A DNA stretch of 64,000 nucleotides from a virus, in IMG/VR virus record IMGVR_UViG_3300032770_000003, positions 64,001 through 128,000 of that record; one strand, written 5' to 3'. The notes below the pieces were generated by a model. The model worked only from the letters and a program-made list of their open reading frames with translations. It did no database searches and had not been told where the DNA came from. The translations under genes were made by a program, and so were the position numbers. Below, one piece after another: positions 1 through 64,000 of this stretch. Position 1 is the stretch's first letter. Every line of letters begins with the position of its first letter.

Positions 1-448
1 GGTCGCGTGTCTTTATAGCCAGACCAGTCGGCACCAGTGTCGAACCAGCTGCTGCATCGACGTAACCGGTATTCGAATCATTGCCACCGTCGTAGTCGAG
101 TAGAAAGTAACGAACTAGCGTCGATGACCAAGTGGCCAACATGTTTGTCGTAATCGGACTGGCTAGTGTACCGGTTCCGCTAATTGGAAATGCAGTGTGT
201 TGAGAAGTGTCGCAAGCAAGCGGAGAAGCGACACTACCGGCTCCAGACAACGGGCTATTGACAGTGAGAGAAACCCGTAACGGATCACCACTGGTTCCTG
301 CACCGAAAACAGGATCGTGTTCACTTAGGCCAAGCCCAATCGGTGAAGCGATGCTGCCGTTACCGGTGACAGGATCTGTGGTGTTTACAGTACCACTACC
401 GCCGCTACCACCCCCGTATGTGCTGGTGCTGTATTTCTGTGATGGCAT
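1..448 (-). CDS. Tail fibre/virion protein, partial (runs off window start)
   Basis: Read by hand, not in the ORF track. ATG at 448 is open to the window edge: MPSQKYSTSTYGGGSGG..., with repeated P-x-(T/S)-G-x-G-(S/T)-x-A-S-P units and a DYDGGNDSNTG...AIKT motif typical of beta-helix fibre N-termini. Confidence 0.6.
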   Translation of the reverse strand, partial: MPSQKYSTSTYGGGSGGSGTVNTTDPVTGNGSIASPIGLGLSEHDPVFGAGTSGDPLRVSLTVNSPLSGAGSVASPLACDTSQHTAFPISGTGTLASPITTNMLATWSSTLVRYFLLDYDGGNDSNTGYVDAAAGSTLVPTGLAIKTRD

Positions 449-451
449 TTT

Positions 452-874
452 TTAGCCTGAGACTGAGGTCGATTCTTCGACGTACAGCTGAAGAGTGACA
501 GCGCTACCCAGAGTCCCGCCGATGGCGGTGACTTGAACGAAGAGATCACCTTTGAGCGTCGACTCGAACATGCGGCACACTGCTGCCGAAGTCTCAGGAT
601 CAATACTCACCCATGCGTCTCGGCCCAGAGCTGCAGAGGCGCCGGTGTCACGGACCCATGAAGTGAAATTCACAGTCACCGTTTGAACATCCGCATTGCT
701 GCCATCTATTGCACGAAAATAGATACGATGTCCCTCGACCACGCCGCTCCCGAGCGCATCGCCAGCTTGCCCGGTCATGACGTGAACATTTCCAGCCGAT
801 GGCTGGCTGGCATTTGGATCAAGGTCCGCGGAGAAACCGGAGATTGTGATTGAGCGAGCAAGAACACAACGCAT
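452..874 (-). CDS. Hypothetical protein, probably virion structural
   Basis: 140-aa ORF packed tightly between neighbours; beta-rich composition. Confidence 0.6.
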   Translation of the reverse strand: MRCVLARSITISGFSADLDPNASQPSAGNVHVMTGQAGDALGSGVVEGHRIYFRAIDGSNADVQTVTVNFTSWVRDTGASAALGRDAWVSIDPETSAAVCRMFESTLKGDLFVQVTAIGGTLGSAVTLQLYVEESTSVSG

Positions 875-877
875 GGG

Positions 878-1141
878 TCACCCCTCAAACAGCAATGCAG
901 CGTAGGTGGTGGTATCAACGGATGTCTGCACTACGAAGCTGTAGTACAGCGCATAGACGTCGAGCGACTCTCCCACTGGGATTGGGAAATAATGCTGACC
1001 ACCGTCAAAGGAGACTTGTAATTGATTGTCTCCAGAGTTGAACAGGATCAGACGCTGACCAAGTCCTCGGAGTACCGCAACGGTCGAAGGCATCGTCGTG
1101 GCAGTGCCATTGACGTGCCGTGGGCGCATCACTGGTAGCAT
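878..1141 (-). CDS. Small virion protein, paralog of 38206..38484
   Basis: ATG at 1141 with AGGAG RBS; shares MR..HVNGT, N.GD, SFDGG and TTY.AL.FEG with the 92-aa protein at 38206..38484. Confidence 0.7.
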   Translation of the reverse strand: MLPVMRPRHVNGTATTMPSTVAVLRGLGQRLILFNSGDNQLQVSFDGGQHYFPIPVGESLDVYALYYSFVVQTSVDTTTYAALLFEG

Positions 1142-1235
1142 GTCGGATTCTCCTGTTAGGGTATTAACACCCAGCAGCATACCACCAGCCTGATGGCTCA
1201 GCGGGTATGGTGGCACGTCCCTGTGGAGCCTAACA

Positions 1236-1256
1236 TTCCTCTCGAACTGAGAGGAA
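1236..1256. promoter_or_regulatory. Palindrome TTCCTCTC-N5-GAGAGGAA (operator or hairpin)
   Basis: 8-bp inverted repeat in the intergenic region; near-identical inverted copy at 44949..44975. Confidence 0.45.
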
Positions 1257-1279
1257 CACAAAAAGTCAACGCACTACGG

Positions 1280-3745
1280 CTAGATGCCCACGCTGATCAC
1301 GAAGCAGGCTTCCGCCTTGTAGGTCTTGAGCCGCTCCAGCGAGTGCCTGAGCAGCCACTTGTGGGAGAAGTTGGCGAAGTCGTAGACCAAGAGCCGGTCC
1401 TTGCCTTTGTTCGCGCGTAGCCCGCGGCCGACACGCTGGAGGAGCCGGATCTTGGCCTTGCCTCCCGCACACAGGATCAGGACATCAATGTTCGGGACAT
1501 CGACCCCTTCATCGAGGATGGGGGTGGCGACGAGGATCGAGATCTTGTTCTTGGCGAACTGATCCAACACTTCGAGGCGCGTGCGCCCCCTGTCCGTTCC
1601 CGTCAGGTACGCCCAGGGCTTGTCGCTGTACTTCTTGAGCAGCGCCGCCAGCGCTGCTCCTTGCTTCGTCTTGTCCACCAGCATCAAAACCTGGTCACCC
1701 TTGCGGGCATGCTGGATCGCTTTGGTCGCTGCCTTGGTGTTCAGATGTGGGTTCTCGACGATCCCTAGCTTCTCCACCTCTCGAAAGGAGAGCCCGGACG
1801 GGATGATCGGGGCATGTACCTTCAACATCTCGACGTACGGGGGGACGGAGATGCCACGGTCCACCAGGAGCTTGTTGGAGACCTCGTAGAGCACGGGACC
1901 CGTCTGAGCCAGGAGCCGGAGGTCGGCGCCGTCTGACCTGTCCAGCGGCGTCCCTGACATGCCGAAGCGGTAGTAGGCAGGGATTTGGGACAAGACGTCG
2001 TAGTGCGTGTCGCTGGCCGCGTGGTGCGCCTCGTCAGACCACACGAGCTGCCAGCGCGGCAGCATGGCCTCCACCTCCGGGAGCTTGAGCCGGTTCGCGA
2101 GCGACGCTGGCGTAGCCACCGTGATCCAAGCACCCAGCCGGTACTCACTGTCCGCGATAAAACCGATGTCTTGCTCACGTATCCCAAGCCGTAAAGCGAA
2201 GCGGGCGACGGTTTGGTAGACCAGGGTCATGCGGTCGACCAAAAAGAGCGTGGGCAGCGCCAGGTGCTTGGTCACTGCGATCGCCACCTCGGTGTTGTGG
2301 GTTACTGTGAAATCACCCAACAAGAAGCGACCATCACCCTCCAGAGTGAAGCCAGCATAGGGCCCGAACCCCACGGGCTCCACACGAAAGCCAACATGCT
2401 GCCACTGCCTCTTCGGTCGCGCGTGCTTCCGTTTTAGGCGCAGAGGCAGCACTTTGGTGTCACCGATGAGAACCAGTTTCCAGTACGTGCGTGGCTTGCT
2501 CCACCATGCAAGACAAACTTTTTTGGCTCTGATCGAGGCACCGAATCCCAGTGATCGAGCTAGAAACGCTAGATCATCTACCCATGCCCGTTGTTTGAGG
2601 ACGAGTTCGATGTTGCACCCGTCGGAGTAACCATCACCATCGATGAAACCGGCGAGGAATGCTTCTCGTTCTTGTCGGGTACCTCGCAAGTACCGATCTG
2701 GCAGCCGCTCACCACTACCGTAGATGGTACGGAGCTTGTTCAATAAGCTGTGAGGATCCCCTGCGGTATTCTCTGTGATGAACGTACTACTGCAACGGTC
2801 CTCTGGACGTCTCACATGTGAGGATTGCCCAGCAGATAAAGCTACTTGTGCGATTGCATCCTGAATTTCTTTGTCAGGCTTTGTGATCTCTATTACTCCG
2901 AGATCTTTGCGCCCATCAGCGTACCAAATACCAAGAAGCCACGGGTCAACCGGAACAGGGTCTTCTGGCGCTTTGAACTCCACTCCCGCACGGACCAACC
3001 GACTCAACCGTCGACGATCCTTGGTCCAGCTCAAAAACTCGTCCAGAGACACGTCTACGACTGCTTCTGCCTTTGGGTCAAAGATGGTCAGGACATGTAC
3101 CGAGTTGCATTCGAAAGGCTCGCCAGCCCGCTTTGGTGTGACGCGATACATTTGTGCCGCACCGTCACAAGTGCTGGTCACGCGTCTCGGCTCGCTGTCC
3201 GGGCCCATCAAAAGGTCACCAACGCGGACCTGCGCGGCGCGAATGACGCGACCGTCGTAGAGGAGCACAGGCGTGTTCGGGTGCAGACACTTTCCACCGT
3301 TTGTCGCTATGCGTAATATGCCCTTGCGGCCCGCGACCAACGCTTTCGCTGCTTCCAGCTGGTAATCGAAAACGCCTTGGCCGAACTTGATGCCCTGCAG
3401 CTCGAAGCCTTTGTTCCCGATGGCTGGACGATGCGTTTCGTTGTCGTCGATGAGCTGGATGTTGCCTTTCGGGTCGTAGAGTCTTAGCTCCTCCAGGACG
3501 AGAGGAGCGAGCCCGGCTGGCATCGAGCTGTGCACCTGATCGAAGAGGTGCTTCTTGCCATCCCAGACCTTGCGCTTGTAGGCCGGGGAAAACATGAACC
3601 CGTCGACGTAGTACGACGTCGCCTTCCGCACAATCTGGAGGGGGAAGTCGCCACTGATGAATGCGCGGTGACCGCGAACCACGATCACACAGTTGGTCTG
3701 TCCGATCGGAACGTGACGCGGTTGTAGCTTGAGCGCGCTACTCAC
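1280..3745 (-). CDS. SF2 (DExH-type) DNA helicase containing an intein
   Basis: Walker A ATNGGK|T split by the intein, DEAHH, GMSGT, ILDEGVDVP and QRVGRGLR motifs. Confidence 0.93.
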   Translation of the reverse strand: MSSALKLQPRHVPIGQTNCVIVVRGHRAFISGDFPLQIVRKATSYYVDGFMFSPAYKRKVWDGKKHLFDQVHSSMPAGLAPLVLEELRLYDPKGNIQLIDDNETHRPAIGNKGFELQGIKFGQGVFDYQLEAAKALVAGRKGILRIATNGGKCLHPNTPVLLYDGRVIRAAQVRVGDLLMGPDSEPRRVTSTCDGAAQMYRVTPKRAGEPFECNSVHVLTIFDPKAEAVVDVSLDEFLSWTKDRRRLSRLVRAGVEFKAPEDPVPVDPWLLGIWYADGRKDLGVIEITKPDKEIQDAIAQVALSAGQSSHVRRPEDRCSSTFITENTAGDPHSLLNKLRTIYGSGERLPDRYLRGTRQEREAFLAGFIDGDGYSDGCNIELVLKQRAWVDDLAFLARSLGFGASIRAKKVCLAWWSKPRTYWKLVLIGDTKVLPLRLKRKHARPKRQWQHVGFRVEPVGFGPYAGFTLEGDGRFLLGDFTVTHNTEVAIAVTKHLALPTLFLVDRMTLVYQTVARFALRLGIREQDIGFIADSEYRLGAWITVATPASLANRLKLPEVEAMLPRWQLVWSDEAHHAASDTHYDVLSQIPAYYRFGMSGTPLDRSDGADLRLLAQTGPVLYEVSNKLLVDRGISVPPYVEMLKVHAPIIPSGLSFREVEKLGIVENPHLNTKAATKAIQHARKGDQVLMLVDKTKQGAALAALLKKYSDKPWAYLTGTDRGRTRLEVLDQFAKNKISILVATPILDEGVDVPNIDVLILCAGGKAKIRLLQRVGRGLRANKGKDRLLVYDFANFSHKWLLRHSLERLKTYKAEACFVISVGI
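2294..3289 (-). mobile_element. Intein with LAGLIDADG endonuclease (332 aa) in helicase Walker A
   Basis: Starts CLHPNT, ends VTHN followed by Thr; LAGLIDADG-type motifs LLGIWYADG and FLAGFIDGDG. Confidence 0.93.
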
Positions 3746-3754
3746 ACGCGGAGA

Positions 3755-4252
3755 CTACTGACTTTGCCCTTGACTAGTCAAGGTGAGGTTGTTGCCAATC
3801 GGATTTGCCTGCATGAAGACGCTGTCCGGGATCACCCACGAATAGACAACGCCTAGCTCTTTGAGCTTCTCCCACCCACTGCGGTTGAAGGTGATGAATC
3901 TCGGCTCATCCATGTTTCGTGTGAACACACCAGCTCGGTGGGAATCGGGCCGATCGCGGTAGCGAAAGTACAAAACCAGCACGTCGACGTCAGGGAAGAC
4001 ATCGAAGATGTACTTGGTCCGGAGCGCCAGCTTCTCCATGCAGCCGTTGTTTCGTGGACAGTGATCGTGCTGCAGACAGAAGAGCGGGTACAGTCGCTCG
4101 ACGTCTCCGATCAAGAACGAGCACTCCGGATAGAGCGCTTGCAGTTTCAGAAACAGTACAGCGCGACCGGAAGGTCCGGCGACCTTCAGCAACAAGACCT
4201 GACGTGGGTCCTCAGGGTTGGACTGGATGGCTTTCACAGCCCACCAAAGCAC
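3755..4252 (-). CDS. Hypothetical protein
   Basis: 165-aa ORF in operon orientation; start uncertain because it overlaps the upstream ORF. Confidence 0.6.
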   Translation of the reverse strand: MLWWAVKAIQSNPEDPRQVLLLKVAGPSGRAVLFLKLQALYPECSFLIGDVERLYPLFCLQHDHCPRNNGCMEKLALRTKYIFDVFPDVDVLVLYFRYRDRPDSHRAGVFTRNMDEPRFITFNRSGWEKLKELGVVYSWVIPDSVFMQANPIGNNLTLTSQGQSQ

Positions 4253-4682
4253 CGCCGATCAGGTGGTCTTGGTAAAAGATCGCATTGAGGAGGTTGCGAT
4301 AGACCGCGGTCGGACGCAGGTCGTAGAAAGCAGGTCGGGTACTGAGGACACGGTCGACCTTGGTGAAGTGGGCCTTGAACCGAAGGCGGGTGGGCGTGCT
4401 CATGGCTGTGCCGTCGATCGTCGTCAGGGCCCCCACCACTGTCACGTCGTAGCAGGCACCCAGCGTCGGCTTGCTGATGACCAGAAAGCAACTTGTCGTG
4501 CTGATCTCTTGCCCGGAGCGGACTGCCTTGACCGTGACCGCTTGACCGGTGTCATCCGGTGCACTGACGACTGTGTATGAGGCAGGATCCTGCAAGACAG
4601 AGTCGTTGCGCATGAGATCCACGAAGACGACTTCGATCAGGTCCGTCGCCCACTCGTTCACTGCTGAGAGCGCCCCGATCAT
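4212..4682 (-). CDS. Putative virion protein (Ig-like N-terminus)
   Basis: 156 aa, ATGA-coupled to the upstream gene, beta-rich pattern. Confidence 0.6.
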   Translation of the reverse strand: MIGALSAVNEWATDLIEVVFVDLMRNDSVLQDPASYTVVSAPDDTGQAVTVKAVRSGQEISTTSCFLVISKPTLGACYDVTVVGALTTIDGTAMSTPTRLRFKAHFTKVDRVLSTRPAFYDLRPTAVYRNLLNAIFYQDHLIGGALVGCESHPVQP

Positions 4683-4927
4683 TTGGACGAAGCCATCTGC
4701 GCTCTGATGGCCTGCAGCTTGGCGAGCAGCTCATCATGCTGAGCGTTTTGCTGTTCTCTCGACGCCTGGACGCGGGCGATGCGCTTGTCCAGCTCCGCGA
4801 TGGACATGTACTCACGGAGGACCGGTGCCGGTGCCGTCGTGATGATCTCGAACAGCTTCTCGTCTGGCTTGCGCCCCAGCTTGCGCAAGCCAGCTGGTGC
4901 TGGTTGAACCTTGATGTCGTCTGACAT
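4679..4927 (-). CDS. Small coiled-coil protein, possible fibre chaperone
   Basis: 82 aa, GAGGGG RBS, heptad-like C-terminus, directly after the tailspike gene. Confidence 0.6.
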   Translation of the reverse strand: MSDDIKVQPAPAGLRKLGRKPDEKLFEIITTAPAPVLREYMSIAELDKRIARVQASREQQNAQHDELLAKLQAIRAQMASSK

Positions 4928-4942
4928 GGCAGCCCCTCTCTT

Positions 4943-7900
4943 TTAGGTCACTCGAATGTTGAGTCCGATCGAACCGAAGACACCTGGAACGCTCGGCGGC
5001 ATGGAACTTGTGTCGACGTTGTCGTAGGCCCGACACAGCTCCACAGCTTCGATGCCAGCGGTTTTGATCGGGTATCCCGTTCCGCCACCAGCGGTCTTCA
5101 GCACGAACATGTTGCCTACGGCGTACGCGAACATCGAGGTTGCACCGAACCAACAGCAGCTTGAGTTCGCAGCACCACCAGTATTCCCTGCCTGCAGGGT
5201 ATTGCCAGTGACAGCGACATAGGTGCTGAGTGTATCCTGGAGATCGAGTGACGCTGAACTGGCGTCGTTGGTGTAGATGTTGGCGATGTTGCCGTTGATT
5301 GCGATATTGTACGAAGTAGCGACTTTGATCCCTGTCGAGGTCCCCGTTGTCGGTGTGATGTCTACGACGTTGCTGCCAATCGTCACGTGCTGGCACGAGA
5401 TGATCGAGATACCGGTCGAGTTGATTCCTGAGGTCAGCACGTTTCCGGTGATCGCTACTCTCTGCACAGGCTCACTGGTTGACGGGCCACTCACTTTGAT
5501 TCCGGTGGTAGCGAATCCTGTCACGACGTTATTGCCGATGACGAGACGACCACCTAACCCTGCTACGCTTCGTGCGTACTGGCACGTAATGCCGTTTGTG
5601 GTACCTGCGAGCGCAACCACGCTGTTACCGACGATCGTCAGGTTGTAGATCTGAGGAGCATCAGTCGTCGTGTCTGTGTCGCTGACAAAGATGCCTGTAC
5701 TGTCTGTCTGCAATTCGATCGTGTTGTTTGCGACAGTCACGATTCCGGGGAGATCGAGGAGACGGATACCAGCGTTCCCCAGTGAGTGTGGATAGATGAA
5801 CCGCAATGTGTTTCCCGTTATGCTGTATCCGTTGTGTTGAGCACCCGGATTTGCCACCGTCTTGAGGATATCGATACCGGCGCCCGATCCAGCGATTGCT
5901 GCGTTGCCGATACCGTCGAGGGTGTTGCCTTGAACAACGACCCCATCACTCTCCGACACGCGGATGCCCGCCCACGTGCTCGCTGAGCCTGATGCGCCAA
6001 CGGAGATGATATGGTTGTTCACGATTCGTGAGTTCGTCAGGTTGGTCACAACGACACCGTATTCTGTCGTCGGTGCCAGAACACTCTGAATGTCGTTCTG
6101 GGCAATCAGAACTCCATACGCACTACCTGGTGTTGTGTCTTGGAGGCTGATCGCAGCCGCGTTCACACGCGAACCACCAGATCCGCTGCCAACGTTGTTG
6201 AACGAGTTACCACGGATCAGCAGGCTGTTGATGCTGACGGTGCCGCCTTCGTTCACTGCCCAGATGGGATAGATGTTGGCTGTGTTTCCGTTGAAGTCGT
6301 TGAAGACGTTTGCTTCGACGGTCACAGAGGTAAGGCTGCACGTGCCACCGAACAGAATACCACCACGTCCGAAGCCGCTGCCACCGGTGGTGTTCAGGAA
6401 GTGGTTGCCACGCACGTTCACATGCACCATCGTGCCGGTCAGATGGATGACGTCGTCGACATCCCAGAAATCGTTGTTGTCGATGTGGAGACGCAGAGGA
6501 GCGATAGCGCTTATCGCTACCGAATCCTGCCCGCCTGCATAGGACCCGACCTGGACGAACATGTTGCCGGTGATCAAGACATCGGTTGAGCCGGTTCCTA
6601 GATCGATCCCGGTATGGTTGTTCGCGTTCCACTGAAGAAAGCAGGTATCGACGGTCACCGTCGCGCAGTTGAGCAAGCTCAAGCAGTTGCCACTGCCCAA
6701 GAACTGACAAGCACGGAACACCTCCAGCCCAGCACCACTGTCACGCAGAGTCCCCTTGTCTGTACCAGATGAGCCGAAACTGCAGTTGTCGTAAATCACC
6801 CCATTCGTACTACCAACGTCGACAAGCCAATCCACCGCCGTCGCGTTTTGCAGGCCAAAGACACAGTTCTGAAACACGGTCTGACCGATGCTTGGCGAGC
6901 TGATGCAGCGGCTTGTGTGGTCGGCTGCCTCCACCTTGAATGAGCAGTTGGTGAAGGTGGTCATGGTCAAGTCAGCCGTGACGAGATTCGGAGTACCGTA
7001 GAAATTGCACGCGGTGATCACCCCACCATCCAGAGTCCCAGCCAACCCCGCGAGGTCGCAGTTCTGTGCCACCAACTTGCCGCCGCTGCTGAATGCCAAC
7101 GCTTGATTGACAGAACCAGTTGTCTTCAGGACAGAGATGGCCTGCAACCGCAGAGTGCCACTGCCGATGGTGACGAACGGCGCCGCTCCGGTCAGCTGAA
7201 TCTTGGTTTGGCTTGGCCCGTCTCCTATGATCGTGCAGTCACCTGCAAGGGTCAGCTGCTGACTGATGTTGTAGGTACCGGCCTTGATGTAGATGGTTCC
7301 CGACTGGCCCGGCAAGAGCTGCATATAGTCGAGAGCCGCCACCATGACGTCGAACAGGTCAGTTCCACCTGCGGCCACGATCTGAGCGAGGTTGAAGTCA
7401 CCCCAGGTCGTGACACCATCCCCGATGCTGACGGTGTTGGTGCGCGCCCCCAGCAGGCCGCCTGCCGAGTCGTAGTAGTTGTTGCGGGTGTCCAGGTTCT
7501 GATACGGCGGTCCGTTGTTCCCCAGCGTGTCCGCGCTCCAGTTCCCGAACTTCATCTCCTGAAGCTGCGCCGCCAAGAAGTCGACGTGCTGCTTTAGCTT
7601 GACGATCTGCTCGTCACTGCGTGCGCGATCCGCATCCGTGGCGGGCCCGTTCGTCGGGTCAAGGTTGACGAGGTGCCCGCGATCGACGCTCGCTTGGAAG
7701 AAGCGAGGTCGCGCATCAGACGTCGCCGTTCCGGCTGTCAGCGGTCCCTCCGGTACGAACTGCGTCGGGGTAGCCCCTGCGACGATGACCCGAGAGCCAG
7801 CGGGATGCGTGTGGACGGGTGTCGAACCCAGCGTCAGGATGTTGTTGGTTCGGTCGTTCCCGTTGATCGTGATGTCTTCCTGCGTACCCAGGCCAGGGTC

Positions 7901-8578
7901 GAAGCGCAGGGTGAAGCTGTCGAGCATCTCACGCGTGTTGAACAGAGCCGCTGTGGTGGACGACGGGCTGACCACCTTCTGCAAGACTCCTGTCAGTGCA
8001 GCGGCTGTGACAGCTACGATCGTACCGCCCCCACCGCCTGCGACGTGAATACGAGCTACTGGAATCTTGGTGGAGTTGGGATTCGTGTCGATCTCGAAGC
8101 CAGTGGTAGAGACTGGCGTGATGATCTGCCAGTCCGGTGTCAGCCGCGTAGCAACGTTCTCGGTGAACTCACGGCCCTTCGGTCGGGGATCGCCTGATGG
8201 ATCGGTGCCGTTGTCGAAGGTCGGATCCCAGAAAGCACGTGCATCAGTGTCCGAAGCTGTCTCCACATACTGAACCTCCAGATAGAAGGTTCCGGTGGTG
8301 GGTAAGGTGATGGATCGCTGAGCGTCAAGGTCATCCTCGTTGCTCACCACCTGTCCGTCGCGATCGAAGGCAACCGCGTTGTGTACCGTCAGGACACGAG
8401 GGAACGACCCCTGATCAGCGATCGCTACCCGGAAGCCGTTGAGCACAGCGGGGTAGTTGTCGAGAATGAATTGCTGGAGTAGCTGTTCCTGATCTCCCTG
8501 CGACAGACCTTGCGTCTGTTGTGTGAAATCTGGAATGTCGATTCGCTCGTTCGGGAGAATGTTTACTGGTTTCGGCAT
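4943..8578 (-). CDS. Tailspike/tail fibre with right-handed parallel beta-helix (pectin-lyase-like), candidate depolymerase
   Basis: 1211 aa; GTIYIKAGTY and IIGDGPSQTKI beta-helix entry motifs; many I.GN.F/I repeats. Confidence 0.85.
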   Translation of the reverse strand: MPKPVNILPNERIDIPDFTQQTQGLSQGDQEQLLQQFILDNYPAVLNGFRVAIADQGSFPRVLTVHNAVAFDRDGQVVSNEDDLDAQRSITLPTTGTFYLEVQYVETASDTDARAFWDPTFDNGTDPSGDPRPKGREFTENVATRLTPDWQIITPVSTTGFEIDTNPNSTKIPVARIHVAGGGGGTIVAVTAAALTGVLQKVVSPSSTTAALFNTREMLDSFTLRFDPGLGTQEDITINGNDRTNNILTLGSTPVHTHPAGSRVIVAGATPTQFVPEGPLTAGTATSDARPRFFQASVDRGHLVNLDPTNGPATDADRARSDEQIVKLKQHVDFLAAQLQEMKFGNWSADTLGNNGPPYQNLDTRNNYYDSAGGLLGARTNTVSIGDGVTTWGDFNLAQIVAAGGTDLFDVMVAALDYMQLLPGQSGTIYIKAGTYNISQQLTLAGDCTIIGDGPSQTKIQLTGAAPFVTIGSGTLRLQAISVLKTTGSVNQALAFSSGGKLVAQNCDLAGLAGTLDGGVITACNFYGTPNLVTADLTMTTFTNCSFKVEAADHTSRCISSPSIGQTVFQNCVFGLQNATAVDWLVDVGSTNGVIYDNCSFGSSGTDKGTLRDSGAGLEVFRACQFLGSGNCLSLLNCATVTVDTCFLQWNANNHTGIDLGTGSTDVLITGNMFVQVGSYAGGQDSVAISAIAPLRLHIDNNDFWDVDDVIHLTGTMVHVNVRGNHFLNTTGGSGFGRGGILFGGTCSLTSVTVEANVFNDFNGNTANIYPIWAVNEGGTVSINSLLIRGNSFNNVGSGSGGSRVNAAAISLQDTTPGSAYGVLIAQNDIQSVLAPTTEYGVVVTNLTNSRIVNNHIISVGASGSASTWAGIRVSESDGVVVQGNTLDGIGNAAIAGSGAGIDILKTVANPGAQHNGYSITGNTLRFIYPHSLGNAGIRLLDLPGIVTVANNTIELQTDSTGIFVSDTDTTTDAPQIYNLTIVGNSVVALAGTTNGITCQYARSVAGLGGRLVIGNNVVTGFATTGIKVSGPSTSEPVQRVAITGNVLTSGINSTGISIISCQHVTIGSNVVDITPTTGTSTGIKVATSYNIAINGNIANIYTNDASSASLDLQDTLSTYVAVTGNTLQAGNTGGAANSSCCWFGATSMFAYAVGNMFVLKTAGGGTGYPIKTAGIEAVELCRAYDNVDTSSMPPSVPGVFGSIGLNIRVT

Positions 8579-8588
8579 GACTTTCCTC

Positions 8589-9347
8589 TCAGTACAGCAT
8601 CCAAAAGAAATTCGCGACCGAGAACGCGTCGGTGCATGTGTAGAGCAGCTTCAGTCGCGTGAGCCCGGTCAAGGACACGAATCCCGCTTCGACCACAAAC
8701 GGTGTCTGCGGAGATGTGATCGGCGCCAAGGTTGTCACGAGTGTTCCATCCGCTCCGGTCACGGTGCCACCTGTGCGCACCTGAATCGTGACTGATCCTG
8801 GACCTGTGATGACGCCGCCGATGCGCAAGCGTCGAGGCGTACCGATCACGGCTTCGTCTACAATGATTCCAGCTATGTAGGTTGGTGTAAGAGTCGTGGA
8901 CAACGCACTCGGCAGTGTTCCATTGAAACTCAGGAGGAGAGCTGGCTTCCCTGGTCTTACGGTTCCTCCCACTGGATAAATGAACAGACTGGGTCGCTGC
9001 GCGAACGCCGTCTGACCGGTGAGCTTTACGAGCTGTATACCGGTCCAGATGTTGGTGATGGTCTGACTGACGGCGAAAAACTGGAACCCACCACTCGTAC
9101 TGTACGTCTGATCTAGGGTGACGGTGCCATCTACCGTGTTGTAGGTACCACCGATCCTCAATCTGATTCTTCCCGACTGCGCACCATTGCCACAGTTGCC
9201 AGCGAATAGCACAACGAACTGTGCGGGCAACTTGTCGAAGTCAACCCAGTAGCCTTCGTAGGCGTTTCCTAGGTCTTCCGGACCAGCGGTTGCGTTCCAT
9301 TGGTTGTTCGATAGGCGAAACAGTTCAAACGCCATCGTATCCATCAC
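8589..9347 (-). CDS. Tail/baseplate protein
   Basis: 252 aa, coupled to the baseplate gene; internal repeat R.GG...T..DGT. Confidence 0.65.
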   Translation of the reverse strand: MMDTMAFELFRLSNNQWNATAGPEDLGNAYEGYWVDFDKLPAQFVVLFAGNCGNGAQSGRIRLRIGGTYNTVDGTVTLDQTYSTSGGFQFFAVSQTITNIWTGIQLVKLTGQTAFAQRPSLFIYPVGGTVRPGKPALLLSFNGTLPSALSTTLTPTYIAGIIVDEAVIGTPRRLRIGGVITGPGSVTIQVRTGGTVTGADGTLVTTLAPITSPQTPFVVEAGFVSLTGLTRLKLLYTCTDAFSVANFFWMLY

Positions 9348-12271
9348 TGCACCTCGATCAGCAACACTGCCTCAGTCACTGAGGTAGCTGAGCTGTTGTC
9401 TTGGAAGGTCAAAAGCAGTCCAAGAACCCCGGACGGAGGTGTCAGGGTCACACTCAGTGAGAACAGTCCCGTCGTTGTCAAATTGAAGGTCGCTCCTACG
9501 GGACTGGATGAAAGCGGCAAACTCAAATCAGTCACGTAACGTAACCGCCATACGGTTCCGGCTCCAGCCGTTGCCACGTTGCCGGTCAGGCGAGCTGTGA
9601 AGGTCGTAGCTCCAGCAGCCAAGATCGTATCGAAATCAAAAGCACGGCTCATCCCGATTTCGGTTTCAGTCGTATTACCTCCGAATGAGGCACCAGCCGC
9701 CCACGAACCAAGCAAGTACACCGGAGCTGGTGGAGGAGGTGCGGCTGCGCCAGGCTCAATCTGGAGGCACGAATCCAGGACAGTCACCTGCACGCCTGCC
9801 GCACGAATCAGATCGATCAGCCCCATGAAGCACTGGATCGGTGAGGACGGCATACGGAACGGATAGTCCGTCCCCGTGGAGCCCGGGAGGCTGCTGCCAG
9901 GACTCCAGATGACAGACTCGCCCACGGTGTAGGCGGTATCGAGGATCGTCGGCTCCTCCAGCGTGAACGTCGTGCTGTCGTGTGTGGTATACGAGAGGAC
10001 CGTGGGGGCTCCTGCACGCAGAGCAACGTAGTCACCTGCGGCGAAGGTTCCCACCAGCGGTGCGCTCAACGTCAACTGATTGAGTGTGGTGTTGTTCGCG
10101 CTGACGTGGGCCCACTCTTGAGTGATCAACCCTTCGCCTACCAACACCGGATAGGCAAAATTACCAGTGGGGAAAACGGAGCTGTCATCGAACTGCAGTA
10201 CTGTGGAGGAAACCACGACTGTGATCTTCTTGCGAACGCTGAGGCGGTTGGTACCGAAGTTCAGCCACAGCGATCCCGCACTCGGAAACCCTGTAGTACT
10301 TGCGGTCAGCAGTGACGAAGTCAGCTTCTCGACTGGGTGCCCAAACCGCGACGGGTTGATGGAGTCGCCCGTGTGTGGTTGGGTCAACGGATCGAAGGTC
10401 AATACATCATTCAACAGTTGAACCGTTTCGCCGCTACTGTGGTTCTTGGTCAGGGGTGTCGTTGAGACGAGCGTCAGTGTGCCGGGTGCAGCGTCCGTGT
10501 TGTCCTTGACGAGGACAACCTCTTGATGGGAACCACCTTGATCAATAATGACTTGATAGCCAGCATCGTGGATGCTGTCTGACGAGTCCGGGAACGCAGT
10601 GGAGTCGACCAAGGTGATCGAGAAATCACCGATGCTGGCGCCTGTGTTCAGCGTCGACTGTCCGTTGATACGGAGGTTGACCGCCAAGAGGGTCATGTCC
10701 TCCTGGAATCCAGTGTCACGTCCGATGCGGACAGGGTAGCTCGGTGTTGGCCACTGATAGGCGTCGTCGACTTCCAGGCAGGTTCGCCCAACCGTCTGGG
10801 AGACGACCACGCGTGTGGGAGGAGGAATCGCTACGATCGCTCCCCCCGAACGCGCCAGCGTCGTGCGAACCAAAGACGGCGCATTCTGGAGGACGTCATA
10901 GAGGTAGGGCCCTGACCACTCTGGTGCCGTGTTGATCGTTCCACCAGAGGTGCGTAGGTTGCCCTCTTCGAGATCGGTCCCACTGTATGGCTGCGGGTCC
11001 AATACGACCGTGGCGCCGATCGGGAAACTCGAACCAATGGCTTCCGCCAACGTGACGATCGATGTACTGGAGTCGTAGGTCAGATACTGGATGGTTGTCG
11101 TGCCCCCTACGATGATGGTACCCGTCGGGAACGGAAGACCACTGACGTCGTCGACTGTGATCGTCGTATCCGTGGGTGACGTAGGAACGATCACTGCCGT
11201 CGAGAAAGCGGGGGCTGAAGCTGCGTGGATATAGGACGCGTCTACCAGGCGACGAATGAGCGTCTGGGGCGGCAGACAGATCTTGACGCTGTGGGGTTGA
11301 CTCTCAAGAACCTCCCAAGGCACACCCTTCTGAAGTACAGACACCGTCTGCACCACAGAGCCCGGAGTTACCAGCTCGACGTACTCTGCAGGCGACGACG
11401 CGTGTGTGTGCTTCAGCGGCGTCTTCAGACTGAGCACACCTGTCGATGGATCGTTGGCGATGAACTGAATCACCTCTTCGTTGACAGCACCCGCGTTGAT
11501 CCGAACGAATCCGGTGGCGGGGAAGACACGAGTCTGGCTGGCGCCAAAAAGCAGAAAGACGCCGCCGACCACCGTAGCGAGTGTGATCGGTCGGACGACG
11601 AAGCCAAGTGGCCTAGCTCCGACATGATCTTGAGTGGTGGCCGCGAAAAGCGTCAGTGTGTTGGTGCCGGTGTTGTTTGCTGTCACCCGCACGACTTCCT
11701 CAGTGGGCAGACCCTGATCGATGAGAGCTGCGTACGGGAAGCCGCTCGTCGGAAAGAGCGCCGTGGATCGTAGAACCAGCGAGGTGGCCCCGGCAGCAGT
11801 ATCCGCCGCGAGATAGTTTAGGGCAGTGGCAACAGGGCTGTGAGCAATCGTCAGTGAGTCACTGAGAAACACCTTGTTGCTGGCGAGGTCACGGAAGCAG
11901 AAGTCGACCGTCTCTTCCGTGGGTAGACCCGGATCGAACACGAGCGTACCCACCTGGACCAACGGGCTGGCATCGGTGAGGACCACGACGTCGTCACCGA
12001 TGGCCGAAGCTCCCGCCAGGTAGGCCACGCGGGTCTTTTGCGGTCCCACACAGATCTCAAGGAGCCGGTAGAAGATGTTCCGGACTTCTTTGAAGGACAG
12101 CCCTACCTGCTTTGCCAGCGCCCGCCACTCATCGTCCTCGATGCCCTCGAACGGCCGATCAAGACCGAGGTTGGAGGTGACGACGTTGAGGTGCACGCCG
12201 TCTGCGGTATCCAAGAACAGCTGATCGCGCGTCTCTTGGATCGCGCTCTGGGTCTTGTCGCGACAAGCCAT
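9344..12271 (-). CDS. Baseplate wedge subunit with repeated beta modules
   Basis: Follows baseplate J; N-terminal DTADG.HL...NLGLDR..EDDEWR resembles P2 gpI-type wedge proteins; repeated FP..G...ID.G...EE.V modules. Confidence 0.75.
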   Translation of the reverse strand: MACRDKTQSAIQETRDQLFLDTADGVHLNVVTSNLGLDRPFEGIEDDEWRALAKQVGLSFKEVRNIFYRLLEICVGPQKTRVAYLAGASAIGDDVVVLTDASPLVQVGTLVFDPGLPTEETVDFCFRDLASNKVFLSDSLTIAHSPVATALNYLAADTAAGATSLVLRSTALFPTSGFPYAALIDQGLPTEEVVRVTANNTGTNTLTLFAATTQDHVGARPLGFVVRPITLATVVGGVFLLFGASQTRVFPATGFVRINAGAVNEEVIQFIANDPSTGVLSLKTPLKHTHASSPAEYVELVTPGSVVQTVSVLQKGVPWEVLESQPHSVKICLPPQTLIRRLVDASYIHAASAPAFSTAVIVPTSPTDTTITVDDVSGLPFPTGTIIVGGTTTIQYLTYDSSTSIVTLAEAIGSSFPIGATVVLDPQPYSGTDLEEGNLRTSGGTINTAPEWSGPYLYDVLQNAPSLVRTTLARSGGAIVAIPPPTRVVVSQTVGRTCLEVDDAYQWPTPSYPVRIGRDTGFQEDMTLLAVNLRINGQSTLNTGASIGDFSITLVDSTAFPDSSDSIHDAGYQVIIDQGGSHQEVVLVKDNTDAAPGTLTLVSTTPLTKNHSSGETVQLLNDVLTFDPLTQPHTGDSINPSRFGHPVEKLTSSLLTASTTGFPSAGSLWLNFGTNRLSVRKKITVVVSSTVLQFDDSSVFPTGNFAYPVLVGEGLITQEWAHVSANNTTLNQLTLSAPLVGTFAAGDYVALRAGAPTVLSYTTHDSTTFTLEEPTILDTAYTVGESVIWSPGSSLPGSTGTDYPFRMPSSPIQCFMGLIDLIRAAGVQVTVLDSCLQIEPGAAAPPPPAPVYLLGSWAAGASFGGNTTETEIGMSRAFDFDTILAAGATTFTARLTGNVATAGAGTVWRLRYVTDLSLPLSSSPVGATFNLTTTGLFSLSVTLTPPSGVLGLLLTFQDNSSATSVTEAVLLIEVQ

Positions 12272-12274
12272 GAG

Positions 12275-14107
12275 CTAGTTCACCGTCACCAAGCTGGCCC
12301 CGGAGATGTCATTCGGACGGGGCAGCTCGTTCTCCAGGACGATCACGTTGGACGTCGGGATGGTCACAATGGTGTCGGCGACACCGGTTACGGACATGGC
12401 ACGCCGGATGATCTCCGCTCGGATGACATCGCCACCGATCCCCAGCCCATTGATGTAGGCTTCGATCGCTTCTTGGACCGTGGGCGCTAGGTCCACCTCC
12501 TGGAATCCTGGCTTGGCCGTGATGGAGAGTCTGACGGTTATGCGTCTGATGACCGGAACGTCGACAATGACTCTGACGCCTGCCGGTCGTAGCCCAGGGA
12601 AGTCCGTCGGGTCAGACGGATCGCCATTGATGACTTTCTGAGCATCGAACATCAGCGCTGTGTAGTAGGAGTAGTTCGCGAACACGGCAGAGCCCGCGGC
12701 CACTCCGAAGCTGATGAACTCGATCTCTCCCGTTCCCCGATTCAGGAAGTAGTCGATGTTCTCCTGCTTCAGCACCGGTGCCAGGCTGGGCGGCTGTACC
12801 CACAGACGAAACGATGAGCGAATGATGGGGTAGTTGCTCAATGTGAAGAAGCGCTCCCCGCTCTCAGCGTCGAGAGTCATGGCGTCCACCACAGCGACTT
12901 CCACACCCGCCAGATGGCTGTTCACGGTGGGGCTTGAAAGGGTCACCGTGTTCGTTGTGAAGTTCACCGCGCTGAAGGGAAGCACCTCCATGTTGGCCGT
13001 GTTCTCCGGCTCGATGATCAGAATGCCCTGGGTGACGAACTGAGACACGTCTGTGAGAGACAGACTGCTGGTGGGAGTTGTTACCGGCGACGCCAACGTG
13101 GTCCGAGCAAGGTCGACTTGGTCGGGTGTGAAGCCGGTTCCGTCGTCGATATAGACGATCACCTCATCAGCTACGAAGTCCTCCAGGATGTTGGCAGTGG
13201 TGACCCGCTGGCCAGTGACCGTATCCTCAACACCAAGAACGCCCTGCTGCAGGCTCAGAACAGTTCCTCGCGACAGGGACTGAATCTGGGCACGCGCACG
13301 GTCGCGAAGCTCGTCATCGCTTTCGAGGTCGCGGCCACCAGCGAAGTTGGTGATGTTGGTGACCAGCGCACCATTGAAGGGCAGGCTACTGACGAACTGA
13401 GTGATCTTGCTCGTTCCGATGTTTCCATCAGAGCCCGGAATCTCTGCCAGAGCACGGATGGGTGTCGACTGAAAGTTGCCCGCGACGATGGTGCCGGTTT
13501 CAGTGGTGTCGAAGATGATGGAGGCGGTCGTCGACGTCGCGGGTACTTGCACCCGGATGCCCGGCTGAAGCGTGATGTCACTACCGGAGACCAACGAAAC
13601 ACGCTCAGCGATGCCGTGGGCGTTCACCAGCGGACTGGAAAACGTAAGCTGACCTGTGCCGGTGTTGTTGGCACTGACGTCGATGTCCTCAACTGCCGTG
13701 GTACCCTCACCGATCCGAACGACGTAGGGGAAACCGCTCGTGGGGAAGGCGCTGGAGTTCTCGATGAACGCTGAGGTCGCGCTGCTTGGTACGCTGAAGA
13801 CCAGATCGGACGTGACGAGATTGCCATTTTCGATCAGCACCGTTCCGGATGCGGCCTGAGGCTGGAGGCGGATGATGTTGTACTCCGCAACGCGGTCATC
13901 AAGATCCTGCCCCGCAGCCGATGTCAGGCGGAAGGCATCCAGCAACATGACCATCTGGAAGTACTGCTCGTCATCCTCCAGAGCAGCTGCTTCGATGATG
14001 GTCCGGATGACTGAGCCGACTTCGAAGTCGGTCAGCTCAGTCTGCATCCGGACATACGCGATCATGTCGTCTCTCACTTCTTCGAACGTTCGCGGTGTAA
14101 ACGCCAT
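12275..14107 (-). CDS. Baseplate J-like wedge protein
   Basis: TDFEVGSVIRTIIEA, AAGQDLD and GGRDLESDDELRDRA motifs; ATG at 14107 with GGAGA RBS and TAATG overlap. Confidence 0.9.
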   Translation of the reverse strand: MAFTPRTFEEVRDDMIAYVRMQTELTDFEVGSVIRTIIEAAALEDDEQYFQMVMLLDAFRLTSAAGQDLDDRVAEYNIIRLQPQAASGTVLIENGNLVTSDLVFSVPSSATSAFIENSSAFPTSGFPYVVRIGEGTTAVEDIDVSANNTGTGQLTFSSPLVNAHGIAERVSLVSGSDITLQPGIRVQVPATSTTASIIFDTTETGTIVAGNFQSTPIRALAEIPGSDGNIGTSKITQFVSSLPFNGALVTNITNFAGGRDLESDDELRDRARAQIQSLSRGTVLSLQQGVLGVEDTVTGQRVTTANILEDFVADEVIVYIDDGTGFTPDQVDLARTTLASPVTTPTSSLSLTDVSQFVTQGILIIEPENTANMEVLPFSAVNFTTNTVTLSSPTVNSHLAGVEVAVVDAMTLDAESGERFFTLSNYPIIRSSFRLWVQPPSLAPVLKQENIDYFLNRGTGEIEFISFGVAAGSAVFANYSYYTALMFDAQKVINGDPSDPTDFPGLRPAGVRVIVDVPVIRRITVRLSITAKPGFQEVDLAPTVQEAIEAYINGLGIGGDVIRAEIIRRAMSVTGVADTIVTIPTSNVIVLENELPRPNDISGASLVTVN

Positions 14108-14859
14108 TACACAATCTCCTTGAACCATGTTTGTGCGATGGCAGCTTTTCGTTCGAGCGCAACAGAAGCTTTCGCATATAGGAGTCTTGCTACGTGAACA
14201 GCTTCAGTGCTTCGGCTGATCGTTATACGATGACAGTTCACCCTCTTGTACTTAGTAACACTCACATCAGTGTGAATAAAAACCTTGAACTGCTCACACA
14301 GTCGGCGTGACCCACACAGCGTAATATTCGGATATAGGTAACCGCGGATCTTGTCTTTCTTCGTAGTCAAACAACCGTCACCGTCGATGACTCCACGCCA
14401 AAAATGACGATTCTCTTGAAGAATGGGAGACGCCGCTTCCTGACCACTCTTACGAGGAACCACACCATAGCTGGCAAGCTTTGCTGCCATCCAGTCAGAC
14501 GGAAACTTGAGTTGCCAGCTTCGTCCATGCTTGGTAAGGGGGTACGTACCCTTCACGAACACCCGGAATTTACCGACGTGCTCCCGGTCTGCACTGGTCA
14601 CGCTGACAACCACCTGTCCACGGTAGCTATCCAACAAGCAGCCATCAGCTAACAAGAACCCAGCCCAGTAGGCAGATACGTCGGTCACGCAGTCAAAGAC
14701 ATGTTCATCGACGAAATGGTGTCGACGATTACCCTGGGGCCGGGGTTCACTGATTCCTTTCCGGATCCAGTATTGACTGAGCTGATACTTCGCCGCCAGG
14801 CTACGTATGGTAGCCCCGGCTTGATACTCTGAGTCGTAGGTTCTGGGGGTAAAGCTCAT
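14107..14859 (-). mobile_element. Free-standing LAGLIDADG homing endonuclease
   Basis: AYWAGFLLADG and FWRGVIDGDG motifs, N-terminal HTH-like segment. Confidence 0.9.
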
Positions 14860-14864
14860 GATGA

Positions 14865-16706
14865 TTACCGCCGGGTGTCGAAGGCGACAGTAACGGTCTG
14901 ATCGGAGTCAGCGATGTCAAGCGTCGCTGCCACCGTCAACACGTTCCCTTCAGACTGAAATGACAGCGCCCGCACATCGCTGATCCTAGTATCACCGAGT
15001 AGGGACGCGCGCGTGTTGAGCTGGAAGCCTACTAGGCTGCGAAGAAGAACTTTCCTGCCGATCGGGGCCTGAACACCAAAGTTTGGGTGGGTAGGGAGGG
15101 TGCCCTGCTCCGTCGAGAACTTGATCACGATCGCTTGCGAGAGGTTGTCGAGCCCTTCGATCTGATCGAGATCTCCCTGGGGATTGCCCCCGATGTCATA
15201 GATCGGGAGTCCGCCCGCCCCCTGCTCAGCGCGCAGCCGGAGATCGAGCCCCAGTCGAGTCGTCAGGTCTGACTGCTGCGCCACCTTGGTCGGAGACACC
15301 CCCGAGAGCGTCTCGCCCCCGCTGGTCGGGAACAGAATCGTGTCCCCTGGTCGAAGCACGTTGACACCGTCGCCGGTGGGGTCGATGTACGGCTGCTTGA
15401 GGTTGTTGGTGATGACCAGCTCTTTCCAGCGCGCCTGATCCCCGAGCAGGCGCTGAGAGATGGTGTAGATGTTGTCGCCACCGTTGATGGTGGCCAATGC
15501 AGTGCCGTTGCCGGCGGTCACATTCTGCAGATCGGTGGGACTGCCGCCTGTCAGCGGTGGCCGTCCATCGTTGTCGGTGTTCCGATAGGCCGAAGCTCGG
15601 GTATCGAACTGCTGACCGATGGATGGTGAGAAGAGCTTGTCTTGCGAGGTCACCCGGGTGCTCGCGCGCTGAATGCGCTTGGCGGCTTCCCGCACGAGTG
15701 CCCATTGGGTGCTGATGCCTTGCTGGGTGTACGCGTTTACCTGGTTCTGGAACGATGCCAGTGACTCCATCAGACCGATGGCGGAGTTGGCCAACAAGGC
15801 GACGGAGTTTCTCGGAATCGCCAGCCCCTGAGCTGTCGTCGCCAGCACGCCCGTCAACCCATCGAGCAGCGCCCGCGCGGGTGCTGTCACTTCGTTGATC
15901 GTCGCTTGTGCCACTCCGATCGTGCGGTCGACCAAGCTGTTGACCGTGTTCAGCGCCGCTGAAAGCTCACGTACGATCTGAGCGAGCGTCCCAGTCACCT
16001 GCTGGAGAGCGTTCCGTTGAATCCTGGAGTCAGGTCGGCGCTCCAGCAAGAAGGTCACCTTGCTGATGGTGCGCAGCTGGATCTCGTAAGCGAAGGTGAC
16101 GGGGTTGGAAGCGTCTCGCTTGGTCTTGAACGAGACGGGCTCCACCAGGTAGAATTCCCCCTCCTTCCCGTTCTGCCAGACCATGATGATCGACGACGAG
16201 ATGGCCGGGTCAGCCTTGAAGTCGAAGTACCTGCGAAAGAGGTTGCGGAGATCGATGAAGTCCTGAAAACCGCTGCTCTCTCCGGGTGGGAGCAGCGTCG
16301 TGGGCTCGATCGGGGTCACGGCAAACGGGTTCGGCACCCCCAGGATGGGAATCAGTGAGTTCTGTTGGCTGCGGTTCGGACGTAACCCGGTGGTGCCTGT
16401 GATGGTGATGGTCTTGTAGACCGAACCCTGGTGCTCGACGAACTGACCACCATCCTGGGTGGGGGTGATGGTCATCGACGCTGGCTCATCAAGATCCAGC
16501 GTCTTGGGGTTCATGTTGAACACGAACTCGATAGCGTTCGGACCCTTAGTTGCCGCCTGAGCCAGCGTGCTCCCTGGCGCACCATTCAAGGCTGTGAACT
16601 TCGTATCGAGCAGAGCAAGGGCATAGAGCCCCGCACTGTCACTGCGAGACGAGATCCGCCAGTTGCGTGGATCAGGATTGGAGAGGGTGTTGCTACTAGC
16701 CATCAC
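14865..16706 (-). CDS. Tube-initiator / LysM-like / gp25-like baseplate fusion protein
   Basis: N-terminal FVFNMNP..L (tube initiator-like), central GDNIYTISQRLLGD...W.EL...NNL (LysM-like), C-terminal GLDNLSQAI...TEQGTLP.HPNFG (gp25/W-like). Confidence 0.75.
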   Translation of the reverse strand: MMASSNTLSNPDPRNWRISSRSDSAGLYALALLDTKFTALNGAPGSTLAQAATKGPNAIEFVFNMNPKTLDLDEPASMTITPTQDGGQFVEHQGSVYKTITITGTTGLRPNRSQQNSLIPILGVPNPFAVTPIEPTTLLPPGESSGFQDFIDLRNLFRRYFDFKADPAISSSIIMVWQNGKEGEFYLVEPVSFKTKRDASNPVTFAYEIQLRTISKVTFLLERRPDSRIQRNALQQVTGTLAQIVRELSAALNTVNSLVDRTIGVAQATINEVTAPARALLDGLTGVLATTAQGLAIPRNSVALLANSAIGLMESLASFQNQVNAYTQQGISTQWALVREAAKRIQRASTRVTSQDKLFSPSIGQQFDTRASAYRNTDNDGRPPLTGGSPTDLQNVTAGNGTALATINGGDNIYTISQRLLGDQARWKELVITNNLKQPYIDPTGDGVNVLRPGDTILFPTSGGETLSGVSPTKVAQQSDLTTRLGLDLRLRAEQGAGGLPIYDIGGNPQGDLDQIEGLDNLSQAIVIKFSTEQGTLPTHPNFGVQAPIGRKVLLRSLVGFQLNTRASLLGDTRISDVRALSFQSEGNVLTVAATLDIADSDQTVTVAFDTRR

Positions 16707-17461
16707 TCACCTGTGACTGCTTTGAGCACCTCGCGGGGTTTGGCATTCTCGATCTTGTCGAGGACGCGGACCGCTTTGTGGATGTTGCCCTGGAACAACG
16801 AGCGCGAGTTGACCAACTCCTTGAGTGACTGAAGGACGGCGTCCTCCAGGGTGAACTCGTCACCAACCGGCTCCGTGGTGTTGTTCGTCAGAAGATCGGC
16901 CAGGCGCAGGATACGGAACGCCCGCGACCGATGTTGTAGCTCTGTGAGCGTCGCCGGTCCGTCTTGGATGATCTGGCAACCCAGACACTGATTCGGAGTC
17001 TGGAAGATGGCCAACAAGTACTTGCGCTCATCCTCAGTCAGGATGAGTGTCTTGCTTGGCATCCGCGCGTAGTCTTCAGCAAAGAACGACACGTCCAGCG
17101 TGCGCTTGAGTCCGATCGTGATGGGCTCCAACAGCCACGACAGGTCTGAATAGCGGACCCGCCTCTCCAGCACACCGAGCAGGTAGCGAGCTGCCTCGAA
17201 CTCCAAAGCATGTTCGGTCTTCGGTGCATCCGCATTGAGCCCCTCACGAATCATGCGGGCTATCTCGTCACGAGGCATGTCCTCGAAAAGGTTGAGCCCC
17301 AACCCATCCAACACGTCACAGTGCCGGCGGATGTGCTGCGGTGACTCCGATGAGAGGAGTTGGATTCGACAGTCTTGGCAGCGTCGCACAACGTTCAGGA
17401 CGAAGTTCAAGGCCGCCTTGTCGGCAGTGGTAAGGGACAACGGAATCGACACTTTCTTCAT
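16703..17461 (-). CDS. Hypothetical protein with internal duplication (two CxxC)
   Basis: 252 aa, GGAG-like RBS; two similar halves, L.LT..DK..L...CQDC and LILT..ERK.L...CLGC. Confidence 0.65.
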   Translation of the reverse strand: MKKVSIPLSLTTADKAALNFVLNVVRRCQDCRIQLLSSESPQHIRRHCDVLDGLGLNLFEDMPRDEIARMIREGLNADAPKTEHALEFEAARYLLGVLERRVRYSDLSWLLEPITIGLKRTLDVSFFAEDYARMPSKTLILTEDERKYLLAIFQTPNQCLGCQIIQDGPATLTELQHRSRAFRILRLADLLTNNTTEPVGDEFTLEDAVLQSLKELVNSRSLFQGNIHKAVRVLDKIENAKPREVLKAVTGE

Positions 17462-17473
17462 TACGTCCTTCTC

Positions 17474-20074
17474 CTAACTGAGCAATCCAAGTGCTCTCAG
17501 CGCAACGTCGTGCTGCCGGAGAGCACGCGCCAGTTGATAGATGTCATTGCGAATCGTAGGCGCGTCCGTCGCATAGGTTGTGAGGTCGGTAAAGTCATCG
17601 ACCTGGTCTGTGGTTCCACCAGACGTCACGTTGTTGGTAAGGGTGGCGCCACGTGTCTGCTGCACAACAGGGGTGGCGTTGAAGAACCCAAGTTTCTGGC
17701 TCGTAGCGGTACCGATCTTGGTACCGGTAGAGGTGCCTACGACGATGTTCCACGCATCTCCCAACGTGAACGTAGTAGACCCAGGCGCCTTGTTCCCAAT
17801 TCCAACGCCGGTGGAAGTCGCGACGAAGGGAGGAACACCACCTCCTGCCGCGGTAACACCGTCGCTCGCAGTATCGTCAAGATACCCTCCCAGAGCGACG
17901 CTCCCTCCTTCGGTCACGTGAACAACGGAGCCCACACTCCAGAAGGACACAGACAACCAGTTACCCACGTTGTTGTCTGCGAGGTGGCGATAGATGAGCT
18001 GCGCCGCCTGGCCTGTAGCTCCTGCCTTTCCTAGATTGAAGCACAGGTGGTTCGTGTTGATGAAAGAGGGACTGAACACACTCAGGCCACTCGCGAAGTC
18101 TGACGTATCATTCACCTTCACATCTAGCTGCGCTGCAGGCGTTGTCGGCGCTCCGATTCCAACGAGCCCATTGACACCCGAGATCAATATCCGCGTGGCC
18201 GATGGATCGAAGATCGCGATCTGGTCGTTCGTCTTGTTCCGGAAGATGCCTCCCTTGAAAGTCGTGTTCGTCGAGGCGAACTGATACCCCATGAAACCAC
18301 CCGTGGTATCGGTGGAACACAGAGATACACAAGGAGCTGCTGCTCCTGCTGAGTTGTCTATGATTTCGAGGTCGTTCTGTGGACCAGTTGAGCCGATACC
18401 AATCTTGCCGTCGTACTGAATTCGCATCCTCTCTGAGAGGCCGAAGTTGTACGTCGAGAACGCGAGTCCCACGTGACCAGAAGCATCGTAAACAGATGCC
18501 AGCTTTACTGCATCAACACCTCCAACAACGTAGGCCAGTTCCTGATTGTTACCAACCGCATTCGGTGCGTAGAGATTGAGGAGTCTCTTGGTACCTGCAG
18601 AGGGTGTCTGGATCTCGAAGACTGAGGTTCCAGAGGACGTAGCTGCGCCGACCACCACCCGCCCCGAGACGGGCATCAGCGCCATGTCTCCGTTGGCGAC
18701 TACTTCCATCACGTCCGCCGCACGAACGGCGTCGTACATGAAGAAGTTGTTGTTGGATTGGCGACCGAACTGCCACTTGACGACAGCGTTCTCCGCCAGA
18801 TCCCATGCGCTCTGAAAGCTCACAGAGCCATCGAGTGAGATCCGGGCGCTGTTGCTGCCTGTGCTACGAAATTTGGCAACATAGCCGCCACTGAAGCCGC
18901 CTGTACTGGTGACGACTTCTAGACTAGCAGTAGGGGTCGCTCCCGTTTGAATACCAACGTCTCCTGCCTCCACCCAAATAGTGTTCGCGACAGCGCTCGC
19001 GTTGATCACCCGAATGACATCCGTCGCACCGCTGGCGCGCAGGATCCAATCGTCTGTATTCCGCGTACCATCACGACCGAAGTACCACTTTTCAGTGCTG
19101 GCAGTGCGAACACGGAACCCGTTGTAGACACCAGATCCAGCCGGTCCGTTGATGTCAACATTCGCCTGCTGAGTGGCACCAGATCCCGCCGTGAAGGTGC
19201 GAAACGATCCAGAAAGAAAAACAGTGAAACCAGTGTCACCCGTTAAGGCTGAGGTTCCACTCCAGTACGCCATTTCATTCGCTACACCTGTACCGGTAAC
19301 GGTTCCCGTCGTCGGTGTCACCCACTTGACGCCTGTGGTCTGTGTGCTGTCAGCCGTGAGCACCTGACCGTCTGAACCAACAGCCAGTCGTGCCTCGACA
19401 GTCGAGAACGTGTACAGATCACCTTTGGTCGTAAGAGGCGAGTAGGCCACACTCACGATCGTTGTTCCCGACCGCTTGAGGATCTGGCCATCGGTGATGG
19501 TGGAGATCGTGAGCTGGGTAGCCCCAGTGTGGATCGCTGTTACGGTAGGACTGGGGTACGTGCCACCCAGATCTCCGCTCGCCGAACCGGTGGGCGTGCG
19601 CGCATCCGATAGTCGTGAGTCGTTTCCTTGACAGATGGTACCCGCGGTCGTCCCGAACCCTGTTCCCACCACCGTCGTTCCGGATCGCTGGAAGAAGGTG
19701 GTATCTGGGATCGCGCCGTAGGTGAGCTGTGTCGGACCTCCCGTCTCGTGGAGCGCTACGACAGTCGGACTCGGGTATGTTCCACCGAGATCGCCGCTCG
19801 CTGGTCCAGTCGGCGTACCACCGCCGCCCCCACCACCAGGGGTGCCGATGATTGTTGTCCCGAACCGGGTGAGGACCATACCATCAGGAATCAGACCAAT
19901 GGTGAGGACGATACCGTCAGAGGTTTCGAGCTTCGCCGGTGCGTAGGTATCGACGATGGCGTTGCCCATCCCCTTGAAGATCTTGTTCCGATCCACGCCA
20001 CCAGACGCCCCCGCTACAGCGACGTCAATGGCGGACTTGATCGCCAGTCCGAGTATGTCGCCTGCGACCGACAT
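17474..20074 (-). CDS. Tail fibre protein
   Basis: 866 aa Gly/Thr-rich; two ASGDLGGTYPSPTV repeats, RLSDARTPT, TTKGDL and G.VGIG...P...LEV fibre repeats. Confidence 0.85.
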   Translation of the reverse strand: MSVAGDILGLAIKSAIDVAVAGASGGVDRNKIFKGMGNAIVDTYAPAKLETSDGIVLTIGLIPDGMVLTRFGTTIIGTPGGGGGGGTPTGPASGDLGGTYPSPTVVALHETGGPTQLTYGAIPDTTFFQRSGTTVVGTGFGTTAGTICQGNDSRLSDARTPTGSASGDLGGTYPSPTVTAIHTGATQLTISTITDGQILKRSGTTIVSVAYSPLTTKGDLYTFSTVEARLAVGSDGQVLTADSTQTTGVKWVTPTTGTVTGTGVANEMAYWSGTSALTGDTGFTVFLSGSFRTFTAGSGATQQANVDINGPAGSGVYNGFRVRTASTEKWYFGRDGTRNTDDWILRASGATDVIRVINASAVANTIWVEAGDVGIQTGATPTASLEVVTSTGGFSGGYVAKFRSTGSNSARISLDGSVSFQSAWDLAENAVVKWQFGRQSNNNFFMYDAVRAADVMEVVANGDMALMPVSGRVVVGAATSSGTSVFEIQTPSAGTKRLLNLYAPNAVGNNQELAYVVGGVDAVKLASVYDASGHVGLAFSTYNFGLSERMRIQYDGKIGIGSTGPQNDLEIIDNSAGAAAPCVSLCSTDTTGGFMGYQFASTNTTFKGGIFRNKTNDQIAIFDPSATRILISGVNGLVGIGAPTTPAAQLDVKVNDTSDFASGLSVFSPSFINTNHLCFNLGKAGATGQAAQLIYRHLADNNVGNWLSVSFWSVGSVVHVTEGGSVALGGYLDDTASDGVTAAGGGVPPFVATSTGVGIGNKAPGSTTFTLGDAWNIVVGTSTGTKIGTATSQKLGFFNATPVVQQTRGATLTNNVTSGGTTDQVDDFTDLTTYATDAPTIRNDIYQLARALRQHDVALRALGLLS

Positions 20075-20077
20075 GGA

Positions 20078-21952
20078 TTACTTGTTGGCCATCACCGTGA
20101 ATGAAGCGTTGCCGAGTGCGAAGTACGGAACGCCGGTAAAGGCATCGATTCCTGAGCCGATCACCACGCCATTCACAGGCGGTGTCAGACCGGTATTGCC
20201 GATCTCGACGGTGAGCGCCTTGAGAAGGATTTCGACTGGGCTGCTGACCGTGACCTCGCCTGAGTTGGCCGTTACGCTGACGTCCGATCCGGAGAGCGTC
20301 GCTGAGCTTCCTGCAGTGGCGGAGAGCTTGCCTGACGGTGCCTGAATGGTGACGTCGCCCGTCTGGGCGATGATCTTCACGACCGCGCCGGCTATCAGGT
20401 CGATCTCGTCCTTGGTGAAGCGGCAGACGGTGTTGGTCGTGCTCCGCTGCTGCTGGACAGGCGGATTCTGATCCCACAGGAAGTCCGGTTCAGCAGGGTC
20501 CCCATAGACTGACGGGTTCCAGTTGAACTCCAGCTGGCGGGTATCCTTGACCGTGACACGGATGTCCCCACCGTCCTGGATAGCCTGACGCTGCCCCTGC
20601 TTGAGCGGCTGGTTCGCTTCGCTGGTGTCGACGAGGACGGTGCCCTTGGAGGTGATCGCAAGCCGAGTTCCCTGGAAGCGCTTGACCGATCGGCGTCCTT
20701 GCTGAAGGGTGCCAGCTACTCCCGCGGTGGCCGGATCCGCTGAGTTCGCAGGGTGGGGCCACCACGCCAGCATGAAGGGTTGGTTGATCCGTCCGCCGAT
20801 GAATGACACAACGCAGTTGTGTGAAAGAAACCCATTAGCTATAAAGGTGTGTGTAGACGTCTGTAGTGCGACTACTTTCTGAATGCCAACGTCTTGAATG
20901 CTAAGAATGGGTACTCGTTCACTCTTCTTGCCGTGAACAACTGCGCCATTCCATAATTCACGTCCACGCAACAATAAACGTTTTGGTCTAATAGACCCAA
21001 GAAGTCTGAGACTCGGGCGTCCAGGCCCAGTCAGTTTGTATCGGAGACATTTTGAGTTAGGCACACGACGACTGACCTGACCACTTCCCCACACGAAGTT
21101 ACGCTCACGCAGCAGCTCAAGTACATGCTCTAGGACTACTCCGGGATTCTGCCCAAATCCCACACCACTACGGAATGGCAAACCACCAACCCAACCTTCA
21201 CCATCAAAAAAGCCAGCCAGATATCCAGCATCGTATGTCGTATCTACTTCCCAAGGCTCGATAGCATAAGATAAGTAATCACCAACCTGCAGTGTCTCAG
21301 CAGTCAACCATTGACGTACGCCAGCCTGGTATTCGATATTGCCGTAAGGACGTCTAGCAACCCACATGTGATCTCGACTACAAATGAGATCACCTTTTTC
21401 GGTTTTAATTCGTAGACACGGCTTTTCAATAATCTTCGTAGCCTGTACGATCGATGATCTGAAAGCTGTTTTTTGTGAGAGGCTTTCATCAAAACCAATC
21501 AATTCCTCACCCACCTTGAGCTGCTCGGCTGACCTCCAAACAAGATCAGCCCCTAATATTTTAGTGCCAAGTGCCACACAGAAGTCTCCGTCGAGCTTTG
21601 TCTTGGAGACGTCTTGCATGCTGTTGGTGATCTGGGCTTCGTCGATCGCTCCGCTGACTCCCTTGGGCAGCTCTTCGCTGTAGTTGTCGTAACCGGTGCT
21701 GCCCCGCGGGAGCACGACCACGTTGCCCAAGATCCACGGGCTGTCACTGCCATCGTTCAAGACCAGCACGCGGGCTTCGATCTGTGAGCCACGCCCATCA
21801 TGGGCAGCGTTCTGAGAGCGATTCGTCGTCTCGTCAGACGCATAGACGGCCAGGACGATCCCGAGCACGGGATAGTGAATGTGCTGGTGGCCGTAGTCTT
21901 CACGCTGGAAGCGGAGAGCCCCTTGCGTGACTGTTCCTGATCGACTGGGCAT
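20078..21952 (-). CDS. Baseplate central spike (gp5/gpV-like) containing an intein
   Basis: Follows the hub gene; GD.|CVV.FIGG...QP OB-fold motif split by the intein; C-terminal beta-repeat region. Confidence 0.75.
   Translation of the reverse strand: MPSRSGTVTQGALRFQREDYGHQHIHYPVLGIVLAVYASDETTNRSQNAAHDGRGSQIEARVLVLNDGSDSPWILGNVVVLPRGSTGYDNYSEELPKGVSGAIDEAQITNSMQDVSKTKLDGDFCVALGTKILGADLVWRSAEQLKVGEELIGFDESLSQKTAFRSSIVQATKIIEKPCLRIKTEKGDLICSRDHMWVARRPYGNIEYQAGVRQWLTAETLQVGDYLSYAIEPWEVDTTYDAGYLAGFFDGEGWVGGLPFRSGVGFGQNPGVVLEHVLELLRERNFVWGSGQVSRRVPNSKCLRYKLTGPGRPSLRLLGSIRPKRLLLRGRELWNGAVVHGKKSERVPILSIQDVGIQKVVALQTSTHTFIANGFLSHNCVVSFIGGRINQPFMLAWWPHPANSADPATAGVAGTLQQGRRSVKRFQGTRLAITSKGTVLVDTSEANQPLKQGQRQAIQDGGDIRVTVKDTRQLEFNWNPSVYGDPAEPDFLWDQNPPVQQQRSTTNTVCRFTKDEIDLIAGAVVKIIAQTGDVTIQAPSGKLSATAGSSATLSGSDVSVTANSGEVTVSSPVEILLKALTVEIGNTGLTPPVNGVVIGSGIDAFTGVPYFALGNASFTVMANK
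20816..21580 (-). mobile_element. Intein (255 aa) with LAGLIDADG motif in the spike protein
   Basis: Starts CVALGT, block B CSRDH, YLAGFFDGEG, ends LSHN followed by Cys; visibly more AT-rich than the flanks. Confidence 0.9.
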
Positions 21953-24132
21953 CAGGTATTCTCCTGATCCACAAAAGCTGGAACGTAGTTGCCTCTTCGG
22001 CGAAGGTAGAAGGGCTGGTCCACACTGTTGTAGCCCAGCTGAATGATGTCATCCTGGTGACGGTCAATGGCTCCGACGGTTGCCCTGGTATCTTTCACGA
22101 CAAAATACTGGGCGAGGCGACCATCCCGGGTTCGGTTTCCAGCCGCCACACTGAGGGTGTTGTCTTGGTTGTTCAAGAAGGTAGGCGGAATGTAGGCTGG
22201 GAACGGATCGTTGCGCTGCCCGCGCGACACTTCGATCGTCGTAATCAGTGGACCCGGATAGGTCCACTGATGGTGAACAGACTCGACGTAGTAGCTCTCA
22301 TTCCGCTCGTACCAGTCGAGGCGGTAGCCCACGCGAATCTCAGGCATACCCCGCACAGTGATCGTTCCGGTCAGATACTCCGGGTTGTGGACGAACCAGT
22401 GGTCCATGAGCATGGTCCACCGGATGAGGTTCTTGCGCGGGAAGTGATTCCCCTTCTGGCCGCCTTGCGGGAAATCACCGTAGTTGGCGAACTCGGTCGA
22501 CTGTTCCTTGAGCCGGAATCCGTGCCGGCTGATGCTGATCTGGTTGACGATCGGGTTGAAGTTCGACAGCAGATCGCGATAGGCATCCGCTGGTATTGGC
22601 GAGCTAGCGTAGAGGTGAAAGGCGTTGATGATGTCATCGTCACTGCGCCCCAGCGCAGACGCCTGCACGTCAGTGTTGTGGATGACTACACAGTCGATGT
22701 GTTTGACCGGAGTGGCATTCGCGTTGTACTGGGATGGTTGGGGTGCGATGGACTCGGGATAGGTGTAGATGTGTCGGCCGGGAACGTTGGGTGAGACTGC
22801 GAAGACAGGACCAAACATGATGACCCCTGCGTTCACAGGAGGACTGTCAGCGTTCGGTGTCGAACCACTGGCGGTGACCACCAGGCTGCTCAGGTCCAGT
22901 GACTCAATCACTGAGTAGGGGTACTCACGGAAGACCACTGCGGGGACGTACTGGACAGCTGCAACTGTCGCCGGAAAGTCAGTCGTCCCATAGACGTTCA
23001 TGCCGATCTCATCAGGCGCCGTCGAGTAGGGACCGTGGTTGAGCCCATCCTTCTGTCCAACCGGTCGGAGATCGAAGATCAGCTCGTTGACCAGCTCGTT
23101 CGAGTGGCCGTACAGGAACTGAGACAGCGTCTGGTTGTTGGCCTGTGGGGTCGCCTCATTGAAGTTGAACCCATCGATGGCCAATGCCTCGATGAAGTCG
23201 AGGCTGAGGAGGTCGTGGATTCCGATCGGCAGCGACGGGTCGCTGACTGACTGGACCAGAGTCTGGAAAGCCAAGAGATCAGCGTTTCCTCTCAGACTGA
23301 GAGCAGCACTGCGCTTGTCGTCGATCGCTAGGAGATCTCCGGACTCTCCCGTCGCCGAGACCTGTTGATTGATCTGGTCGATGAGGTCGTTGATGGTCTT
23401 GTCGAGATCGGTGGGATTGAAGCCGAGCTGGGCAATCTGCTGAACGACCGTCGTAGGCAGGCGTGCCTTGGCCCGCTGAACAGCCCGCACACGCACGTTC
23501 TGGATGTTCGACTGGGTACGGGTATAGGTCTCGGGTAGCACCCACTGCTGTTGGAAGCCCAGCAGGATGCGCAGGAAGTTCTCGACGAAGTCAGCCGGCG
23601 TTCCCGCCATAGTGAGCCCAGCTTGCCGAAGTGCTGTGCCGCTGAAGTTGCCTTGGTTGGGGCGGCCAGGACCAGAGGTCGTGCGCAGGAACCGCTCGTC
23701 GAGCTGGGTGCGCATGTACTCGTTGAAGTAGATGAACGTCTTGTCGATGGCCTTCTGGAAGTCGGAGCCGATCACGACGTAGCGGGTCTGCATGGCTCCG
23801 TTGTCGTCGACGCTCTCTTGGCGCTCGACGCGATCCACGTAGCCCATGAGCACGCGCACGAACCCGCGCTGCCCATCTCCTGGATCGACGTAGATGTTCA
23901 CAACGTCGTCAGGGAAGATCAGGTTCAGGTAGTTGCGACGCGGGACGAGCTGAATCTGAAACTTGCCCAGCGCCTTGGTGTTCTTCGACGTCGAGAGCGA
24001 GATGGTATCAGCGGACAGATCGATAGTCTGAGAATCCAACACACTCGTTCCGCGCGTATGGGAATCGACACGCACCAACACCCGGGTGTGCATCCGGGTG
24101 GTCTTGGCATCCTGCTGAGTCGTGATCGGCAT
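21952..24132 (-). CDS. Baseplate hub protein (gp27-like)
   Basis: Between tape measure and spike; GYVDRV...G.DF.K N-terminus and GTITVRG.PEIRVGYRL...YYVESV.H C-terminus. Confidence 0.75.
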   Translation of the reverse strand: MPITTQQDAKTTRMHTRVLVRVDSHTRGTSVLDSQTIDLSADTISLSTSKNTKALGKFQIQLVPRRNYLNLIFPDDVVNIYVDPGDGQRGFVRVLMGYVDRVERQESVDDNGAMQTRYVVIGSDFQKAIDKTFIYFNEYMRTQLDERFLRTTSGPGRPNQGNFSGTALRQAGLTMAGTPADFVENFLRILLGFQQQWVLPETYTRTQSNIQNVRVRAVQRAKARLPTTVVQQIAQLGFNPTDLDKTINDLIDQINQQVSATGESGDLLAIDDKRSAALSLRGNADLLAFQTLVQSVSDPSLPIGIHDLLSLDFIEALAIDGFNFNEATPQANNQTLSQFLYGHSNELVNELIFDLRPVGQKDGLNHGPYSTAPDEIGMNVYGTTDFPATVAAVQYVPAVVFREYPYSVIESLDLSSLVVTASGSTPNADSPPVNAGVIMFGPVFAVSPNVPGRHIYTYPESIAPQPSQYNANATPVKHIDCVVIHNTDVQASALGRSDDDIINAFHLYASSPIPADAYRDLLSNFNPIVNQISISRHGFRLKEQSTEFANYGDFPQGGQKGNHFPRKNLIRWTMLMDHWFVHNPEYLTGTITVRGMPEIRVGYRLDWYERNESYYVESVHHQWTYPGPLITTIEVSRGQRNDPFPAYIPPTFLNNQDNTLSVAAGNRTRDGRLAQYFVVKDTRATVGAIDRHQDDIIQLGYNSVDQPFYLRRRGNYVPAFVDQENT

Positions 24133-26264
24133 CAGTGATCCGTTGAATCAGCACGCCCTGCCGATCCAGGCGCGGTGGGTGTTCCTGGTCGCGGCGAGGT
24201 TCCAGGATCTGCGGGGACGTGGTGACCATGCTTCTGTTTCTGTTCGATGCGCCGCTGCCGCTCGTTCATCTCTTTCGTGTGACCGGCAGTCTCGACGGCT
24301 GCGCGTGAGGCAGCTTCTTCCAGCGAGGACGGCGGAGCTTTGGCTGCAGCCTTGGCCCGCGCAGCCATCATGTCCTTCAGCTCCTGGGGCAGCTGCTTGG
24401 TGTCCCGGATGGTGTCGACGTCCTTGTCCATCCCCCACTGAAAGAACTTCTCGCCGAAGTCATCGCCATACTGCTTGCCCATGCCGGCGGCCCGGGCCGA
24501 AAGGATATCGCGACGCCGCTCTTGTTCCGGCGTGAGCGCGACGCCCATCTCATAGGGGAGCTGGGTGCCGAACTTGTTCTCGAATCGCTTTTTGAACTGC
24601 TCTTGGGCCTCTGCTTTGGCAGCAGCCGGCATATCGACGTCGAAGATCTTTTTCTTACCCAAACCCGGAATCGCCTGAACCAACAGGTTGATGCCGATCT
24701 TGAAGTCGTTCCACAGGTCCTTGAACGCGCCTGCCAGATACTCGATATCCTTCACCAGCAGAGGAATCTGCTTGAACATGAAGTTGACGAACTCGTCCTG
24801 CCAATCCTCGATCTTCTCCAGGAAGCCAGAGGCTTCGGCACCACGCTTCGCCGACTCGTCGAACTTCGATGCTATGCGACCCAGTTCTGTGCGCGACTCC
24901 TTCATGGCCTCGTAGCCCTGCTGTTCGAGTGGCGCAGTCTTCTTCATCTGTTCTTCGAGCTTCTGCTGGATCTCCTTATCGTCCTTGGTCTCTTCGTAGA
25001 TCTTCTGGAGAGCATCCATGTCCTCCATGGAGCCCGCGAGACCGAGTTGCTTGCCCATGTACGCGCGCTCATCTCTGTTGCCGCCTGCGTACTGGTTGAT
25101 GTAGCCCATCACGTCCTTGAAGGTCTGCACACCTTCGGGACCGCGGAGCCCGCGTTCCTGGCGCCTCTTGGCCTGAAGGAATCCAACACCGGTACCAGGC
25201 CGGCCGAACCCCAGCGCCTGCATGATGACGGCTTCGCCTTCGTCGCCACCTCCCGGATTGATGATTCCCTGCTCGAAGCGAGCCAGCTTTTCCATGCCCC
25301 GCTGACCCTTGAAGCCTTCGCCACCGATCTTCCCGAACAGGGCTGCCAGCTTGGCGTAGCCGGCTGCATCAACAACACCGGCGGCGGTCGATCCAGCGCG
25401 GCGGATCATGGAGGCGATTCCCTGTGCGAACTCAGGAAACCGCGCCTTCTCCAGACCCGAGAACATGGCGCCGGCTTGGATCTTCTCGAACTCCCGGACC
25501 CCGAGATTGAAGACCTCTTTCCGCTTGCCTCGCCCTGCAGTCTGGGGCGCGAACGAGGTGCCTCCCTGGCGGATGGCTGCGAAGATGTCCGCTACCTCGC
25601 CACCTTCCATGCCCGTGGCGCGGGTTCCAGCCATCAGCGCCCGTACCGCTGCTGGAGTGGCTTGGCCCGTAGCCCTGGCGGCTGCGGGGGCCATGCTCGC
25701 CGCTTCGGCGACGTTGTAGCCGTAGCGGGCGCCTCCAGCCGCACCTGCGTTGCGCATGGCGCCGCCACGAAACCCAACACCGATCATCCCGCCTAGGGAC
25801 TTCTGGACGCCCAGATACGTCTCGAAGCCCTTGAACGCAGCTCCCACCAACATACCGACGATGGAGCCGACTCCGAACCCGACGGCGCCGAGCGCGAATC
25901 GCCCTAGCTTCTGACCGAAGCCCTTCTTGGCTTCCTTCTTCTCGTGTTCCTCGTCGTCTCTGCGCTCCTTGTCTTTGGAGCGCGCCATCGTGCTGTGGTG
26001 GCGCTTCTCCAGGGCAGCGAGGCGGTGATGGTGCTTCAGCTGTCTTTCGTGGTGCTTCAGCTCTTTCTTGTTCGCGTCGTCCTTGAACTTCACCAGGTCG
26101 CGGGTGCGCTTCAGCTCTTCCTTGTGAGCGGCTGTCTCCTTCTTCCGAACCGAGTCACGACCCTTGTCGTGCTTCTTGTTCAGCTTGTCGACTTCGGCAA
26201 AGCTCCGCCTCAGCTCCTTGATGTCTGAGGTCCATTTGACGTTGAACTTTGCTTCAGCGGCCAT
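24132..26264 (-). CDS. Tape measure protein
   Basis: 710 aa, helical Ala/Gly/Lys-rich with a hydrophobic stretch; follows tube and chaperones. Confidence 0.8.
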   Translation of the reverse strand: MAAEAKFNVKWTSDIKELRRSFAEVDKLNKKHDKGRDSVRKKETAAHKEELKRTRDLVKFKDDANKKELKHHERQLKHHHRLAALEKRHHSTMARSKDKERRDDEEHEKKEAKKGFGQKLGRFALGAVGFGVGSIVGMLVGAAFKGFETYLGVQKSLGGMIGVGFRGGAMRNAGAAGGARYGYNVAEAASMAPAAARATGQATPAAVRALMAGTRATGMEGGEVADIFAAIRQGGTSFAPQTAGRGKRKEVFNLGVREFEKIQAGAMFSGLEKARFPEFAQGIASMIRRAGSTAAGVVDAAGYAKLAALFGKIGGEGFKGQRGMEKLARFEQGIINPGGGDEGEAVIMQALGFGRPGTGVGFLQAKRRQERGLRGPEGVQTFKDVMGYINQYAGGNRDERAYMGKQLGLAGSMEDMDALQKIYEETKDDKEIQQKLEEQMKKTAPLEQQGYEAMKESRTELGRIASKFDESAKRGAEASGFLEKIEDWQDEFVNFMFKQIPLLVKDIEYLAGAFKDLWNDFKIGINLLVQAIPGLGKKKIFDVDMPAAAKAEAQEQFKKRFENKFGTQLPYEMGVALTPEQERRRDILSARAAGMGKQYGDDFGEKFFQWGMDKDVDTIRDTKQLPQELKDMMAARAKAAAKAPPSSLEEAASRAAVETAGHTKEMNERQRRIEQKQKHGHHVPADPGTSPRPGTPTAPGSAGRADSTDH

Positions 26265-26266
26265 GA

Positions 26267-26737
26267 CTACTCACGCCCCAAGATGTCGACCCAATCAGTG
26301 CTAGGAATCCCGCTGCCTAGTAGCTTCTTCCGCAGCAGCTCCTGCTCTTCGCGGCTCCCGTGAGCTGCGTACTTGCTCGCGAGACGAGGATCCGAAGGTG
26401 GCACTGGTGCTTTCGACTGCTGCGGCACTGGTGATTTCTTTCGCTTCTCGCGCTCCTTCTGCAACCGCTCCTTGGCACTCTGGGAGAGCCCCTCTTCCAG
26501 ATCGGGCGTCAAGCCTTGCTCCAGCTCGCGCTCCCACTTGTCCAGCAACTCATCACCCGTTTCCTCGAAGTAGAACTGCCCATCCGCTTTGTTAAAGACC
26601 CGACGCGCCTCATCGGGATGTTCGGAGTAGTAGTCCTCGTAGAACTCCACGAGGAGTTCAGGCATGGTCGCCTGCTGCGCGAGACTATGCGTCCAAGGCA
26701 GACGATACTTTTTGACCCACCACCGGCGTAGGAGCAC
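26267..26737 (-). CDS. Tail assembly chaperone, second (post-frameshift) segment
   Basis: Overlaps the chaperone ORF in the +1 frame; the frame stays open upstream to about 26845; precedes the TMP. Confidence 0.65.
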   Translation of the reverse strand: MLLRRWWVKKYRLPWTHSLAQQATMPELLVEFYEDYYSEHPDEARRVFNKADGQFYFEETGDELLDKWERELEQGLTPDLEEGLSQSAKERLQKEREKRKKSPVPQQSKAPVPPSDPRLASKYAAHGSREEQELLRKKLLGSGIPSTDWVDILGRE

Positions 26738-27176
26738 TTCCAGTGTTGGCTTGCGCAGGTTGAGCGACGCCTTCTTGCGGGCGTACTCCGTCAGATCCTT
26801 GATCGGCTGCTGGTCGTCGGCGACTTTTGTAGGAGTTCTCGAACTTCATCACCTCCGCGTACACCGCGCGTACGATCTCGATGTTGGTGATGTCTTCGAG
26901 CTTGAACCAGATCGGCTTCTGCATGAGGCAGATTTCGAGATGCGCAATCATCCCGTTCAGCCACTCAGTCTCCTCATCGATGCCTTGTCCAGTAGGGGCA
27001 CCGTTGTCGTCACGGACGCAGTACATCCCGCCGCAGAGCTGCGTCTTCTTCACCCCCACGGCGCCGATGTCTTTGATTGACATGCGCCGTGTGGTGAAGG
27101 TGCCTTGCAACCGTGTACCCGTGTCCTCGTCAACAATGTCGATCTGGAACGTGTGCACGTTGTTAGGCGTCGCCAT
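26685..27176 (-). CDS. Tail assembly chaperone
   Basis: Between tube and TMP; G.F..RR.S..D pattern; ATG at 27176. Confidence 0.75.
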   Translation of the reverse strand: MATPNNVHTFQIDIVDEDTGTRLQGTFTTRRMSIKDIGAVGVKKTQLCGGMYCVRDDNGAPTGQGIDEETEWLNGMIAHLEICLMQKPIWFKLEDITNIEIVRAVYAEVMKFENSYKSRRRPAADQGSDGVRPQEGVAQPAQANTGSAPTPVVGQKVSSALDA

Positions 27177-27229
27177 GGTTACCCCGCTGTCTTTATCCAC
27201 TGACTCTGTGGTCAAAAACCTTAATGAAA

Positions 27230-27661
27230 TCAGCCACCTGCAGGATGTTCAAACTCGTCCCGTAACCTGATCGTAACGAACGTCACGTTCTCTGAGACGA
27301 TGCCCCGGGCGGTGATATCGAAGGTGTGCTCCTGGCACTTGCACGACTCGAACTGAGCCATGGTCTCACCGGTGAGACGGTCCTCCACTGAGCACGTCAG
27401 ATCACCGCTGGTCAGGATGTTCTCTTCCGTGGGGAAGATCCCGAGTGCCTTGAGCGATGACCCGATCACGCGGAAAACCTGCGCGTTCAGGGTGCAGCGG
27501 TAGGCCACCGGCACGAACTCCCGAACTTCGAGCAGGTCGAGCACATCCACAGGTTCGTAGTCGATTGACTCAGAACCTGAGACGCCTCCAGCAAACCCAA
27601 CGACCGTGCCGTCAATTTTTAGACGCGACCTGGCACCGCTGAACACGAATGGAGCTGCCAT
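27230..27661 (-). CDS. Tail tube protein
   Basis: 143 aa from ATG 27661 with GAGGAG RBS; SGARSRLKIDG..VGFA motif; downstream of the sheath. Confidence 0.85.
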   Translation of the reverse strand: MAAPFVFSGARSRLKIDGTVVGFAGGVSGSESIDYEPVDVLDLLEVREFVPVAYRCTLNAQVFRVIGSSLKALGIFPTEENILTSGDLTCSVEDRLTGETMAQFESCKCQEHTFDITARGIVSENVTFVTIRLRDEFEHPAGG

Positions 27662-27662
27662 C

Positions 27663-28314
27663 TCAACTTGCTCCTCTTTGTTTGAAAGGGCGCCCACCAA
27701 GGGTAAGCGCCTCCATTACATTCCAACCACGATTGATGCGTGACTTGACTGTGTTGTAGTCAACATCGAATTTTTCAGCCGCATCGGATAAGCAGCAGCA
27801 TTCTGACTCCGTCGACTTCTACGTAGAGATTGCGCTGCTTGTTGCGGTTCTGCTCCCGCATGGTGGCCCAGCGGCAGTTCATCGGGGTGTAGTCACCGTT
27901 CACGTCGATGCGATCGATGGTGTGCTTGGGAGAAGGCTTCTTGCCCATGTCGGCGAAGAAGTTCTCGAAGCTGTCCTTCCATCGGTCGCAGACGCGGATC
28001 CCACGGGCGCCATAGTCCAAGTAGTGCTCATCTGTTGTGCAGTAGCACCGGGCCTTCATCAGACGCCAGGATTTGTACTCCGGACTCCTATGCATCCCGT
28101 GCTTGCGATTGGTGCCGTTAATTCGGTTAAAGTTCGCTACCTGCTTACCCTGACACTTAACACACTGTGTGGAATCACCGCTGCGGAGGCTTCCGATGAA
28201 GACCTCTTTCTCGGTACCGCAAGCACACCGACAGACCCAGTGCGAAGGCTTCACACCGAGTCTGAGCGCGGTCCATTTGCCGAAAGACTGCCCCGTGAGA
28301 TCGAGTCGCTGCAT
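27663..28314 (-). pseudogene. HNH-type homing endonuclease with a frameshift near the 3' end
   Basis: DLTG..FG, C.C.CG, YGARGI.VC.RW and IDRIDVNGDY...NCRWAT motifs; the C-terminal HTH continues in another frame to a stop at 27663. Confidence 0.75.
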
Positions 28315-28343
28315 GAGCGACACAGTATCCAAGAGCACCTCTC

Positions 28344-28363
28344 GGTTCAAGATATCTTGAACC
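28344..28363. repeat. Perfect 20-bp palindrome GGTTCAAGATATCTTGAACC
   Basis: Self-complementary; lies just upstream of the HNH gene. Confidence 0.85.
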
Positions 28364-28425
28364 AGAAACACACCACCTCCGTCAACATCAGTCGGAGCCC
28401 AACAATGGGGCTCAGGTATCCCTTC

Positions 28426-28494
28426 AAAAAACGACTCGTGACGGAGGGTCCCGAGTGCGGAGCTGCCAGCACCTATGGGTGCATGACAGTCCGA
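28426..28494 (-). ncRNA. Candidate small structured RNA (two hairpins and a U-tract)
   Basis: Downstream of TTGACT-17-TAGAGT; stem 1 CGGACTGTCA-GCACC/GGTGC-TGGCAG-TCCG; stem 2 ACTCG.GAC/GTC.CGAGT; then TTTTTT. Confidence 0.4.
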
Positions 28495-28523
28495 ACTCTA
28501 ACCGACTCCGTCACGAGAGTCAA
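28495..28523 (-). promoter_or_regulatory. Sigma70-like promoter
   Basis: -35 TTGACT (28523-28518), 17-nt spacer, -10 TAGAGT (28500-28495). Confidence 0.55.
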
Positions 28524-28544
28524 CATGCTGTCCTGAGAGGACGA

Positions 28545-29057
28545 TCAGGCGTTGATCGTGACCCCGTTGCTGCCGATCACCACCCATTTGGTCCCCGTCC
28601 ACTGCAGGGTAAGGGTGTCGCCCACGGCGTCAAAGGCTGACACCGACGAGAACCCCACCGGGTTCGCAGGAGTCACCGTTCCTGCAGGTGTACTTGCTGC
28701 CACGGTGCAGATGAGCGTCTTCACCTGGTTCGCGAAGGTTCCGTCCGCCAGGGTGTAGGCTTGGGTTCCGGTCACCGACAGGAAGGTCGTTCCCTTGCTG
28801 ACGGAAATGGCACCCGAGGTGACGGTCTCGTTGGCGCTCGTATAGGCAGCAGTTGTGAGAGCCGATGCGATGGAGGTCTCTTGACCCACCAGCGTATCGA
28901 CCGTTGACTTCTCAGCCACGAGCGCAGCCAGCGCAGCCTCAGATCCTGACACTGCTGCGATCGCGACGATCTGACTCGAATTGTCTACGAGAGTTTGGAA
29001 CTGAGTCAGGATCTCGGGTGCCAGTAGGCCACCCAACGGATCAAGAGAGCCGCTCAT
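28545..29057 (-). CDS. Virion (tail decoration-like) protein, tandem paralog 2
   Basis: ATG at 29057 (TAATG coupling); SVTGT.AYTLA.GT...Q.K..ICT..ASTP..TVTPA shared with 29057..29440. Confidence 0.75.
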   Translation of the reverse strand: MSGSLDPLGGLLAPEILTQFQTLVDNSSQIVAIAAVSGSEAALAALVAEKSTVDTLVGQETSIASALTTAAYTSANETVTSGAISVSKGTTFLSVTGTQAYTLADGTFANQVKTLICTVAASTPAGTVTPANPVGFSSVSAFDAVGDTLTLQWTGTKWVVIGSNGVTINA

Positions 29058-29440
29058 TAGGAGACCGTACAGCCGATCTGGCTCTGCACCGCCCAGGCCG
29101 CTCCGGTCCACACGAAGGTGACGATGTCACCTACGGCTCCGATCGCGGACACGCTCGTGTAGCCGAGTGCGCTTGCGGGCGTGACGGTGGCGTTGGGAGT
29201 GCTGGCTCCGGCGGTGCAGATCACGACCTTCGTCTGCCCCACGCTTGTGCCGTTGGCTAGCGTGTAGGCAGTGGTCCCGGTGACCGAGCACAGCGAGAAC
29301 TTCTTGGTGACCGACAGAGCACCAGCGGCGCTGATCGTCTCGGTGCTTTGTCCGTAGGTGTCCTTGTCGATCGTGTCCTGAAGAGCCGAAATGACCTCTG
29401 GGCTCAGTGCCCCACTGAGCGCGTCTGCGAGTCCTGACAT
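29057..29440 (-). CDS. Virion (tail decoration-like) protein, tandem paralog 1
   Basis: 127 aa, AGGAGG RBS, directly after the sheath. Confidence 0.75.
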   Translation of the reverse strand: MSGLADALSGALSPEVISALQDTIDKDTYGQSTETISAAGALSVTKKFSLCSVTGTTAYTLANGTSVGQTKVVICTAGASTPNATVTPASALGYTSVSAIGAVGDIVTFVWTGAAWAVQSQIGCTVS

Positions 29441-29499
29441 GATTCATCCTCCTTGTTGATCAAGCCGCAAGACGCGGCAGCTGCGAAAGCGTGTGATTG

Positions 29500-31839
29500 T
29501 TAAGCGGCCAGAATCGGAATCTGCAAAGTGATGTCATTGAGTTCGAAGACGATCCCCGCCGTTGGGAAGATCTCCACTCGGATGGTGGCGACGTTGCCGT
29601 CGATGAAGACGCGCAGGTGGCGGAACCCAGGTACGATGGTCGTCTGTGTCTCCGGATCGAGAGAATCCGTGATGATGTTGTCTGCGCGGTAGGCTGCCAT
29701 CTTGGCAGCCGTGAAGTCACGAATCGACGCCACACTGGCTGGGGTGGCCTTGATTCCGGTGAACTTGTCTTCGAGCGACTGGCGGAGATCGTAGGCAATG
29801 AAGCGGACCTCTTCCCGCATGTTGCCGTCAGTGAAGAGAATCGAATCGTCCTGGAGGTAGGTCGTGAGATCGCGGACGAAGCGAATCCCGCTGGCGACTT
29901 CTTCGGCAAACATGACACCGCCCTGGATGAGCTGGTTCACGTTGGTGCGATCAGTGGGGCTCCAGGAGGAGTCGTTCGTGATCTCGGTGGTCTTGATGAA
30001 CTTGAAGGTCAGCGGCTCGCCGACTTCGTTCGCTCCCGAACGCATCGACGCAGCGGCAACCGCCATGGCCCACTCAGGGAGCAACGTCAGGTTGTTGTTC
30101 GAGTCGAGGAAGGTCATCTGTTGTGGAAACAGCTGAATGTCTTCGTCATTCAAGGCAGCAGCCTGACTGAGAATGCTTGTCAGGTTGCCCTTGAAACCGA
30201 GGTAGCCACCCAACTCATTCTTGGCGATACCCCGTCCGAGCTGAACGTGGGCCAGCAGCTGCTGAGCCACTGAAGCGATCGTCGCGGTCGAACCGTTGCC
30301 CTCGTTGACCAGATCTTGGGAGATCAGCGGGATGGTGTGGTTCGCGCGCTTCTGAATCAGCGCATCGAAGCCGTTCTGGAAGTCCGTGTTGGACGACGTT
30401 CCGCGTGTGCCACCGATGAAGTAGACAGCGACGTCGCGCACCACTGATGCGACTCCACCAGTGAACGCAGGCAGCTGGGCGCCCTCTGACGTTCCAGACG
30501 TTGCCTTTACCGCCGTCGCCACCGTCGAGAAATCGTTGATCCAGTCAACCAGCACCTGGAGGTCGCGCCGGAAAGTACCGTTGTCGGTCGGGTCAATCTC
30601 GTGGTCGTAAGCCACCGTAACGGTCGTGTTACGTGTTCCGAAATCGAACGAGGACATCAGGATGGTATCGCCGTTGACACCATCGGGGATGCTCGCCTGG
30701 TAGTTGGTATTCCCGTTGATGTAGTCGACCAGCTGCTGCAGTGTCTGGCCCGCTGGGAACGTGATCGAGAGATTGTCTGCCGTTGGCGCAACCGTGCTGG
30801 TCAACGAAGTCGCCACACCATGTGAACCAACGATCGACGCGGTCGCGCTCGTCACATTGATGATCTGGATCGTTGTTCCCACCAGAGCCGCTGCTTCGGC
30901 GGTCGTCAGATCGTGACCAACTGCCAACGTCATTGTGGGAGTGAAGGGACCAGAGGTGTCGGCAGTGTTGCTCAGGATCAGTCTCTGCAACCCTGTGGAG
31001 GTTCTGACCAACATGCCCGCCCAAGCATTCGCTGACGTCGACAGAGTCACGGTGGCGGTGATCGTGCTGCCTGAACCACCTGTCGCCGCGGTGACAGTAC
31101 CGGTATCGAATACCGGACCTCCGACGTACTCCAGATTCAGGAAGCTGGTACCACCGATTTCATCAGAGCGATTGACGGTGCTCTGAAAAGCAGTCGTGAC
31201 GACAAACCCGGAACCGACACCCGGCTCCACTTCCACTGAGACCTGATTGGTCTGAGTACCCCAGTCTCTGGACGACAGGATGATCTCAGACGAGAGGATA
31301 TCGACGGCTGTGGTTGACGCCGGTGCGCTGGGGAACCCAGGAGACACTGTCACTGTGGTCGTGGTGTTGGCCGTGATCCGGCGCTTGAGACCACTGATGA
31401 GCAGCCACCGACCGATGTGCGCACTCGCCGTGAGACCACCCGACACCAACGGGATCACGGTCGTCGTGGCCCCAACATCCACGGTGTCTGCGATCAGGTT
31501 GGCGGAACCAGGGAGCTGAGTACCTGACTGGGTACCGTTGTTGGTCTTGTAGCAGAGGCAGCGGAACGCTCCGCCTGGAATGCGTGAGTCACCGGACGCT
31601 GCGAACGCGATCTTGATCGCATCAGCCAGGGGACCGCTCGTAAACGTCGTCTTGCCGAGGGCAGGATCGTCAATCTGTACGATCTGATTGGATCCGGGGG
31701 GGCCGCCGTCGGCTTCTCCGAGCAACTGGATGATACCGGTCGCGGTGAGCCCGATGGCCGTCAAGCCATCCGTGCTCACACGAGTCAGACCACCAGGATG
31801 AAAAAGTGTCTGACCACCGAACGTCACTGATCGCGCCAT
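29500..31839 (-). CDS. Contractile tail sheath protein
   Basis: 779 aa; F.G.TL..PG N-terminus, LGEADGG.P, GEPLTFK and GIRFVRD.TTY sheath motifs. Confidence 0.9.
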   Translation of the reverse strand: MARSVTFGGQTLFHPGGLTRVSTDGLTAIGLTATGIIQLLGEADGGPPGSNQIVQIDDPALGKTTFTSGPLADAIKIAFAASGDSRIPGGAFRCLCYKTNNGTQSGTQLPGSANLIADTVDVGATTTVIPLVSGGLTASAHIGRWLLISGLKRRITANTTTTVTVSPGFPSAPASTTAVDILSSEIILSSRDWGTQTNQVSVEVEPGVGSGFVVTTAFQSTVNRSDEIGGTSFLNLEYVGGPVFDTGTVTAATGGSGSTITATVTLSTSANAWAGMLVRTSTGLQRLILSNTADTSGPFTPTMTLAVGHDLTTAEAAALVGTTIQIINVTSATASIVGSHGVATSLTSTVAPTADNLSITFPAGQTLQQLVDYINGNTNYQASIPDGVNGDTILMSSFDFGTRNTTVTVAYDHEIDPTDNGTFRRDLQVLVDWINDFSTVATAVKATSGTSEGAQLPAFTGGVASVVRDVAVYFIGGTRGTSSNTDFQNGFDALIQKRANHTIPLISQDLVNEGNGSTATIASVAQQLLAHVQLGRGIAKNELGGYLGFKGNLTSILSQAAALNDEDIQLFPQQMTFLDSNNNLTLLPEWAMAVAAASMRSGANEVGEPLTFKFIKTTEITNDSSWSPTDRTNVNQLIQGGVMFAEEVASGIRFVRDLTTYLQDDSILFTDGNMREEVRFIAYDLRQSLEDKFTGIKATPASVASIRDFTAAKMAAYRADNIITDSLDPETQTTIVPGFRHLRVFIDGNVATIRVEIFPTAGIVFELNDITLQIPILAA

Positions 31840-31855
31840 GGGAAAGCCTCCTTAT

Positions 31856-32107
31856 TCAGTAGTTCTTGAACAGTTCGTCCCAGGCGCTCTTTGGCTTCTT
31901 GCCACGTGCCCGCGCCCCTATGAACGCGAGCAGACCGAGACGGTGATGAGCTGGGCGCCCAGTCAGTGCGAACCAGCGGTCGAAACTCAACATCGGCACA
32001 GGTGCGGGAGGAGGCGGCGGCGGTGTCGCAGGCGCTGGGGTGCTTTCCTCAGCGGTCTCACTCTCGGGTTCGTCGGATCTTTTCCTGCTCATCGTCACTC
32101 CTCTCAC
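31856..32107 (-). CDS. Small hypothetical protein preceding the sheath
   Basis: 83 aa (start may be ATG 32092); Pro-rich linker, ends WDELFKNY. Confidence 0.65.
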   Translation of the reverse strand: MRGVTMSRKRSDEPESETAEESTPAPATPPPPPPAPVPMLSFDRWFALTGRPAHHRLGLLAFIGARARGKKPKSAWDELFKNY

Positions 32108-33102
32108 GCCGAAGTGTCGTACAGAATGTCGACGGCTCCGTCATCATCCACAGCCTCCAACACAACACGAAGCTGTTGCGCGAGGTCTGTTGGCTGAACA
32201 AAGACGTCGAACGGATACTGGAACTCTGCGGTCATCGCACGCATGTAGGTGAAGTCTGGTTGGTATTCGGGTCTCGGGACGAAGTCAGTCGCTGACAGCT
32301 TCATCGCGATGATCCCTTGGCCCTCCAGATACTGGCGGCCAATCGTCAGGATGCTTTTCACGATCGCGTGCAAGTAGATCGTGAACTCCGGGTTGGGACC
32401 AATGATTTGGATCTGATACGAGACTCCGTACATCGAACCCAGGCGTTCGACGACGTTGGCATTCTCGCGCTGGTAGAGACCACTACGCGGCTCACCGACG
32501 ACTTCACTGGCATCGGCGCGGATGACGAAGACCGAGGTGTTGTCGAGCGCTGGTGCCCAGTTCGGTGACACCATCAGCGTGTCTTGACCGTTGGTCGTGA
32601 TACCGCGCTGCTGACCAACGCCCTTGCCGCCGACGATGTGGACGGTGTTGTTACCGACACGCCACTGATCCAGCGTCCACGCTCGGTTGTCGATCTTGAG
32701 CGTGTTGGCAGTCGCCGACAGGACTCGTTGCGGACCGAACCGCAGCGGGCCCTCACCACTCAACGTCGAGACAGACGCAGCTCCTCCGAGCACGTCTGTT
32801 TCACCGGAAAATCCGTCATAGGACAGAGCATCCGGAACCTGTCCATAGCCCATACTGTCGCCCATGTAGGCTGTGGCTTCCTGTTCGGACTTGAGCAGGA
32901 TGACGATAGCGGGGACCTTCAGCGTCTCGCGTGGGTAGTTGATATCGAGATAGACCTGCTGCTTCTGGAAGAACGTGTGCATCTCGCTCGCAGAGTTCCG
33001 ATCGAGATTCCGGAACAGCTGATCGAGCAAGCGACTGTCACCGCGGAACATACGGATTCCGCGCACGATGACAGTACGGAAGATGAACTCGGGCAGGATC
33101 AT
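32104..33102 (-). CDS. Tail completion/terminator-like neck protein
   Basis: ATG at 33102 (TGATG coupling); YPR....PAI.ILL..E.E motif; position before the sheath. Confidence 0.65.
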   Translation of the reverse strand: MILPEFIFRTVIVRGIRMFRGDSRLLDQLFRNLDRNSASEMHTFFQKQQVYLDINYPRETLKVPAIVILLKSEQEATAYMGDSMGYGQVPDALSYDGFSGETDVLGGAASVSTLSGEGPLRFGPQRVLSATANTLKIDNRAWTLDQWRVGNNTVHIVGGKGVGQQRGITTNGQDTLMVSPNWAPALDNTSVFVIRADASEVVGEPRSGLYQRENANVVERLGSMYGVSYQIQIIGPNPEFTIYLHAIVKSILTIGRQYLEGQGIIAMKLSATDFVPRPEYQPDFTYMRAMTAEFQYPFDVFVQPTDLAQQLRVVLEAVDDDGAVDILYDTSA

Positions 33103-33578
33103 CAGATCTTGATCCGGCTGAAGGCGGGCGTGTACGCCTTGGCAATCATGTCTTCCGTCTCCTTGAAGACTTCCTCGTGAATGTCGTACGCCTCGAATCC
33201 CGGGTGCCACCAACTACTAGGAGGAGAGGTCTTGGACACCGTCCGGAATTCTCCGTCGTGCATGGGGATGACCCGGCTGGTGCGGTTCTTGAGCAGTCCA
33301 GGCTTCATGTCGAAACGCTGAGCACCGCTTTCCAGCGCCACCGGCAACCAACCTGAGAGGGTTGCTTCGACACCGTCTACATCCGCACGAACGATGAGCC
33401 CATCCATGTACTCGGTTAGGCTGGAATCCAGTACGCTCTGAGCCTTCTCTCGCCAGACGCGCTCCACCTCTTTGGCCAGCGCTGCCGAACCCTGCTTGTG
33501 AGCAGCCATCACCGCCTTCTCAATCTGAGAGGAAGATGGACCTTTGATCTCGATCCGGTATGTGTGAGCCGGAAGCAT
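33102..33578 (-). CDS. Neck/tail completion protein
   Basis: 158 aa; E.G...FDMKPGLL and FRTVS..S...SWWHPG motifs of myovirus neck proteins. Confidence 0.65.
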   Translation of the reverse strand: MLPAHTYRIEIKGPSSSQIEKAVMAAHKQGSAALAKEVERVWREKAQSVLDSSLTEYMDGLIVRADVDGVEATLSGWLPVALESGAQRFDMKPGLLKNRTSRVIPMHDGEFRTVSKTSPPSSWWHPGFEAYDIHEEVFKETEDMIAKAYTPAFSRIKI

Positions 33579-34394
33579 TCAGCAGCTCACGCGCTTACTG
33601 AGCGGTATACGATCAGCCGACGTGATCAGAAGGCTGTCGTTCACGTAAGCGACGTGGCGCTTGCGGAGAAACACCAGGGGACCAAGATCGACGTTGTCGC
33701 GATCGACGCGCTCCTGAGGAGGAGCCCACACGAGCCACTCAAAGTACGCAGTGTACTTGACGACGTAGCGCTGACCGACCTGGGGGCGATTGCCGACCCA
33801 GCGGATCACGCGACCAGGGCCGAAGACGAAATCCCCATCTTCCAGGTACTGCTTACCGGTGTCGTCCTCGCACCACAGCGAGTAGACCGGTTCGTACCAG
33901 AGTCGATCCTCATCGGTTGTGAGCCCAGGCGACAACCGCAAGTTCTCGTCCATGGTGGCGGCCCCACGGACGATGGTCTGACCGTCGTTCAGCGGCTGAG
34001 CCCACGTGGCCGTGAACTTGTCGTCCAGGGCGACATGCCGCATCGGAGCGCCGTTGTGGTTGCAGCCGAAAAAGCCGGGCCCGATCGAAAACTGCATGTC
34101 GCCGGGCTGGTGGGTCCCGACGTCGATGACGTTGTTCTGTTGGCGGATCGAGGTAGCCAGTCCCCGGACCACGACAGGGTCTCGATAGAGCCAGCCGTCA
34201 CCGCCGCAACGCGGACAGTTAGGAGATCGGGTCTGATACTGACCGTCCCGGAGCAGGTTGGCCGAGACGTCAGCCGTGCGGCAGTGAGGGCACGCGACGC
34301 CGATCTCATGGATCATGTCGCTCCCGCGTTCCTCGATGAACCCCTCTTGGAGCCCCGGTTCGAACTCCACGCCAAGCCCCATCCTGCTAGGCAT
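33579..34394 (-). CDS. Head closure/neck protein
   Basis: 271 aa; CPHC...CPRCGG.G..Y motif as in SPO1/Twort-like neck proteins. Confidence 0.65.
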   Translation of the reverse strand: MPSRMGLGVEFEPGLQEGFIEERGSDMIHEIGVACPHCRTADVSANLLRDGQYQTRSPNCPRCGGDGWLYRDPVVVRGLATSIRQQNNVIDVGTHQPGDMQFSIGPGFFGCNHNGAPMRHVALDDKFTATWAQPLNDGQTIVRGAATMDENLRLSPGLTTDEDRLWYEPVYSLWCEDDTGKQYLEDGDFVFGPGRVIRWVGNRPQVGQRYVVKYTAYFEWLVWAPPQERVDRDNVDLGPLVFLRKRHVAYVNDSLLITSADRIPLSKRVSC

Positions 34395-34947
34395 TGTTGT
34401 TCCTCTTCACCGCAAAGTTAAAAGGACTATCAATCCTCTCATGCGGACAGAAGCCGTAGGCTCCTCGTGCTTGATTGCAGTTGTGACACAGAACGCGGTA
34501 GCCACTCGGAAAGCTGTTCTTGATCAAGAAGCGATAAATGCTCTGGTTGCTTCCGCCGAGTTCGCGCTTGTGCACGCGACCACCACCATTGATGTGATCG
34601 ATGGCAAGAAAACAATAGTTGGATTCACCGCAACAAGCACACATTCCACCGTACGCTTGAAGAACCTGAGTGCGTAACTCAATCAGATTCTTGCGGTGCC
34701 ACTCCTTCATCAGAGTCTTGGACTCTGGTTTTGTGTTCCACTTTTGGCGAGCTGCCTTAGACGCTGCGGGGTTCTTCCTGTACTGGTTTCGGGAACAAGT
34801 GGCCTTACACTTTTTACACTGACGCGAACGTCCACCGCGTGAAGTAGCACGCAAACAAAAGTCAGCCAGAGGCTTCGTGTCGCCGCATGTGCGACAGGTT
34901 TTCTCTGTTGAGTCGACGCCTAGACCAGGCGCGAGCGAACGTGCCAC
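34387..34947 (-). mobile_element. Free-standing HNH homing endonuclease
   Basis: C..CG..KPL..F, CKKC, YGG.CACCGE, IDHING and VLCHNCN motifs. Confidence 0.85.
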
Positions 34948-35012
34948 ACCAAGAGAATCCGTACTCTCAGGTCAAGAGTCAAGAGAAACGAAGTGAACGA
35001 ACTTGACAAGTA

Positions 35013-35036
35013 AAGCGACTTCTGTGTCAGTCGCTT
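35013..35036 (-). terminator. Possible intrinsic terminator hairpin
   Basis: AAGCGACT-N8-AGTCGCTT at the end of ORF 35027..35446; weak U-tract. Confidence 0.35.
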
Positions 35037-35446
35037 GATCTGTCAACAGCATCCAACCAAGTCGCGACAACAGCCTCCCCGCCGGGGCACAGTGACAGGC
35101 ACGCCAAGCCGTACAGACACTCAGTGAAGGCTGCAGCCGTCTGGCCCGGGACCAGGCGCTCTATCAACGTGTCCCCACCATGCGCGACCGCATCCACAGC
35201 AGCCGCACCCATGGACTCCAGTTCCGCTGGTGAGGCAATGCGCACACGGTCAATTGCCGCGGGCAGGCCGTGGCGAAGAAGAGCAACCAACAGCCCACGG
35301 GGCCGTGCCAGGATGGGGGCCAGTAGGCGTAGATCGCCCTGCGTCAGAGCGTCTGCGCCACCTGCGGTGAACCGCTCGATGACACCCGCAAGGCCCGTCG
35401 TCGCTTTCGGGCTGCGTTGATCTTGTGTCGGTTCAGCTTGGCCCAT
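35027..35446 (-). CDS. Hypothetical protein
   Basis: 139-aa ORF overlapping 35344..35877; no recognised motif. Confidence 0.35.
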   Translation of the reverse strand: MGQAEPTQDQRSPKATTGLAGVIERFTAGGADALTQGDLRLLAPILARPRGLLVALLRHGLPAAIDRVRIASPAELESMGAAAVDAVAHGGDTLIERLVPGQTAAAFTECLYGLACLSLCPGGEAVVATWLDAVDRSSD

Positions 35447-35877
35447 GCTGCCACCCTTGCGCGCTCAGGCGCCGGATTCGCCGCCCGGCGCTTGCGGCGT
35501 CTCGCATTGACCAGATCCTTGTGGGCCCGCTGCCATGTGGTGGACTTCTGATTTATGCGCTTCGCGTTACGCTGGTAGTACCGCTTCTGGTTCGCACGGA
35601 TCCGGGAGTGATTCCGACGGTAGAAAGCACGCTGAGCCTCCAGCGAGCGCGACGGCCATAGGAGCTTTTGAACCGGGTAGGGCGTGACCACCCTCGCACT
35701 GGCGTGCCACTCGGGCGCTGCCCATGACGGCAGCGCCGTAGCCGCTGCAAAATCCTCGAAGATTTCGAGCGAAGTGAAACGCGAGCCTGACGTCGATTCG
35801 AGCCACATCGCTTTCTGTGCGCGAACAACCGCACGGTTCTTTCGTCGACGTCGACCACGGTTGCGCCGCTGGTTCAC
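35344..35877 (-). CDS. Basic protein resembling the helical region of HNH endonucleases, no nuclease domain
   Basis: YRRNHSRIRANQKRYYQRNAKRI.. repeats similar to 60815..61531; GTGA-coupled to the adaptor gene. Confidence 0.45.
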   Translation of the reverse strand: MNQRRNRGRRRRKNRAVVRAQKAMWLESTSGSRFTSLEIFEDFAAATALPSWAAPEWHASARVVTPYPVQKLLWPSRSLEAQRAFYRRNHSRIRANQKRYYQRNAKRINQKSTTWQRAHKDLVNARRRKRRAANPAPERARVAAWAKLNRHKINAARKRRRALRVSSSGSPQVAQTL

Positions 35878-37604
35878 AAAACGACCATGTTGGGTCCGCG
35901 GAAGGCACCCCGAAGCTGCGCGAGGTTGTTCGTGATCCAGTCGTTGTACTCCTTGATCGCGGCGCCGAAGATCCCCGCCTGAGCGTTCTGTGTGTAGGAC
36001 ACAGACTCTGACACACCATCCCGAGAGACCGACTGAGACGACAGGCCGGGACGGAACGCCTGGCCCGCGATGGTCAGGATCGTGATCGCCGCCTTCTTGG
36101 CTACCAGCTCCAACAGCACCTGCGGGGTCTTGCGGAAGCCCACCAGCGCCTCAAAATTCCAGAAGTTCGGCAGCGGTGTGGGGCCACGAAGCGACTCCAC
36201 CCAGACGAGCCCGATGAAGTTGAAGGCTACCTCCTGGTTGAATGGCACCAGCTCCACCCAGCCGGACATTTCGTGGCGCTCCACCCACTCCAGGGCGATG
36301 TCCACGATCCGCACGTTCGACAGCTTGCCGTAGAGCTGATCGAAGCGGATCAGGGGGATGTAGGGGCACTTGAAGCTGATCCAGTGCTTCGCGGACGGCG
36401 TGGTGTAGGTCAGGGCATCGACGACCTTGTCCCAGGTCGCGCCTATGAGCTGGGGGATGTCCGTGTCCGGGCTGAACGACAGGACGTCAGGGTCCACTTC
36501 GGTCACGATGCGGGTGGGCTCCAGGAAGACCGCTAGCACGTCGTCTTCCACCCACGAGATCGCTTCGTTGATGAGCTGGCGCATGCGCGCATCGGTCAGC
36601 GGGGTCCGGCTCACCAGCAGCTCTTCGGCGTGGCTCTGCAGGGGCAGAGCTGCGATCGACTGGATCCGCACCTGGATGTAGTCAGCCGTGTTGCCGCGCT
36701 TGAGGGTGACCATCTTCATGCCAGGCTCGATCACCTGAGACGGGCCACCGCACCACGAAAGCAGCCGGGTGATGGTCGGGGCATCCATCTGGTTGAGGAG
36801 CCCGAGAGCGGTGGTTGCTGTGCCGGCTGGGTCCACCAGCAAGGAAACGTGCCCACCCGTGATCCGGACGTGCCCCGTCTCCGCCACCGCAGTCACCCCG
36901 ATGTTGGCGGCGGTGATGACCGTCGCAACCTCAGCTGCCGTCGCATGGGTGATGTCAACGAAACTGCCTGTAAGAAAGGTTACAGTCAGGGGTCCGCTGC
37001 CATCGACTCGAAGCACGAGCGTCTGGCCGTTCGCCAGACCAAAGGTCTCAGCTGTCACCCCAAGCACGGTCGGCGTGTGATCGACGCTGAAGTTGTACGA
37101 GAGCGGTTCCCAGGTTTGGGGGTGGCGCAAAGAGACCATCTCAACCGTCACCCCGGTGATGAGCTGGGGTTGGTTGAGCACCGTCAAGACGTTGGTCGCG
37201 AACTGATCAGTCCCGTGCAGGTAGTCAGCCTTGAGCCGCGCCACCGTGATGAGCGAGATGTGGAAGTCGCAGGAAACCGCTTCCACCGTGGGGTTGCTGA
37301 CCGACACCACGTGAACGAAGTAGAGCCCACGATGAACCGTGTTCACATCATCATGATCGACGATGCTGGGGAGGAAGAAGCTCAGTTGATACGACTTCGG
37401 GATCGAGTCGGTGATCGTGAGCGTCTTGGTGGCGACGATCTCGTCTCGCGCTCGCCGCGCCTTGCGCAGCTCCAGCGTGACTTGCTCATTCAGGAGGTTC
37501 TGACCTGTGGGCGTGATCGTCGCGTAGATGGTGTTGTGCTCTTCCTCGAAGCGACTGTACTCGTCACGGTCGACCTCTACGGCCAATGTGATCGGAGCTG
37601 ACAC
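35874..37604 (-). CDS. Head-tail adaptor protein
   Basis: 576 aa; C-terminal GLSSQSVSRDGVSESVSYT motif typical of myovirus adaptors. Confidence 0.7.
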   Translation of the reverse strand: MSAPITLAVEVDRDEYSRFEEEHNTIYATITPTGQNLLNEQVTLELRKARRARDEIVATKTLTITDSIPKSYQLSFFLPSIVDHDDVNTVHRGLYFVHVVSVSNPTVEAVSCDFHISLITVARLKADYLHGTDQFATNVLTVLNQPQLITGVTVEMVSLRHPQTWEPLSYNFSVDHTPTVLGVTAETFGLANGQTLVLRVDGSGPLTVTFLTGSFVDITHATAAEVATVITAANIGVTAVAETGHVRITGGHVSLLVDPAGTATTALGLLNQMDAPTITRLLSWCGGPSQVIEPGMKMVTLKRGNTADYIQVRIQSIAALPLQSHAEELLVSRTPLTDARMRQLINEAISWVEDDVLAVFLEPTRIVTEVDPDVLSFSPDTDIPQLIGATWDKVVDALTYTTPSAKHWISFKCPYIPLIRFDQLYGKLSNVRIVDIALEWVERHEMSGWVELVPFNQEVAFNFIGLVWVESLRGPTPLPNFWNFEALVGFRKTPQVLLELVAKKAAITILTIAGQAFRPGLSSQSVSRDGVSESVSYTQNAQAGIFGAAIKEYNDWITNNLAQLRGAFRGPNMVVL

Positions 37605-38204
37605 TTAGGGGATGCCTGTGAAGAGATCCGCGCTAGCTGCGTTGGGAACTGTCAGCCGGCGCTTGTAGTTCGTGGCAGGGATGAAGATCTCAACGTCAGC
37701 CAAGCGGACCAAAGGCAGGAAGAACTCACCATTCGCGTCCGTCAGCACCGAGACCAGATCGTCGGTGAGCGCCACCAAGCTCTGCTCGATGGACGGCATG
37801 CCGACGATCTGGGCTGACACCGCAATGCCGACCTGCGGGTTGCCCTGCATGTCGTTGATGTGCCCGGTGAGCGTGCAGGTGTCGAGCACCACCGCAGTCG
37901 AGGCTTGGGTAGCCGGGATCACCTGCGCGATGGTGGTTGACTGATCGATGCTGGCGCCCTGGACGATGACCGTGAAGCTGCCCAGCGTGTTCAGCTCACT
38001 CGAAGTGAAGCCGATCGTGTAGACCCCGCTCCCGATCTCGGTGAAGTTGAGCGACGTCAACACCTTCGCGGTGAAGCTCGACTGTCCTTCCTTCCGGTAC
38101 TGGGCAGTCACATCCGTATAGACCAACCCCGTCACACCCACTGAGGCTTTGCTCAGGAGCACGACGAGGTTGGCCGCCACGGACTGAGTCGCTTGCTGAC
38201 TCAC
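37605..38204 (-). CDS. Virion structural protein (Ig-like/transthyretin-like)
   Basis: 199 aa; TEIG.GVY and TDANG.F motifs. Confidence 0.6.
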   Translation of the reverse strand: MSQQATQSVAANLVVLLSKASVGVTGLVYTDVTAQYRKEGQSSFTAKVLTSLNFTEIGSGVYTIGFTSSELNTLGSFTVIVQGASIDQSTTIAQVIPATQASTAVVLDTCTLTGHINDMQGNPQVGIAVSAQIVGMPSIEQSLVALTDDLVSVLTDANGEFFLPLVRLADVEIFIPATNYKRRLTVPNAASADLFTGIP

Positions 38205-38205
38205 A

Positions 38206-38484
38206 TCACCCCTCGAAGATCAAGGCTTGGTAGGTCGTACCAGACGCCGATGTCAACCAAAACTCACCAAACAAGACGTCTTCAGCAAATTCGACACCTT
38301 TGTTGATGGTGTAGCCTGTCTTCCCTCCATCGAACGAAATGTCCATGGAGTTGGTGTCCCCGGTGTTCGTGACACGGACACGAAAACCCACGCCCCCTCT
38401 CAGAGGAACAATCCGTGTCGGGACTCCAGCGCTGAGCGTGCCATTCACATGGCTCGCTCGCATGGGTCTAGTCGCTGCCGGCAT
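38206..38484 (-). CDS. Small virion protein, paralog of 878..1141
   Basis: 92 aa, AGGAG RBS; SFDGG and TTYQALIFEG. Confidence 0.7.
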   Translation of the reverse strand: MPAATRPMRASHVNGTLSAGVPTRIVPLRGGVGFRVRVTNTGDTNSMDISFDGGKTGYTINKGVEFAEDVLFGEFWLTSASGTTYQALIFEG

Positions 38485-38523
38485 TCACAGCTCCTTAGAG
38501 CGTCGCCCTCGACGCTGATTCGA

Positions 38524-38742
38524 TTAGAGCGCCGACGGAGCGGGCGGTTCCGGCAGTTCGAGCGTCGTGGCGACCTGCTTTGCCAGCTGCATTGCCGTCA
38601 CGATCTGCGAAGTCGTGGCAGTCGATGAATCGAGCGCAGCCACAGCGGCCACGAACGCATTCCACTGCTTGCGCACTTCGTGTGCAACCCTACTGGGGGT
38701 ATCATCCGTAATCGTAACCTTGAGCGGGGTGATTGCGGCCAT
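38524..38742 (-). CDS. Small hypothetical (head-associated) protein
   Basis: 72 aa, GGAGGAG RBS. Confidence 0.65.
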   Translation of the reverse strand: MAAITPLKVTITDDTPSRVAHEVRKQWNAFVAAVAALDSSTATTSQIVTAMQLAKQVATTLELPEPPAPSAL

Positions 38743-38747
38743 GGGCT

Positions 38748-39284
38748 CTACTCCTCCGCGGTGGGTGCCTTGGTGGGCTGACGCCGCCGTTTGATGGTTT
38801 TCTCGCCAGAATCTACGTCTGAGATTGGTTCATCGTCCGCGATCGGCGCCTGAGGGGTTGCATCAGGAGTCACAGGCTCCGGAGGAAGTCGGCGCACGAC
38901 CGGTACAGTCGGGTCATCGGCACCAATCGTTGGGCCTGTGACGACTGCAGGAGGCGGAGAGATTGTTTCCCACGGCTTCGGATCCACAACCTCTTCAACA
39001 CCATTCATACCCAGGAGTACGCGGAAATCTGTCAGTTCAGAAGCGCGTCCGCGTGGTTTCAGTTCACAGATACCATTCCCATCGAATTTGAATGCTGTAT
39101 TACCCACAACAACAGTCCGACCAGTGAGTCTCTTGCAACGTGCTTTCATGATTTCCCCACGGTAAATGGCCGGCTTGGGTGGTTCAAATTGAGCTGCGTT
39201 GAGAGGTTGTACCGCAGCCATCAGTGACTTCGGAGAGGTCGTACGCCTCTTTTCCATCCTCCTACGGTAAGTATCCTCGTCCAT
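38748..39284 (-). CDS. Hypothetical protein downstream of the capsid gene
   Basis: Open frame; start uncertain (ATG 39284 chosen to avoid overlap with the HNH gene). Confidence 0.55.
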   Translation of the reverse strand: MDEDTYRRRMEKRRTTSPKSLMAAVQPLNAAQFEPPKPAIYRGEIMKARCKRLTGRTVVVGNTAFKFDGNGICELKPRGRASELTDFRVLLGMNGVEEVVDPKPWETISPPPAVVTGPTIGADDPTVPVVRRLPPEPVTPDATPQAPIADDEPISDVDSGEKTIKRRRQPTKAPTAEE

Positions 39285-39289
39285 CAAAG

Positions 39290-39919
39290 TCAGCTCACCT
39301 GGACTGAGATGAACTGTTCCAGTGTCTGGAAGCTTGGCACGTTGTGCATGACATCGTCCAGAAGCTTGGCTCGACGATACAGCTCCTTGATACCCGCCCA
39401 CTCTACCGTGAGATGACACTTGTCGCACAGCGTGATCAGGTTGCTCAGCGCATGAGCCTCTTCGGGGGTATCGAAGCAACGTTCAGGAATCAGGTGGTGA
39501 ACGTGTGCCTGCTTGCCAATAACCGGCTCTTTGCACTTACGGCAGTGGTGACCATCTCGCTCACGAGCTTTAGCCTTCTGTGCTTTCCCAAGTGAGTACC
39601 AACCACCATCGAACTCATGATTCGCATCAGCGGCCTGCTCATTGCGACCAGTCTTAGACATCCGATCAGACATCGAACACGTGCGCGAACAGTACCTGTT
39701 CCACGACTGAGTCACTGGATTTCCACAGCCTGGTTTGGCACACAGCGGCCGGACTACGTGGTGACGAGATGCTTTGATCTTGACCAGCATCGCCTCATCA
39801 CAGAGCACAGCACCCGGGTAAGCAGCCAGATACGTCTCCGGCAGCATCGCGTGCTCTTTGTGAAGGTGCGAATTGGTGATCATCCGAAACTCTCGACCGC
39901 AAGCTTTGCACTGAACCAT
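39290..39919 (-). mobile_element. Free-standing HNH homing endonuclease with zinc-finger N-terminus
   Basis: VQCKACG..F..I...HL..H, YCSRTC, RERDG..C..C and HVHH....NLITLC..CH; ATG 39919 with GGGAGG RBS. Confidence 0.85.
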
Positions 39920-39922
39920 ATC

Positions 39923-39967
39923 GACCTCCCAGGGCTGCGACTCTGGGGCGCAAACGCCTGGGAGGTC
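39923..39967 (-). promoter_or_regulatory. RBS-sequestering hairpin of the HNH gene
   Basis: 11-bp inverted repeat GACCTCCCAGG / CCTGGGAGGTC covering the GGGAGG Shine-Dalgarno. Confidence 0.65.
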
Positions 39968-40007
39968 AACTGGATTCATCACCTACTTGATTCGGTGGAT
40001 GACCTTG

Positions 40008-41468
40008 TTACGTTGCCCGGTTCAAACGACCAACGTTGATGTACCGGAGCCACTTTTTCGTAGCAAACAGGATCGGGGTCCCGTACAGCAGCACCATCCA
40101 GCGGAACGCCGGAGCCAGCACCGCGAGGTCCATCCGCAGCATCGGGAGCAGCTGGCGGAAGGTCAGCACGGATGGGGTCATCTCACCCATGTACGCGATC
40201 TCGGTGAAGGGCAAGAGGAAGTTCACGTCGTTCACCGCCGTGGTTCCGCTCGCCGCCTGCGAAGCCGCAGGCACCTGCAGGATGAGAGAGTACTGAGTCA
40301 GATCCGTGGGCGTGGCGGTGCCCGAGGCTTGAGCAGCCGTCCGGTAGATCCGGAAGTACTCAGGAGGGAACGCACCGATCGCACCAGGGTTGGTGATGAC
40401 GAGGTGGATGTGATCACCAGGATCCTTCTGACCCTGGGTGATGTCCTGACCGTTGGCAGCTCCCATGATCAGCGGCGCCGACTCGCCGAAGCGGTTGGCC
40501 GCCGTCACCACGTAGGCGTAGTTGTTCGTCCCGGCAGCGGCGCCCTTGTTGAAGTCGCCGTCCGTGGCACCAGCCACCGACGCCGCGATCGAGGCCGGCG
40601 TCGCCGGAGCGTTCGGGCTCGTCGCTGCTGAGGGAGGAACCGGCAGCTGCTTGAGGAAGACGTCCGGGTTCAGCTCCATGACGCCCGCCTGGGTCATGAT
40701 GGAGTTGACCGACAGACCGACCATGCCGTTCTGCGGAGCCGGCAGCTGGATGCGCTCCTTCGGATAGAACGTCTTCACCAGGTCGGAGGCGACACGCGTT
40801 CCCAGCCACAGGTCGGTCGGGTAGGCGAAGTTCTCCACCAGCTGGTTGGCGCCTTCCTCGACGTCAGCCTCCTGCATGGGCTGCCCTTCGAGGTCGATGA
40901 ACGTGGTCGGATCGATCAGGGCATCGAGTCCGTCCCACGATTCGCTTTCGCCGTCGAAAGCCAGAGACGAGTCACCCTTGAACAGCGACGTCTCGATCCG
41001 CTCCAGGAGCCAGAGAATACCGTTCTGGTTCTCCAGAGCGATGACGTCACCGTGTGCCGGGTGAACTACCGTCATCTGGTGGGTGACCTCACGGGTTGTT
41101 CCGATGAACTTGACCAGCGAGGTACGGCGGGCGTAGCTCGTGTCCTGTGTGGGAGGCAGCTCGCCTTCCTGCACGAACGCGAAGGCGTCCGAACCGTAGT
41201 CGATGAGTTGGTTGTACTCTTCGACGGTGCTGTACGCGGGGGACTTGGGGATCTTCTTCCACAGCTTGATGTGATGAGCCGTGTAGGTGAGAACCTTGAG
41301 AGATCCTTCCAGCGACTCGACACGCAGAGCGGAACCACCAGTCTGATTCGTGATCTGGTAGCCGGCTTCGAGCGCCTTCGCCAGATCCTGCACAGACTGG
41401 CCTTGGTCGATCCCGAAGCCGTTGTAATTCCCCGCCGAGTACGGAGAGTAGTTAGACAAACCGATCAT
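40008..41468 (-). CDS. Major capsid protein (SPO1/Twort-like)
   Basis: 486 aa; KAL.AGY, GG.ALRVESLE, STV.EY, E...F.GD and LLYG.P motifs; AGGAG RBS. Confidence 0.92.
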   Translation of the reverse strand: MIGLSNYSPYSAGNYNGFGIDQGQSVQDLAKALEAGYQITNQTGGSALRVESLEGSLKVLTYTAHHIKLWKKIPKSPAYSTVEEYNQLIDYGSDAFAFVQEGELPPTQDTSYARRTSLVKFIGTTREVTHQMTVVHPAHGDVIALENQNGILWLLERIETSLFKGDSSLAFDGESESWDGLDALIDPTTFIDLEGQPMQEADVEEGANQLVENFAYPTDLWLGTRVASDLVKTFYPKERIQLPAPQNGMVGLSVNSIMTQAGVMELNPDVFLKQLPVPPSAATSPNAPATPASIAASVAGATDGDFNKGAAAGTNNYAYVVTAANRFGESAPLIMGAANGQDITQGQKDPGDHIHLVITNPGAIGAFPPEYFRIYRTAAQASGTATPTDLTQYSLILQVPAASQAASGTTAVNDVNFLLPFTEIAYMGEMTPSVLTFRQLLPMLRMDLAVLAPAFRWMVLLYGTPILFATKKWLRYINVGRLNRAT

Positions 41469-41498
41469 GGTTTTTCTCCTTGCCTTCCAGCTTCGGGG

Positions 41499-42638
41499 TT
41501 ATCGACCGCCACCCATGGAGGCGACGACCAGTGAACGCACCTGAGGAGACATCTCCCCCGTTGCGTCGAACTTGATGACGTCGAGTTGGTTCATCTGGCC
41601 CTTCTTGACCAGCTCGAACATCACATCAGTGATTTGCGCCTTGTTGATCTGGTCCGATCCGGTATCCAGACCACCAGGTCCGAACGACTTCTGGACGGGC
41701 TGAACACCCGCCGGAGCTGCGCCCTGACCACCGCCCGGCACCGAGCGAAGATGCGACTTGGGGCCACCCACCGGTGCGCCGGCAGCCGCCGCGTTCACCT
41801 CAGCACCGCCGACAAGCTGCTGGCCGATTCCGACCATTGCCTCAGCGAAGCCCTTGTTGAACGTGGTCTGCTCGCTCATGAAACCGCCCATGCCCTTCTC
41901 CAGGGCATCGATGCGGGTGGCGAGCTTGCCAACGGTGTCGTTCAGCGCCTTGTTGATGCGCGCAGCGGTGCGCGCCTCGACGCCTTCCAGAGCCTCGCCC
42001 ATGGCGCGGGCGAACTCGTAGAGCACCGGGGACATCTCGATGCCCTTCTTCAGGTTCTGGCTGTTGGCGATCGCGCCACCCAGCGACTTCTTGGTTGAGC
42101 CCGGGTTCGCATCGGGTTCGATCTCATCGTCGGTGTCGGCGCCTGCGCTCGTCTTGGGCGCCTTGCCGGCTCCCTCTTCGGTTCCAGAAGGGGGCGCCTT
42201 CTCGGGAGACGTCGACGCCTTGGCGGTACCCGACTTCTTGGTATCGTCGTCATCGTCGTCGTCATCGTCGTCGCCGTTCTTGCCGAACGGGAACCCCTTC
42301 TTCACAGCCCAAGACTCCGCCTGGGTCAGCTTCTGACCCTTGGCGATCTTGGTGCCGATGGCCTTGCGAGCGTCGGAGCGTGCTCCTCTCACAATGGCAA
42401 CCTCGGCTGGAGTCAGCGCCTTCGACTTCGCCACCTTGTTCGCCAGCGCCTTCTTGACGCCGTCGTAGTCAGTGCCGTTGTCGTCGATGCCGTCCGAGTG
42501 CTCGTCTTGGTCTGTCTGGCCTGTGCCAGCCCACGTGCCCGGATTCGAGTCGGACGGCGTGTGAAAGAGCTGGCTCTTCGCCAATCCTTCCAGCCTCGAC
42601 AGGGCAGCGTGGAACTCGTCGCGATTGATGGTGGACAT
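41499..42638 (-). CDS. Capsid scaffold/assembly protein
   Basis: Between protease and MCP; acidic, low-complexity, many KS/KA/KG sites; AGGAGG RBS. Confidence 0.7.
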   Translation of the reverse strand: MSTINRDEFHAALSRLEGLAKSQLFHTPSDSNPGTWAGTGQTDQDEHSDGIDDNGTDYDGVKKALANKVAKSKALTPAEVAIVRGARSDARKAIGTKIAKGQKLTQAESWAVKKGFPFGKNGDDDDDDDDDDTKKSGTAKASTSPEKAPPSGTEEGAGKAPKTSAGADTDDEIEPDANPGSTKKSLGGAIANSQNLKKGIEMSPVLYEFARAMGEALEGVEARTAARINKALNDTVGKLATRIDALEKGMGGFMSEQTTFNKGFAEAMVGIGQQLVGGAEVNAAAAGAPVGGPKSHLRSVPGGGQGAAPAGVQPVQKSFGPGGLDTGSDQINKAQITDVMFELVKKGQMNQLDVIKFDATGEMSPQVRSLVVASMGGGR

Positions 42639-42646
42639 GTCTCCTC

Positions 42647-44338
42647 CTAGTGAGTTCCAGCGATTGCTGTGAAGATGGCGTCAGCCAGGGCCTGCGCCAC
42701 GGGATAGCTGTAGCCCCGCCGGGCCTGCAGATAGCCGAGAGCCTCTTGATACGAGATCTTCTCTGCCTTCTTGATGTGGTGACCGGGGAACGTCTGAATC
42801 TTGGCGCTGCCTTCGAGCGACTGAGGTCGGAGCACGCCACCCATGCCACCGGCGGTGAGTGCCTTCTCCTCTTCCTCGGTCTTCGTGGGCGCTGCCATGG
42901 ACTTCAGCGCGGGGCCACAGGTACAGCACCCACCCTTGCAGACGTCGTCCCAGGGATGCAGGCACCACTTCTGCTTGCCCAGTGACTTGACGATCTCGGC
43001 CCAGGTGTTGGTGTTTACAGGAGAGTTGTGTGCTACAATCCCATTCGCCTCATACCACCCCAACGACGTATCGAGATTGTAAACATGGCCAGACCAATCG
43101 AACCGTCGCGAGCTAGCGAGATCGCTGAAGCCTATCGCTTGGGAGAGCGTCCGGCCGCTATCGCCGAACGTTACGGAATCACTCGTGAGGGAGTCTGGCT
43201 CATCGCCAAAAGACTCGGCGTACGGCGAGATCGCTCTGAAGGGCAAAAGCTCCGCTGGCAAAACGCCATTCCCGCTGAGCGCAAGAAGTGGGAAACCGAA
43301 GGGGCCAAGCATCTGCGAAAGCAGCCCATTCCCGAAGAAGCTCGGCACAAGATCGCGCAGTTTCGGGAGGAACACCTTACGCTTGTCGGCCGCGGCGAGC
43401 GCGTCCTTGCCGAACTTCTCAAAGAACGCGGAATCCAATCGGTACTGCAGAAGGCCGTCGGTCGATACAATATCGACGTTGCCGCCGCATCCGTCGCCGT
43501 GGAAATCTTTTTCACCAACCGTACAAACCCTGTGAAGGGAACGCGTCCGGGAGGAAATGCGCGCAAGTTCAAATACCTGCTCGAAAGTGGGTGGCACATT
43601 CTGTGCATCATGGGTTCCAATCGTCGACGCAATCGACGACCCGGCAGTTTTCGTCCAGCCGACCAGATCACGGTTGAAACGGCCGATGCGGTAGCGGCCT
43701 TTATCAAGCTGACCAAGCGGTACCCAACCATGATCCGTGAATATCGGGTGATTCGGTGTTCCGGTGAGCTTCTCACCAGTAGCCAGTACGATCTCAACCA
43801 TCTGGCCGGTGTACCAACGTCGGCTGACCTTTTTTGACGCACCACAGACGCGAACGTCGCCAGGGAAACAGGCAGTAATCGCCACATCCTGCAGCCAGCA
43901 CTTGGCGATGGTATTCCCCTCTCGCCGAAGCACCTTGCCCTGGATCGAGAAACCAACCTTCCGATTGGACTCGTTGGCTGCGAGCGCGGTGATGTGGTCC
44001 CACCAGTACTCAGCGCGCTCCTTGCCCTTATACAAAAACCCCTTCAACCAGAGCCCAGCCGGGGTGATCCGGCATTCCGCGGGTTCGCCGACCTTGTGCT
44101 CAGGGCCCTCTTTGTGGTCGTCGTTGATGTAGCCGTACTTGAGGAAGTAGCCGTAGTCGATCCCGTTCTGACGGACCACTTCACCCTGAAGGTCACGGTC
44201 ATCTGTGGACGCGACCCCTTGGATCCAGCGCTTGCCGTCCTTACTCTCAGCCTTGGAGATCTTCTCCACCGGCATGAAGAAGTGGAAGGTAGAACCGGTG
44301 CCCAGCAAACGGTCTTCTATACCGTCCACTAAGCGCAT
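42647..44338 (-). CDS. Prohead protease containing an intein
   Basis: I.G.AST...D.QGE, G..NDDH, GFSIQG and VAITA|SPVN motifs; ATG 44338 with GGAGG RBS. Confidence 0.9.
   Translation of the reverse strand: MRLVDGIEDRLLGTGSTFHFFMPVEKISKAESKDGKRWIQGVASTDDRDLQGEVVRQNGIDYGYFLKYGYINDDHKEGPEHKVGEPAECRITPAGLWLKGFLYKGKERAEYWWDHITALAANESNRKVGFSIQGKVLRREGNTIAKCWLQDVAITACFPGDVRVCGASKKVSRRWYTGQMVEIVLATGEKLTGTPNHPIFTDHGWVPLGQLDKGRYRIGRFNRDLVGWTKTAGSSIASTIGTHDAQNVPPTFEQVFELARISSRTRSLHRVCTVGEKDFHGDGCGGNVDIVSTDGLLQYRLDSAFFEKFGKDALAAADKRKVFLPKLRDLVPSFFGNGLLSQMLGPFGFPLLALSGNGVLPAELLPFRAISPYAESFGDEPDSLTSDSVTFGDSGRTLSQAIGFSDLASSRRFDWSGHVYNLDTSLGWYEANGIVAHNSPVNTNTWAEIVKSLGKQKWCLHPWDDVCKGGCCTCGPALKSMAAPTKTEEEEKALTAGGMGGVLRPQSLEGSAKIQTFPGHHIKKAEKISYQEALGYLQARRGYSYPVAQALADAIFTAIAGTH
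43029..43039 (+). promoter_or_regulatory. Candidate extended -10 promoter for the antisense nuclease
   Basis: TGTG-c-TACAAT about 45 nt upstream of ATG 43085. Confidence 0.5.
43085..43837 (+). CDS. HTH + DUF559/Vsr-like PD-(D/E)xK endonuclease, antisense within the intein
   Basis: 250 aa; N-terminal HTH (EAYRLGERPAAIAERYGITREGVWLI), then E..L...L..RGI...Q..VG.Y.ID......VEI...L...GW.IL pattern. Confidence 0.8.
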   Translation: MARPIEPSRASEIAEAYRLGERPAAIAERYGITREGVWLIAKRLGVRRDRSEGQKLRWQNAIPAERKKWETEGAKHLRKQPIPEEARHKIAQFREEHLTLVGRGERVLAELLKERGIQSVLQKAVGRYNIDVAAASVAVEIFFTNRTNPVKGTRPGGNARKFKYLLESGWHILCIMGSNRRRNRRPGSFRPADQITVETADAVAAFIKLTKRYPTMIREYRVIRCSGELLTSSQYDLNHLAGVPTSADLF

Positions 44339-44856
44339 GTCACGTGCCTCCATCTCTTCCCCTGAGTGATCAGAGCAATGGCGGAACGTGTGACATTCAG
44401 CCTAGTGGCGATCCAACTCTGGGATCGCCCCAACCTTCGCCAGTTCAATACTTGCTGAATATCCGCTTCAGAAAGCTTAGCGCTACCACGCGGATGAGCG
44501 GCGCCCTTTGGGGCATTGGTACGTCCCCACGCTACGCAATCAGCGCGATTCTGGCGGTGAGTACCCTCGCTCAGATGATCTGGATTCACACAGTGGCGGA
44601 CATCGCAAGCGTGTAACGTTTCCATCCCCGGTAAGAGCTGGCGGCCTAGCTTCTGTTCCAAAACCAGCCTGGCAGCGATACGCGGACGACCGTTGAACCA
44701 AAACCACGCACAACCTTTGTTGTTCCTTGCACCTGTCCAGAGATGGCAAGGCCCCAGCCCTGGACGAGCCTCAGGCCCATTCAGGTCAATGAACTTCCGG
44801 AACCGGAAGGTCTCGCCTTCACCAAGCAGCTGATCGTTGATCTCTGTGAGTCGCAT
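44329..44856 (-). mobile_element. Free-standing HNH homing endonuclease with C-terminal HTH
   Basis: C.LWTGA, H.CD...CVNPDHL..GT...N..D and KL.E.D....GRSQ..IA....V motifs. Confidence 0.88.
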
Positions 44857-44948
44857 CAGAGGGAGGGGGCTCGCGGCCTCATCCTCCCTTTGATGGAGCG
44901 ATGCTGCTGAGTGATTAACGTAGGCGGATCTTGGTCAGCGAGTCAACA

Positions 44949-44975
44949 TGAATCCTCTCAGTCCGAGAGGATTCA
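44949..44975. promoter_or_regulatory. Palindrome TGAATCCTCTC-N5-GAGAGGATTCA next to a TTGACT -35-like box
   Basis: 11-bp arms; on the minus strand followed by TTGACT-18-TACGTT, upstream of the protease/capsid operon. Confidence 0.5.
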
Positions 44976-44978
44976 GAC

Positions 44979-45167
44979 TCACTTGTCCAAGTACAGCTGG
45001 GGACCCGGATCGGGCGGCGCGGGGAGCTTCACCTCTTCGCCGCAGCTTTTACAGACTGCGTAATACCCGTCAGCGCGCAGCAAAACCACCTTCGCGCGCA
45101 CCTTCCCCCAGCCCGCGGTGCCTTTGACGATCACCTCGGAACACTGACACGTGAGGAGAGCGTCTAC
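44979..45167 (-). CDS. Zinc-ribbon-like small protein (no canonical start before first CxC)
   Basis: Read by hand: (V)DALLTCQCSEVIVKG...YAVCKSCGEEVKLP...DK*. Confidence 0.45.
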   Translation of the reverse strand, partial: VDALLTCQCSEVIVKGTAGWGKVRAKVVLLRADGYYAVCKSCGEEVKLPAPPDPGPQLYLDK

Positions 45168-45598
45168 TCCTGCCGCGTCAGCGTCTTGTAGGTTGAGTCT
45201 GACAGCCAGGGCGGTCTTCCTTGTTCAGTGAGCGCTTTGGTGAGTGCTGGACGCATTGCATCGTATTCGGCGTCAGGTAGCACGACGGCGCCGACGTAGC
45301 CCTTCATGTCGCGGACGTAGGGGCAGGTTTTCGGGAAGGCGCCCTTGCTGATGGCCTCAGCAAGCGGCATGCACCAGCCCTTCGCCACCTCGTGCCGGCG
45401 CTCGTAGACCGAGCAGCAGCTCTTCCCGTTGCTCTTGTCCACCGCCAGGTGCTTGCAGCGCAGATCGGGGATCAGCACCGTTGTGGTCCCGCTCTTGGCG
45501 ACGGGGACTGTCGCGTGACAGCACGCACCACAGTCGACACACATCGACTCCAGCTCAGACTTCGACAGCCCCTCCAGATGGATCGGCAACCGCGTCAC
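45164..45598 (-). CDS. YkgJ/CxxCxxCC-family cysteine cluster protein
   Basis: CVDCGACC...RC..L......C.VY..R motif. Confidence 0.75.
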   Translation of the reverse strand: MTRLPIHLEGLSKSELESMCVDCGACCHATVPVAKSGTTTVLIPDLRCKHLAVDKSNGKSCCSVYERRHEVAKGWCMPLAEAISKGAFPKTCPYVRDMKGYVGAVVLPDAEYDAMRPALTKALTEQGRPPWLSDSTYKTLTRQE

Positions 45599-45846
45599 TT
45601 CTTCTGTTCCTCGCCGTCTTTGCTCGACGGCACCAACTGACCGTCCGCCGAATAGATGTAATAGGGCCCGTCGCCCTCTTGCGCGGCCACGAGCTGCTTG
45701 GCCTCTTCGGGGGTGGCGACAGAGCCCACGAGGAAAAGCCCCTGGTCTTCAGGATCGCCAAAGTCGTCAACGCCGACGACGTTGTAACCGACCTGCGGGC
45801 GAAGCGCCTGCTTCTCCGCCAGGGCCTGCATGATGTCAATTGCCAT
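45595..45846 (-). CDS. Hypothetical protein
   Basis: 83 aa, coupled to the next gene. Confidence 0.6.
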   Translation of the reverse strand: MAIDIMQALAEKQALRPQVGYNVVGVDDFGDPEDQGLFLVGSVATPEEAKQLVAAQEGDGPYYIYSADGQLVPSSKDGEEQKK

Positions 45847-45858
45847 TAACGCACTTAC

Positions 45859-46356
45859 TTACCCATTGGGATGCAGCGGATGAAGCTCGCTCTCCAATTC
45901 GGCCCAGAGAGCCTCATGCTCCCCCGGCGTGTAGAGAATCGCACGGAAGAGCAGGTGATCACTCTGATACTTTTTGTAGTAGGTGGAACCTCGCCAGGAA
46001 CGACGGACGTTGGCGAGACGATCAAGCAGCTTCAGAAACACCGCGTCGGTTCCAGCTGCGCGAATCTTTCGCCAGCTCGCCGCCAGCCGTTCGTCACGCG
46101 GGGGCCCCTTGGGCAGCTTGGTCACCGCCTCCACCAGGCTCGTGACCTCGGAACCGAAGCTCTTGCGCACTTCCTCCGCGGTGGTGGGCGTGTCTTCCAG
46201 GACGTCGTGCAGGTAGGCAGCAGTCTGCACCGTCGGAGAGGCGCCGTAGAGAAGCGACAGGGCGTAGACCTCATCCAGGTGAGACAGATAGGAGACATGC
46301 CCGTACATCTGCTTGCCATGGGCGGCAGCAGCAAATTCACGGGCTTTCGTCATCAT
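45859..46356 (-). CDS. Small alarmone hydrolase (SpoT/Mesh1-like HD domain)
   Basis: A..AH..Q, Y..H, LHDVLEDT, V..VTK and K..DR..N motifs. Confidence 0.88.
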   Translation of the reverse strand: MMTKAREFAAAAHGKQMYGHVSYLSHLDEVYALSLLYGASPTVQTAAYLHDVLEDTPTTAEEVRKSFGSEVTSLVEAVTKLPKGPPRDERLAASWRKIRAAGTDAVFLKLLDRLANVRRSWRGSTYYKKYQSDHLLFRAILYTPGEHEALWAELESELHPLHPNG

Positions 46357-46402
46357 CCTATCCACGGTGAAAGGTCGATCTGCGCAAAAGTCCAAAAGGT
46401 AG

Positions 46403-47278
46403 TCAAAGGCAGTGAAACAGCTGCTGGACGATCGGGGGGCAGATGGGCTTGGCGGCCTGTAGGCCACTGTCCGCGGCGACCGTATAGTCCAACGCTTGCT
46501 GGGCGTACTGATTGATCGGTTCAGCCTGGCGCGACAATGCCTCCTCCTGCTCAGGAGTACGGGGCTTGTAGATATCGTGAATGAAGTTCTGCATTTGACT
46601 CTGTGCTGTAGTCTGGACCTGAACTTCCTTATCTAATCCATCGCTGTCACGAATCGTAAGATGGTAGGCGCGGTATAGGCCCTTTGGGTTAGAGACGTAG
46701 TCGTCTTCCCCGACAACTTGAAAGTTCTGCTTGATGCGGTCAACCAAAGCCATCTGTTCCGCTGCATTATTCACCACACAGCGCATGCCTGTGCAGTCTT
46801 GAAGGCGTGACGCATCACTATACTCTTTCGGTTTCCTGACGAGTTTGCCCAACGCACTAGAGATGTCTTTGACTCGTCCGCTAACACGCGCTCCCTCTCG
46901 GGCGGGCACTAGGGCGTGTAGCTTGTTTACCGCTGCCGATAATGATGCTTTGTGTTGAGCTAATAGCTGTTGAGCAAGTTGAACATGCTCTTGAGTACTC
47001 ATCGTAGGAGGCAACCGACCGTCAAACTGTTGTGTTAACCGTGCGGTTTCCTTTTCTGGTGGTTCCGTCTCCTTACCTTGACTCCGGCTGCCCTCTGTTG
47101 TTGCAGCTGCTCCTGGCTTTCGGTAGTACGTCTCAGTGAATGATGTTCCGTCGCGGGTTACCTGCTCCTGAACAGCTTCCAACCCTTCGTGACCTGCCTT
47201 GAGCAGATCGAAGAGGGACTCGACACCTGTGTGTCGTCCCCCCTTGATCAGGTCAAACAAGCTCTCTACGCCAGGCAT
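46403..47278 (-). CDS. Small alarmone synthetase (RelA/SpoT synthetase domain) with N-terminal head-protein tag
   Basis: GRVK...SA..K, QD..G.R.V, DY...PK..YRAYH and EVQ..T motifs. Confidence 0.88.
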   Translation of the reverse strand: MPGVESLFDLIKGGRHTGVESLFDLLKAGHEGLEAVQEQVTRDGTSFTETYYRKPGAAATTEGSRSQGKETEPPEKETARLTQQFDGRLPPTMSTQEHVQLAQQLLAQHKASLSAAVNKLHALVPAREGARVSGRVKDISSALGKLVRKPKEYSDASRLQDCTGMRCVVNNAAEQMALVDRIKQNFQVVGEDDYVSNPKGLYRAYHLTIRDSDGLDKEVQVQTTAQSQMQNFIHDIYKPRTPEQEEALSRQAEPINQYAQQALDYTVAADSGLQAAKPICPPIVQQLFHCL

Positions 47279-48210
47279 CCGAATGTCCTCCGGACTTCAC
47301 CAGGGCACTCAGGCTTGGGTACGTCATCACCATTTCCGTCGAGAGCTGCGTAGTACCGAGAGAGGTCGTTGACATACGCGCGAATAGCACTCCCCGCGTG
47401 GGCTAGAGCGCGTTCCTGGCTCTCCGTCCGTGGCTTGTAGACGTCATGGGCCCAGTTGGCCAACTTGAGCTGATTGTGTGTCAGCACCTGAATCTCTTTT
47501 CCGTTGCCGTCCTTGTCGCGTACCACCACGTGATACGCGCGATAGTAGCCGCCTTTGGGACTCGTGAGGTAGTCGTCTTCCGTGATCACATCCCAGCGCG
47601 CCTTCACCCGCTCGACAGTCCGCTGGACCTCGTCCGTCGTGTCGACGACGATCCGAACCCCTGTCAGATCCTGGAGGTCAGCAGCCGATGCGTAGTGGGG
47701 CTTGTCGTGGAGCTTGCGGATCGTGCTCTCCAGGCTCTTGAGACGGCCCTCCACCTTGGAGCCTGGTAGCGCTACCTGGCGAACCTCGGACAGGAACCGC
47801 GCGTAGGTCCGCTTGTGATGCAAGATCTCATCCTGAGCGATCGCGACGTGCTCATCAAAGGAGTGCGGTCCAGGCATCTTCTCGCCGAACTCATCGCGCA
47901 GAGCTTGGAGCTGCGGTGTCGTCTCGACGGTATCGTGCCCACGGGCCGCCAGCTCCAGACTCAACGCCTTGAGCATTTCCTCCACGTCGGCACTCGGCTG
48001 ACCGCCTGGATCGTTCTTCTCTGAGCGCCACTGCATCGTGTGCATGAGGGTCATCAGAGCCCGTTTCTTGGCCAGGGCCGCTGCCTGGTTCTCGGTATCC
48101 AGTCCCTCGAAGACTTTCAGGAGATCGAGGATACGATCAGTAGGGACTCGGGAGTCTGTGATCAGACTGTCCAGTCGATCAGTCATCGCATGAATATCTG
48201 CTGCATTCAT
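47266..48210 (-). CDS. Small alarmone synthetase (RelA/SpoT synthetase domain)
   Basis: GRLK...S...K, QDLTGVRIV, DY...PK..YYRAYH and EIQ..T..Q...A...H..YK; ATG 48210 (ATGA overlap). Confidence 0.9.
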   Translation of the reverse strand: MNAADIHAMTDRLDSLITDSRVPTDRILDLLKVFEGLDTENQAAALAKKRALMTLMHTMQWRSEKNDPGGQPSADVEEMLKALSLELAARGHDTVETTPQLQALRDEFGEKMPGPHSFDEHVAIAQDEILHHKRTYARFLSEVRQVALPGSKVEGRLKSLESTIRKLHDKPHYASAADLQDLTGVRIVVDTTDEVQRTVERVKARWDVITEDDYLTSPKGGYYRAYHVVVRDKDGNGKEIQVLTHNQLKLANWAHDVYKPRTESQERALAHAGSAIRAYVNDLSRYYAALDGNGDDVPKPECPGEVRRTFGCLA

Positions 48211-49694
48211 CGACGTCCTGCCCAATCCGCCTCGTAGGCCGCCTGTTCCTGGGGTGTGGCGAAGCCAGGTGCCACCTCCGGTTCTGTGACCTTCGCTCCC
48301 CGCTTCTGCTTGATGACCCTGCCCTCTGCATCGAACTTCTGCTTACCGATGAACTTTTGCTTCGTCTTCGGTTGCCAGTCGTCCGACACGAAACCTCTGT
48401 TTTCTACTATCGTTCGAACGTACTCATCGAAGACGCCGACGTGTGTCCCCACCTGCTCGCGACTGAACGGCACACCCTTCGTCAGGTATTTCTTGACCGC
48501 GTCCTGTACAGCGCTCCTGATGTTTTCAGTCCAGCGCTGCTCACGCTCAACCCGATCAGCCTCACGTCGACGAACCTGCTCAGGAAGGGGGCTGCCGTCG
48601 GACAACCAAGACGTGGTCGTACCGATCTGCTCTGCCCAATGGGCAAACTGGGCACTGAGATCGAACTTGTCGAGCACGCGATTGGCGATGGCACCCCAGC
48701 GCTGATCATCCGCCGGCAGCTGTGCTTTCTGCTTTATCTCCAGCGCACGCGCAGCGATGTGATCTTGGAACTCTTGATTCGAGATCGTCTTGTCATCATC
48801 GAGCCCATCTGCGTATGCGATGAGGTTGGCGAATCGTTCCACATACTGTTTGTATGAAACAGGCTGACCGCTCGGAACAGCCCACTCGTAGTTACCGAAC
48901 GGGTCCTCCACCCGCTCGAAGATCGGTTCGGTTGTTCCTGTCACAGGAAGCCCTAGAAGGTTCTCAGACACGTCACGAACACAGTGTTGCGCCAGTAGCT
49001 CTGTCGTGGCCTCCTCTAGCGCAGCATTCGGACGGTAGGCTGCGTTCCTCTCACCCTCCTCACCGATCAGCGTTCCTTCGTATTGGAAGATGTTGGAGGC
49101 ATGGTGCATGGACTCGTGAACGACCACTCTGACGCCATCCATAGTCCAGTCCCTGACTTTCTTCTCCGTGACGGCTTTGTAGACGTCTATGGCCACACTC
49201 GGAGTGATCTGAATCAGACCAATGCTTCGGTTGTACTCCCCAGCTGCCCAGTTCATCTTGGGGTTCACATCGAAGAACTTCAGAGCGTCAGGATCATTGG
49301 TTGCTTCTGGTCCCTTCAGCTTCCTAGCGATCTCTTTAGCTAGTGTTCGGAACTTGTCCTTGATGACAGGTGTGACCGCTTCTACGGCTTTCTTGGCATT
49401 CGCGCCGAACTCATCATACGAGCCAATGACACCGTAGTTCAGGTCGTCGTATTTGGGCAAGTCAACGGAACTCAGATTCAGGCTCGCTGACCCTTTGAAC
49501 GATGGAACCGGAGTTGGCTTCTCTGCCAACACCGTCTTCGGATCTCTGTCAGTCGCAGGCCGATCAGCTGTAGAGCGAACCCAGCGCTTAGACTGATAGG
49601 TAGTCCCGTCCTTACGGTGAACCTCGACGTCACGAAGGACGAGACCTCCCGCCTTCATGAAGTCGAACAAGCCGAGAACCGGCTCGGTAACCAC
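48207..49694 (-). CDS. Putative head-internal protein with zincin metallopeptidase motif
   Basis: VVHESMH (HExxH) plus downstream EEATTE; N-terminal KA..L....V.RKDG..Y....W motif. Confidence 0.7.
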   Translation of the reverse strand: MVTEPVLGLFDFMKAGGLVLRDVEVHRKDGTTYQSKRWVRSTADRPATDRDPKTVLAEKPTPVPSFKGSASLNLSSVDLPKYDDLNYGVIGSYDEFGANAKKAVEAVTPVIKDKFRTLAKEIARKLKGPEATNDPDALKFFDVNPKMNWAAGEYNRSIGLIQITPSVAIDVYKAVTEKKVRDWTMDGVRVVVHESMHHASNIFQYEGTLIGEEGERNAAYRPNAALEEATTELLAQHCVRDVSENLLGLPVTGTTEPIFERVEDPFGNYEWAVPSGQPVSYKQYVERFANLIAYADGLDDDKTISNQEFQDHIAARALEIKQKAQLPADDQRWGAIANRVLDKFDLSAQFAHWAEQIGTTTSWLSDGSPLPEQVRRREADRVEREQRWTENIRSAVQDAVKKYLTKGVPFSREQVGTHVGVFDEYVRTIVENRGFVSDDWQPKTKQKFIGKQKFDAEGRVIKQKRGAKVTEPEVAPGFATPQEQAAYEADWAGRR

Positions 49695-49715
49695 GCACCC
49701 GACTCCCTTGTGATG

Positions 49716-49949
49716 TCAGCGCTTCGGAGTCGTCTTCGGCGCCGGCTTGGATGCGCTCTTGCCGACCTGGTTGAGCTGATCGGGGTCCACCAAGAGCCCG
49801 TGCTTCATCACCCGCGGCTTGAGCTTCTCATCGCCCGGGTGGACGTAGCCATCATCGGTGGAGTTGGACTTGCTCATCTGAGGTGGCTCCTGTGCGGGTG
49901 CCCCTTCTTTCGAAGGTAGCATGGTTTTGTCGTCGAAGTAGAGAGTCAC
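49716..49949 (-). CDS. Small hypothetical protein
   Basis: 77 aa, GTGA-coupled. Confidence 0.55.
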   Translation of the reverse strand: MTLYFDDKTMLPSKEGAPAQEPPQMSKSNSTDDGYVHPGDEKLKPRVMKHGLLVDPDQLNQVGKSASKPAPKTTPKR

Positions 49950-52900
49950 GTAGCCCTTACCGCCAGTGCCGGCGGAACACCATGGTAGTGCTCAGGCGAG
50001 CTGTGCTCAGCCTGGGTATCGAACTCCGTCTCGGCGGGCGTCTCTGCTGGCGCTGCTGATGCCTCAGGCGCTGACTCGGCCTCACCAGTGTTCACCCAGC
50101 GTTTGGTTTGGTAGGTGCCGCCGTCTTGCCGATGCGCCGTCACCTCCTGCAGCTGCAGCGCCTTCATCATCGACGGGTCGGTGGGAATCTCGGCGTAGTC
50201 ATGCACGGGCACGGAGTGGATCCACTGGCTGAACTCCGTCTCATCCGCCGTCCGATCCGTCAGGTCGATACACACGTACGGCACCGGAATCGTCGCCTCT
50301 GGCAGCGCTGCGGACGCACTCCCGATCAAGCCCTTCGCTTTGGCGTTGGCCTGCAACACCTGCATGACCACAGGGTCAATCAGCACTTCCTGTACGAGCT
50401 GCAAAATGCGTAGCGGGTCCGGTTCCTGGCTGAAGTCATGGCCCCATTCGAGCGCCACCGTCAGCAGTGCCTGATTCACTGCCTGTTCCCAGGACGCGTG
50501 GTAGTAGGCCACCAGGCGCTCCACCTCACGCGCGAAGGTGTGGGTCGCGTGGTAGGTCTGCAGTCCGAGCAGCGACACGCCTTGCATGTCGAGGACACGA
50601 GACAGGTAGTGCGGTCCCATCATCCGCCGCACGTTGGGATCGACCTTGTCGCGACCTTGCGAGGGCACCGAGAAGAGGGGCATTCCCGCGGGCGTGGTGG
50701 TCTTCATCACCACGAACGCAGACAGCATCTTGTTGTCGACGTACACCTTGCGTGACCCCAACGTGACCAGAGATCCGTCGAGGATCACCGAATCAGACGT
50801 GAGCGCCGCCAGCTCGATCGCCCGCATCTTGCCCTGGTCCAACAGAGCCAAGGCAACCGCGGTCATCTGATCTTTCAGCTTGTCCGAGTCGTTGAAGAGC
50901 CCGCTGTAGTACTCCCGCAGACCCGGCAGCCGCGCATCGACGATCGTGTTCTGTTGATTGATGGCCAGCTTGGGGATCGCTCTGATGTCTGAGTGGACAT
51001 AGGTGAACCTGAACTCACCCGTGTTCGGATCACGCCAACGACCAACCCACAGGTTTTTGGGGTCGTAGCGGTTGTACTTGGCGTTCCACTCGATCTGTTC
51101 CGGATCCGCCTCCGGACAGCGGGTGATCTTCCGCCCATCCGGTGTGAAGTATTCAGGGTTCTTGTCGAAGCTGGGCTCAGAGGGATGGAGCTTGGGGTCA
51201 CCGTAGAAGTCAGCTCGATCAGGATCGCCTGACGGCGCGTTGGTGTAGCGAAGCAGATTCCCGTTCTGATCACGATAGAAGTAGCGCGGGTCATCGTCCC
51301 CGCCCTCCTTGTGATCGTAGGAGTGAGTCGGATCGACGTCCTTGTCCCGCGTGAGGATATCGAGGGCTTTGTGCAGGAGCGCCTGCTGCTCCATCAGCAT
51401 GATGACGTAGTTCACGTCGATGGACTTGGTGATGCCCAAGTCGCGGCCCATCCCCGCGTTGTTGAGCACCTCCATCAGCTTCTCGATCTTCTCGGGCTTC
51501 TGACCCTCGGGGGCCGTGCGGATGGCTCGCATGGCGGCCTTCGCCTGAGCGATGATCGGTGCCTTCTCCGGCTTCGTCTGCTCCCACTGCATGAGCGCTT
51601 GAGTCAGGCGAGGCAACACGACCTTGGGGTCGTACATCTGCTTGCGCGCGGCTGTGACCTCAGGATCTGCTAGATGCTCCGACTCTTCCGCTTCCTCCTC
51701 TGTTGCGCTCCGCCGGGCGGCTGCTCCGCCTGCATCGTCTGGTCTGTCTCTCTTGAGCCGCGTCTCTTCATCAGTGGCTGAGCGCTGAGCGTCGGCAAAG
51801 TAGTGGTTGATCTTGCCGTTCTTTCCCGCCAACCAACCAGTGAAGTCCACCTCCCCTTTGGGGTTGTAGAGATCGATCGCGGACTCGATAGCTCGATACC
51901 CGACCGAGTCGGGCAGGAGGTAGACCTGATCCGGCTTCTCCTTGCCCTCCGGGAGATCCTGGCCAATCCACTCGCCCATCACCTCGCGCTTGTTGCCAGC
52001 GAAAAAAGGGCTGTTGGTGTAGCGGTTGGCTGCATCGATCAGCTTGCCCCAGTACTGCTTGGCCGCATGCTGGATGATGTTGTTCTTCTCTTGGGGACTG
52101 ACGTCCAGCTCGCGCTTGCGCGTCTGTGGATCGTAGGTCCACTTGATCGACGGGTGCCGCATCACCTCGTCCATCGAGGGAAGGGCGCGCATGTCGAGCG
52201 GTGGCTTCTCCGGCTCCTTCTCCGCGGCCGTCTCTGGCGCTGCTTCCTCGGTCTTGAGTGCGGGATGCTGTTTCGAAAACTTGCCCTTGGTCGGCGTCCG
52301 CCCCAGCGCCTCCTCAATCGCACCGTACTCGTCATCGAGCTGACTGAGTGCCCGCTGCAGCGAACCCGCGTGCCCCTCACGTCCGGGCTTGCGCAGCTCG
52401 ATCGGGAACGATGGATGGTAGACCAACTTGTACTGGCGGTCAGGGTCGGTCGACCACTCGATCTTGTTCTCTTCCTTGTTCACCTTCCCGATCACGGGAA
52501 TCACGTTGAACCAAGGCCGCCCCTCCGGATCATTCACAGTCTGCGTGTTCGAGGTCTGCAGAAACCAGTGCTCATAGGAGGCGTAGCTCTTGAAGACCTT
52601 CTCCTGCGCAGACTCACCCTCCTTGCTGAAGAGGGGATCCGGTGCGCGATCTGATCGCTTCAGGCTGAGATAACCATTCCGCTTCACCGTCAAGGTCAGA
52701 TCAGCCTTCAGCGCTGAGTGCTTGACGGGAACCTGCTTACCGGGTTCTGACAGAGCTTCCTGCAGCGCTGCCCGGTAGGCTTTCTCTGGCGCGACGTCGA
52801 GCAACGCCTGCTTGACTTCGAAGCTGTGCGACTTTGGTACGACCTGGAAAGTCTGCCGCTGGTGCTCCTCGCCCGTTCGCGGATTGACATAGGTGTGCGC

Positions 52901-53086
52901 GGTGGGCTGTTCGGAGATCTCTGGGACCTGCCCAAACCCTTGGGCGCCACCCGGTTCACTGGCGTATTCGTACGTCCAGTGGTCCCCCTGCCATTCACGA
53001 CGGATGTACTTGTGGCCCGGCCGCTCTGTCGCGCCCTCTGGCGCGGGGCCCTTGAACAGATCGAGCTTCAATCCGTCGATGATCAT
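49946..53086 (-). CDS. Large polyvalent protein: sigma-region-2-like segment and degenerate topoisomerase IB-like domain
   Basis: G..AI..AI..YNP.....F..W (sigma2-like); W.D...G..RF.Y, LP.LR, L.LL..G..R, TY.AT, VA...GH and IDP (topo IB-like layout). Confidence 0.6.
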   Translation of the reverse strand: MIIDGLKLDLFKGPAPEGATERPGHKYIRREWQGDHWTYEYASEPGGAQGFGQVPEISEQPTAHTYVNPRTGEEHQRQTFQVVPKSHSFEVKQALLDVAPEKAYRAALQEALSEPGKQVPVKHSALKADLTLTVKRNGYLSLKRSDRAPDPLFSKEGESAQEKVFKSYASYEHWFLQTSNTQTVNDPEGRPWFNVIPVIGKVNKEENKIEWSTDPDRQYKLVYHPSFPIELRKPGREGHAGSLQRALSQLDDEYGAIEEALGRTPTKGKFSKQHPALKTEEAAPETAAEKEPEKPPLDMRALPSMDEVMRHPSIKWTYDPQTRKRELDVSPQEKNNIIQHAAKQYWGKLIDAANRYTNSPFFAGNKREVMGEWIGQDLPEGKEKPDQVYLLPDSVGYRAIESAIDLYNPKGEVDFTGWLAGKNGKINHYFADAQRSATDEETRLKRDRPDDAGGAAARRSATEEEAEESEHLADPEVTAARKQMYDPKVVLPRLTQALMQWEQTKPEKAPIIAQAKAAMRAIRTAPEGQKPEKIEKLMEVLNNAGMGRDLGITKSIDVNYVIMLMEQQALLHKALDILTRDKDVDPTHSYDHKEGGDDDPRYFYRDQNGNLLRYTNAPSGDPDRADFYGDPKLHPSEPSFDKNPEYFTPDGRKITRCPEADPEQIEWNAKYNRYDPKNLWVGRWRDPNTGEFRFTYVHSDIRAIPKLAINQQNTIVDARLPGLREYYSGLFNDSDKLKDQMTAVALALLDQGKMRAIELAALTSDSVILDGSLVTLGSRKVYVDNKMLSAFVVMKTTTPAGMPLFSVPSQGRDKVDPNVRRMMGPHYLSRVLDMQGVSLLGLQTYHATHTFAREVERLVAYYHASWEQAVNQALLTVALEWGHDFSQEPDPLRILQLVQEVLIDPVVMQVLQANAKAKGLIGSASAALPEATIPVPYVCIDLTDRTADETEFSQWIHSVPVHDYAEIPTDPSMMKALQLQEVTAHRQDGGTYQTKRWVNTGEAESAPEASAAPAETPAETEFDTQAEHSSPEHYHGVPPALAVRAT

Positions 53087-53129
53087 CTCAAGCCGAGAGT
53101 ACTGTCTTCCCGTGCCAATTGGTAGCGGG

Positions 53130-55067
53130 TCAGCCCGCCTTCGGTGGACTCTGTAAGAAGCTTTGCTCGAACCAGCTCATCAAGGGCGTGTCTTGGAATC
53201 CCGCTGCTGGTGAGCTGCCGCCTTGTGGCTGGCCGCCGGCCGTGATCGGTGCAGTCCTGGATCCGAGAGAGTAATCCGTGGAGCCAAGGGGTTGCTTGAC
53301 CGGCAAGCTTGGCGATGGCATCAAGCTGGGCTCGACGGGCGCGACGCCCAACAGATCCTGTTGATCGAGCAAGAAGCCGATGATCTCCTGGCGTGCCTGC
53401 TCTGGCTTGAGCCCCTCGAACGCGCATGCTTCCCCCCAGATCTTCGATGCAATCTCCATCAGCTGGGGATCGGGAACAGATCCGATCCGCCCCAAGAGTT
53501 GCTGGACTCCGTAGAGTGTTTCAACGTCGATCGGCGGTGGTCCCAACGGCATGCCGGTCATGGGGTTGAGGCCCATCATCGGTGCCATCGGATTCATCAT
53601 CGGTGCCGGTACTTCACTGCCCGGTACCGTCGGACCAATGTCGTTCGGCAGCAGCGCCTTTCCAACGTAGCGGCGCTTGCCACCACTGGTCTCTATGTAC
53701 TGTCCACCACGCGGTCCAAACTGTGGTGAGCCACCAAAGGAGTAGCCGTACTCACCGTAAGGAAGCTTCACATTCTCTCCCTCTTCTTTGCCCGGGATCC
53801 CAATATCCCACTCTTTCGGAGTCCTGAGCTTCGGTGCGCGGTAGTTGAATCCATACTTGGCAGCCAACGCTTGATGGACCCTGTGAGCAGCTTCGGAATG
53901 TGCATCACCCTGCACACCACGAACACCGGCGACGTTGTAGGCGTGCGAAAACAGTGCCTCATACATCAGCTTCCCCAACCCCTTCCCGCGATGAGCCTCA
54001 TCCAAGCCTGAGTGCGTTTCCACAGTAGAACCGCCTTCGTCGAACACACCCTGCGTATGGTGCACCGGACCACCGACTGTGCCCACGAGGTTTTGCCCAT
54101 GCCGCAGCTGGGCCTCCATCATCTCATTGTTGATGTTTCCTGTTTTCTCACCACGAAGACCAGTGTGGTTGACGGACAGTGTGTAGCCTTGCTGCTGAAG
54201 ATTCTCCGGCAGCATGTGCGAGTAGTCGAGGTCCTGTTCCCACTTGCCACCGGCGGTTTGCTCCTGCTTTCTTGGCGAACCAATAGGGTTCTGAGCCAAG
54301 GCAGCAGCTTTCTCGATCTCGCGGTAGAAGATGACCCCTCTACCAGACCCCACGTAGTGGTCGTCGTCATTCTCGTCGATGGGCTCAGCGTCGTCAGTAG
54401 CCGATGACTCTAGTCTTGCCGCCATCCGCTCCCGTGCGCCTGGTTTACGTTCTTCAAGCCGATCAACCATTCGGTCAAGGTCCAACGCCTTCTTCGCCTT
54501 GTCGGCGAGCATGCGCTTGAACTCGTCGAGACTCATCTCCTTCATGTCCCCGAAATAGCGCTTGTCGCTGTAGTTCTCCAGGAACGTCGCCTTGGCCTCT
54601 CGAACTGAGACGAAGCCGAGCATGACCTTCTGTTCATCCAGGCGACTGAAGCCGGGTCGCTTCATCTGATCGATGATGAACACCTTGTCGCTGTCATCGT
54701 TCGGGCCCAGAAAGACGTCGATCTCCTCTCCGTCGAGACCCTCTGTCCGGCGGATGTAGCCGTAGGGAACAGACATCTTGGTCTGCCCTGTCTGCTTGGT
54801 CACCGGATCTTGCCAGCTCAGCATCTGACCAGCGTTGGCTTCGATCGAAATCGGAATCCCCTGAAACACCACACGCCGGACGATCTTCCGCTGCAATGCC
54901 TTCTTCCACACAACAGCCTTCGCTGGCGTGGGCGTGAAGACGTCGAAGTGACGAGCCATCTCTAGTTCGTCGGCTGAATGATCATGCTGATCAGTCAGCG
55001 ACTTGGTCAGGCAGCTTCCGCCTCCGCTCGCGCAGTTCGCACAGCAGGATTTCTTCACGTCTGTCAC
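53130..55067 (-). CDS. Polyvalent protein: inorganic pyrophosphatase-like domain + GNAT acetyltransferase
   Basis: G..ISIE..G, YGYI..T.G.DG..IDVF.G and DE.K.MLGF (InPase-like); HRGKGLG..MY (GNAT acetyl-CoA motif). Confidence 0.8.
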   Translation of the reverse strand: MTDVKKSCCANCASGGGSCLTKSLTDQHDHSADELEMARHFDVFTPTPAKAVVWKKALQRKIVRRVVFQGIPISIEANAGQMLSWQDPVTKQTGQTKMSVPYGYIRRTEGLDGEEIDVFLGPNDDSDKVFIIDQMKRPGFSRLDEQKVMLGFVSVREAKATFLENYSDKRYFGDMKEMSLDEFKRMLADKAKKALDLDRMVDRLEERKPGARERMAARLESSATDDAEPIDENDDDHYVGSGRGVIFYREIEKAAALAQNPIGSPRKQEQTAGGKWEQDLDYSHMLPENLQQQGYTLSVNHTGLRGEKTGNINNEMMEAQLRHGQNLVGTVGGPVHHTQGVFDEGGSTVETHSGLDEAHRGKGLGKLMYEALFSHAYNVAGVRGVQGDAHSEAAHRVHQALAAKYGFNYRAPKLRTPKEWDIGIPGKEEGENVKLPYGEYGYSFGGSPQFGPRGGQYIETSGGKRRYVGKALLPNDIGPTVPGSEVPAPMMNPMAPMMGLNPMTGMPLGPPPIDVETLYGVQQLLGRIGSVPDPQLMEIASKIWGEACAFEGLKPEQARQEIIGFLLDQQDLLGVAPVEPSLMPSPSLPVKQPLGSTDYSLGSRTAPITAGGQPQGGSSPAAGFQDTPLMSWFEQSFLQSPPKAG

Positions 55068-55210
55068 GCCGCCTTCGGACCGTCGCCGTCCCCTTCATCG
55101 TCATCGTCGTCAGGGTCAAACCAGAAGGGGTCGGGGCGGTACATGGCACCAGGCTCCGCGGTGCCATCATCGCCTTCGAGCGGGAGTTGTTCGTCATCAG
55201 GAGGAGCCAT
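55064..55210 (-). CDS. 48-aa acidic protein
   Basis: Read by hand: MAPPDDEQLPLEG...DPFWFDPDDDDDEG...KAA*; GTGA overlap with the next gene. Confidence 0.5.
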   Translation of the reverse strand: MAPPDDEQLPLEGDDGTAEPGAMYRPDPFWFDPDDDDDEGDGDGPKAA

Positions 55211-55213
55211 ATG

Positions 55214-55474
55214 TCAGAAGCCTTTCTTAGGAGGAGGCGTCGGCAACAGATGTCTGTGGTCGTACTCATTCAACCTGTGGTCGCACTCGTTCAGCTTGGC
55301 GTCCATCTCGTACACGTGTTCAGTCAGACCAGCCATTTTGTTCGCGAGATCGTGTACGCGTTTGCGCAGCATATTGAGTTCTCGTGCCGTGTTTCGCGAC
55401 TGCCAGAGCATGCCACCGAATGTCGAAGCTACCGCCAAAGCACTAATAATCAGCGTGATGTCGAGATTAACCAT
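55214..55474 (-). CDS. Small membrane protein (one TM + coiled coil)
   Basis: Hydrophobic N-terminus followed by a heptad region. Confidence 0.6.
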   Translation of the reverse strand: MVNLDITLIISALAVASTFGGMLWQSRNTARELNMLRKRVHDLANKMAGLTEHVYEMDAKLNECDHRLNEYDHRHLLPTPPPKKGF

Positions 55475-55531
55475 CGGGTTAAGAGTAGCGTCACCCGACC
55501 TGACCTTTGCAAAGATTTCTTGCAGTGCTGC

Positions 55532-57856
55532 TTACAGATACGTCGATAACCAACTTTGTAGGGCCTTGTAGGCAGTTGGCTCGATCGGCGTCTGCTGACT
55601 CCCTGCATTCGTCGGCGGTGCCGCTGGTCCTACCATCCTGGTAGGACGGGGCATACCCATCGGCGCCTGGACTGTGCTGGAGCCCGCACTCGGCTGTACC
55701 TGGTACATGCCCGGGATTGGCCCTTGTCGCTGGGTAGTCGGCATTGGGTTACCAACCTGTGGCTTTCCTTGATCAGGATTGAGAAGACCCTGCAAACTCG
55801 CGAATGGATCTCTCGGTGTAGACCCAGATGGTGAGCCGCCTGGAGGTCCCGCCGGTCCCCCTGGTCCCATGCCCTGGGTCCCCATGGGGGGCTGTCCCTG
55901 GGGCGTGCCCATCGGCGGTTGGCCCGGGTTCGAGGACGGTGGCTGAGCCGCGGGCGGGGGCATCTGCGGCTTGGGCATCTGCATGCTCGGCAGCCCGGGT
56001 GCCTGCCCGGACGGGGCTCCGGCACCTGGTTGACCACCAGCCTGCGGCATGGCCGGACGCATCATGTTCGGTGCCCCTGGCTGGGGGCCGCCCATGGGCC
56101 CGCCACCGCCTGGAGGTGTCATTCCTCCCCCCGGAGGTCCGCCGCTGTTCGGAGGCGGCCCGCCACCCATGGGTGGAACGCCACCGCCCATTCCAGGAGG
56201 TCGGGACGGAGGAGTCATACCGCCGCCCCCCGGCGGCTGCATTCCGCCCATGCCCTGTCCGCCACCCATCCCAGGTGCACCACCCATAGGAGGCGGTGTA
56301 GGGGGGCGTGGGGGCGCAGGGGGCTGCATCCCACCCGGACTCATCATCGATTGGCCCCCGGGCGGCGGCGAGGGAGGTGGAGCTGGTGGTTGGCCGCCCA
56401 TTCCCCCTCCACCCATCCCGCCTGGCATCTGTGGCGGCCTGACCTGCCCTGGAGGAGGTTGGCCAGCTCCCATCGCGCCCATCCCTGGCATCGCGCTCTG
56501 ACCCATCCCTGGCGGCATGGGAGGCGGCGCAGGCTTCGCGAGCGCGGGTCCGGGCGGCTGCCCCCCCATACCACCTCCGGGCGGCGCTCCCCCGAATTGC
56601 GGCCCGCCCGGAGGTGGCGAGGGAGAACCCATTCCCTGAGATCCGGGAGGCGGTCCCATCCCCGGCATGCCTGGACCCTGACCCGGTGTCGGGGGCGTCG
56701 CCCCGCCCATCCCGGGCGGCTTGGGCATCTGAGCCATGGGCATCCCAGCTCCCGCGCCCTGCGTGTTCGGCTGGGTCGCACCCGGACCTGGCATCATCGT
56801 GCGCCCACCCTGCGGCGTGCTCATCGGCGGTCCCTGCGGGGGCTGGAACTTCTGAGCGAAACGCTCCATGGGGCTCTGTGAGTCAGATCCCATCTGTTTG
56901 TGCGCCGCCGACGCTTGCAGGTGCTGGGAAGCTTCCTGGGGGCTGCCAGCGGCGCCTGCCAGCTTCTCGTGCTGAGCGGCTGCAGCTTCGTGATCCTGCT
57001 TGTCGAAATCCTTGTGAGCAGGGTGGAAAGGGTCGGCGTAGATCGGAATCCCAGAGGGAGCGAGTCCGATCGGGTTCCCCTGGTGAGGTATCTGCTGCGG
57101 CTGCGAGGCTCCCCGCATCCCCACACCAGGGATCTGGGGAGCGCCCTGACCCATGGGCGGCTGTTGATGCTGCTGCTGTTGCAGCGGAACATCCATCGTC
57201 CCGAGTGCCTTAGTAAACGACTTCAGGATGTCAATGGATTTGTTCGCAAAGTAGTTCGGATCTTTGCTTAGCTTCGAGTGGGCACCCTCAGCCATGCTGT
57301 GAGCTGCTGCTCTTCCGGCGGCGAGTTCCTTGCTCGCGTAGCTTTGCTTGGCATATTCCTGCGCGACTGGTTTATTGCCACCAGCATAAGCATTGGAACG
57401 TTCTGTCGCCGCCCGCTTGTTATGCATTTTGGCAGCGTCTTCATGATCTTCTTTCGTGAAATCAGCATGCTGTTGCTGGTGCGCTTTGATCTCTTGCTTC
57501 AGCTTGTCGGTAGCGTCCGTGCCACCAGATTGGGCTGAACGTGCTGCTGACACAAAAGAGTCATTAGGACCGTAAACAGGCTTCCCCGATCGCGTGTGGC
57601 CGATGACGTTGCCACCCCGCGATCCCTCGCCGCCGCCCGCCTTGAGCACCAGCTCCGGATTCACTTCGGGCGCGAAGCGGTTGGGCTGGAAGGCAGACGG
57701 GTAGCCGTGGAAGGCACCTCTGCGCGTGATGGGAGTTCCCATGCGGAAGTGTTCTTCGGCACGCGCCTGGTGGGTCTGGGCCTTTTCGATGGGCTCAGCG
57801 AATTGCGGATCGGCCCAGTTCAGTGGTCGCTTGGAGCCAAAATCGAAGTTGCTCAT
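55532..57856 (-). CDS. Pro/Gly/Met/Gln-rich low-complexity head-associated protein
   Basis: 774 aa; GEGSRGGNVIGHTRSGKPVY motif; more than 400 aa of PPG/GMG repeats. Confidence 0.75.
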   Translation of the reverse strand: MSNFDFGSKRPLNWADPQFAEPIEKAQTHQARAEEHFRMGTPITRRGAFHGYPSAFQPNRFAPEVNPELVLKAGGGEGSRGGNVIGHTRSGKPVYGPNDSFVSAARSAQSGGTDATDKLKQEIKAHQQQHADFTKEDHEDAAKMHNKRAATERSNAYAGGNKPVAQEYAKQSYASKELAAGRAAAHSMAEGAHSKLSKDPNYFANKSIDILKSFTKALGTMDVPLQQQQHQQPPMGQGAPQIPGVGMRGASQPQQIPHQGNPIGLAPSGIPIYADPFHPAHKDFDKQDHEAAAAQHEKLAGAAGSPQEASQHLQASAAHKQMGSDSQSPMERFAQKFQPPQGPPMSTPQGGRTMMPGPGATQPNTQGAGAGMPMAQMPKPPGMGGATPPTPGQGPGMPGMGPPPGSQGMGSPSPPPGGPQFGGAPPGGGMGGQPPGPALAKPAPPPMPPGMGQSAMPGMGAMGAGQPPPGQVRPPQMPGGMGGGGMGGQPPAPPPSPPPGGQSMMSPGGMQPPAPPRPPTPPPMGGAPGMGGGQGMGGMQPPGGGGMTPPSRPPGMGGGVPPMGGGPPPNSGGPPGGGMTPPGGGGPMGGPQPGAPNMMRPAMPQAGGQPGAGAPSGQAPGLPSMQMPKPQMPPPAAQPPSSNPGQPPMGTPQGQPPMGTQGMGPGGPAGPPGGSPSGSTPRDPFASLQGLLNPDQGKPQVGNPMPTTQRQGPIPGMYQVQPSAGSSTVQAPMGMPRPTRMVGPAAPPTNAGSQQTPIEPTAYKALQSWLSTYL

Positions 57857-57859
57857 GGG

Positions 57860-58342
57860 TTATCCAATCCCGTTTCGGGTCACGTGGCGGCCCTCCACCG
57901 AGCTTCCGCCAAGACCCGCGTTCCAGTTCTCTTCCTCGCGGAGCTGAGCTTCCACCAGCTGCCGGACCTTGTCCTTCTCACTCGGTGAGAACTGAGTGAG
58001 GATCTCTGCTTGCTGTGGTTCCATGTTCCGGAACCGCTGCGGATACATCACCGTCAGCAGCGCCAGATGGATAGGCAGAAGCGCGTATGGCTGAGCACTG
58101 TTGTGGACAGCATCGATCACCATGTTCTTGGCCCACTCGTAATCGAGCGTTCCATCCGGGTTGCGCCGGATGGTAGCCATTGCATGCGTGCTCGGTCGGT
58201 CATCCATGCCCTTGTACTGGGGGACGAAGCGCTGATGCGGCTGCGCCGACTCCCAGCTCGGATTCACCTGCTGACCCGTCGCCTTGATCAGACGAGGGTC
58301 TTGGATCCACAGGGGCAGTCTCGATCCGTGATCTCCAGTCAT
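57860..58342 (-). CDS. Hypothetical protein
   Basis: ATG 58342 (ATGA coupling); RLIKA motif near the N-terminus. Confidence 0.6.
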   Translation of the reverse strand: MTGDHGSRLPLWIQDPRLIKATGQQVNPSWESAQPHQRFVPQYKGMDDRPSTHAMATIRRNPDGTLDYEWAKNMVIDAVHNSAQPYALLPIHLALLTVMYPQRFRNMEPQQAEILTQFSPSEKDKVRQLVEAQLREEENWNAGLGGSSVEGRHVTRNGIG

Positions 58343-58554
58343 GGCTTCTTGATCTCGATGGTTGCGGGTGGGGGAGGAGGAGACGTGGGAGGGGTTGGAT
58401 TCCAAAGCGTCTCTGAGCGAGCGAGCGCTGCGAGCGCGTAGCCCAGCCCAGCGAAAGCGACACTGAAGGGAGCCAGTGACGGAATGTTGATCTGGCTGGC
58501 TGAGGTAAACACAGCTCCAGCGATCAGCAGAATGAGAGTCTGTGCCTTGTTCAT
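58339..58554 (-). CDS. Small two-TM membrane protein (holin-like)
   Basis: 71 aa, two hydrophobic helices, Pro/Lys tail. Confidence 0.5.
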   Translation of the reverse strand: MNKAQTLILLIAGAVFTSASQINIPSLAPFSVAFAGLGYALAALARSETLWNPTPPTSPPPPPATIEIKKP

Positions 58555-59192
58555 TGTTTTTTCAGCTCCTCTAGACCAGGTTTCGTGTTCATCAAGTCAG
58601 TCATCAAACCACTGAGATCGTGCTGACCTTCGCCAGACTTCGCTCTGCCAGCTCCGCCTGAGATGAACGTACCGATCGAGGGATCACGATGCGGGTTGGC
58701 CTTGTTTGTGTTGAGGTAGAGCTGATCGTGTCGCTCATCCGCTAGGTCAGCATCTGACCGCGGATAGTCGCGATTGGTGTGGTCGAACGTGCGGGCCCAC
58801 TTGACTGGATCGATGCCCTTGAGCACCAGTGCCGGCTCTTCCACGATCGCGAGGTAGAGATGCGGCGCCGACTTCTTCGCGTAGATGGGCTTGCCGCTAG
58901 AGGTATGCCCGGTGATGTGCCCACCCCGTGAGCCTTCACCACTCTCCTTACCTCCTCCCCCACTCGGTTTGGCAAACCGGCGAAGGCTCTCATCCCCGCC
59001 GCGCCACTTCGGGTTGGGACTGTCATCGGGCCACTCATCGTCATCGAGTTGGTAGTTGGGTTCGAAGCGTTGGTACTTGAACTTGTTGCCGTAGAGGTCG
59101 ACACCGCTGCCGCTGGTGAACCCCTCCTCTTCAGCGGATCCTTTTTTCGCCTTGAAGACTGAGACATCCGGAATGGCAAGATAAAGACGCAC
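58551..59192 (-). CDS. Putative head-internal protein
   Basis: 213 aa; GEGSRGGHITGHTSSGKPIY motif. Confidence 0.65.
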   Translation of the reverse strand: MRLYLAIPDVSVFKAKKGSAEEEGFTSGSGVDLYGNKFKYQRFEPNYQLDDDEWPDDSPNPKWRGGDESLRRFAKPSGGGGKESGEGSRGGHITGHTSSGKPIYAKKSAPHLYLAIVEEPALVLKGIDPVKWARTFDHTNRDYPRSDADLADERHDQLYLNTNKANPHRDPSIGTFISGGAGRAKSGEGQHDLSGLMTDLMNTKPGLEELKKQ

Positions 59193-59201
59193 GGAAGCCC
59201 C

Positions 59202-60812
59202 TCAGCGTCCGCCCCATGGAATGTCCATCCGTGGGTGTACGTTGTGGATAAGGCGGAGCCGCATCTCAGCGATCTCCTGACTCCGACGAAGATCGTCCTG
59301 AACCCTCTTCAGGCGGATGTCTTCGCTGTCAGCGACTCCCTGCACGGTATCAGTGACGGGGGGTGCAATACCGGTATACATCCGGGATGTCTGAGTCGTA
59401 GCCGAACGGAAGATTCCGTTCGGGTCGTAAGCCGGCTGGCGAAGGTACACGGGAATGGCAAGCGCACGAGAGGTGAGCGCCTTGTCCATGTGATGCTCTT
59501 TGCACATGCCCGCCTTGCACGCTTTGCAGGAACCCGCATCGGACATTGACTTGCTGTGGGCTCCGATTCCCATGCTTCCTCCGGTCCCTGCACTAGCAGC
59601 AGGAGCAGCCGAAGCTGCTGGCGCCGGTGCGGGTGTTGTGTGTTGTGCTGGTGCTGTCGCTGCAGGAGCTGCAGGTGCGGGCGCAGCGGGAGCAGCAGGT
59701 GCGGGAGCCGGCGAAGACGCCTGTCCGCCGCCTCCTCCACCGCCACCTCCACCGCCACCTCCAGCGCCACCTCCAGCGCTGTGGCCACCGCCGCCCCCCA
59801 TGTGGCCGCCCATGCTGGGTGTGATCGGCGCAGTCAGTGACTGAATCCCTGAGCTGGCAAGGTGGCTCGCCTCACCCGCCAGGGCGGTCGGTGGACCAAC
59901 AGTTGGGCCGCCTGCTTCAGCCCCCAGCTCGCGACCGAACCCCATACCCTGTGCCCAGCCGCTTCCAGCTGTCGGACCAAACGTCGTATCGAGACCACCG
60001 CCACCAGCCATGGCGTGTTTCAGAATGTTCAGCGCCTCACGATTGGTTTCGAGAGAGCGGCGGTAGAACATCTTGAAGCCGTGGTGAGCCCATTCCAGAG
60101 GGCTCTTGTGACCTTCCTCTTCTTCCTCCTCCTCTTCCTCCTCCTCTTCCTCCTCCTTCTCTTTCCCTTCCGCCTTCATCAGGCCAAAGAGAGCGCCGAG
60201 AGACTTGTCGGCGCCGTCGCCACGGTCCTTGGCATCGACGCCTTCCGACTCCACCTCATTGGGGGAGACAGTGATGGTCACGTTGATCTCGGGCGCGAAA
60301 GAGACGTCACCGTCCGCCTCACCGTCAGAGCCTGTGGCCTTCTTGACCATGCCATCGGAGCACTTCTCCACCTCTTCCATGAAGCCTTCCATGGATGGAT
60401 CTTCGTCACGCAATTCGGTGTTCTTCTTCACCGCTTTGGCACCACCCATGAGTTGAGCATCAGTCAAGACAGGAACCTCCACAGTGGGACGTTGATGACG
60501 ATCGGGAATCTTTGCCATGGGCCGGGGCTCTTCGGCGCGGCTCTGGTACTTGATCGGATCAAGCACAGGCAGCTCCTGTGTCTTGGCGTTCTCGCGATTG
60601 CCCCGCGGTCCGTACTTTGGTCTGCCGCTCGACGTGGTCCCAATGACGTTGCCACCACGGGAACCAACATCCTTTGAAACGGACTTACCGCCTGCTCTGC
60701 GCTGGGTCTCAAGTGCAATCGCAATTGCTTGATCCCGTGGTTTGCCAGCTTCCTGCTCGCGTTTTATGTTATCACCCACTGCGTCATCAGAAGGGCTATT
60801 CACTAGGGGCAT
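59202..60812 (-). CDS. Low-complexity head-associated protein
   Basis: ATG 60812 with GGAGG RBS; NI..E...GKP..QAIAIA N-terminus, GSRGGNVIG.T.SG.P.Y, poly-Glu, poly-Gly and Ala/Pro tracts. Confidence 0.7.
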   Translation of the reverse strand: MPLVNSPSDDAVGDNIKREQEAGKPRDQAIAIALETQRRAGGKSVSKDVGSRGGNVIGTTSSGRPKYGPRGNRENAKTQELPVLDPIKYQSRAEEPRPMAKIPDRHQRPTVEVPVLTDAQLMGGAKAVKKNTELRDEDPSMEGFMEEVEKCSDGMVKKATGSDGEADGDVSFAPEINVTITVSPNEVESEGVDAKDRGDGADKSLGALFGLMKAEGKEKEEEEEEEEEEEEEEGHKSPLEWAHHGFKMFYRRSLETNREALNILKHAMAGGGGLDTTFGPTAGSGWAQGMGFGRELGAEAGGPTVGPPTALAGEASHLASSGIQSLTAPITPSMGGHMGGGGGHSAGGGAGGGGGGGGGGGGGQASSPAPAPAAPAAPAPAAPAATAPAQHTTPAPAPAASAAPAASAGTGGSMGIGAHSKSMSDAGSCKACKAGMCKEHHMDKALTSRALAIPVYLRQPAYDPNGIFRSATTQTSRMYTGIAPPVTDTVQGVADSEDIRLKRVQDDLRRSQEIAEMRLRLIHNVHPRMDIPWGGR

Positions 60813-60814
60813 GG

Positions 60815-61531
60815 TCAAGCCTCCGCACACAACACGGACTGACGTGTGGTTTTTGTCAATCTCGTAATGTTGACTGAGCCGTCCGACTCCCTTGATTGCA
60901 CAGTTGCTAAAGCAACTTTCTTCATTACAGAACTGAGTCTGACACCACAAGCACGTGCCCACTGCTCTGGAGATTTGGCTGCCTTAGTACTGTTGCAGGG
61001 CTTGCACGCCGGAGCCAAGTTGTGTCGAGCGTGAAGTCCGCCCTTTACCAGAGGTACGATATGGTCAAGTGTCGTGGCGGCTCGTTTGCGGCACCAAGCG
61101 CATTTGCCATCGAACGTACGAAAAAGGACGCGCAAGAATTCCAGACTAACAATCTCAACAGTGGCTGAGTGTATTCGTGCGCGACGACGATGCCAGCGCA
61201 ACAAGGCACCAATTTTGCCCACAGGGCTGTAGTAATAGGCGCGGTTCTGTTTGAGTATCGCAGCCCTGTGCTTTGTATATCGAGAAGCGTGATAGGCCGC
61301 TATCTTTGTCTTGTTCGCCTGTCGGTAGGCGATGTCCTTTTCTCTGTTGTTACTGCGGTAACGTAATTCGATTTCACGAACCTTGGCGTAGTTGGTCTTG
61401 CGATAGACCTTGGCACGAAGGCGATGACACACACGACACCAACCTCCGTATCCATTCGGACAATTCTTATTCCTGACGAACGCACTGAGTGGAAGTGTGT
61501 GTCGACATTTGATACAAATGCGCGTGATCAT
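60815..61531 (-). mobile_element. Free-standing HNH homing endonuclease
   Basis: C.KC....P...F, CAWC and DHIVPL.KGG.H...NL.PAC..CN..K motifs. Confidence 0.9.
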
Positions 61532-64000
61532 TGTTTCATACCAGGGCCGCTTGCGGCCGCTTCATTATCTTGCCCGAAGTTGTCACTGTACTTCGGCCCA
61601 GCGGGTTTTCCTTCACCACCAGGACTACCACCGGGTTTACCTCCAGCTCCGGCGCCTCCTTGAGCCAATCCCTGCGCCTGAAGTGCGCTAATGTATACCG
61701 GATTGAGGGGGACATCTCCACCTGGAAGTGGTGGCAGTGAAACCGTCTGTCTTCCTTCATTCAAACTCATGTAGCTGCTGATCTGCTCGACCAGCATCTC
61801 GTGTTTCTCGTTCTCGGACAGCTCATCGAGTCCGACGAACTCAAAGGTGAAGTGATCGTCGATCTTGTCGATGACGTGCTTGTTGATCAGCTTCGCGATG
61901 AACCGCAGAATTGGCTTGAGACCGCGGTCGCGCGAGGCTTTGAGCTTCCACTCCTGCGATGCCTCGAACAGCGGAGTCTGTTGCTGGCCTCCGTGGATCT
62001 CGAAGTTGATCTCAGCCGGATCGATCAGATACACGCCACAGGTGATCTTGATCAGATACTCAATCCACTTGCCGAACTCCATCTCCTGATTGGTCTTGGC
62101 GAGGTCAACCCACTCCAATCCTTCTGACTGGAGGATAGGAGTCTTCCAGCTGTTCTCGACGCCCGAGACCTGTGCGAGCCACTGCCGGCGGAACCCTTCC
62201 AGCTGCTCAGGGGTGTAGTTGTCGCCCTTGAGGTTGAGGATGCCTTTGGGGGCAGTACCCTGAGAGAAGAACTTCCGGTTGTACTCCTCTGCGTAGAGGT
62301 GAGCGGTCACAATCGTGATGAGCTGCTCCAGCTCACCAAAGCCGTAACCCTGAATGTAGATGTCCGTGCGCGGGTTGCGAACCCCGAAGGACAGCTCGCT
62401 CGACGAGTAGACGTTCTCGATCTGGCCGTTGATGACCTGGACGTAGGCGATAGGACGGTTGCCGGAAAGCGGCTGTCCGTACTCACGCCCTTCGTAGAGG
62501 TTGGCGAAGCGACCCGGGACCGTGGGCTTGAAGCCCATGCGATCGTGGTACGACGTGTTCACGCCGACATAGCGATCGTCTGCTGCGATCCGGATCGTGG
62601 CTGCATCGACCGCCCAAAACTCGTAGGGGAGGCCCATACCGTCGGGCACCACCTCGAAGCAGCAGTTGTGACTGGCGAAGCCTTCCGCTATGTAACTATG
62701 ATCCTCGTCAATCTCCAAGTTGAACACTGGGTAGTTCTCTACCCGCTCGCGAGTCACTTGTTCGATCTTGATGTAGAGGAATTCATCATCCTGAATGAAT
62801 GCACTACGCTGTTGCGTAGGAACAGGAATGTTCAGCAGGCGTCCATCGGACAGCGTCTGAAGACCTGTCCCACTGATGCGACCAACATACTTTTCTGAGT
62901 GATTGCGGCTATACGCCTCGTGCACGATCACCTGAGCCGGCACCACAGAACAACGGGTGTACATTCCCGCAGCTGCGAGCAATACCCGAAGTCCACCAAA
63001 GAGCGCACGAGAGACTGTAGAAAAAGTCATAGAGGAGTTCGCTACGCTCCCATCACAGGCAAGGTAGCCGCGAAGGAAAGCCGCACGCACTTCGTCACTG
63101 GCTTCGAACATCCAAGATGGAACCCTCTTGTTGTGTGCACCATCACCGAAGTTCTCAGCCATGAAGCGGGCTAGCTCCACTGAGTTGCCAGTCACTCCTG
63201 TGGCTGCACAGTCATCGTAACCAACGTCAGTCGTGCCAATTCCCAGGGAATCGAACACCTGGACGGCATGTATCAGCAGATGTTCATCATCTTTGTGGAA
63301 GGTCAAACCAACCGCGTTTGGTTCCTTGCGGGAGTTCTTTCCTGTGTGTCCGTTTGCTGTATAGAAGCCGCAAAAGGTCGCGAACTTCTCATCGAGGGTG
63401 ACAGTATTAGGACGCGGAAGTGGTGAACGTGAAAAGCCGCGTTTCTCTGCTTCGTCCTTGACGAGCTGAATTGCTGGTCCGCCCCTGCGATAATAGCCGC
63501 ATAGAATTGCCCGCACAGTAACGACGTTGATGCCAGTCGCATCCGCAATCTCTCGATAAGGAATATTCGGGTACTGTCGAGCTTTGGTCTTGTCGAAGAT
63601 CTGAAATTGAATCGGCTCAGTACGAATCGTAAGTTTGGGCTTTGGATAGACGAGATAGTGTTCGTCAGTCAGCTCCGAAGCTGGTGTCCAATCAGGCTTG
63701 ATTCCCTTGCCGCGTGATGATGTCAGCCTGAACCATCGATCTGTAACTGCCAAGAACGGATGCTCGGAGGTGGCCCCGACTGACTGTCCACCAGACCGGA
63801 TCGTAATCAAATCACCCGTATACAAGCGGCGCATGCGCTCGACCACACGCCGAATGCGTCCGGTGTGGGTCCGGACTTCGGTTCCTACTTCGATGGTCTC
63901 GATGGACTGAGGCACACCATCCGCGCACTCAATCTGCGTTGACGCAGGATGACACTGATCCAGAACCAAGCTGTCGCGGACGATCTTGCGCAGAAAGTTT
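61528..64000 (-). CDS. Portal protein (SPO1/Twort-like), 5'-partial, containing an intein
   Basis: FLRKIVRDS...DQ|C.FE, VD..TIR, RNPRTD....GYG..ELE, MEF..W..YLI and IDPAEINF motifs. Confidence 0.92.
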   Translation of the reverse strand, partial: NFLRKIVRDSLVLDQCHPASTQIECADGVPQSIETIEVGTEVRTHTGRIRRVVERMRRLYTGDLITIRSGGQSVGATSEHPFLAVTDRWFRLTSSRGKGIKPDWTPASELTDEHYLVYPKPKLTIRTEPIQFQIFDKTKARQYPNIPYREIADATGINVVTVRAILCGYYRRGGPAIQLVKDEAEKRGFSRSPLPRPNTVTLDEKFATFCGFYTANGHTGKNSRKEPNAVGLTFHKDDEHLLIHAVQVFDSLGIGTTDVGYDDCAATGVTGNSVELARFMAENFGDGAHNKRVPSWMFEASDEVRAAFLRGYLACDGSVANSSMTFSTVSRALFGGLRVLLAAAGMYTRCSVVPAQVIVHEAYSRNHSEKYVGRISGTGLQTLSDGRLLNIPVPTQQRSAFIQDDEFLYIKIEQVTRERVENYPVFNLEIDEDHSYIAEGFASHNCCFEVVPDGMGLPYEFWAVDAATIRIAADDRYVGVNTSYHDRMGFKPTVPGRFANLYEGREYGQPLSGNRPIAYVQVINGQIENVYSSSELSFGVRNPRTDIYIQGYGFGELEQLITIVTAHLYAEEYNRKFFSQGTAPKGILNLKGDNYTPEQLEGFRRQWLAQVSGVENSWKTPILQSEGLEWVDLAKTNQEMEFGKWIEYLIKITCGVYLIDPAEINFEIHGGQQQTPLFEASQEWKLKASRDRGLKPILRFIAKLINKHVIDKIDDHFTFEFVGLDELSENEKHEMLVEQISSYMSLNEGRQTVSLPPLPGGDVPLNPVYISALQAQGLAQGGAGAGGKPGGSPGGEGKPAGPKYSDNFGQDNEAAASGPGMKQ
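62665..63954 (-). mobile_element. Intein (430 aa) with HTH and LAGLIDADG endonuclease in the portal
   Basis: Starts CHPAST, block B TSEHPF, HTH YREIADATGI, FCGFYTANG and FLRGYLACDG, ends ASHN followed by Cys. Confidence 0.92.

Follow-up and report, generated by a model that had tools for sequence, protein, structure and literature searches.

The prohead (head maturation) protease gene of an uncultured phage very probably carries a composite mobile element, in which a class-1 intein on the minus strand and an antisense gene for a helix-turn-helix (HTH) and Vsr-like nuclease are written on the same codons. The gene lies in the window, the whole 64,000-nucleotide stretch that was analysed (IMGVR_UViG_3300032770_000003:64001-128000), which is part of an IMG/VR virus record of 171,494 bases that is estimated to be 96% complete. 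The two reading frames are conserved and selected in complementary regions, each has a predicted fold of its own, and the closest relatives of the protease are without the element. An earlier note, made from the sequence alone, had proposed that the homing nuclease of this intein is a separate antisense gene inside it, and that proposal finds support in homology and fold, in frame-specific selection and in conserved start signals.

On the minus strand the protease gene and its intein are laid out as follows.

42647..44353, minus strand: intein-interrupted precursor gene of the prohead (head maturation) protease, 568 codons, with phrog_1028 at residues 22-161
43025..43870, minus strand: class-1 intein of 282 codons, from translation, the AF2 model and the junction of intein-less alleles
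43691..43870, minus strand: intein residues 1-60 with blocks A and B, intein frame selected by diversity, pLDDT 86-96; overlaps the C-terminal tail of the plus-strand ORF
43144..43449, minus strand: intein residues 141-242, read-through without a predicted fold (pLDDT 28-45), open but not conserved as protein
43025..43114, minus strand: intein residues 253-282 with blocks F and G, intein frame selected by diversity, pLDDT 90-97; overlaps the plus-strand start codon and Shine-Dalgarno (SD)-like site

The N-terminal 161 residues of the 568-residue protein match the phrog_1028 head maturation protease in PHROGs (E 2.7e-44), and the intein borders read ...DVAITA|CFPGD... at precursor residue 162 and ...IVAHN|SPVN... 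at residues 443/444. Translation gives Cys1, block B TPNHP, block F GHVYNL, a terminal His-Asn and Ser at +1. The N-terminal nucleophile and block B TxxH of class-1 inteins are thus present as Cys1 and T38-P-N-H41, and C1, T38, N40, H41 and P42 are invariant among 26 relatives. The C-terminal His-Asn is followed by a residue of the expected Cys/Ser/Thr set, which is Ser in the protease intein of the window (...IVAHN|S) and Cys in the other protease inteins (HN|C). The insertion is in frame and, judged against intein-less homologues, its removal would restore the host protein: all the intein-less protease homologues that were inspected read ...QDVAITASPVNTNTW..., which equals the predicted spliced product of the window, and the predicted junction ...QDVAITA|SPVNTNTW... 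is the same sequence as in the intein-less alleles. In the minus-strand protein Pfam matches Intein_splicing (PF14890) weakly, at 15.7 bits against a cut-off of 35.8, and finds no LAGLIDADG or HNH domain, so that the earlier description of a prohead-protease intein with complete splicing blocks and neither endonuclease motif in frame is confirmed by translation and Pfam.

An AF2 model of the intein frame, built from 26 sequences, has a HINT fold that spans residues 1-65, 91-136 and 243-282; of these segments, the first and the last have a pLDDT of 86-97 and the middle one has intermediate values, and at 141-242 pLDDT falls to 28-45. The top PDB matches of this model in Foldseek are almost all inteins (RecA, RadA, DnaB, VMA; probability up to 1.0), the remaining ones being related HINT domains (the Hedgehog autoprocessing domain and a bacterial intein-like domain).

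The opposite strand of the same segment holds the putative nuclease gene.

43085..43837, plus strand: antisense ORF of 250 codons, HTH with helical linker and Vsr/EDxHD-like nuclease, a putative homing endonuclease whose homologues are antisense in inteins
43085..43222, plus strand: N-terminal helix-turn-helix domain, residues 1-46
43379..43783, plus strand: nuclease domain, residues 99-233

This 250-residue ORF does lie inside the intein and in codon register with it, as the earlier note had it, and reading of the ORFs bears out that both strands stay open for about 750 nt; the plus frame runs for 283 codons from stop to stop. The first base of each plus-strand codon faces the third base of an intein codon, and plus-strand residue n faces intein residue 263-n. 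The intein stretch 'DFHGDG.GGNVDIV' is indeed the reverse complement of the nuclease core, plus-strand 'YNIDVAAASVAVEI' being the reverse complement of minus-strand 'DFHGDGCGGNVDIV'.

A model of the plus-strand protein, built from four aligned sequences only, has a pLDDT of 73.5 overall and about 90 in the core, and its predicted alpha-beta-beta-beta-alpha-beta topology is that of the Vsr-type nuclease fold; its best PDB matches in Foldseek are I-Bth0305I (3r3p, probability 1.0) and Vsr. The window's own protein has no Pfam match at E<=1 and stays below the thresholds of DUF559 (PF04480) and REase_MTES_1575 (PF18741). Among 53 relatives, 34 match PF18741 and 6 match PF04480 (DUF559) at E<=0.01, and many match HTH_7, HTH_23 or HTH_58. 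PHROGs returns a single marginal small-terminase match (E 0.009), which is attributable to the HTH. When the family profile is compared with PDB sequences in HMMER, 3r3p is not reached at E<=10 and Vsr is reached only at E 0.03-0.2. The reading of the ORF as an HTH joined to a DUF559/Vsr-like nuclease therefore holds on the fold model, the Foldseek matches and the PF18741 and DUF559 matches of the relatives.

Residues E105, Q122, Y128, N129, D131, E140 and K161 (K/R161 in the family) are conserved in the family and all are kept in the window. In the family profile D131 and E140 pair with the V-D-F ... V-E of the DUF559 protein 3hrl (E 2e-4); E105, D131 and E140 are invariant, and may include the counterpart of the catalytic Asp (Vsr D51, I-Bth D196) and its acidic partners. 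Position 148, which by sequence alignment only is equated with the catalytic His of Vsr (H69) and I-Bth0305I (H213), the proposed general base of both, holds His in 56% of the family; the window's protein has Asn there, and the members of the protease subfamily all have D or N. The earlier note had remarked that FFTN takes the place of the DG..H usual after VE. The replacement is real; it is not a defect of this copy, as the whole family is without the DUF559 'DG' and has His148 in only 56% of its members. What is unique to the window's protein is a 10-residue loop insertion with pLDDT <50.

In the window alone, an open antisense frame of this length is not significant. The phage has about 60% GC, and TTA, CTA and TCA, codons for Leu or Ser whose reverse complements are stops, make up 1.4% of its codons; at this codon usage a run of 250 codons would be free of antisense stops with a probability of about 0.03. 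Of the 34 long ORFs of the window, 12 have a codon-aligned antisense frame that stays open for 256-495 codons, and the run of the protease gene ranks 6th. With longer runs in 5/34 ORFs, the idea that the open frame is meaningful by itself is ruled out for the window, and because its openness is within chance, the significance of the antisense frame rests on relatives.

A protein search with the plus-strand ORF recovers three homologues (28-49% identity), all antisense inside inteins, one in a protease homologue and two in MuF-like head morphogenesis proteins at an ...N|CRC motif; one of the three has weak PF18741 and HTH matches in Pfam. A profile of four sequences extends this to 5210 cluster representatives at E<=1e-3, of which 991 reach E<=1e-30, and 171 IMG/VR viral loci encode a relative of the ORF. 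Both frames are open in all 80-88 loci examined via the plus frame (GC 39-72%), where open means at least 220 plus-strand codons (at least 165 at contig ends) and at least 445 aligned minus-strand codons (less only at contig ends). A second search was started from the intein frame, to avoid selecting on the plus frame, and matched more than 560 viral loci, from which 71 unique inteins were kept. The aligned antisense frame is open for 234-320 codons in all 71 (GC 40-72%), and every one matches the HMM of the plus-strand family at E<=1e-52; open runs in the other four frames span 20-266 codons and are mostly well below 150. TTA, CTA and TCA account for 1.28% of extein codons against 0.50% of intein codons, with 276 expected in the inteins against 99 observed, or about 1.4 per intein, their number in each intein's long open antisense run being zero by definition. 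Inteins with GC <=0.53 would mostly be expected to have 4-17 antisense stops (8-16 at GC 40-50%), and 1-4 are seen, at the ends. The expectation of the earlier note that the antisense frame should be consistently open in homologous inteins is thus borne out in 71/71.

Selection was followed frame by frame in two codon alignments, one of 68 non-redundant loci built on the plus frame and one of 63 independent loci built on the intein frame, which agree on the pattern; at such divergence, diversity by codon position stands in only crudely for dN/dS. At both ends of the intein, the intein frame is the selected one: minus-strand position 3 has a diversity of 0.56-0.68 versus 0.22-0.53 at position 1 over residues 1-60, and of 0.60-0.63 versus 0.32-0.42 over residues 253-282, and intein-frame identity in these two regions is 0.39-0.74. 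Over residues 61-252 the plus frame is selected. In most bins its third position varies the most, with near-equal values in the remaining bins, and identity is 0.24-0.47 in the plus frame versus 0.14-0.33 in the intein frame; for residues 141-242 the values are 0.24-0.41 and 0.14-0.19, respectively. The plus-frame signature covers plus-strand residues 11-202, and the asymmetry is found in all 10 pairs of five protease-subfamily members, the window included. The selection on the antisense frame that had been predicted is therefore detected, with codon-position diversity standing in for dN/dS.

One short stretch in the middle of the intein belongs to both frames.

43493..43504, both strands: GTCGCCGTGGAA, 12 nt, V-A-V-E on the plus strand and F-H-G-D on the minus strand, constrained in both frames

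Constraint is equal in both frames over intein residues 121-132, so that each frame here fixes the synonymous sites of the other. Among 63 non-redundant relatives, the codons of plus-strand V137-A138-V139-E140 are GTC or ATC in 62, GCC in 61, GTG in 62 and GAA in all 63, E140 being invariant in the family and pairing with the VE Glu of 3hrl. A novel in-frame endonuclease domain around 'DFHGDG' was considered, and is ruled out as the main reading by flanking minus-strand sequence that is unconserved and unstructured; the F-H-G-D motif itself is still selected in the minus frame. When the two models are set against each other, the nuclease core and last strands (plus-strand residues ~127-232) face folded HINT parts (intein residues ~31-136), while the HTH and linker are coded opposite the unstructured read-through. 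By these models, about 110 codons serve folded parts of both proteins.

Signals for expression of the plus-strand gene are sought at its two ends.

43073..43087, plus strand: weak Shine-Dalgarno-like GAGA and ATG start, within block F codons (H-V-Y-N-L)
43803..43837, plus strand: terminator-like hairpin and T-run over the stop codon of the ORF (43835..43837), given low weight

In the window the ATG stands at 43085, with an SD-like GAGA (not GAGG) at 43073..43076. The codon facing the block F His is ATG (40) or GTG (13) in 53 of 63 relatives, and CAT is accordingly used for this His in 75% (40:13) versus 30% at control His codons (Fisher p 4e-9). Block F Leu is CTC and Asn is AAC in 73% each versus 38% in controls (p 2e-7 and 9e-7), an enrichment that places GAGGTT 8 nt upstream of the plus-strand start, and an SD-like 4-mer is found in 42 of the 53 relatives. 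A promoter scan found no sigma-70-like promoter upstream on the plus strand of the window. Terminator-like sites number 3 in 2 kb versus 1.8 +/- 1.4 in shuffles, which is within expectation, and the minus-strand 'KK' codons that form the T-run are not conserved among relatives.

The same phage has a second element, 35% identical, in its uracil-DNA glycosylase (UDG) gene, which lies outside the window. Hosts of the intein family are prohead protease, UDG, the large terminase subunit and MuF-like minor capsid proteins, and also proteins with PF04860, PF06152 and PF01183, which we take to be portal, minor capsid protein and GH25 lysozyme, respectively. At least 255 protease homologues (245-293 aa) are intein-less, with identities of up to 88% to the N-extein of the window; for the 28 other proteases that bear an intein, identity with the window is 30-40% in the extein and 37-52% (mostly 44-52%) in the intein. 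Since the closest relatives are intein-less and intein identity is above extein identity, comparison of these sequences points to horizontal acquisition of the element by the window's protease lineage. Among relatives, the same intein type is found at two sites six codons apart, ITN|CPVN and PVNTD|C. The protease gene has no blastn match among GenBank phages. With the window's plus-strand protein, tblastn finds 75 GenBank phage records (Salmonella 31, Pseudomonas 15, Gordonia 8 and Escherichia 6 among them), and phages of Vibrio and Haemophilus also carry the antisense-nuclease family. Cultured carriers include Escherichia phage fEg-Eco06 (Kagunavirus), Gordonia phage Vivi2 and Mycobacterium phage Sejanus. 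Among the GenBank matches listed, only the host gene is annotated under the match, and in two records that were inspected the match lies antisense to an annotated intein-bearing gene, with the nuclease ORF unannotated.

For the family as a whole, we lean slightly towards a composite element that is old, arose once and has been very successful, its HINT and HTH-Vsr parts having co-evolved on the same codons; the antisense layout would then, with the same slight preference, not be the product of a rare event in which a free-standing endonuclease happened to enter an intein. Observations that bear on a single origin are the ~110 shared codons, the invariant 12-mer and the start and ribosome-binding site in block F, and also the spread over many gene families and over phages of Proteobacteria and Actinobacteria. 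If the single-origin reading is true, the family would be among the largest natural examples of long antisense dual coding with both frames selected.

Expression, cleavage specificity and splicing of the element, as we infer them, would run as follows. The class-1 intein on the minus strand interrupts the protease at ...VAITA|SPVN... and would have to be spliced out to give a working protease. On the plus strand, the same codons would encode a free-standing protein of ~250 residues, an N-terminal HTH with a Vsr/I-Bth0305I-like nuclease, translated from its own ATG and SD-like site inside intein block F. This nuclease would cut the intein-less protease alleles of co-infecting phages, and recombinational repair would copy the intein together with the nuclease gene. 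Intein residues ~141-242 would be unstructured read-through of the antisense of the nuclease gene, of which only "stop-freeness" is required. Points against this scheme are the weak GAGA, Asn148, the loop insertion, the absence of a sigma-70-like promoter in the scan and, for splicing of the precursor, the Ser at +1.

It is highly improbable that the plus-strand frame is a mere "shadow", open through GC-rich codon usage and never expressed, over an intein with an uncharacterised in-frame middle domain. Such a reading would account for the antisense runs of 256-495 codons in 12/34 long ORFs of the window, for the missing Pfam match of the window's plus-strand protein and for the near-invariance of F-H-G-D on the minus strand, but it leaves unexplained an antisense frame that is open in 71/71 relatives, even at GC 40-50% where 8-16 stops are expected. 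The fastest-evolving site over residues 61-252 is, moreover, the third position of the plus frame and not of the minus frame, and it is the plus-strand protein that is predicted to fold, as an HTH and Vsr-like nuclease with relatives matching PF18741 and DUF559, while the minus-strand middle has a pLDDT of 28-45. A real gene with another role, that is, a domesticated DNA-binding protein or nuclease (for regulation, competitor exclusion or DNA processing) that merely resides in the intein, is improbable as well, if less extremely so. Some phage nucleases near packaging genes have host functions, and the element is mostly in head-morphogenesis genes; cleavage by the plus-strand protein is itself a prediction, and the general-base His is missing in the protease subfamily. 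Yet nuclease ORF and intein always occur together and in the same register across Pfam-distinct host genes, and the window's closest protease relatives do not have the element, so that a mobile unit fits better than a function tied to the host gene. The closest solved relative, I-Bth0305I, is in addition a proven homing endonuclease (PMC3239194).

We also regard as rather unlikely, though worth real consideration, that the window holds a true family unit whose nuclease is already inactive, with an ORF that is open because too little time has elapsed. In the homing cycle model, endonucleases decay once they are fixed; Asn148, the weak SD-like site, the unique low-confidence loop insertion and an openness that in the window is within chance would all agree with such decay, which is discussed further below. 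Against it, the other family-invariant residues are kept (E105, Q122, Y128, N129, D131, E140 and K161), and the lack of His148 is shared by four other protease-subfamily members, all ten pairs of which, with the window, show selection on the plus frame. Close relatives are, furthermore, intein-less, and targets therefore still exist. The composite mobile element is the reading that we prefer.

Such an element is easily lost in annotation, in that gene callers retain just one member of an overlapping pair: GenBank phage records show the host gene and omit the antisense nuclease, while metagenome catalogues often call the nuclease at the cost of a broken host gene. The family provides a natural, replicated case of two folded domains on opposite strands and, because selection can be measured in each frame, is useful for work on the limits of overlapping coding. 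In this phage, the protease and UDG genes stand out, by the element they carry, as recent invasion sites. A contiguous intein can, it appears, stably carry a free-standing endonuclease, which bears on the "splicing first" model and on split-intein origin (Dassa 2009).

The earlier note knew of no description of this architecture, but one exists: passages of a preprint by Gosselin, Arsenault and Gogarten (bioRxiv 10.1101/2025.01.02.630785) report antisense VSR-like endonucleases in full inteins of actinophages, and also discuss decay in the homing cycle. The element in the window has the same architecture, a contiguous intein with an opposite-strand ORF inside and no folded in-frame endonuclease domain. 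Going by those passages, the architecture is already known, and what is new here is the host gene and a family larger than reported. The host genes that the passages name are DNA polymerase, minor capsid, large terminase subunit and thymidylate synthase, whereas in the uncultured 171-kb phage one copy sits in a prohead protease gene and the second in UDG. The plus-strand ORF here, in contrast to what the passages describe, overlaps splicing blocks A, B and F, and the family runs to thousands of clusters, including phages of Salmonella, Pseudomonas, Escherichia, Vibrio and Haemophilus. A frame-specific selection test and embedded start signals do not appear in the passages of the preprint, so that, relative to them, the additions are the prohead protease host, the wider spread, frame-resolved selection, the overlap with splicing blocks and the start signals in block F. 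Antisense LAGLIDADG endonuclease ORFs in inteins (Gorbalenya 1998; Gogarten et al. 2002), which the same passages cite, likewise lie on the opposite strand of a contiguous intein, but the nuclease family differs.

Among nucleases, the Vsr-like PD-(D/E)xK proteins of DUF559 and REase_MTES_1575 (PF04480, PF18741) share the fold and the core D...E (Y-N-x-D ... A-V-E) with the plus-strand family, which differs from DUF559 in having no 'DG..H' after the Glu, the window's protein falling below all Pfam thresholds. The I-Bth0305I / EDxHD family of Vsr-like homing endonucleases (Taylor et al. 2011, PMC3239194) resembles the plus-strand protein in its N-terminal DNA-binding module followed by a C-terminal Vsr-like nuclease and in its occurrence in phage introns and inteins, and it provides the top structural match; in sequence the two are remote, with no HMMER match to 3r3p at E<=10, and the motif His is not conserved here. 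I-Bth0305I and the "fractured genes" (Dassa et al. 2009, PMC2677866) have their endonucleases on the same strand, in group I introns or between split-intein halves, whereas the element described here joins a contiguous intein to an antisense, dual-coded gene.

The intein with an antisense nuclease in the prohead protease gene has a counterpart in the same phage, outside the window:

994-2406 (-) and 1375-2055 (+) of locus L090, about 135.5-136.9 kb of the phage's genome record (G000:C1): second antisense-nuclease intein

The host gene is here a family-4 uracil-DNA glycosylase (junctions ...ILNPVM|CFPGA ... LVSN|CRPP), and the 226-aa antisense ORF has 35% identity to that of the window. Among the protease homologues, a single intein type occupies two sites six codons apart, one following ...AITN (locus L009 and the window) and the other following ...PVNT[DE] (loci L010 and L012), a distribution that suggests a shift of the intein to a neighboring site. 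The F-H-G-D of the intein frame (window 43493-43504) is almost invariant, and it locks the synonymous sites of the nuclease's V-A-V-E on the opposite strand. We know of no role for a motif of this type in HINT domains; AF2 confidence at the intein F-H-G-D is only about 50.

Three further features of the window lie in or beside the protease gene:

41499-42638, -, head scaffolding protein match (phrog_15087), downstream of the protease
43803-43837, +, ten-pair hairpin followed by TTTTTT, overlapping the antisense ORF stop codon
44329-44856, -, gene for a free-standing HNH endonuclease, matching phrog_1872/6254 (E 1e-21)

The phrog_15087-matching gene includes nine consecutive Asp. The HNH endonuclease gene, directly upstream of the protease, overlaps the protease start at 44353, and the two products have similar N-termini (MRLTEINDQLLGEGETFRF in the endonuclease, MRLVDGIEDRLLGTGSTFHF in the protease); position and likeness together suggest, from sequence, a second homing-type insertion into the protease gene. 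The hairpin and its T-run look like an intrinsic terminator of a + strand transcript; the count of such structures is within shuffle expectation, and the hairpin at the ORF stop showed no conservation among relatives.

Annotation of such loci favors one strand or the other. In the GenBank entries of Mycobacterium phage Sejanus (L171; gp8, "capsid maturation protease") and Escherichia phage fEg-Eco06 (L172; "minor head protein with inserted intein"), annotation at the locus covers the intein-bearing host gene alone. The open antisense ORF is left without annotation; it encodes 279 aa in Sejanus, and in fEg-Eco06 either 342 aa, counted from the TTG listed as its start, or about 255 aa with a family-type start. 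At loci L001-L008, from public metagenome gene catalogues, the called gene is the antisense nuclease. Because these catalogues either truncate the host gene that bears the intein or leave it uncalled, protein databases probably under-represent host proteins with an antisense-nuclease intein.

Follow-up and report, generated by a model that had tools for sequence, protein, structure and literature searches.

The 5′ end of an essential prohead-protease gene, located within the 64,000-nt window analyzed here (positions 64,001 to 128,000 of the viral record IMGVR_UViG_3300032770_000003), is probably occupied by a free-standing HNH_3/HTH homing-endonuclease cassette that is free of splicing. The arrangement is best read as a gene-end replacement cassette, and would represent the 5′ mirror image of the WHO elements of yeasts and of mobile ORFs in fungal mitochondria. 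The HNH ORF (175 aa; 44856..44329, minus strand) consists of an HNH_3 + HTH endonuclease preceded, in the same frame, by the first 17 protease codons, and the 3′ end of the cassette, comprising a GGAGG sequence and diverged codons 1–18, rebuilds a complete protease ORF. The HNH is flanked by two copies of the same protease segment, one of which is displaced (the H copy) and the other part of the working gene (the P copy).

The usual teaching recognizes homing elements in the form of introns, inteins or free-standing genes located between other genes. A third category, described as "considerably more rare," is known from yeast, in which one end of a gene is replaced and the host gene is restored (10.64898/2026.08.13.744650). 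The protease locus would bring this gene-end replacement logic to a phage, where the enzyme is of the HNH type, the host gene is structural and essential, and the end replaced is the 5′ one. An added twist is that the host gene's leader, start codon and first codons have been co-opted by the endonuclease. No published phage description of such a start-capturing, end-replacement layout was found in the literature searched.

Anatomy of the protease locus

With the exception of one antisense ORF, the features described here all lie on the minus strand. A small zinc-ribbon-like gene (44979..45134, from the ORF list) is the upstream neighbor of the protease gene and is kept in all relatives, its homologues being found directly 5′ of the protease in L001, L003, L004, L006, L011, L012, and L102. 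It is followed by the native protease leader (44857..44978), which is now positioned ahead of the HNH ORF and is collinear with the leaders of HNH-free alleles. The leader contains a 10-bp perfect hairpin (44949-44975), detected in an inverted-repeat search, and a TTGAC box (44946..44942) that was read by eye only; a promoter and terminator scan of 44100-45300 returned nothing at the tool's thresholds. Consensus folding of the leader (MFE -28.2 kcal/mol, z = -2.1) predicts a conserved hairpin at approximately 44853-44904, in which an SD-like AGGGAGG pairs with CCTCCCT and the start codon with GCATC.

The H copy (44806..44856) is formed by the native protease start and codons 1–17 (MRLTEINDQLLGEGETF), which now serve as the N-terminus of the HNH protein, and the segment that follows (44329..44805) encodes the HNH_3 core (approximately residues 18–115), a linker, a C-terminal helix-turn-helix (approximately residues 130–164) and a TAG stop. 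No other ATG, GTG or TTG start is present in the HNH ORF, and since its frame is fused after native codon 17 the HNH would depend on the leader and start codon of the protease for both transcription and translation. The original prediction had placed the insertion about 19 codons into the protease gene; a location inside the gene is upheld, whereas the junction falls after codon 17, because the residues RF at positions 18–19 already belong to the HNH family motif RFW.KV. At this left junction lies a 12-mer (ACCTTCCGGTTC; 44800..44811), identified in a repeat search, which is a direct repeat of 44279-44290 (ACCTTCCACTTC) at a distance of 521 nt and is enclosed by a near-palindrome (44791-44812; inverted-repeat search).

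A ribosome binding site for the protease inside the 3′ end of the HNH gene, as originally proposed, is present in the form of a new Shine-Dalgarno GGAGG (44347..44351, read from the sequence) that lies within the HNH 3′ coding part, 8 nt before the protease ATG at 44338. The P copy (44285..44338) provides replacement protease codons 1–18 (MRLVDGIEDRLLGTGSTF) in strongly diverged DNA, and the HNH stop codon (TAG, 44331..44329) overlaps protease codons 2–4. The first ATG of the protease frame is situated five codons upstream of the start served by GGAGG, which affects gene calling.

The protease core, which matches the PHROG_1028 head maturation protease (E = 2.7e-44), begins with an N-extein (43871..44284) that extends from the first invariant motif F.FF.P and is collinear with HNH-free alleles; in the alignment of alleles the invariant protease columns begin at F18, F20, F21, and P23. 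An AlphaFold model of the HNH-free L001 protease leaves residues 1–15 unmodeled and places the first strand from residue 17, which is a hint only given the low confidence of the model (mean pLDDT 52). The N-extein is followed by an intein of 282 aa (43025..43870; CFPGD...VAHN/S), within which a 269-aa antisense ORF is found on the plus strand (43028-43837), and then by the C-extein and stop (42647..43024). The intein is a second, independent mobile element in the protease gene and is absent from all relatives, which read AITA/SPVNTNTW at the site. Among known phages the protease matches only SPO1-type (Herelleviridae) proteases, at less than 46% identity, and no DNA match to INPHARED was found.

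The cassette itself does not have the layout of a group I intron or an intein, as the HNH has its own stop and the protease restarts at a new ATG. No RNA family was detected in 44100-45200 at E up to 1 (Rfam), and the HNH ORF gave no intein family match in Pfam or PHROGs; with no Rfam intron and a protease ORF that is complete from the P copy onwards, the suggestion of a splicing-free invasion of an essential gene is sustained.

The two copies of the protease N-terminus

The HNH ORF begins MRLTEINDQLLGEGETFRF and the downstream protease begins MRLVDGIEDRLLGTGSTFHF, and the N-terminus that they were predicted to share was confirmed by a local BLOSUM62 score of 52 between them; the next best score among 948 ORF N-termini of the 171-kb genome is 28, and none of 20,000 shuffles reached 52. 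Chance resemblance or an assembly artefact could draw only on the shortness of the segment (17–19 residues) and has practically no probability left, being refuted by this score test, by the collinearity of the leader with those of relatives and by an independent assembly of the source run, where the region is contained in a single 17.9-kb contig with a uniform depth of 29 and no differences. Polymorphism between occupied and unoccupied alleles was not seen in the assembled contigs of the source metagenome, which hide rare variants, and a search of sequencing runs located the stretch only in the probable source metagenome, with no variant or joined form and no RNA run listed.

For the question of which copy is native, the comparison set consisted of about ten HNH-free, intein-free protease alleles from related uncultured phages. 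The leader and start of these alleles align with the DNA that precedes the HNH ORF and not with that before the present protease start; the leader with its hairpin, the ATG and the first codons ahead of the HNH align with L001, L003, L004, L006, and L102. In blastn comparisons with L001, the closest relative, identity is 80% over 64 nt of the leader and 80% for the protease core from codon 17 onwards, and the P copy is preceded by no trace of the native leader. Such an alignment had been proposed as a check, and it points to the N-terminus upstream of the HNH as the ancestral one. To judge from these alleles, the upstream copy sits at the native start of the gene, in agreement with the predicted fusion of the HNH to that start, and the replacement is the copy further downstream.

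Compared with L001 at the DNA level, the H copy has an identity of 0.71 and the P copy one of 0.46, next to 0.80 in the adjoining core; the comparison of the two copies covers short segments of 51–54 nt. Other allele pairs have N-region identities of 0.60–0.75, which leaves the P copy the lowest of all pairs (binomial p ~6e-5 against an expected identity of 0.72 that was chosen by the analyst from the other pairs), and the supply of a diverged replacement 5′ end is upheld by these values. Between the H and P copies 32 of 57 nt are identical, eight of the 11 shared non-Met residues are specified by different codons, and the longest stretch in common is a 12-mer with two mismatches. The overlap of the P copy with the HNH stop and with the new initiation region could explain part of its divergence. 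Rare TTA and ATA codons had also been held up as characteristic of the P copy; both are indeed rare in the genome (2% of Leu codons and 6% of Ile codons, respectively), but the argument is weakened in that TTA and the following G form the HNH stop codon and that the codon adaptation of the P copy is unremarkable, at the 21st percentile of gene N-termini and no outlier.

An identical final anatomy would be reached if a rearrangement had come first, either as a tandem duplication of the protease 5′ end between the copies of which an HNH then landed or as a deletion that fused an intergenic HNH to a duplicated start, with no replacement end carried in. Such an origin would be compatible with the 12-nt repeat and palindrome at the fusion point and with the intergenic HNH that exists at this site in L012, where the native leader is followed by an unrelated HNH placed precisely at the protease start and the protease has been given a new ATG; this L012 HNH is a second invasion of the same protease site and also speaks for the favored homing reading. 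Copies generated locally should, however, be alike and approximately equidistant from L001, whereas the P copy is the outlier and lacks any remnant of the leader, and two more HNH_3 copies with an end-duplicate pattern are found at other genes. A rearrangement preceding the HNH is therefore considered very unlikely.

The HNH protein and its proposed mode of homing

The HNH ORF matches Pfam HNH_3 (E = 6.9e-7, 29.3 bits, cut-off 24.8), and PHROG HNH families match it from residue 30–36 onwards. Residues C37, H82, C84, C89, P92, H94, L95, and N103 are invariant across 16 homologues including this HNH. Its AlphaFold model (mean pLDDT 82) is confident from approximately residue 18, residues 1–16 falling below 50, and includes a C-terminal three-helix bundle (residues 130–164; pLDDT >89) that aligns with the HTH region of the homologues. 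Foldseek comparison of the model with the PDB yielded weak rows only (best E ~0.1), which include I-HmuI, I-PpoI, and HTH proteins; HTH proteins, likewise in weak rows, are the top structural matches of the DNA-binding module.

HNH homologues carry 5–15 unrelated residues before RFW.KV, and the protease peptide was found in none of 31 database homologues and at none of 80 IMG/VR loci; the same N-terminus on HNH proteins elsewhere had been named as evidence against the original prediction, which is left standing on this point. The gene is sporadic in its distribution, being absent from the protease site in all of the collinear relatives fetched, and its codon composition appears foreign (GC3 of 0.58 vs. 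0.79–0.81 in neighboring genes). No close HNH relative or donor-like form was found, the best matches being 38–47% identical and situated at other loci.

HNH proteins adjoin the terminase genes of HK97-like phages. A domesticated head-module HNH that acts as a partner in packaging or head assembly, and not as a selfish gene, would suit the location of the ORF in the head operon and its co-expression with the protease, yet none of the relatives that share this head module has the gene, its HNH_3 + HTH architecture is of the homing type, its GC3 is foreign, and of its three paralogues, which occupy unrelated loci, one has decayed. Domestication is hence extremely improbable.

The cassette could alternatively have arrived by homing or illegitimate recombination and be no longer mobile, with an HNH that is inactive or targetless and a layout that persists since precise deletion is hard. 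This is considered unlikely, the ORF being intact with all of the invariant catalytic and zinc residues present, the structure model confident and the captured peptide having the look of a protease N-terminus that has not worn (identity to L001 of 0.71), which argues for a recent event. In its favor, the same cassette was not encountered in different backgrounds, a single occupied allele and no close HNH relatives having been found; decay does occur in this genome, as one paralogue is truncated and frameshifted; and this HNH has GCA in place of GYG, a family motif that is almost invariant. The single occupied allele, with no spread seen, lowers the claim of present activity and leaves the anatomy unaffected.

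If the cassette is a mobile gene-end replacement element, as favored here, the HNH would cut or nick unoccupied alleles during mixed infection near codon 17–20, at the beginning of TF.FF.P, the first of the invariant protease motifs. Repair of the break from the occupied allele, with homology provided on the left by the leader and captured copy and on the right by the protease core, would then copy the cassette into the unoccupied allele. Divergence of the P copy may shield the rebuilt gene from recutting, and may also stop the two 51–54-nt repeats from recombining the element out. The rebuilt gene still contains the presumed target, TF.FF.P, unaltered, and any immunity would have to come from the recoded bases that precede this motif. 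Ribosomes that have reached the end of the HNH frame may start again at the protease ATG overlapping it, and the protease may thereby remain under the control of the old leader.

A more speculative suggestion, which is given little credence, is that the 17 captured residues, which would constitute the variable N-terminal extension of the protease, and the shared leader tie the HNH to head assembly, such that it is produced together with proheads, perhaps loaded into them, and delivered with the DNA. In that case the HNH could attack unoccupied relatives at the onset of mixed infection and, with translation coupled, silencing of the HNH would cost the phage its protease.

Known systems and other HNH_3 copies

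The mirror-image layout has been described for the WHO elements at FBA1 in Torulaspora and Lachancea yeasts (PMC7282813; 10.64898/2026.08.13.744650). The phage element resembles these in its proposed homing without an intron or intein, in an endonuclease gene that lies beside a replacement copy of the end of an essential gene, in the retention of the old end as a displaced fragment that would serve as a homology arm, in the unusual divergence of the replacement end and in the existence of unoccupied alleles. In WHO elements the part replaced is the 3′ half of a nuclear gene and the endonucleases are LAGLIDADG/intein-like, whereas the phage element replaces only 17–18 codons at the 5′ end and encodes an HNH_3 enzyme. 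Furthermore, the displaced end is dead in WHO elements, while that of the phage element would supply the endonuclease with its promoter, leader, start codon and first 17 residues. Cleavage and allele specificity have been shown experimentally for WHO elements and are predicted for the phage element.

Mobile endonuclease ORFs that carry a foreign gene end are also known from fungal mitochondria, with cases in Allomyces macrogynus atp6, Ophiostoma rps3, and Phlebia radiata cox2 (summarized in PMC4019555). These ORFs are similar to the phage element in the in-frame fusion of endonuclease and host gene end and in the completion of the host gene by a duplicate or foreign copy of that end. They are, however, organellar, their enzymes are of the GIY-YIG or LAGLIDADG type and the gene end concerned is the C-terminal one, in contrast to an HNH enzyme, the N-terminal end and an apparently hijacked translation start in the phage.

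Free-standing homing endonucleases of T4-like phages, encoded by seg and mob genes, undergo "intronless homing," and gene-splitting insertions are represented by mobE in Aeh1 nrdA and mobA at T4 gene 60 (PMC2988022). They share with the protease cassette a phage-borne, free-standing endonuclease in or beside an essential gene and an expected inheritance through break repair and co-conversion of flanking DNA, and the combination of HNH_3 and a DNA-binding domain in the cassette is reminiscent of the Mob class. The seg and mob genes are, however, intergenic or break up the host gene, whose product is then two polypeptides in need of reassembly, whereas the protease is kept in one piece via a duplicated, recoded start and its endonuclease is without a start of its own. 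I-HmuI (PDB 1u3e) belongs to the same catalytic fold family (Pfam HNH_3) but is encoded within a group I intron, and the phage element has no detectable intron RNA.

The three paralogues of the HNH_3 gene in this genome occupy unrelated loci, and two of them end in duplicates of the C-terminus of the upstream gene. In one the duplicated ends are QGCG* and QGCG*, with all four codons spelled differently, and in the other DTSAPAVLADW and DTSMPQVIADF; for both 3′-end duplicates the adjacent gene is the top match among 1,506 frame ends. End duplicates are present in three of the four HNH_3 copies of this genome, the one at the protease site included, and elements of the end-replacement type may consequently be overlooked in phage annotation, where they would be seen as endonucleases with a short N- or C-terminal extension of no evident origin. 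Such elements would have a bearing on how the ends of essential phage genes become mosaic, and would offer compact natural "cleave and rescue" designs.

At 80 distant IMG/VR HNH loci, comparison of the HNH N-terminus with the start of the downstream gene gave no match above the null except at L072 (44 vs. a null maximum of 36), which was discounted as low-complexity and GC-rich; with the scan at null level, start capture is no general trait of HNH_3 genes. The fourth HNH_3 copy of the genome (L014) was considered as a further candidate and rejected, as its MAGLSLIH scores 23 against the downstream MASLSLLR, below the chance level of 27 among 4,645 candidate starts; no relative of this copy was found in IMG/VR. 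Every codon that it shares with MASLSLLR is spelled differently.

Anatomy of the HNH and protease reading frames

The virus record (IMG/VR; uncultured, 171 kb, about 96% complete, the window being bases 64001-128000) matches no known phage genome at the DNA level, and the stretch is present in a single public sequencing run, a wetland metagenome that is its probable source. An independent assembly of that run gave one 17.9-kb contig across the region at a depth of 29 with no differences, which excludes an assembly artefact. On the minus strand, in a head-assembly operon, the HNH ORF (44329-44856) lies between a small zinc-ribbon gene (44979-45134) and the prohead protease gene (42647-44338), beyond which come the genes of a scaffold protein and of the major head protein. 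The protease is a member of PHROG_1028 (SPO1-type head maturation proteases) and has less than 46% identity to any cultured-phage protein.

The HNH ORF begins MRLTEINDQLLGEGETFRF and the protease, from the ATG at 44338, MRLVDGIEDRLLGTGSTFHF. These peptides share 12 identities with one gap (local BLOSUM62 score 52); the runner-up among the 948 ORF N-termini of the genome scored 28 and none of 20,000 shuffles reached 52, confirming the shared N-terminus of the original prediction. Also as predicted, the protease has its own ribosome binding site, a GGAGG (44351..44347) located 8 nt before its ATG and within the HNH coding sequence, and protease codons 2-4 are overlapped by the HNH stop codon TAG (44331..44329). 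This 10-nt overlap allows coupled reinitiation, and the GGAGG may act independently of it. The ORF caller placed the protease start at ATG 44353 (MEARDMRL..., adding window 44339-44353); comparison with relatives puts the true start at ATG 44338, ATG 44353 being part of the GGAGG-containing ribosome site.

An intron is rejected, since no Rfam family matched in 44100-45200 even at E = 1, as is an intein carrying the HNH, which has its own stop codon and is followed by a restarting protease; the layout is thus free of splicing, as had been proposed. A separate, true intein is present further into the protease gene (43025-43870, minus strand; 282 aa, CFPGD...VAHN/S) and is absent from all relatives; an antisense ORF within it (43028-43837, plus strand; 269 aa) has HTH and nuclease-like features.

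The native protease start

HNH-free, intein-free protease alleles of related uncultured phages were fetched from IMG/VR and JGI metagenomes (loci L001-L004, L006, L007, L011, L102 and others), the L001 protease having 88% amino-acid identity to that of the window; its AlphaFold model is poor. In all fetched alleles a leader of about 120-200 nt separates the zinc-ribbon gene from the protease ATG. A leader element conserved in the five closest alleles (GCATCGCTCCA..AAAGGGAGG-loop-CCTCCCT..GATG) aligns with the DNA preceding the HNH ORF by alignment, blastn and consensus fold, but not with the HNH coding sequence that now precedes the protease start. The native leader and start codon are therefore those in front of the HNH, in keeping with the predicted fusion. 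In a hairpin predicted at 44853-44904 (minus strand) and conserved in L001, L003, L004, L006 and L102, an SD-like AGGGAGG pairs with CCTCCCT, and GCATC with the start-codon region GATGC; it probably controls translation of the protease-scaffold-capsid operon. As the SD-like GGGAGG and the ATG are both paired in this prediction, the HNH would inherit whatever control the hairpin exerts. A TTGAC box was seen about 50-110 nt 5′ of the ATG in leaders inspected by eye, and a promoter scan of 44100-45300 returned nothing at its thresholds.

Sequence distances point the same way. Among HNH-free allele pairs, DNA identity is 0.60-0.75 in the N-terminal region (comparisons resting on about 54 nt) and 0.63-0.80 in the adjoining core (399 nt). 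Against L001 (core identity 0.80, unsurpassed by any pair), identity is 0.71 for the HNH-borne copy and 0.46 for the protease-borne copy, the lowest value among all pairs (binomial p about 6e-5, for an expectation of 0.72 that we chose from the HNH-free pairs). By both leader and distance, then, the HNH-borne N-terminus is ancestral and the protease carries the diverged replacement 5′ end that had been postulated. The two copies are identical at 32/57 nt and use different codons at 8 of their 11 shared non-Met residues; the DNA level shows a single repeat, a 12-mer whose occurrences (ACCTTCCGGTTC / ACCTTCCACTTC) lie at the junctions, 521 nt apart, and differ at two positions. From codon 17 of the protease copy onward the gene again matches L001, at 80%, and thus the inserted unit comprises the HNH core, the GGAGG and replacement codons 1-18 (44285-44338), immediately ahead of F.FF.P, the first motif that is invariant in the protease. 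A near-perfect palindrome (44791-44812; 10-nt arms, 2-nt spacing) built of tandem TTCCGG TTCCGG lies exactly at the junction of captured codons and HNH core; it may be a scar of recombination, belong to a recognition site or have arisen by chance.

The HNH protein matches Pfam and PHROG profiles only from about residue 30. In an alignment with 15 database homologues, the latter have short, unrelated N-termini of 5-15 residues and then the motif RFW.KV...CW.WTG (15/15), where the window HNH reads ...ETF followed by RFRKFIDLNGPEARPGLGPCHLWTG. This places the first HNH residue at R18 and assigns residues 1-17 to the protease peptide, so that the insertion does lie near the protease 5′ end, after 17 codons rather than the predicted 19 or so. 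The AlphaFold model (mean pLDDT 82) is confident from about residue 18 and below 50 over residues 1-16; the catalytic core is intact. The protease peptide was found on none of 31 homologues (from 5.8 billion proteins), none of 80 IMG/VR loci and none of three same-genome paralogues, and hence is not a feature of such proteins at unrelated loci. The ORF contains no other ATG, GTG or TTG start; barring a non-canonical codon, translation of the endonuclease must therefore begin at the captured start and yield a fusion.

The TTA and ATA codons of the replacement copy, previously noted as rare, are indeed so in the genome (2% of Leu and 6% of Ile codons), but TTA with the following G forms the HNH stop codon (ACATGCGCTTAG) and overall codon adaptation of the copy ranks at the 21st percentile among gene starts. 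Rare codons alone would not show recoding or foreign origin, being compatible with both. A stronger sign of foreign origin is the GC3 of the HNH core, 0.58 versus 0.79-0.81 for capsid, scaffold and protease core.

A probable gene-end replacement element and its parallels

The anatomy of the locus, its unoccupied alleles, the intact catalytic core and the foreign composition are direct observations; sequence comparison supports the original interpretation, here a phage homing cassette of the gene-end replacement type that has an HNH enzyme, occupies a 5′ end and captures the start. The HNH would cut or nick unoccupied alleles near the insertion point, and repair templated by the occupied allele would copy the cassette, with the leader and captured copy as left arm and the protease core as right arm. 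Divergence of the replacement copy would shield the rebuilt gene from recutting and block excision through recombination between the repeats. This is the only occupied allele found, with no donor form or close HNH relative, and the element may be inactive today.

Homing of this kind has been demonstrated experimentally for the yeast WHO elements, which consist of an endonuclease gene and a resistant FBA1 3′ half, the old FBA1 3′ end acting as a homology arm (PMC7282813); certain fungal mitochondrial ORFs bring a foreign C-terminus (PMC4019555). The phage element is the mirror image of both, although its displaced end is not dead DNA and supplies the endonuclease with leader, start codon and first residues. 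According to a review of the T4 family (PMC2988022), free-standing endonucleases lie between genes ("intronless homing"), and nrdA, gene 39/60 and gene 43 are split by insertions so that two polypeptides result; duplicated, recoded gene ends are described neither there nor in a survey of ICP1 phage nuclease genes (PMC10448857). A 2026 preprint on WHO elements (10.64898/2026.08.13.744650) sets end-replacement elements apart from introns and inteins as a third category, "considerably more rare" than those two, and no phage description of the layout turned up in the literature searched. The locus is best read as a known kind of element in a new form: in a phage, at a 5′ end, start-capturing and HNH-type.

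Other HNH insertions in the genome and its relatives

Three further HNH_3 copies occur in the genome, all outside the window, and the layout recurs at two of them. In one (L015:1483-2070, about G000:C1:52880-53386), the HNH start and a ribonucleotide reductase stop overlap in TGATG. The C-terminus of this HNH, ...DQGCG, repeats the ...SQGCG at the end of the reductase with a different codon for each of the four shared residues; in a relative the reductase terminates in ...SGCG. This copy looks like a 3′-end replacement cassette. A 5′-truncated, frameshifted remnant (L016:1266-1671, about G000:C1:14103-14500) looks like a decayed one, its end, GFDTSAPAVLADWLRE, being a diverged copy of that of the upstream 473-aa gene, GLDTSMPQVIADFVGGRI. 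For each of these two, the end of the adjacent gene is the best non-self match among the genome's 1,506 frame ends. At the fourth copy (L014:1492-1995, about G000:C1:18975-19478), the HNH start GTG-AGLSLIH resembles MASLSLLR, the start of the gene that overlaps the HNH stop; all shared codons differ in spelling and a rare TTA is present. This resemblance is sub-threshold and not above chance, and the copy was rejected as an end-duplicate case. A scan of 80 distant HNH loci revealed no other convincing start capture, which is therefore not general among HNH_3 genes.

Mobile elements cluster in the head-module region. In L012, a more distant relative compared with L007 and L104, an HNH-motif ORF (L012:3413-3990) that is unrelated to the window HNH and has no Pfam match follows the native leader and is inserted precisely at the start codon of the protease, which has a new ATG and has lost three codons. 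This is a second invasion, independent of that in the window; the protease gene 5′ end has therefore been invaded at least twice.

Upstream in the same region, the L102 homologue of the Cys-rich 144-aa gene (45164-45598 in the window) carries an insert with LAGLIDADG-type motifs (L102:336-1283), apparently an intein.

Follow-up and report, generated by a model that had tools for sequence, protein, structure and literature searches.

The closest described system is the Apk2-IapK(Tis1-like)-Aph1 cassette, which has been experimentally characterised in temperate phages of Bacteroides caccae, S. pneumoniae and M. haemolytica (PMC10083569, PMC12226406). Packaged and injected RelA/SpoT domains that trigger an alarmone-like response had already been predicted by Iyer et al. 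in 2017, where neither a small partner nor a hydrolase pairing was described for these domains (PMC5512222). In the T4 internal proteins and Alt, and in P1 Dar, enzymes encoded among the head genes carry a short N-terminal signal, are cut by the prohead protease and are injected with the DNA (PMC5512222). Whether phages deliver alarmone synthetases together with their DNA, and with what product, is a question that the MuF-toxin work explicitly raises (PMC10083569). The idea of a toxin accompanied by two antidotes, with enzymes presumed to enter the capsid and to be injected along with the DNA, is already known, and what is new in the locus described here is a small, 83-aa partner of a different synthetase family.

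The locus was analysed in a window of 64,000 nucleotides, positions 64,001 to 128,000 of the IMG/VR record IMGVR_UViG_3300032770_000003, which belongs to a large, uncultured, 96%-complete genome of a Herelleviridae-like phage (171,494 bp); every feature given below lies on the minus strand. About 17 kb of enzyme genes extend from the portal gene (61528-63969; Phage_portal, 1.7e-19; split by a LAGLIDADG intein) to the prohead protease gene (42647-44353; phrog_1028, 2.7e-44), and the synthetases SAS2 (47266..48210) and SAS1 (46403..47278) and the hydrolase SAH (45859..46353) lie within this stretch. The original prediction of two RelA/SpoT synthetase genes in the head region, between portal and prohead protease, with an untagged HD hydrolase beside them, was borne out by the Pfam matches, the intact catalytic motifs and the positions of the genes. 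Upstream lies an InPase and GNAT protein (53130..55067; Pfam InPase, 2.4e-32) whose PHROG matches are families of minor head, virion structural and DarB-like proteins; InPase is a marker domain of phage polyvalent and minor-head proteins. Next to SAS2 is a 495-aa neighbour (48207..49694) with no Pfam or PHROG family, whose translation reads an N-terminal tag and an HExxH motif (HESMHH). The genes are tightly packed: an ATGA stop/start overlap joins the 495-aa gene to SAS2 downstream, so that the two are translationally coupled, SAS1 starts 13 nt inside SAS2 and is preceded by GGAGGA, and the gaps are about 47 nt from SAS1 to SAH and 12 nt from SAH to the 83-aa gene. A promoter and terminator scan of the cassette gave no signal above shuffled expectation, and none between SAS1 and SAH, which leaves a separate control of SAH unsupported rather than disproved. 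The DNA of the region had no match among 50,697 phage records, and in protein searches alone the closest cultured relatives were Herelleviridae, with capsid proteins of about 45% identity. The sole PADLOC match was to PDC-S33 (~1e-15), a candidate family without a described function.

The cassette parallels Apk2-IapK-Aph1 but is built from different protein families. Both have a head-module pyrophosphokinase of the RelA/SpoT superfamily, then a small active-site occluder (here a predicted one) and an HD hydrolase that removes the product (here putatively so), and in both the presence of the hydrolase varies, that of the small partner hardly at all. They differ in that a short tag takes the place of the MuF domain, the catalytic domain is RelQ/RelP-like and not Tas1-like, the hydrolase is PaSAH/MESH1-like, and the 83-aa partner resembles no solved chain detectably and is not a detectable homologue of IapK/Tis1. 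Moreover, two synthetase paralogues are present here, in a 171-kb phage in which no tyrosine integrase was found. In common with the polyvalent and MuF proteins of Iyer et al., homologues of the synthetases are fused to InPase, MuF, ddrB-ParB, LPD1 and Zeta domains, and the window neighbours include InPase-GNAT and zincin-like proteins; unlike them, the window synthetases are separate genes with a short tag (degenerate in SAS2), not parts of one giant polypeptide. Membership in the polyvalent proteins was rejected for the window on the same ground, since its synthetases are single-domain genes and the fused versions occur in relatives and in other phages. As in the T4 internal proteins, Alt and P1 Dar, enzymes are encoded among the head genes with a short N-terminal sequence, here a putative loading signal, and the tag sequence is unrelated to the T4 capsid-targeting sequences.

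By sequence, both synthetases are members of the RelA/SpoT superfamily (PF04607) with their catalytic motifs intact, and they are the only RelA_SpoT matches in the genome. SAS2 (314 aa; RelA_SpoT 2.1e-18, 67.1 bits against a cut-off of 27) has an open reading frame from 47266 to 48225, with the ATG at 48210 as its most likely start, and consists of a helical stretch of some 100 aa at the N-terminus, with a degenerate remnant of the tag, followed by a RelQ/RelP-like catalytic domain (pLDDT >94 over residues 100-314 of the AF2 model) in which 17 of 17 family-invariant residues are kept. SAS1 (291 aa; RelA_SpoT 8.4e-13, 49.0 bits, same cut-off) begins with the tag, has its catalytic domain from roughly residue 85 to 291, and is about 38-40% identical to SAS2 and 47% identical to a tagged orthologue in the relative L009. 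It likewise keeps all of the family invariants (R135, K137, S141, K145, D161, G164, R166, Y202, H206, E218, Q220 and T223), and the R-x-K, S..K, D-x-x-G-x-R, Y..H and E-x-Q motifs are invariant in family alignments of 37-39 sequences that include SAS1 and SAS2. Two motifs deviate in both enzymes: the Arg of E-x-Q-(I/V)-R-T is lost (L in SAS2, Q in SAS1), and Ala replaces Ser in S-x-H.

Word-indexed protein searches returned only two matches for SAS2 and nothing but the query for the 83-aa protein, and these near-empty searches were replaced by an exhaustive profile search and locus scans. The synthetase profile reached 195 cluster representatives at E<=1e-30, and the long members sampled were portal-SAS (P0040, P0052), MuF-InPase-SAS (P0045), InPase-Zeta_toxin-SAS (P0026), InPase-SAS (P0065), ddrB-ParB-SAS (P0068) and LPD1-SAS (P0003). 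One annotated candidate, the 'GTP pyrophosphokinase' of Streptococcus phage Javan576, was excluded, as it is a RelQ beside an NAD kinase and a pseudouridine synthase and looks like host flanking DNA. Against the PDB, the family profile matched RelQ/RelP at 2.5e-21 to 1e-16, long Rel at 1e-15 to 1e-10, CapRel at 5e-11 and FaRel2 at 4e-7, with 80 bits for RelQ/RelP versus 46 and 33 for CapRel and FaRel2. In a Foldseek search with the SAS2 model, ranks 1-13 were all RelP or RelQ except for two S. aureus Rel chains. No Tas1 chain was among the PDB profile matches at E<=10 or among the Foldseek matches listed, and membership in Tas1/Apk was rejected on this result and on the best folds being RelP and RelQ. 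Apk2 membership was rejected as well: Phage_Mu_F has no match in either synthetase or elsewhere in the genome, and the Tas1-like R-Y-T, G-x-N and Y-H signatures are absent. Sequence profile, predicted fold and signature motifs all mark the family as RelQ/RelP-like and not Tas1/Apk2-like. The best profile and fold matches are to B. subtilis YjbM/YwaC and S. aureus RelP (PDB 5DED, 6FGK, 6EWZ), with which the family has in common R-x-K, D-x-x-G-x-R, Y-R-(A/S)-x-H, E-x-Q-x-x-T and an HD-x-YK motif in which H234, Y237 and K238 are conserved. It is set apart from them by an identity of only 20-27%, a G-loop that is one residue shorter in most family members, an extra C-terminal helix ending in C-P...C-L, and a viral, head-associated context with dedicated putative antidotes.

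SAH (164 aa; HD_4 1.5e-14, 54.5 bits against a cut-off of 27.2; phrog_990 8.8e-29) holds the only HD_4 match in the genome. Its open frame runs from 45859 to 46467 with a likely start at M38 or M39; the gene as called in the database encodes 164 aa. Throughout the family alignment the H..HD..ED..K..DR..N residues do not vary, and SAH keeps the metal and catalytic residues H25, H49-D50, E53-D54, D111 and N115. With the AF2 model (pLDDT 95), the top Foldseek matches were P. aeruginosa SAH (TM 0.79) and MESH1 (TM 0.80), with 0.79-0.81 to both overall, and Aph1 (7SMG) came at rank 40 with 20% identity. The Aph1 signature consists of D24, D116, R119 and K133-Y134 (PMC10083569). In SAH, the segment equivalent to Aph1 D24 reads Q-M-Y-G, which is also where Rel hydrolases have the guanine-contacting Arg-Arg-Ser, and the positions at which Aph1 has D116 and R119, at +2 and +5 after the DRLxN Asn, are Arg and Trp. 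Of the Aph1 signature SAH keeps only the conserved C-terminal Tyr, a residue that (p)ppApp hydrolases are noted to have (PMC10083569). Membership in Aph1 was rejected on these residues and on the fold rank, and by motifs and modelled fold SAH is PaSAH/MESH1-like. An HD_4 gene directly follows a family synthetase in seven contexts: the window, its apparent relatives L006, L009/L010, L016 and L018, and the related portal-fusion phages P0040 and L012. This recurrent order fits an antidote role for SAH.

Going by the motifs, the synthetases would most likely produce (p)ppGpp or pGpp, the products characteristic of RelQ/RelP-type enzymes, of which RelQ is a homotetramer with an allosteric pppGpp site. 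Guanosine-type enzymes are marked by G-V-R in place of R-Y-T and by (A/S)-x-H in place of G-x-N (PMC12226406); the window synthetases read G-V-R, A-x-H and V-L/V-Q, such that syn2 and syn3 are guanosine-like and syn4 deviates in both. The product call is weak, since motif swaps failed to change the specificity of Apk2 (PMC12226406) and since the window enzymes have signature deviations of their own. It is quite possible, if not the expectation, that the same cassette makes another product, either (p)ppApp, as in Apk1, Apk2 and FaRel, or tRNA pyrophosphorylated at its CCA end, as in FaRel2 and CapRel. SAS1 and SAS2 each deviate at two signature positions, CapRel is still detected by the family profile, and SAH lacks the guanine-contacting Arg-Arg-Ser but has the Tyr of the (p)ppApp hydrolases; against this, RelQ/RelP outscore CapRel and FaRel2 by 30-45 bits, Tas1 goes undetected, the syn2 and syn3 positions are guanosine-type, and SAH neither carries the Aph1 signature nor ranks Aph1 among its closer folds.

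The cassette runs on past the hydrolase to a small partner protein, which the original prediction had overlooked. This 83-aa acidic protein (45595..45846) belongs to no known family and has no Pfam match, and its family profile found no credible match in the PDB (the best, at E 0.007, was an unrelated 110-aa chain named NF1). Its homologues are small cassette ORFs of L011, L013, L018, L010 and a Nitrososphaera provirus (E 1e-6 to 9e-27). They lie directly after the synthetase in L011, L013, the provirus and L021-L026, and after the hydrolase in the window, L010, L018 and L006. In 8 of 8 viral loci found independently by profile search, a synthetase adjoins the family member, and L008, which has no synthetase, is also without an 83-aa homologue. 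On this ground a generic head-assembly gene is unlikely, and the pattern of co-occurrence identifies the 83-aa protein as a dedicated partner of this synthetase family. In L001, a 58-kb fragment, the synthetase is kept with neither hydrolase nor clear 83-aa homologue. Two further small genes, which may be generic head-assembly genes, recur in the same setting. A 144-aa Cys-rich protein (45164..45598; no Pfam match) co-travels with the cassette in relatives, with homologues of 53-74% identity at the same position in L016 and L010, and in L008 its homologue is the N-terminal part of a fusion with the tag and two zincin domains. A zinc-ribbon-like ORF (44979..45134; CxxC...CxxC; open frame reaching 45224) is a recurrent co-traveller that resembles, by eye and unaligned, the 82-aa ORF of L016 and the 81-aa ORF of L001, which are homologous to each other and to ORFs after the small partner in L011, L013 and L018.

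Structure prediction points to the active site as the target of the partner. The predicted complex of SAS1 (residues 85-291) with the 83-aa protein had a median ipSAE of 0.84 (runs of 0.67, 0.84 and 0.86), as against 0.01 for the best of three controls; of solved complexes 58 of 80 came up to the ipSAE mark, and of mismatched pairs 2 of 110, counts that are rough here since the alignments were ones made for this analysis. The runs had at least 55% of their contacts in common, with a partner pLDDT of at least 74. The predicted interface on SAS1 comprises R135, K137, S141, K145, D161, G164, Y202, H206, E218, Q220 and Y237-P239, and the conserved D27-D28-F29-G30 loop of the partner rests on these residues. 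At the interface SAS1 and SAS2 are 64% identical, compared with 40% overall. These models support binding of the 83-aa protein across the SAS1 active site, and make it a candidate active-site-plugging inhibitor.

The tag region of SAS1 (47123..47278) consists of two tandem ESLFDL(I/L)K(G/A) units followed by the hairpin-like motif VTRDGTSFTETYY. That a tag is shared by one synthetase and a head-region neighbour, as originally proposed, proved real: the strict pattern [LIVMF][FL]x[LIFM][MILF]K[GAS], sought in all six frames of the genome, has three occurrences, two of them at the N-terminus of SAS1 and the third at that of the 495-aa neighbour. Of a looser form, 7 occurrences fall in the 5,158 aa of the portal-to-protease genes and 4 in the other 47,880 aa (Poisson p ~4e-7, for a motif defined post hoc). 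The SAS2 copy is degenerate, RILDLLKV..EGLD as against SLFDLLKAGHEGLE, and in the SAS2 orthologue of L001 the entire N-terminal extension is absent. In L001 and L008, the tag heads a Zeta-toxin kinase in the SAS1 position, and in L006 and L008 it lies between the domains of fused proteins, the L006 protein being a zincin domain and a synthetase in one polypeptide. The tag behaves as a module, its strict form confined in this genome to the portal-protease genes. Synthetase domains are found C-terminally fused to portal, MuF-InPase, InPase-Zeta-toxin and LPD1/zincin proteins; these fusions in homologues, together with the short motif, lend indirect support to a packaging of the synthetases in virions.

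We somewhat favour, as the best explanation of the gene content, conserved order and fusions, a late-operon cassette of effectors plus antidotes, in which SAS2 and SAS1 would be loaded into the virion and SAH and the 83-aa active-site binder would guard the producing cell. During virion production, the synthetases would be rendered harmless by the 83-aa protein (through stoichiometric block) and by SAH (through removal of product). The short N-terminal tag, which likely also holds a prohead-protease cleavage site after the Lys, would direct SAS1, and probably SAS2, into the prohead, and the synthetases would then be ejected with the DNA, the antidotes staying behind. In the newly infected cell, the synthetases would use ATP as pyrophosphate donor and the 3'-OH of a purine nucleotide as acceptor. 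Encoded in a late operon, the antidotes could not switch off the injected enzyme early in infection. The benefit of injecting a (p)ppGpp synthetase is not obvious, since (p)ppGpp restricts T7 infection (PMC13483052).

It could also be envisioned, though we consider it unlikely, that nothing is packaged, and that synthetases, inhibitor and hydrolase form a self-contained late circuit by which the producing cell's level of alarmones or purine nucleotides is set, for instance in lysis timing or nucleotide redirection, with the tag serving another end such as co-assembly or turnover by the prohead protease. In favour of this, a single late operon holds all four genes in close coupling, and promoter and terminator signals in it do not exceed chance; the tag is missing from SAS2 and from several family members (L016, L001), and solo hydrolase homologues are common in the non-structural regions of phages (197 phage records; in L017 beside the DNA polymerase). 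On the other hand, the catalytic domain is repeatedly found fused to virion components (portal and MuF proteins), unrelated phages, the Nitrososphaera provirus among them, have kept the location between portal and protease, and a predicted stoichiometric active-site blocker together with a hydrolase looks like containment, not tuning. Finally, a polymorphic toxin in the MuF sense, by which virion-borne synthetases would harm recipients without the immunity genes (through competitor killing, rival-phage exclusion or abortive hits) and not aid the phage's own infection, would account for the fast evolution of the synthetases (35-58% identity versus 79-90% for the capsid proteins, L001 and L008 included), the Zeta-toxin kinases in the same slot and the likeness to Apk2 systems with a toxin and two immunity genes (PMC10083569), but seems improbable, as the family is closest to housekeeping-type RelQ/RelP and not to the very fast Tas1-type toxins, and as a search for tyrosine integrases found none in the 96%-complete genome, which makes a stable lysogen expressing immunity genes less likely.

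The locus and its relatives provide a second, non-Tas1 lineage in which to pursue the delivery question, one in which the portal-fused homologues must be in the virion. For experiments it offers two catalytic domains that can be taken separately, a hydrolase, and a small protein whose inhibitory loop is predicted; members of the small partner family could also be of use in inhibiting RelQ/RelP-type enzymes. Should the product be (p)ppGpp, these phages would trigger a response that restricts other phages (PMC13483052), which would need explanation. More tentatively, and as a possibility we would not put foremost, the cassette may represent a widespread, undescribed three-part system made up of a virion-borne RelQ/RelP-like synthetase of the (p)ppGpp type, held on the virion through a short tag or as a fusion with portal, MuF or polyvalent proteins, a new family of acidic inhibitors of about 70-85 aa whose conserved D-D-F-G loop would enter the nucleotide site, and a PaSAH-like hydrolase as backup. 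Were this true, bacterial phages and at least one thaumarchaeal provirus would inject a trigger of the stringent response, and not an ATP-draining (p)ppApp toxin.

The two alarmone synthetases and the HD hydrolase that the original prediction placed between the portal and prohead protease genes were recovered there by Pfam. SAS2 (47266-48210; 2.1e-18) and SAS1 (46403-47278; 8.4e-13) match RelA_SpoT, and SAH (45859-46353), which comes next, matches HD_4 at 1.5e-14. All three are on the minus strand, and neither family has any other match in the genome. The 495-aa gene upstream (48207-49694) meets SAS2 in an ATGA overlap, SAS2 and SAS1 overlap by 13 nt with GGAGGA ahead of SAS1, and gaps of ~47 nt and 12 nt follow SAS1 and SAH, respectively. 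These genes are coupled translationally or nearly so, and a scan for promoter- or terminator-like sites between cassette genes found none above chance.

The record (171,494 bp, rated 96% complete, the window covering 64001-128000) carries nearly all its long ORFs from ~1 kb to 64 kb of the window on the minus strand, and these encode tail, baseplate and head products. At ~45% identity, the major capsid protein (40008-41468) resembles its counterparts in Herelleviridae, e.g. Bacillus phages CP-51 and SPO1 relatives. Neither a tyrosine integrase nor a MuF protein was found across the genome. The portal (61528-63969, minus) and prohead protease (42647-44353, minus) genes lie ~17 kb apart, and the interval holds the genes of a Pro/Gly-rich 774-aa protein, an InPase-GNAT protein, a 1046-aa protein and the tagged 495-aa protein with its HExxH motif, besides SAS2, SAS1 and SAH. 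The portal ORF holds Intein_splicing, LAGLIDADG_3 and Phage_portal matches, making its LAGLIDADG intein the second in an essential head gene of this phage; the protease is also interrupted by an intein (CFPGD...VAHNS), through which a 269-aa HTH-containing ORF (43028-43837, plus) runs antisense. Immediately upstream of the protease gene, and overlapping it, is an HNH endonuclease gene (44329-44856, minus), the first ~20 residues of whose product resemble the protease N-terminus (MRLTEINDQLLGEGETFRF versus MRLVDGIEDRLLGTGSTFHF). This gene is missing in L001, L006 and L008, phages whose capsid proteins are 79-90% identical, and their proteases (270-282 aa) are intein-free. Low-complexity Pro/Gly/Met/Gln sequence makes up most of the 774-aa protein (55532-57856, minus), whose N-terminal part is conserved and which has motifs of the GSRGG..G.T.SGKP.Y type; the protein is conserved in L001 (540 aa) and matches no family. 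A C-terminal region, PPID..E..GVQ..L..IGS..DP.LM.IA.KIWG, is common to window 53130-55067 (minus), L001 2781-3863 and L008 3-746 under different N-terminal heads: InPase plus GNAT in the window, InPase alone in L001, and in L008 a head ending in an H-G-N-C-K-C motif, MuF-like by eye. It looks like a minor-head-protein-like scaffold undergoing domain swapping.

The cassette extends past the three genes noted first. A hydrolase lies directly 3' of a family synthetase in the window, in its apparent relatives L006, L009/L010, L016 and L018, and in two related phages with portal-synthetase fusions, P0040 and L012. In loci lacking the hydrolase, a 63-76-aa ORF comes after the synthetase instead, and these ORFs are homologous (E 1e-6 to 9e-27) to the window's 83-aa gene (45595-45846), which there comes after the hydrolase. 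One of them is gene 7 of Pro-Nvie1, a provirus of Nitrososphaera, whose gene 6 is a family synthetase, and therefore the pair spans the divide between viruses of bacteria and archaea; in this thaumarchaeal provirus the synthetase (5813-6656) directly follows the portal. When IMG/VR was searched with the profile of the 83-aa family alone, eight loci were returned and a synthetase was adjacent in every one: in six it ends just ahead of the small ORF, in L019 (same contig as L006) the hydrolase sits between the two, and in L020 the small ORF is closely followed by a synthetase gene of the opposite orientation. The 58-kb fragment of L001 has a synthetase with neither antidote, i.e. no hydrolase and no clear 83-aa homologue.

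In controlled complex prediction, where none of three controls exceeded an ipSAE of 0.01, SAS1 (residues 85-291) and the 83-aa protein reached a median of 0.84, a mark that 58 of 80 solved complexes attained, as did 2 of 110 mismatched pairs (rough counts, from self-built alignments). At least 55% of contacts agreed between runs, and the partner pLDDT was at least 74. The model supports binding at the level of a prediction. Its confident contacts on SAS1 are catalytic residues (R135, K137, S141, D161, G164, Y202, H206, E218, Q220 and Y237-P239), and the partner presents a conserved acidic D-D-F-G loop, which is how an active-site plug would look. SAS2 shares 64% of the SAS1 interface residues versus 40% over the whole length, so the 83-aa protein may cover SAS2 as well. 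Because no solved chain matches the small protein credibly, the high score is unlikely to come from a similar complex known to the predictor.

Searches of PDB sequences with the synthetases, both single-sequence and family-profile, ranked RelQ/RelP first (2.5e-21 to 1e-16), followed by long Rel/RelA (1e-15 to 1e-10), CapRel (5e-11) and FaRel2 (4e-7), with Tas1 undetected in either; the AF2 model of SAS2 (pLDDT >94 over the catalytic domain) likewise has RelP and RelQ as its best Foldseek matches. At the positions reported to separate guanosine from adenosine 3'-pyrophosphokinases (PMC12226406), the consensus of the family follows the guanosine type (G-V-R, S-x-H, V-R), and SAS1 and SAS2 depart from it at two (Ala for Ser; Leu or Gln for Arg). 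Since motif swaps leave specificity unconverted (PMC12226406), the signature is only a lead towards a guanosine-type substrate. The SAH model (pLDDT 95) is nearest in fold to P. aeruginosa SAH and MESH1 (TM about 0.8), Aph1 ranking 40; its family lacks the Arg-Arg-Ser that touches guanine in Rel hydrolases and, by comparison with PMC10083569, the Aph1 signature, and conserves a C-terminal Tyr.

The closest known arrangement is Apk2-IapK-Aph1, in which a head-module pyrophosphokinase toxin nearly always comes with a small immunity protein that occludes it and, variably, with a product hydrolase (PMC10083569, PMC12226406). The window cassette shares this logic of synthetase, small partner and hydrolase, inhibition by its partner being predicted. 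Its synthetases carry no MuF and a domain that is not Tas1-like, and its hydrolase has no Aph1 signature, on which grounds membership of Apk2 and Aph1 was rejected; the cassette is a parallel system assembled from other families.

The synthetases belong to a large, distinct family, for which an exhaustive profile search found 195 cluster representatives at a cut-off of E<=1e-30 and 1,027 at the looser E<=1e-10. All eight long members scanned against Pfam have the synthetase as the C-terminal domain, and seven have a recognisable N-terminal one: portal (twice), MuF-InPase, InPase-Zeta toxin, InPase alone, ddrB-ParB or LPD1. Of these partners, portal and MuF proteins form part of the virion. InPase, ddrB-ParB and LPD1 are hallmarks of phage polyvalent proteins, for which Iyer et al. 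predicted packaging and injection, and packaged RelA/SpoT domains have been a general idea since 2017 (PMC5512222). In both portal-synthetase phages (L012 and the contig of P0040), a protein of 694-736 aa that matches PI3_PI4_kinase (8554-10638 in L012) comes after the hydrolase, and a MuF protein comes after that; it is unusual for the head module of a phage to include such a lipid/protein-kinase-like domain.

The tag (LFDLxK[GA] plus a hairpin) that had been noticed on one synthetase and on neighbouring head-region proteins held up in its strict form: translating the whole genome in six frames gives only three copies, two of them in SAS1 and the third in the 495-aa protein; SAS2 has a degenerate copy only. 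A relaxed form (hydrophobic-x-hydrophobic-hydrophobic-K-[GAS]), picked post hoc, shows 16-fold enrichment among the genes from portal to protease, where most copies fall in the first 25 residues. L001 keeps a SAS2 orthologue (58% identity) and has a tag-Zeta-toxin kinase in the SAS1 position, L008 lacks a synthetase and carries a tag-Zeta kinase together with a tag-linked double zincin, and L006 encodes a single zincin-LPD1-tag-synthetase polypeptide. Among phages with such similar capsid proteins the cargo region is reshuffled, and the tag, found at N-termini or between domains, therefore behaves as a portable module, in keeping with a signal for loading and/or cleavage. The window, L001, L006 and L008 also conserve similar Lys-[AGS] sites near the N-termini of the capsid protein and the scaffold and near the C-terminus of the protease, from which we infer a possible Lys-specific prohead protease. 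The tag-led kinases (L001 7576-8649, L008 3509-4612) match Zeta_toxin at 3.7e-31 and 1.5e-25, that of L001 also weakly matching the XopAJ/AvrRxo1 zeta-toxin family in NCBIfam. Family members elsewhere (P0037, P0053, P0064, P0070 and P0090) carry a short hairpin-like motif, G-x-(G/P)-G-x-(Y/W)-x-Y-x-Y, which separates the domains in 2-3 copies where the synthetase-bearing protein has several, and lies close to the N-terminus where it has one; polyvalent proteins may use this motif generally as an inter-domain or loading module.

A gain for the phage from an injected synthetase is not obvious, since (p)ppGpp restricts T7 (PMC13483052). With the antidotes encoded by late genes, any enzyme that is injected would act unopposed early in infection.
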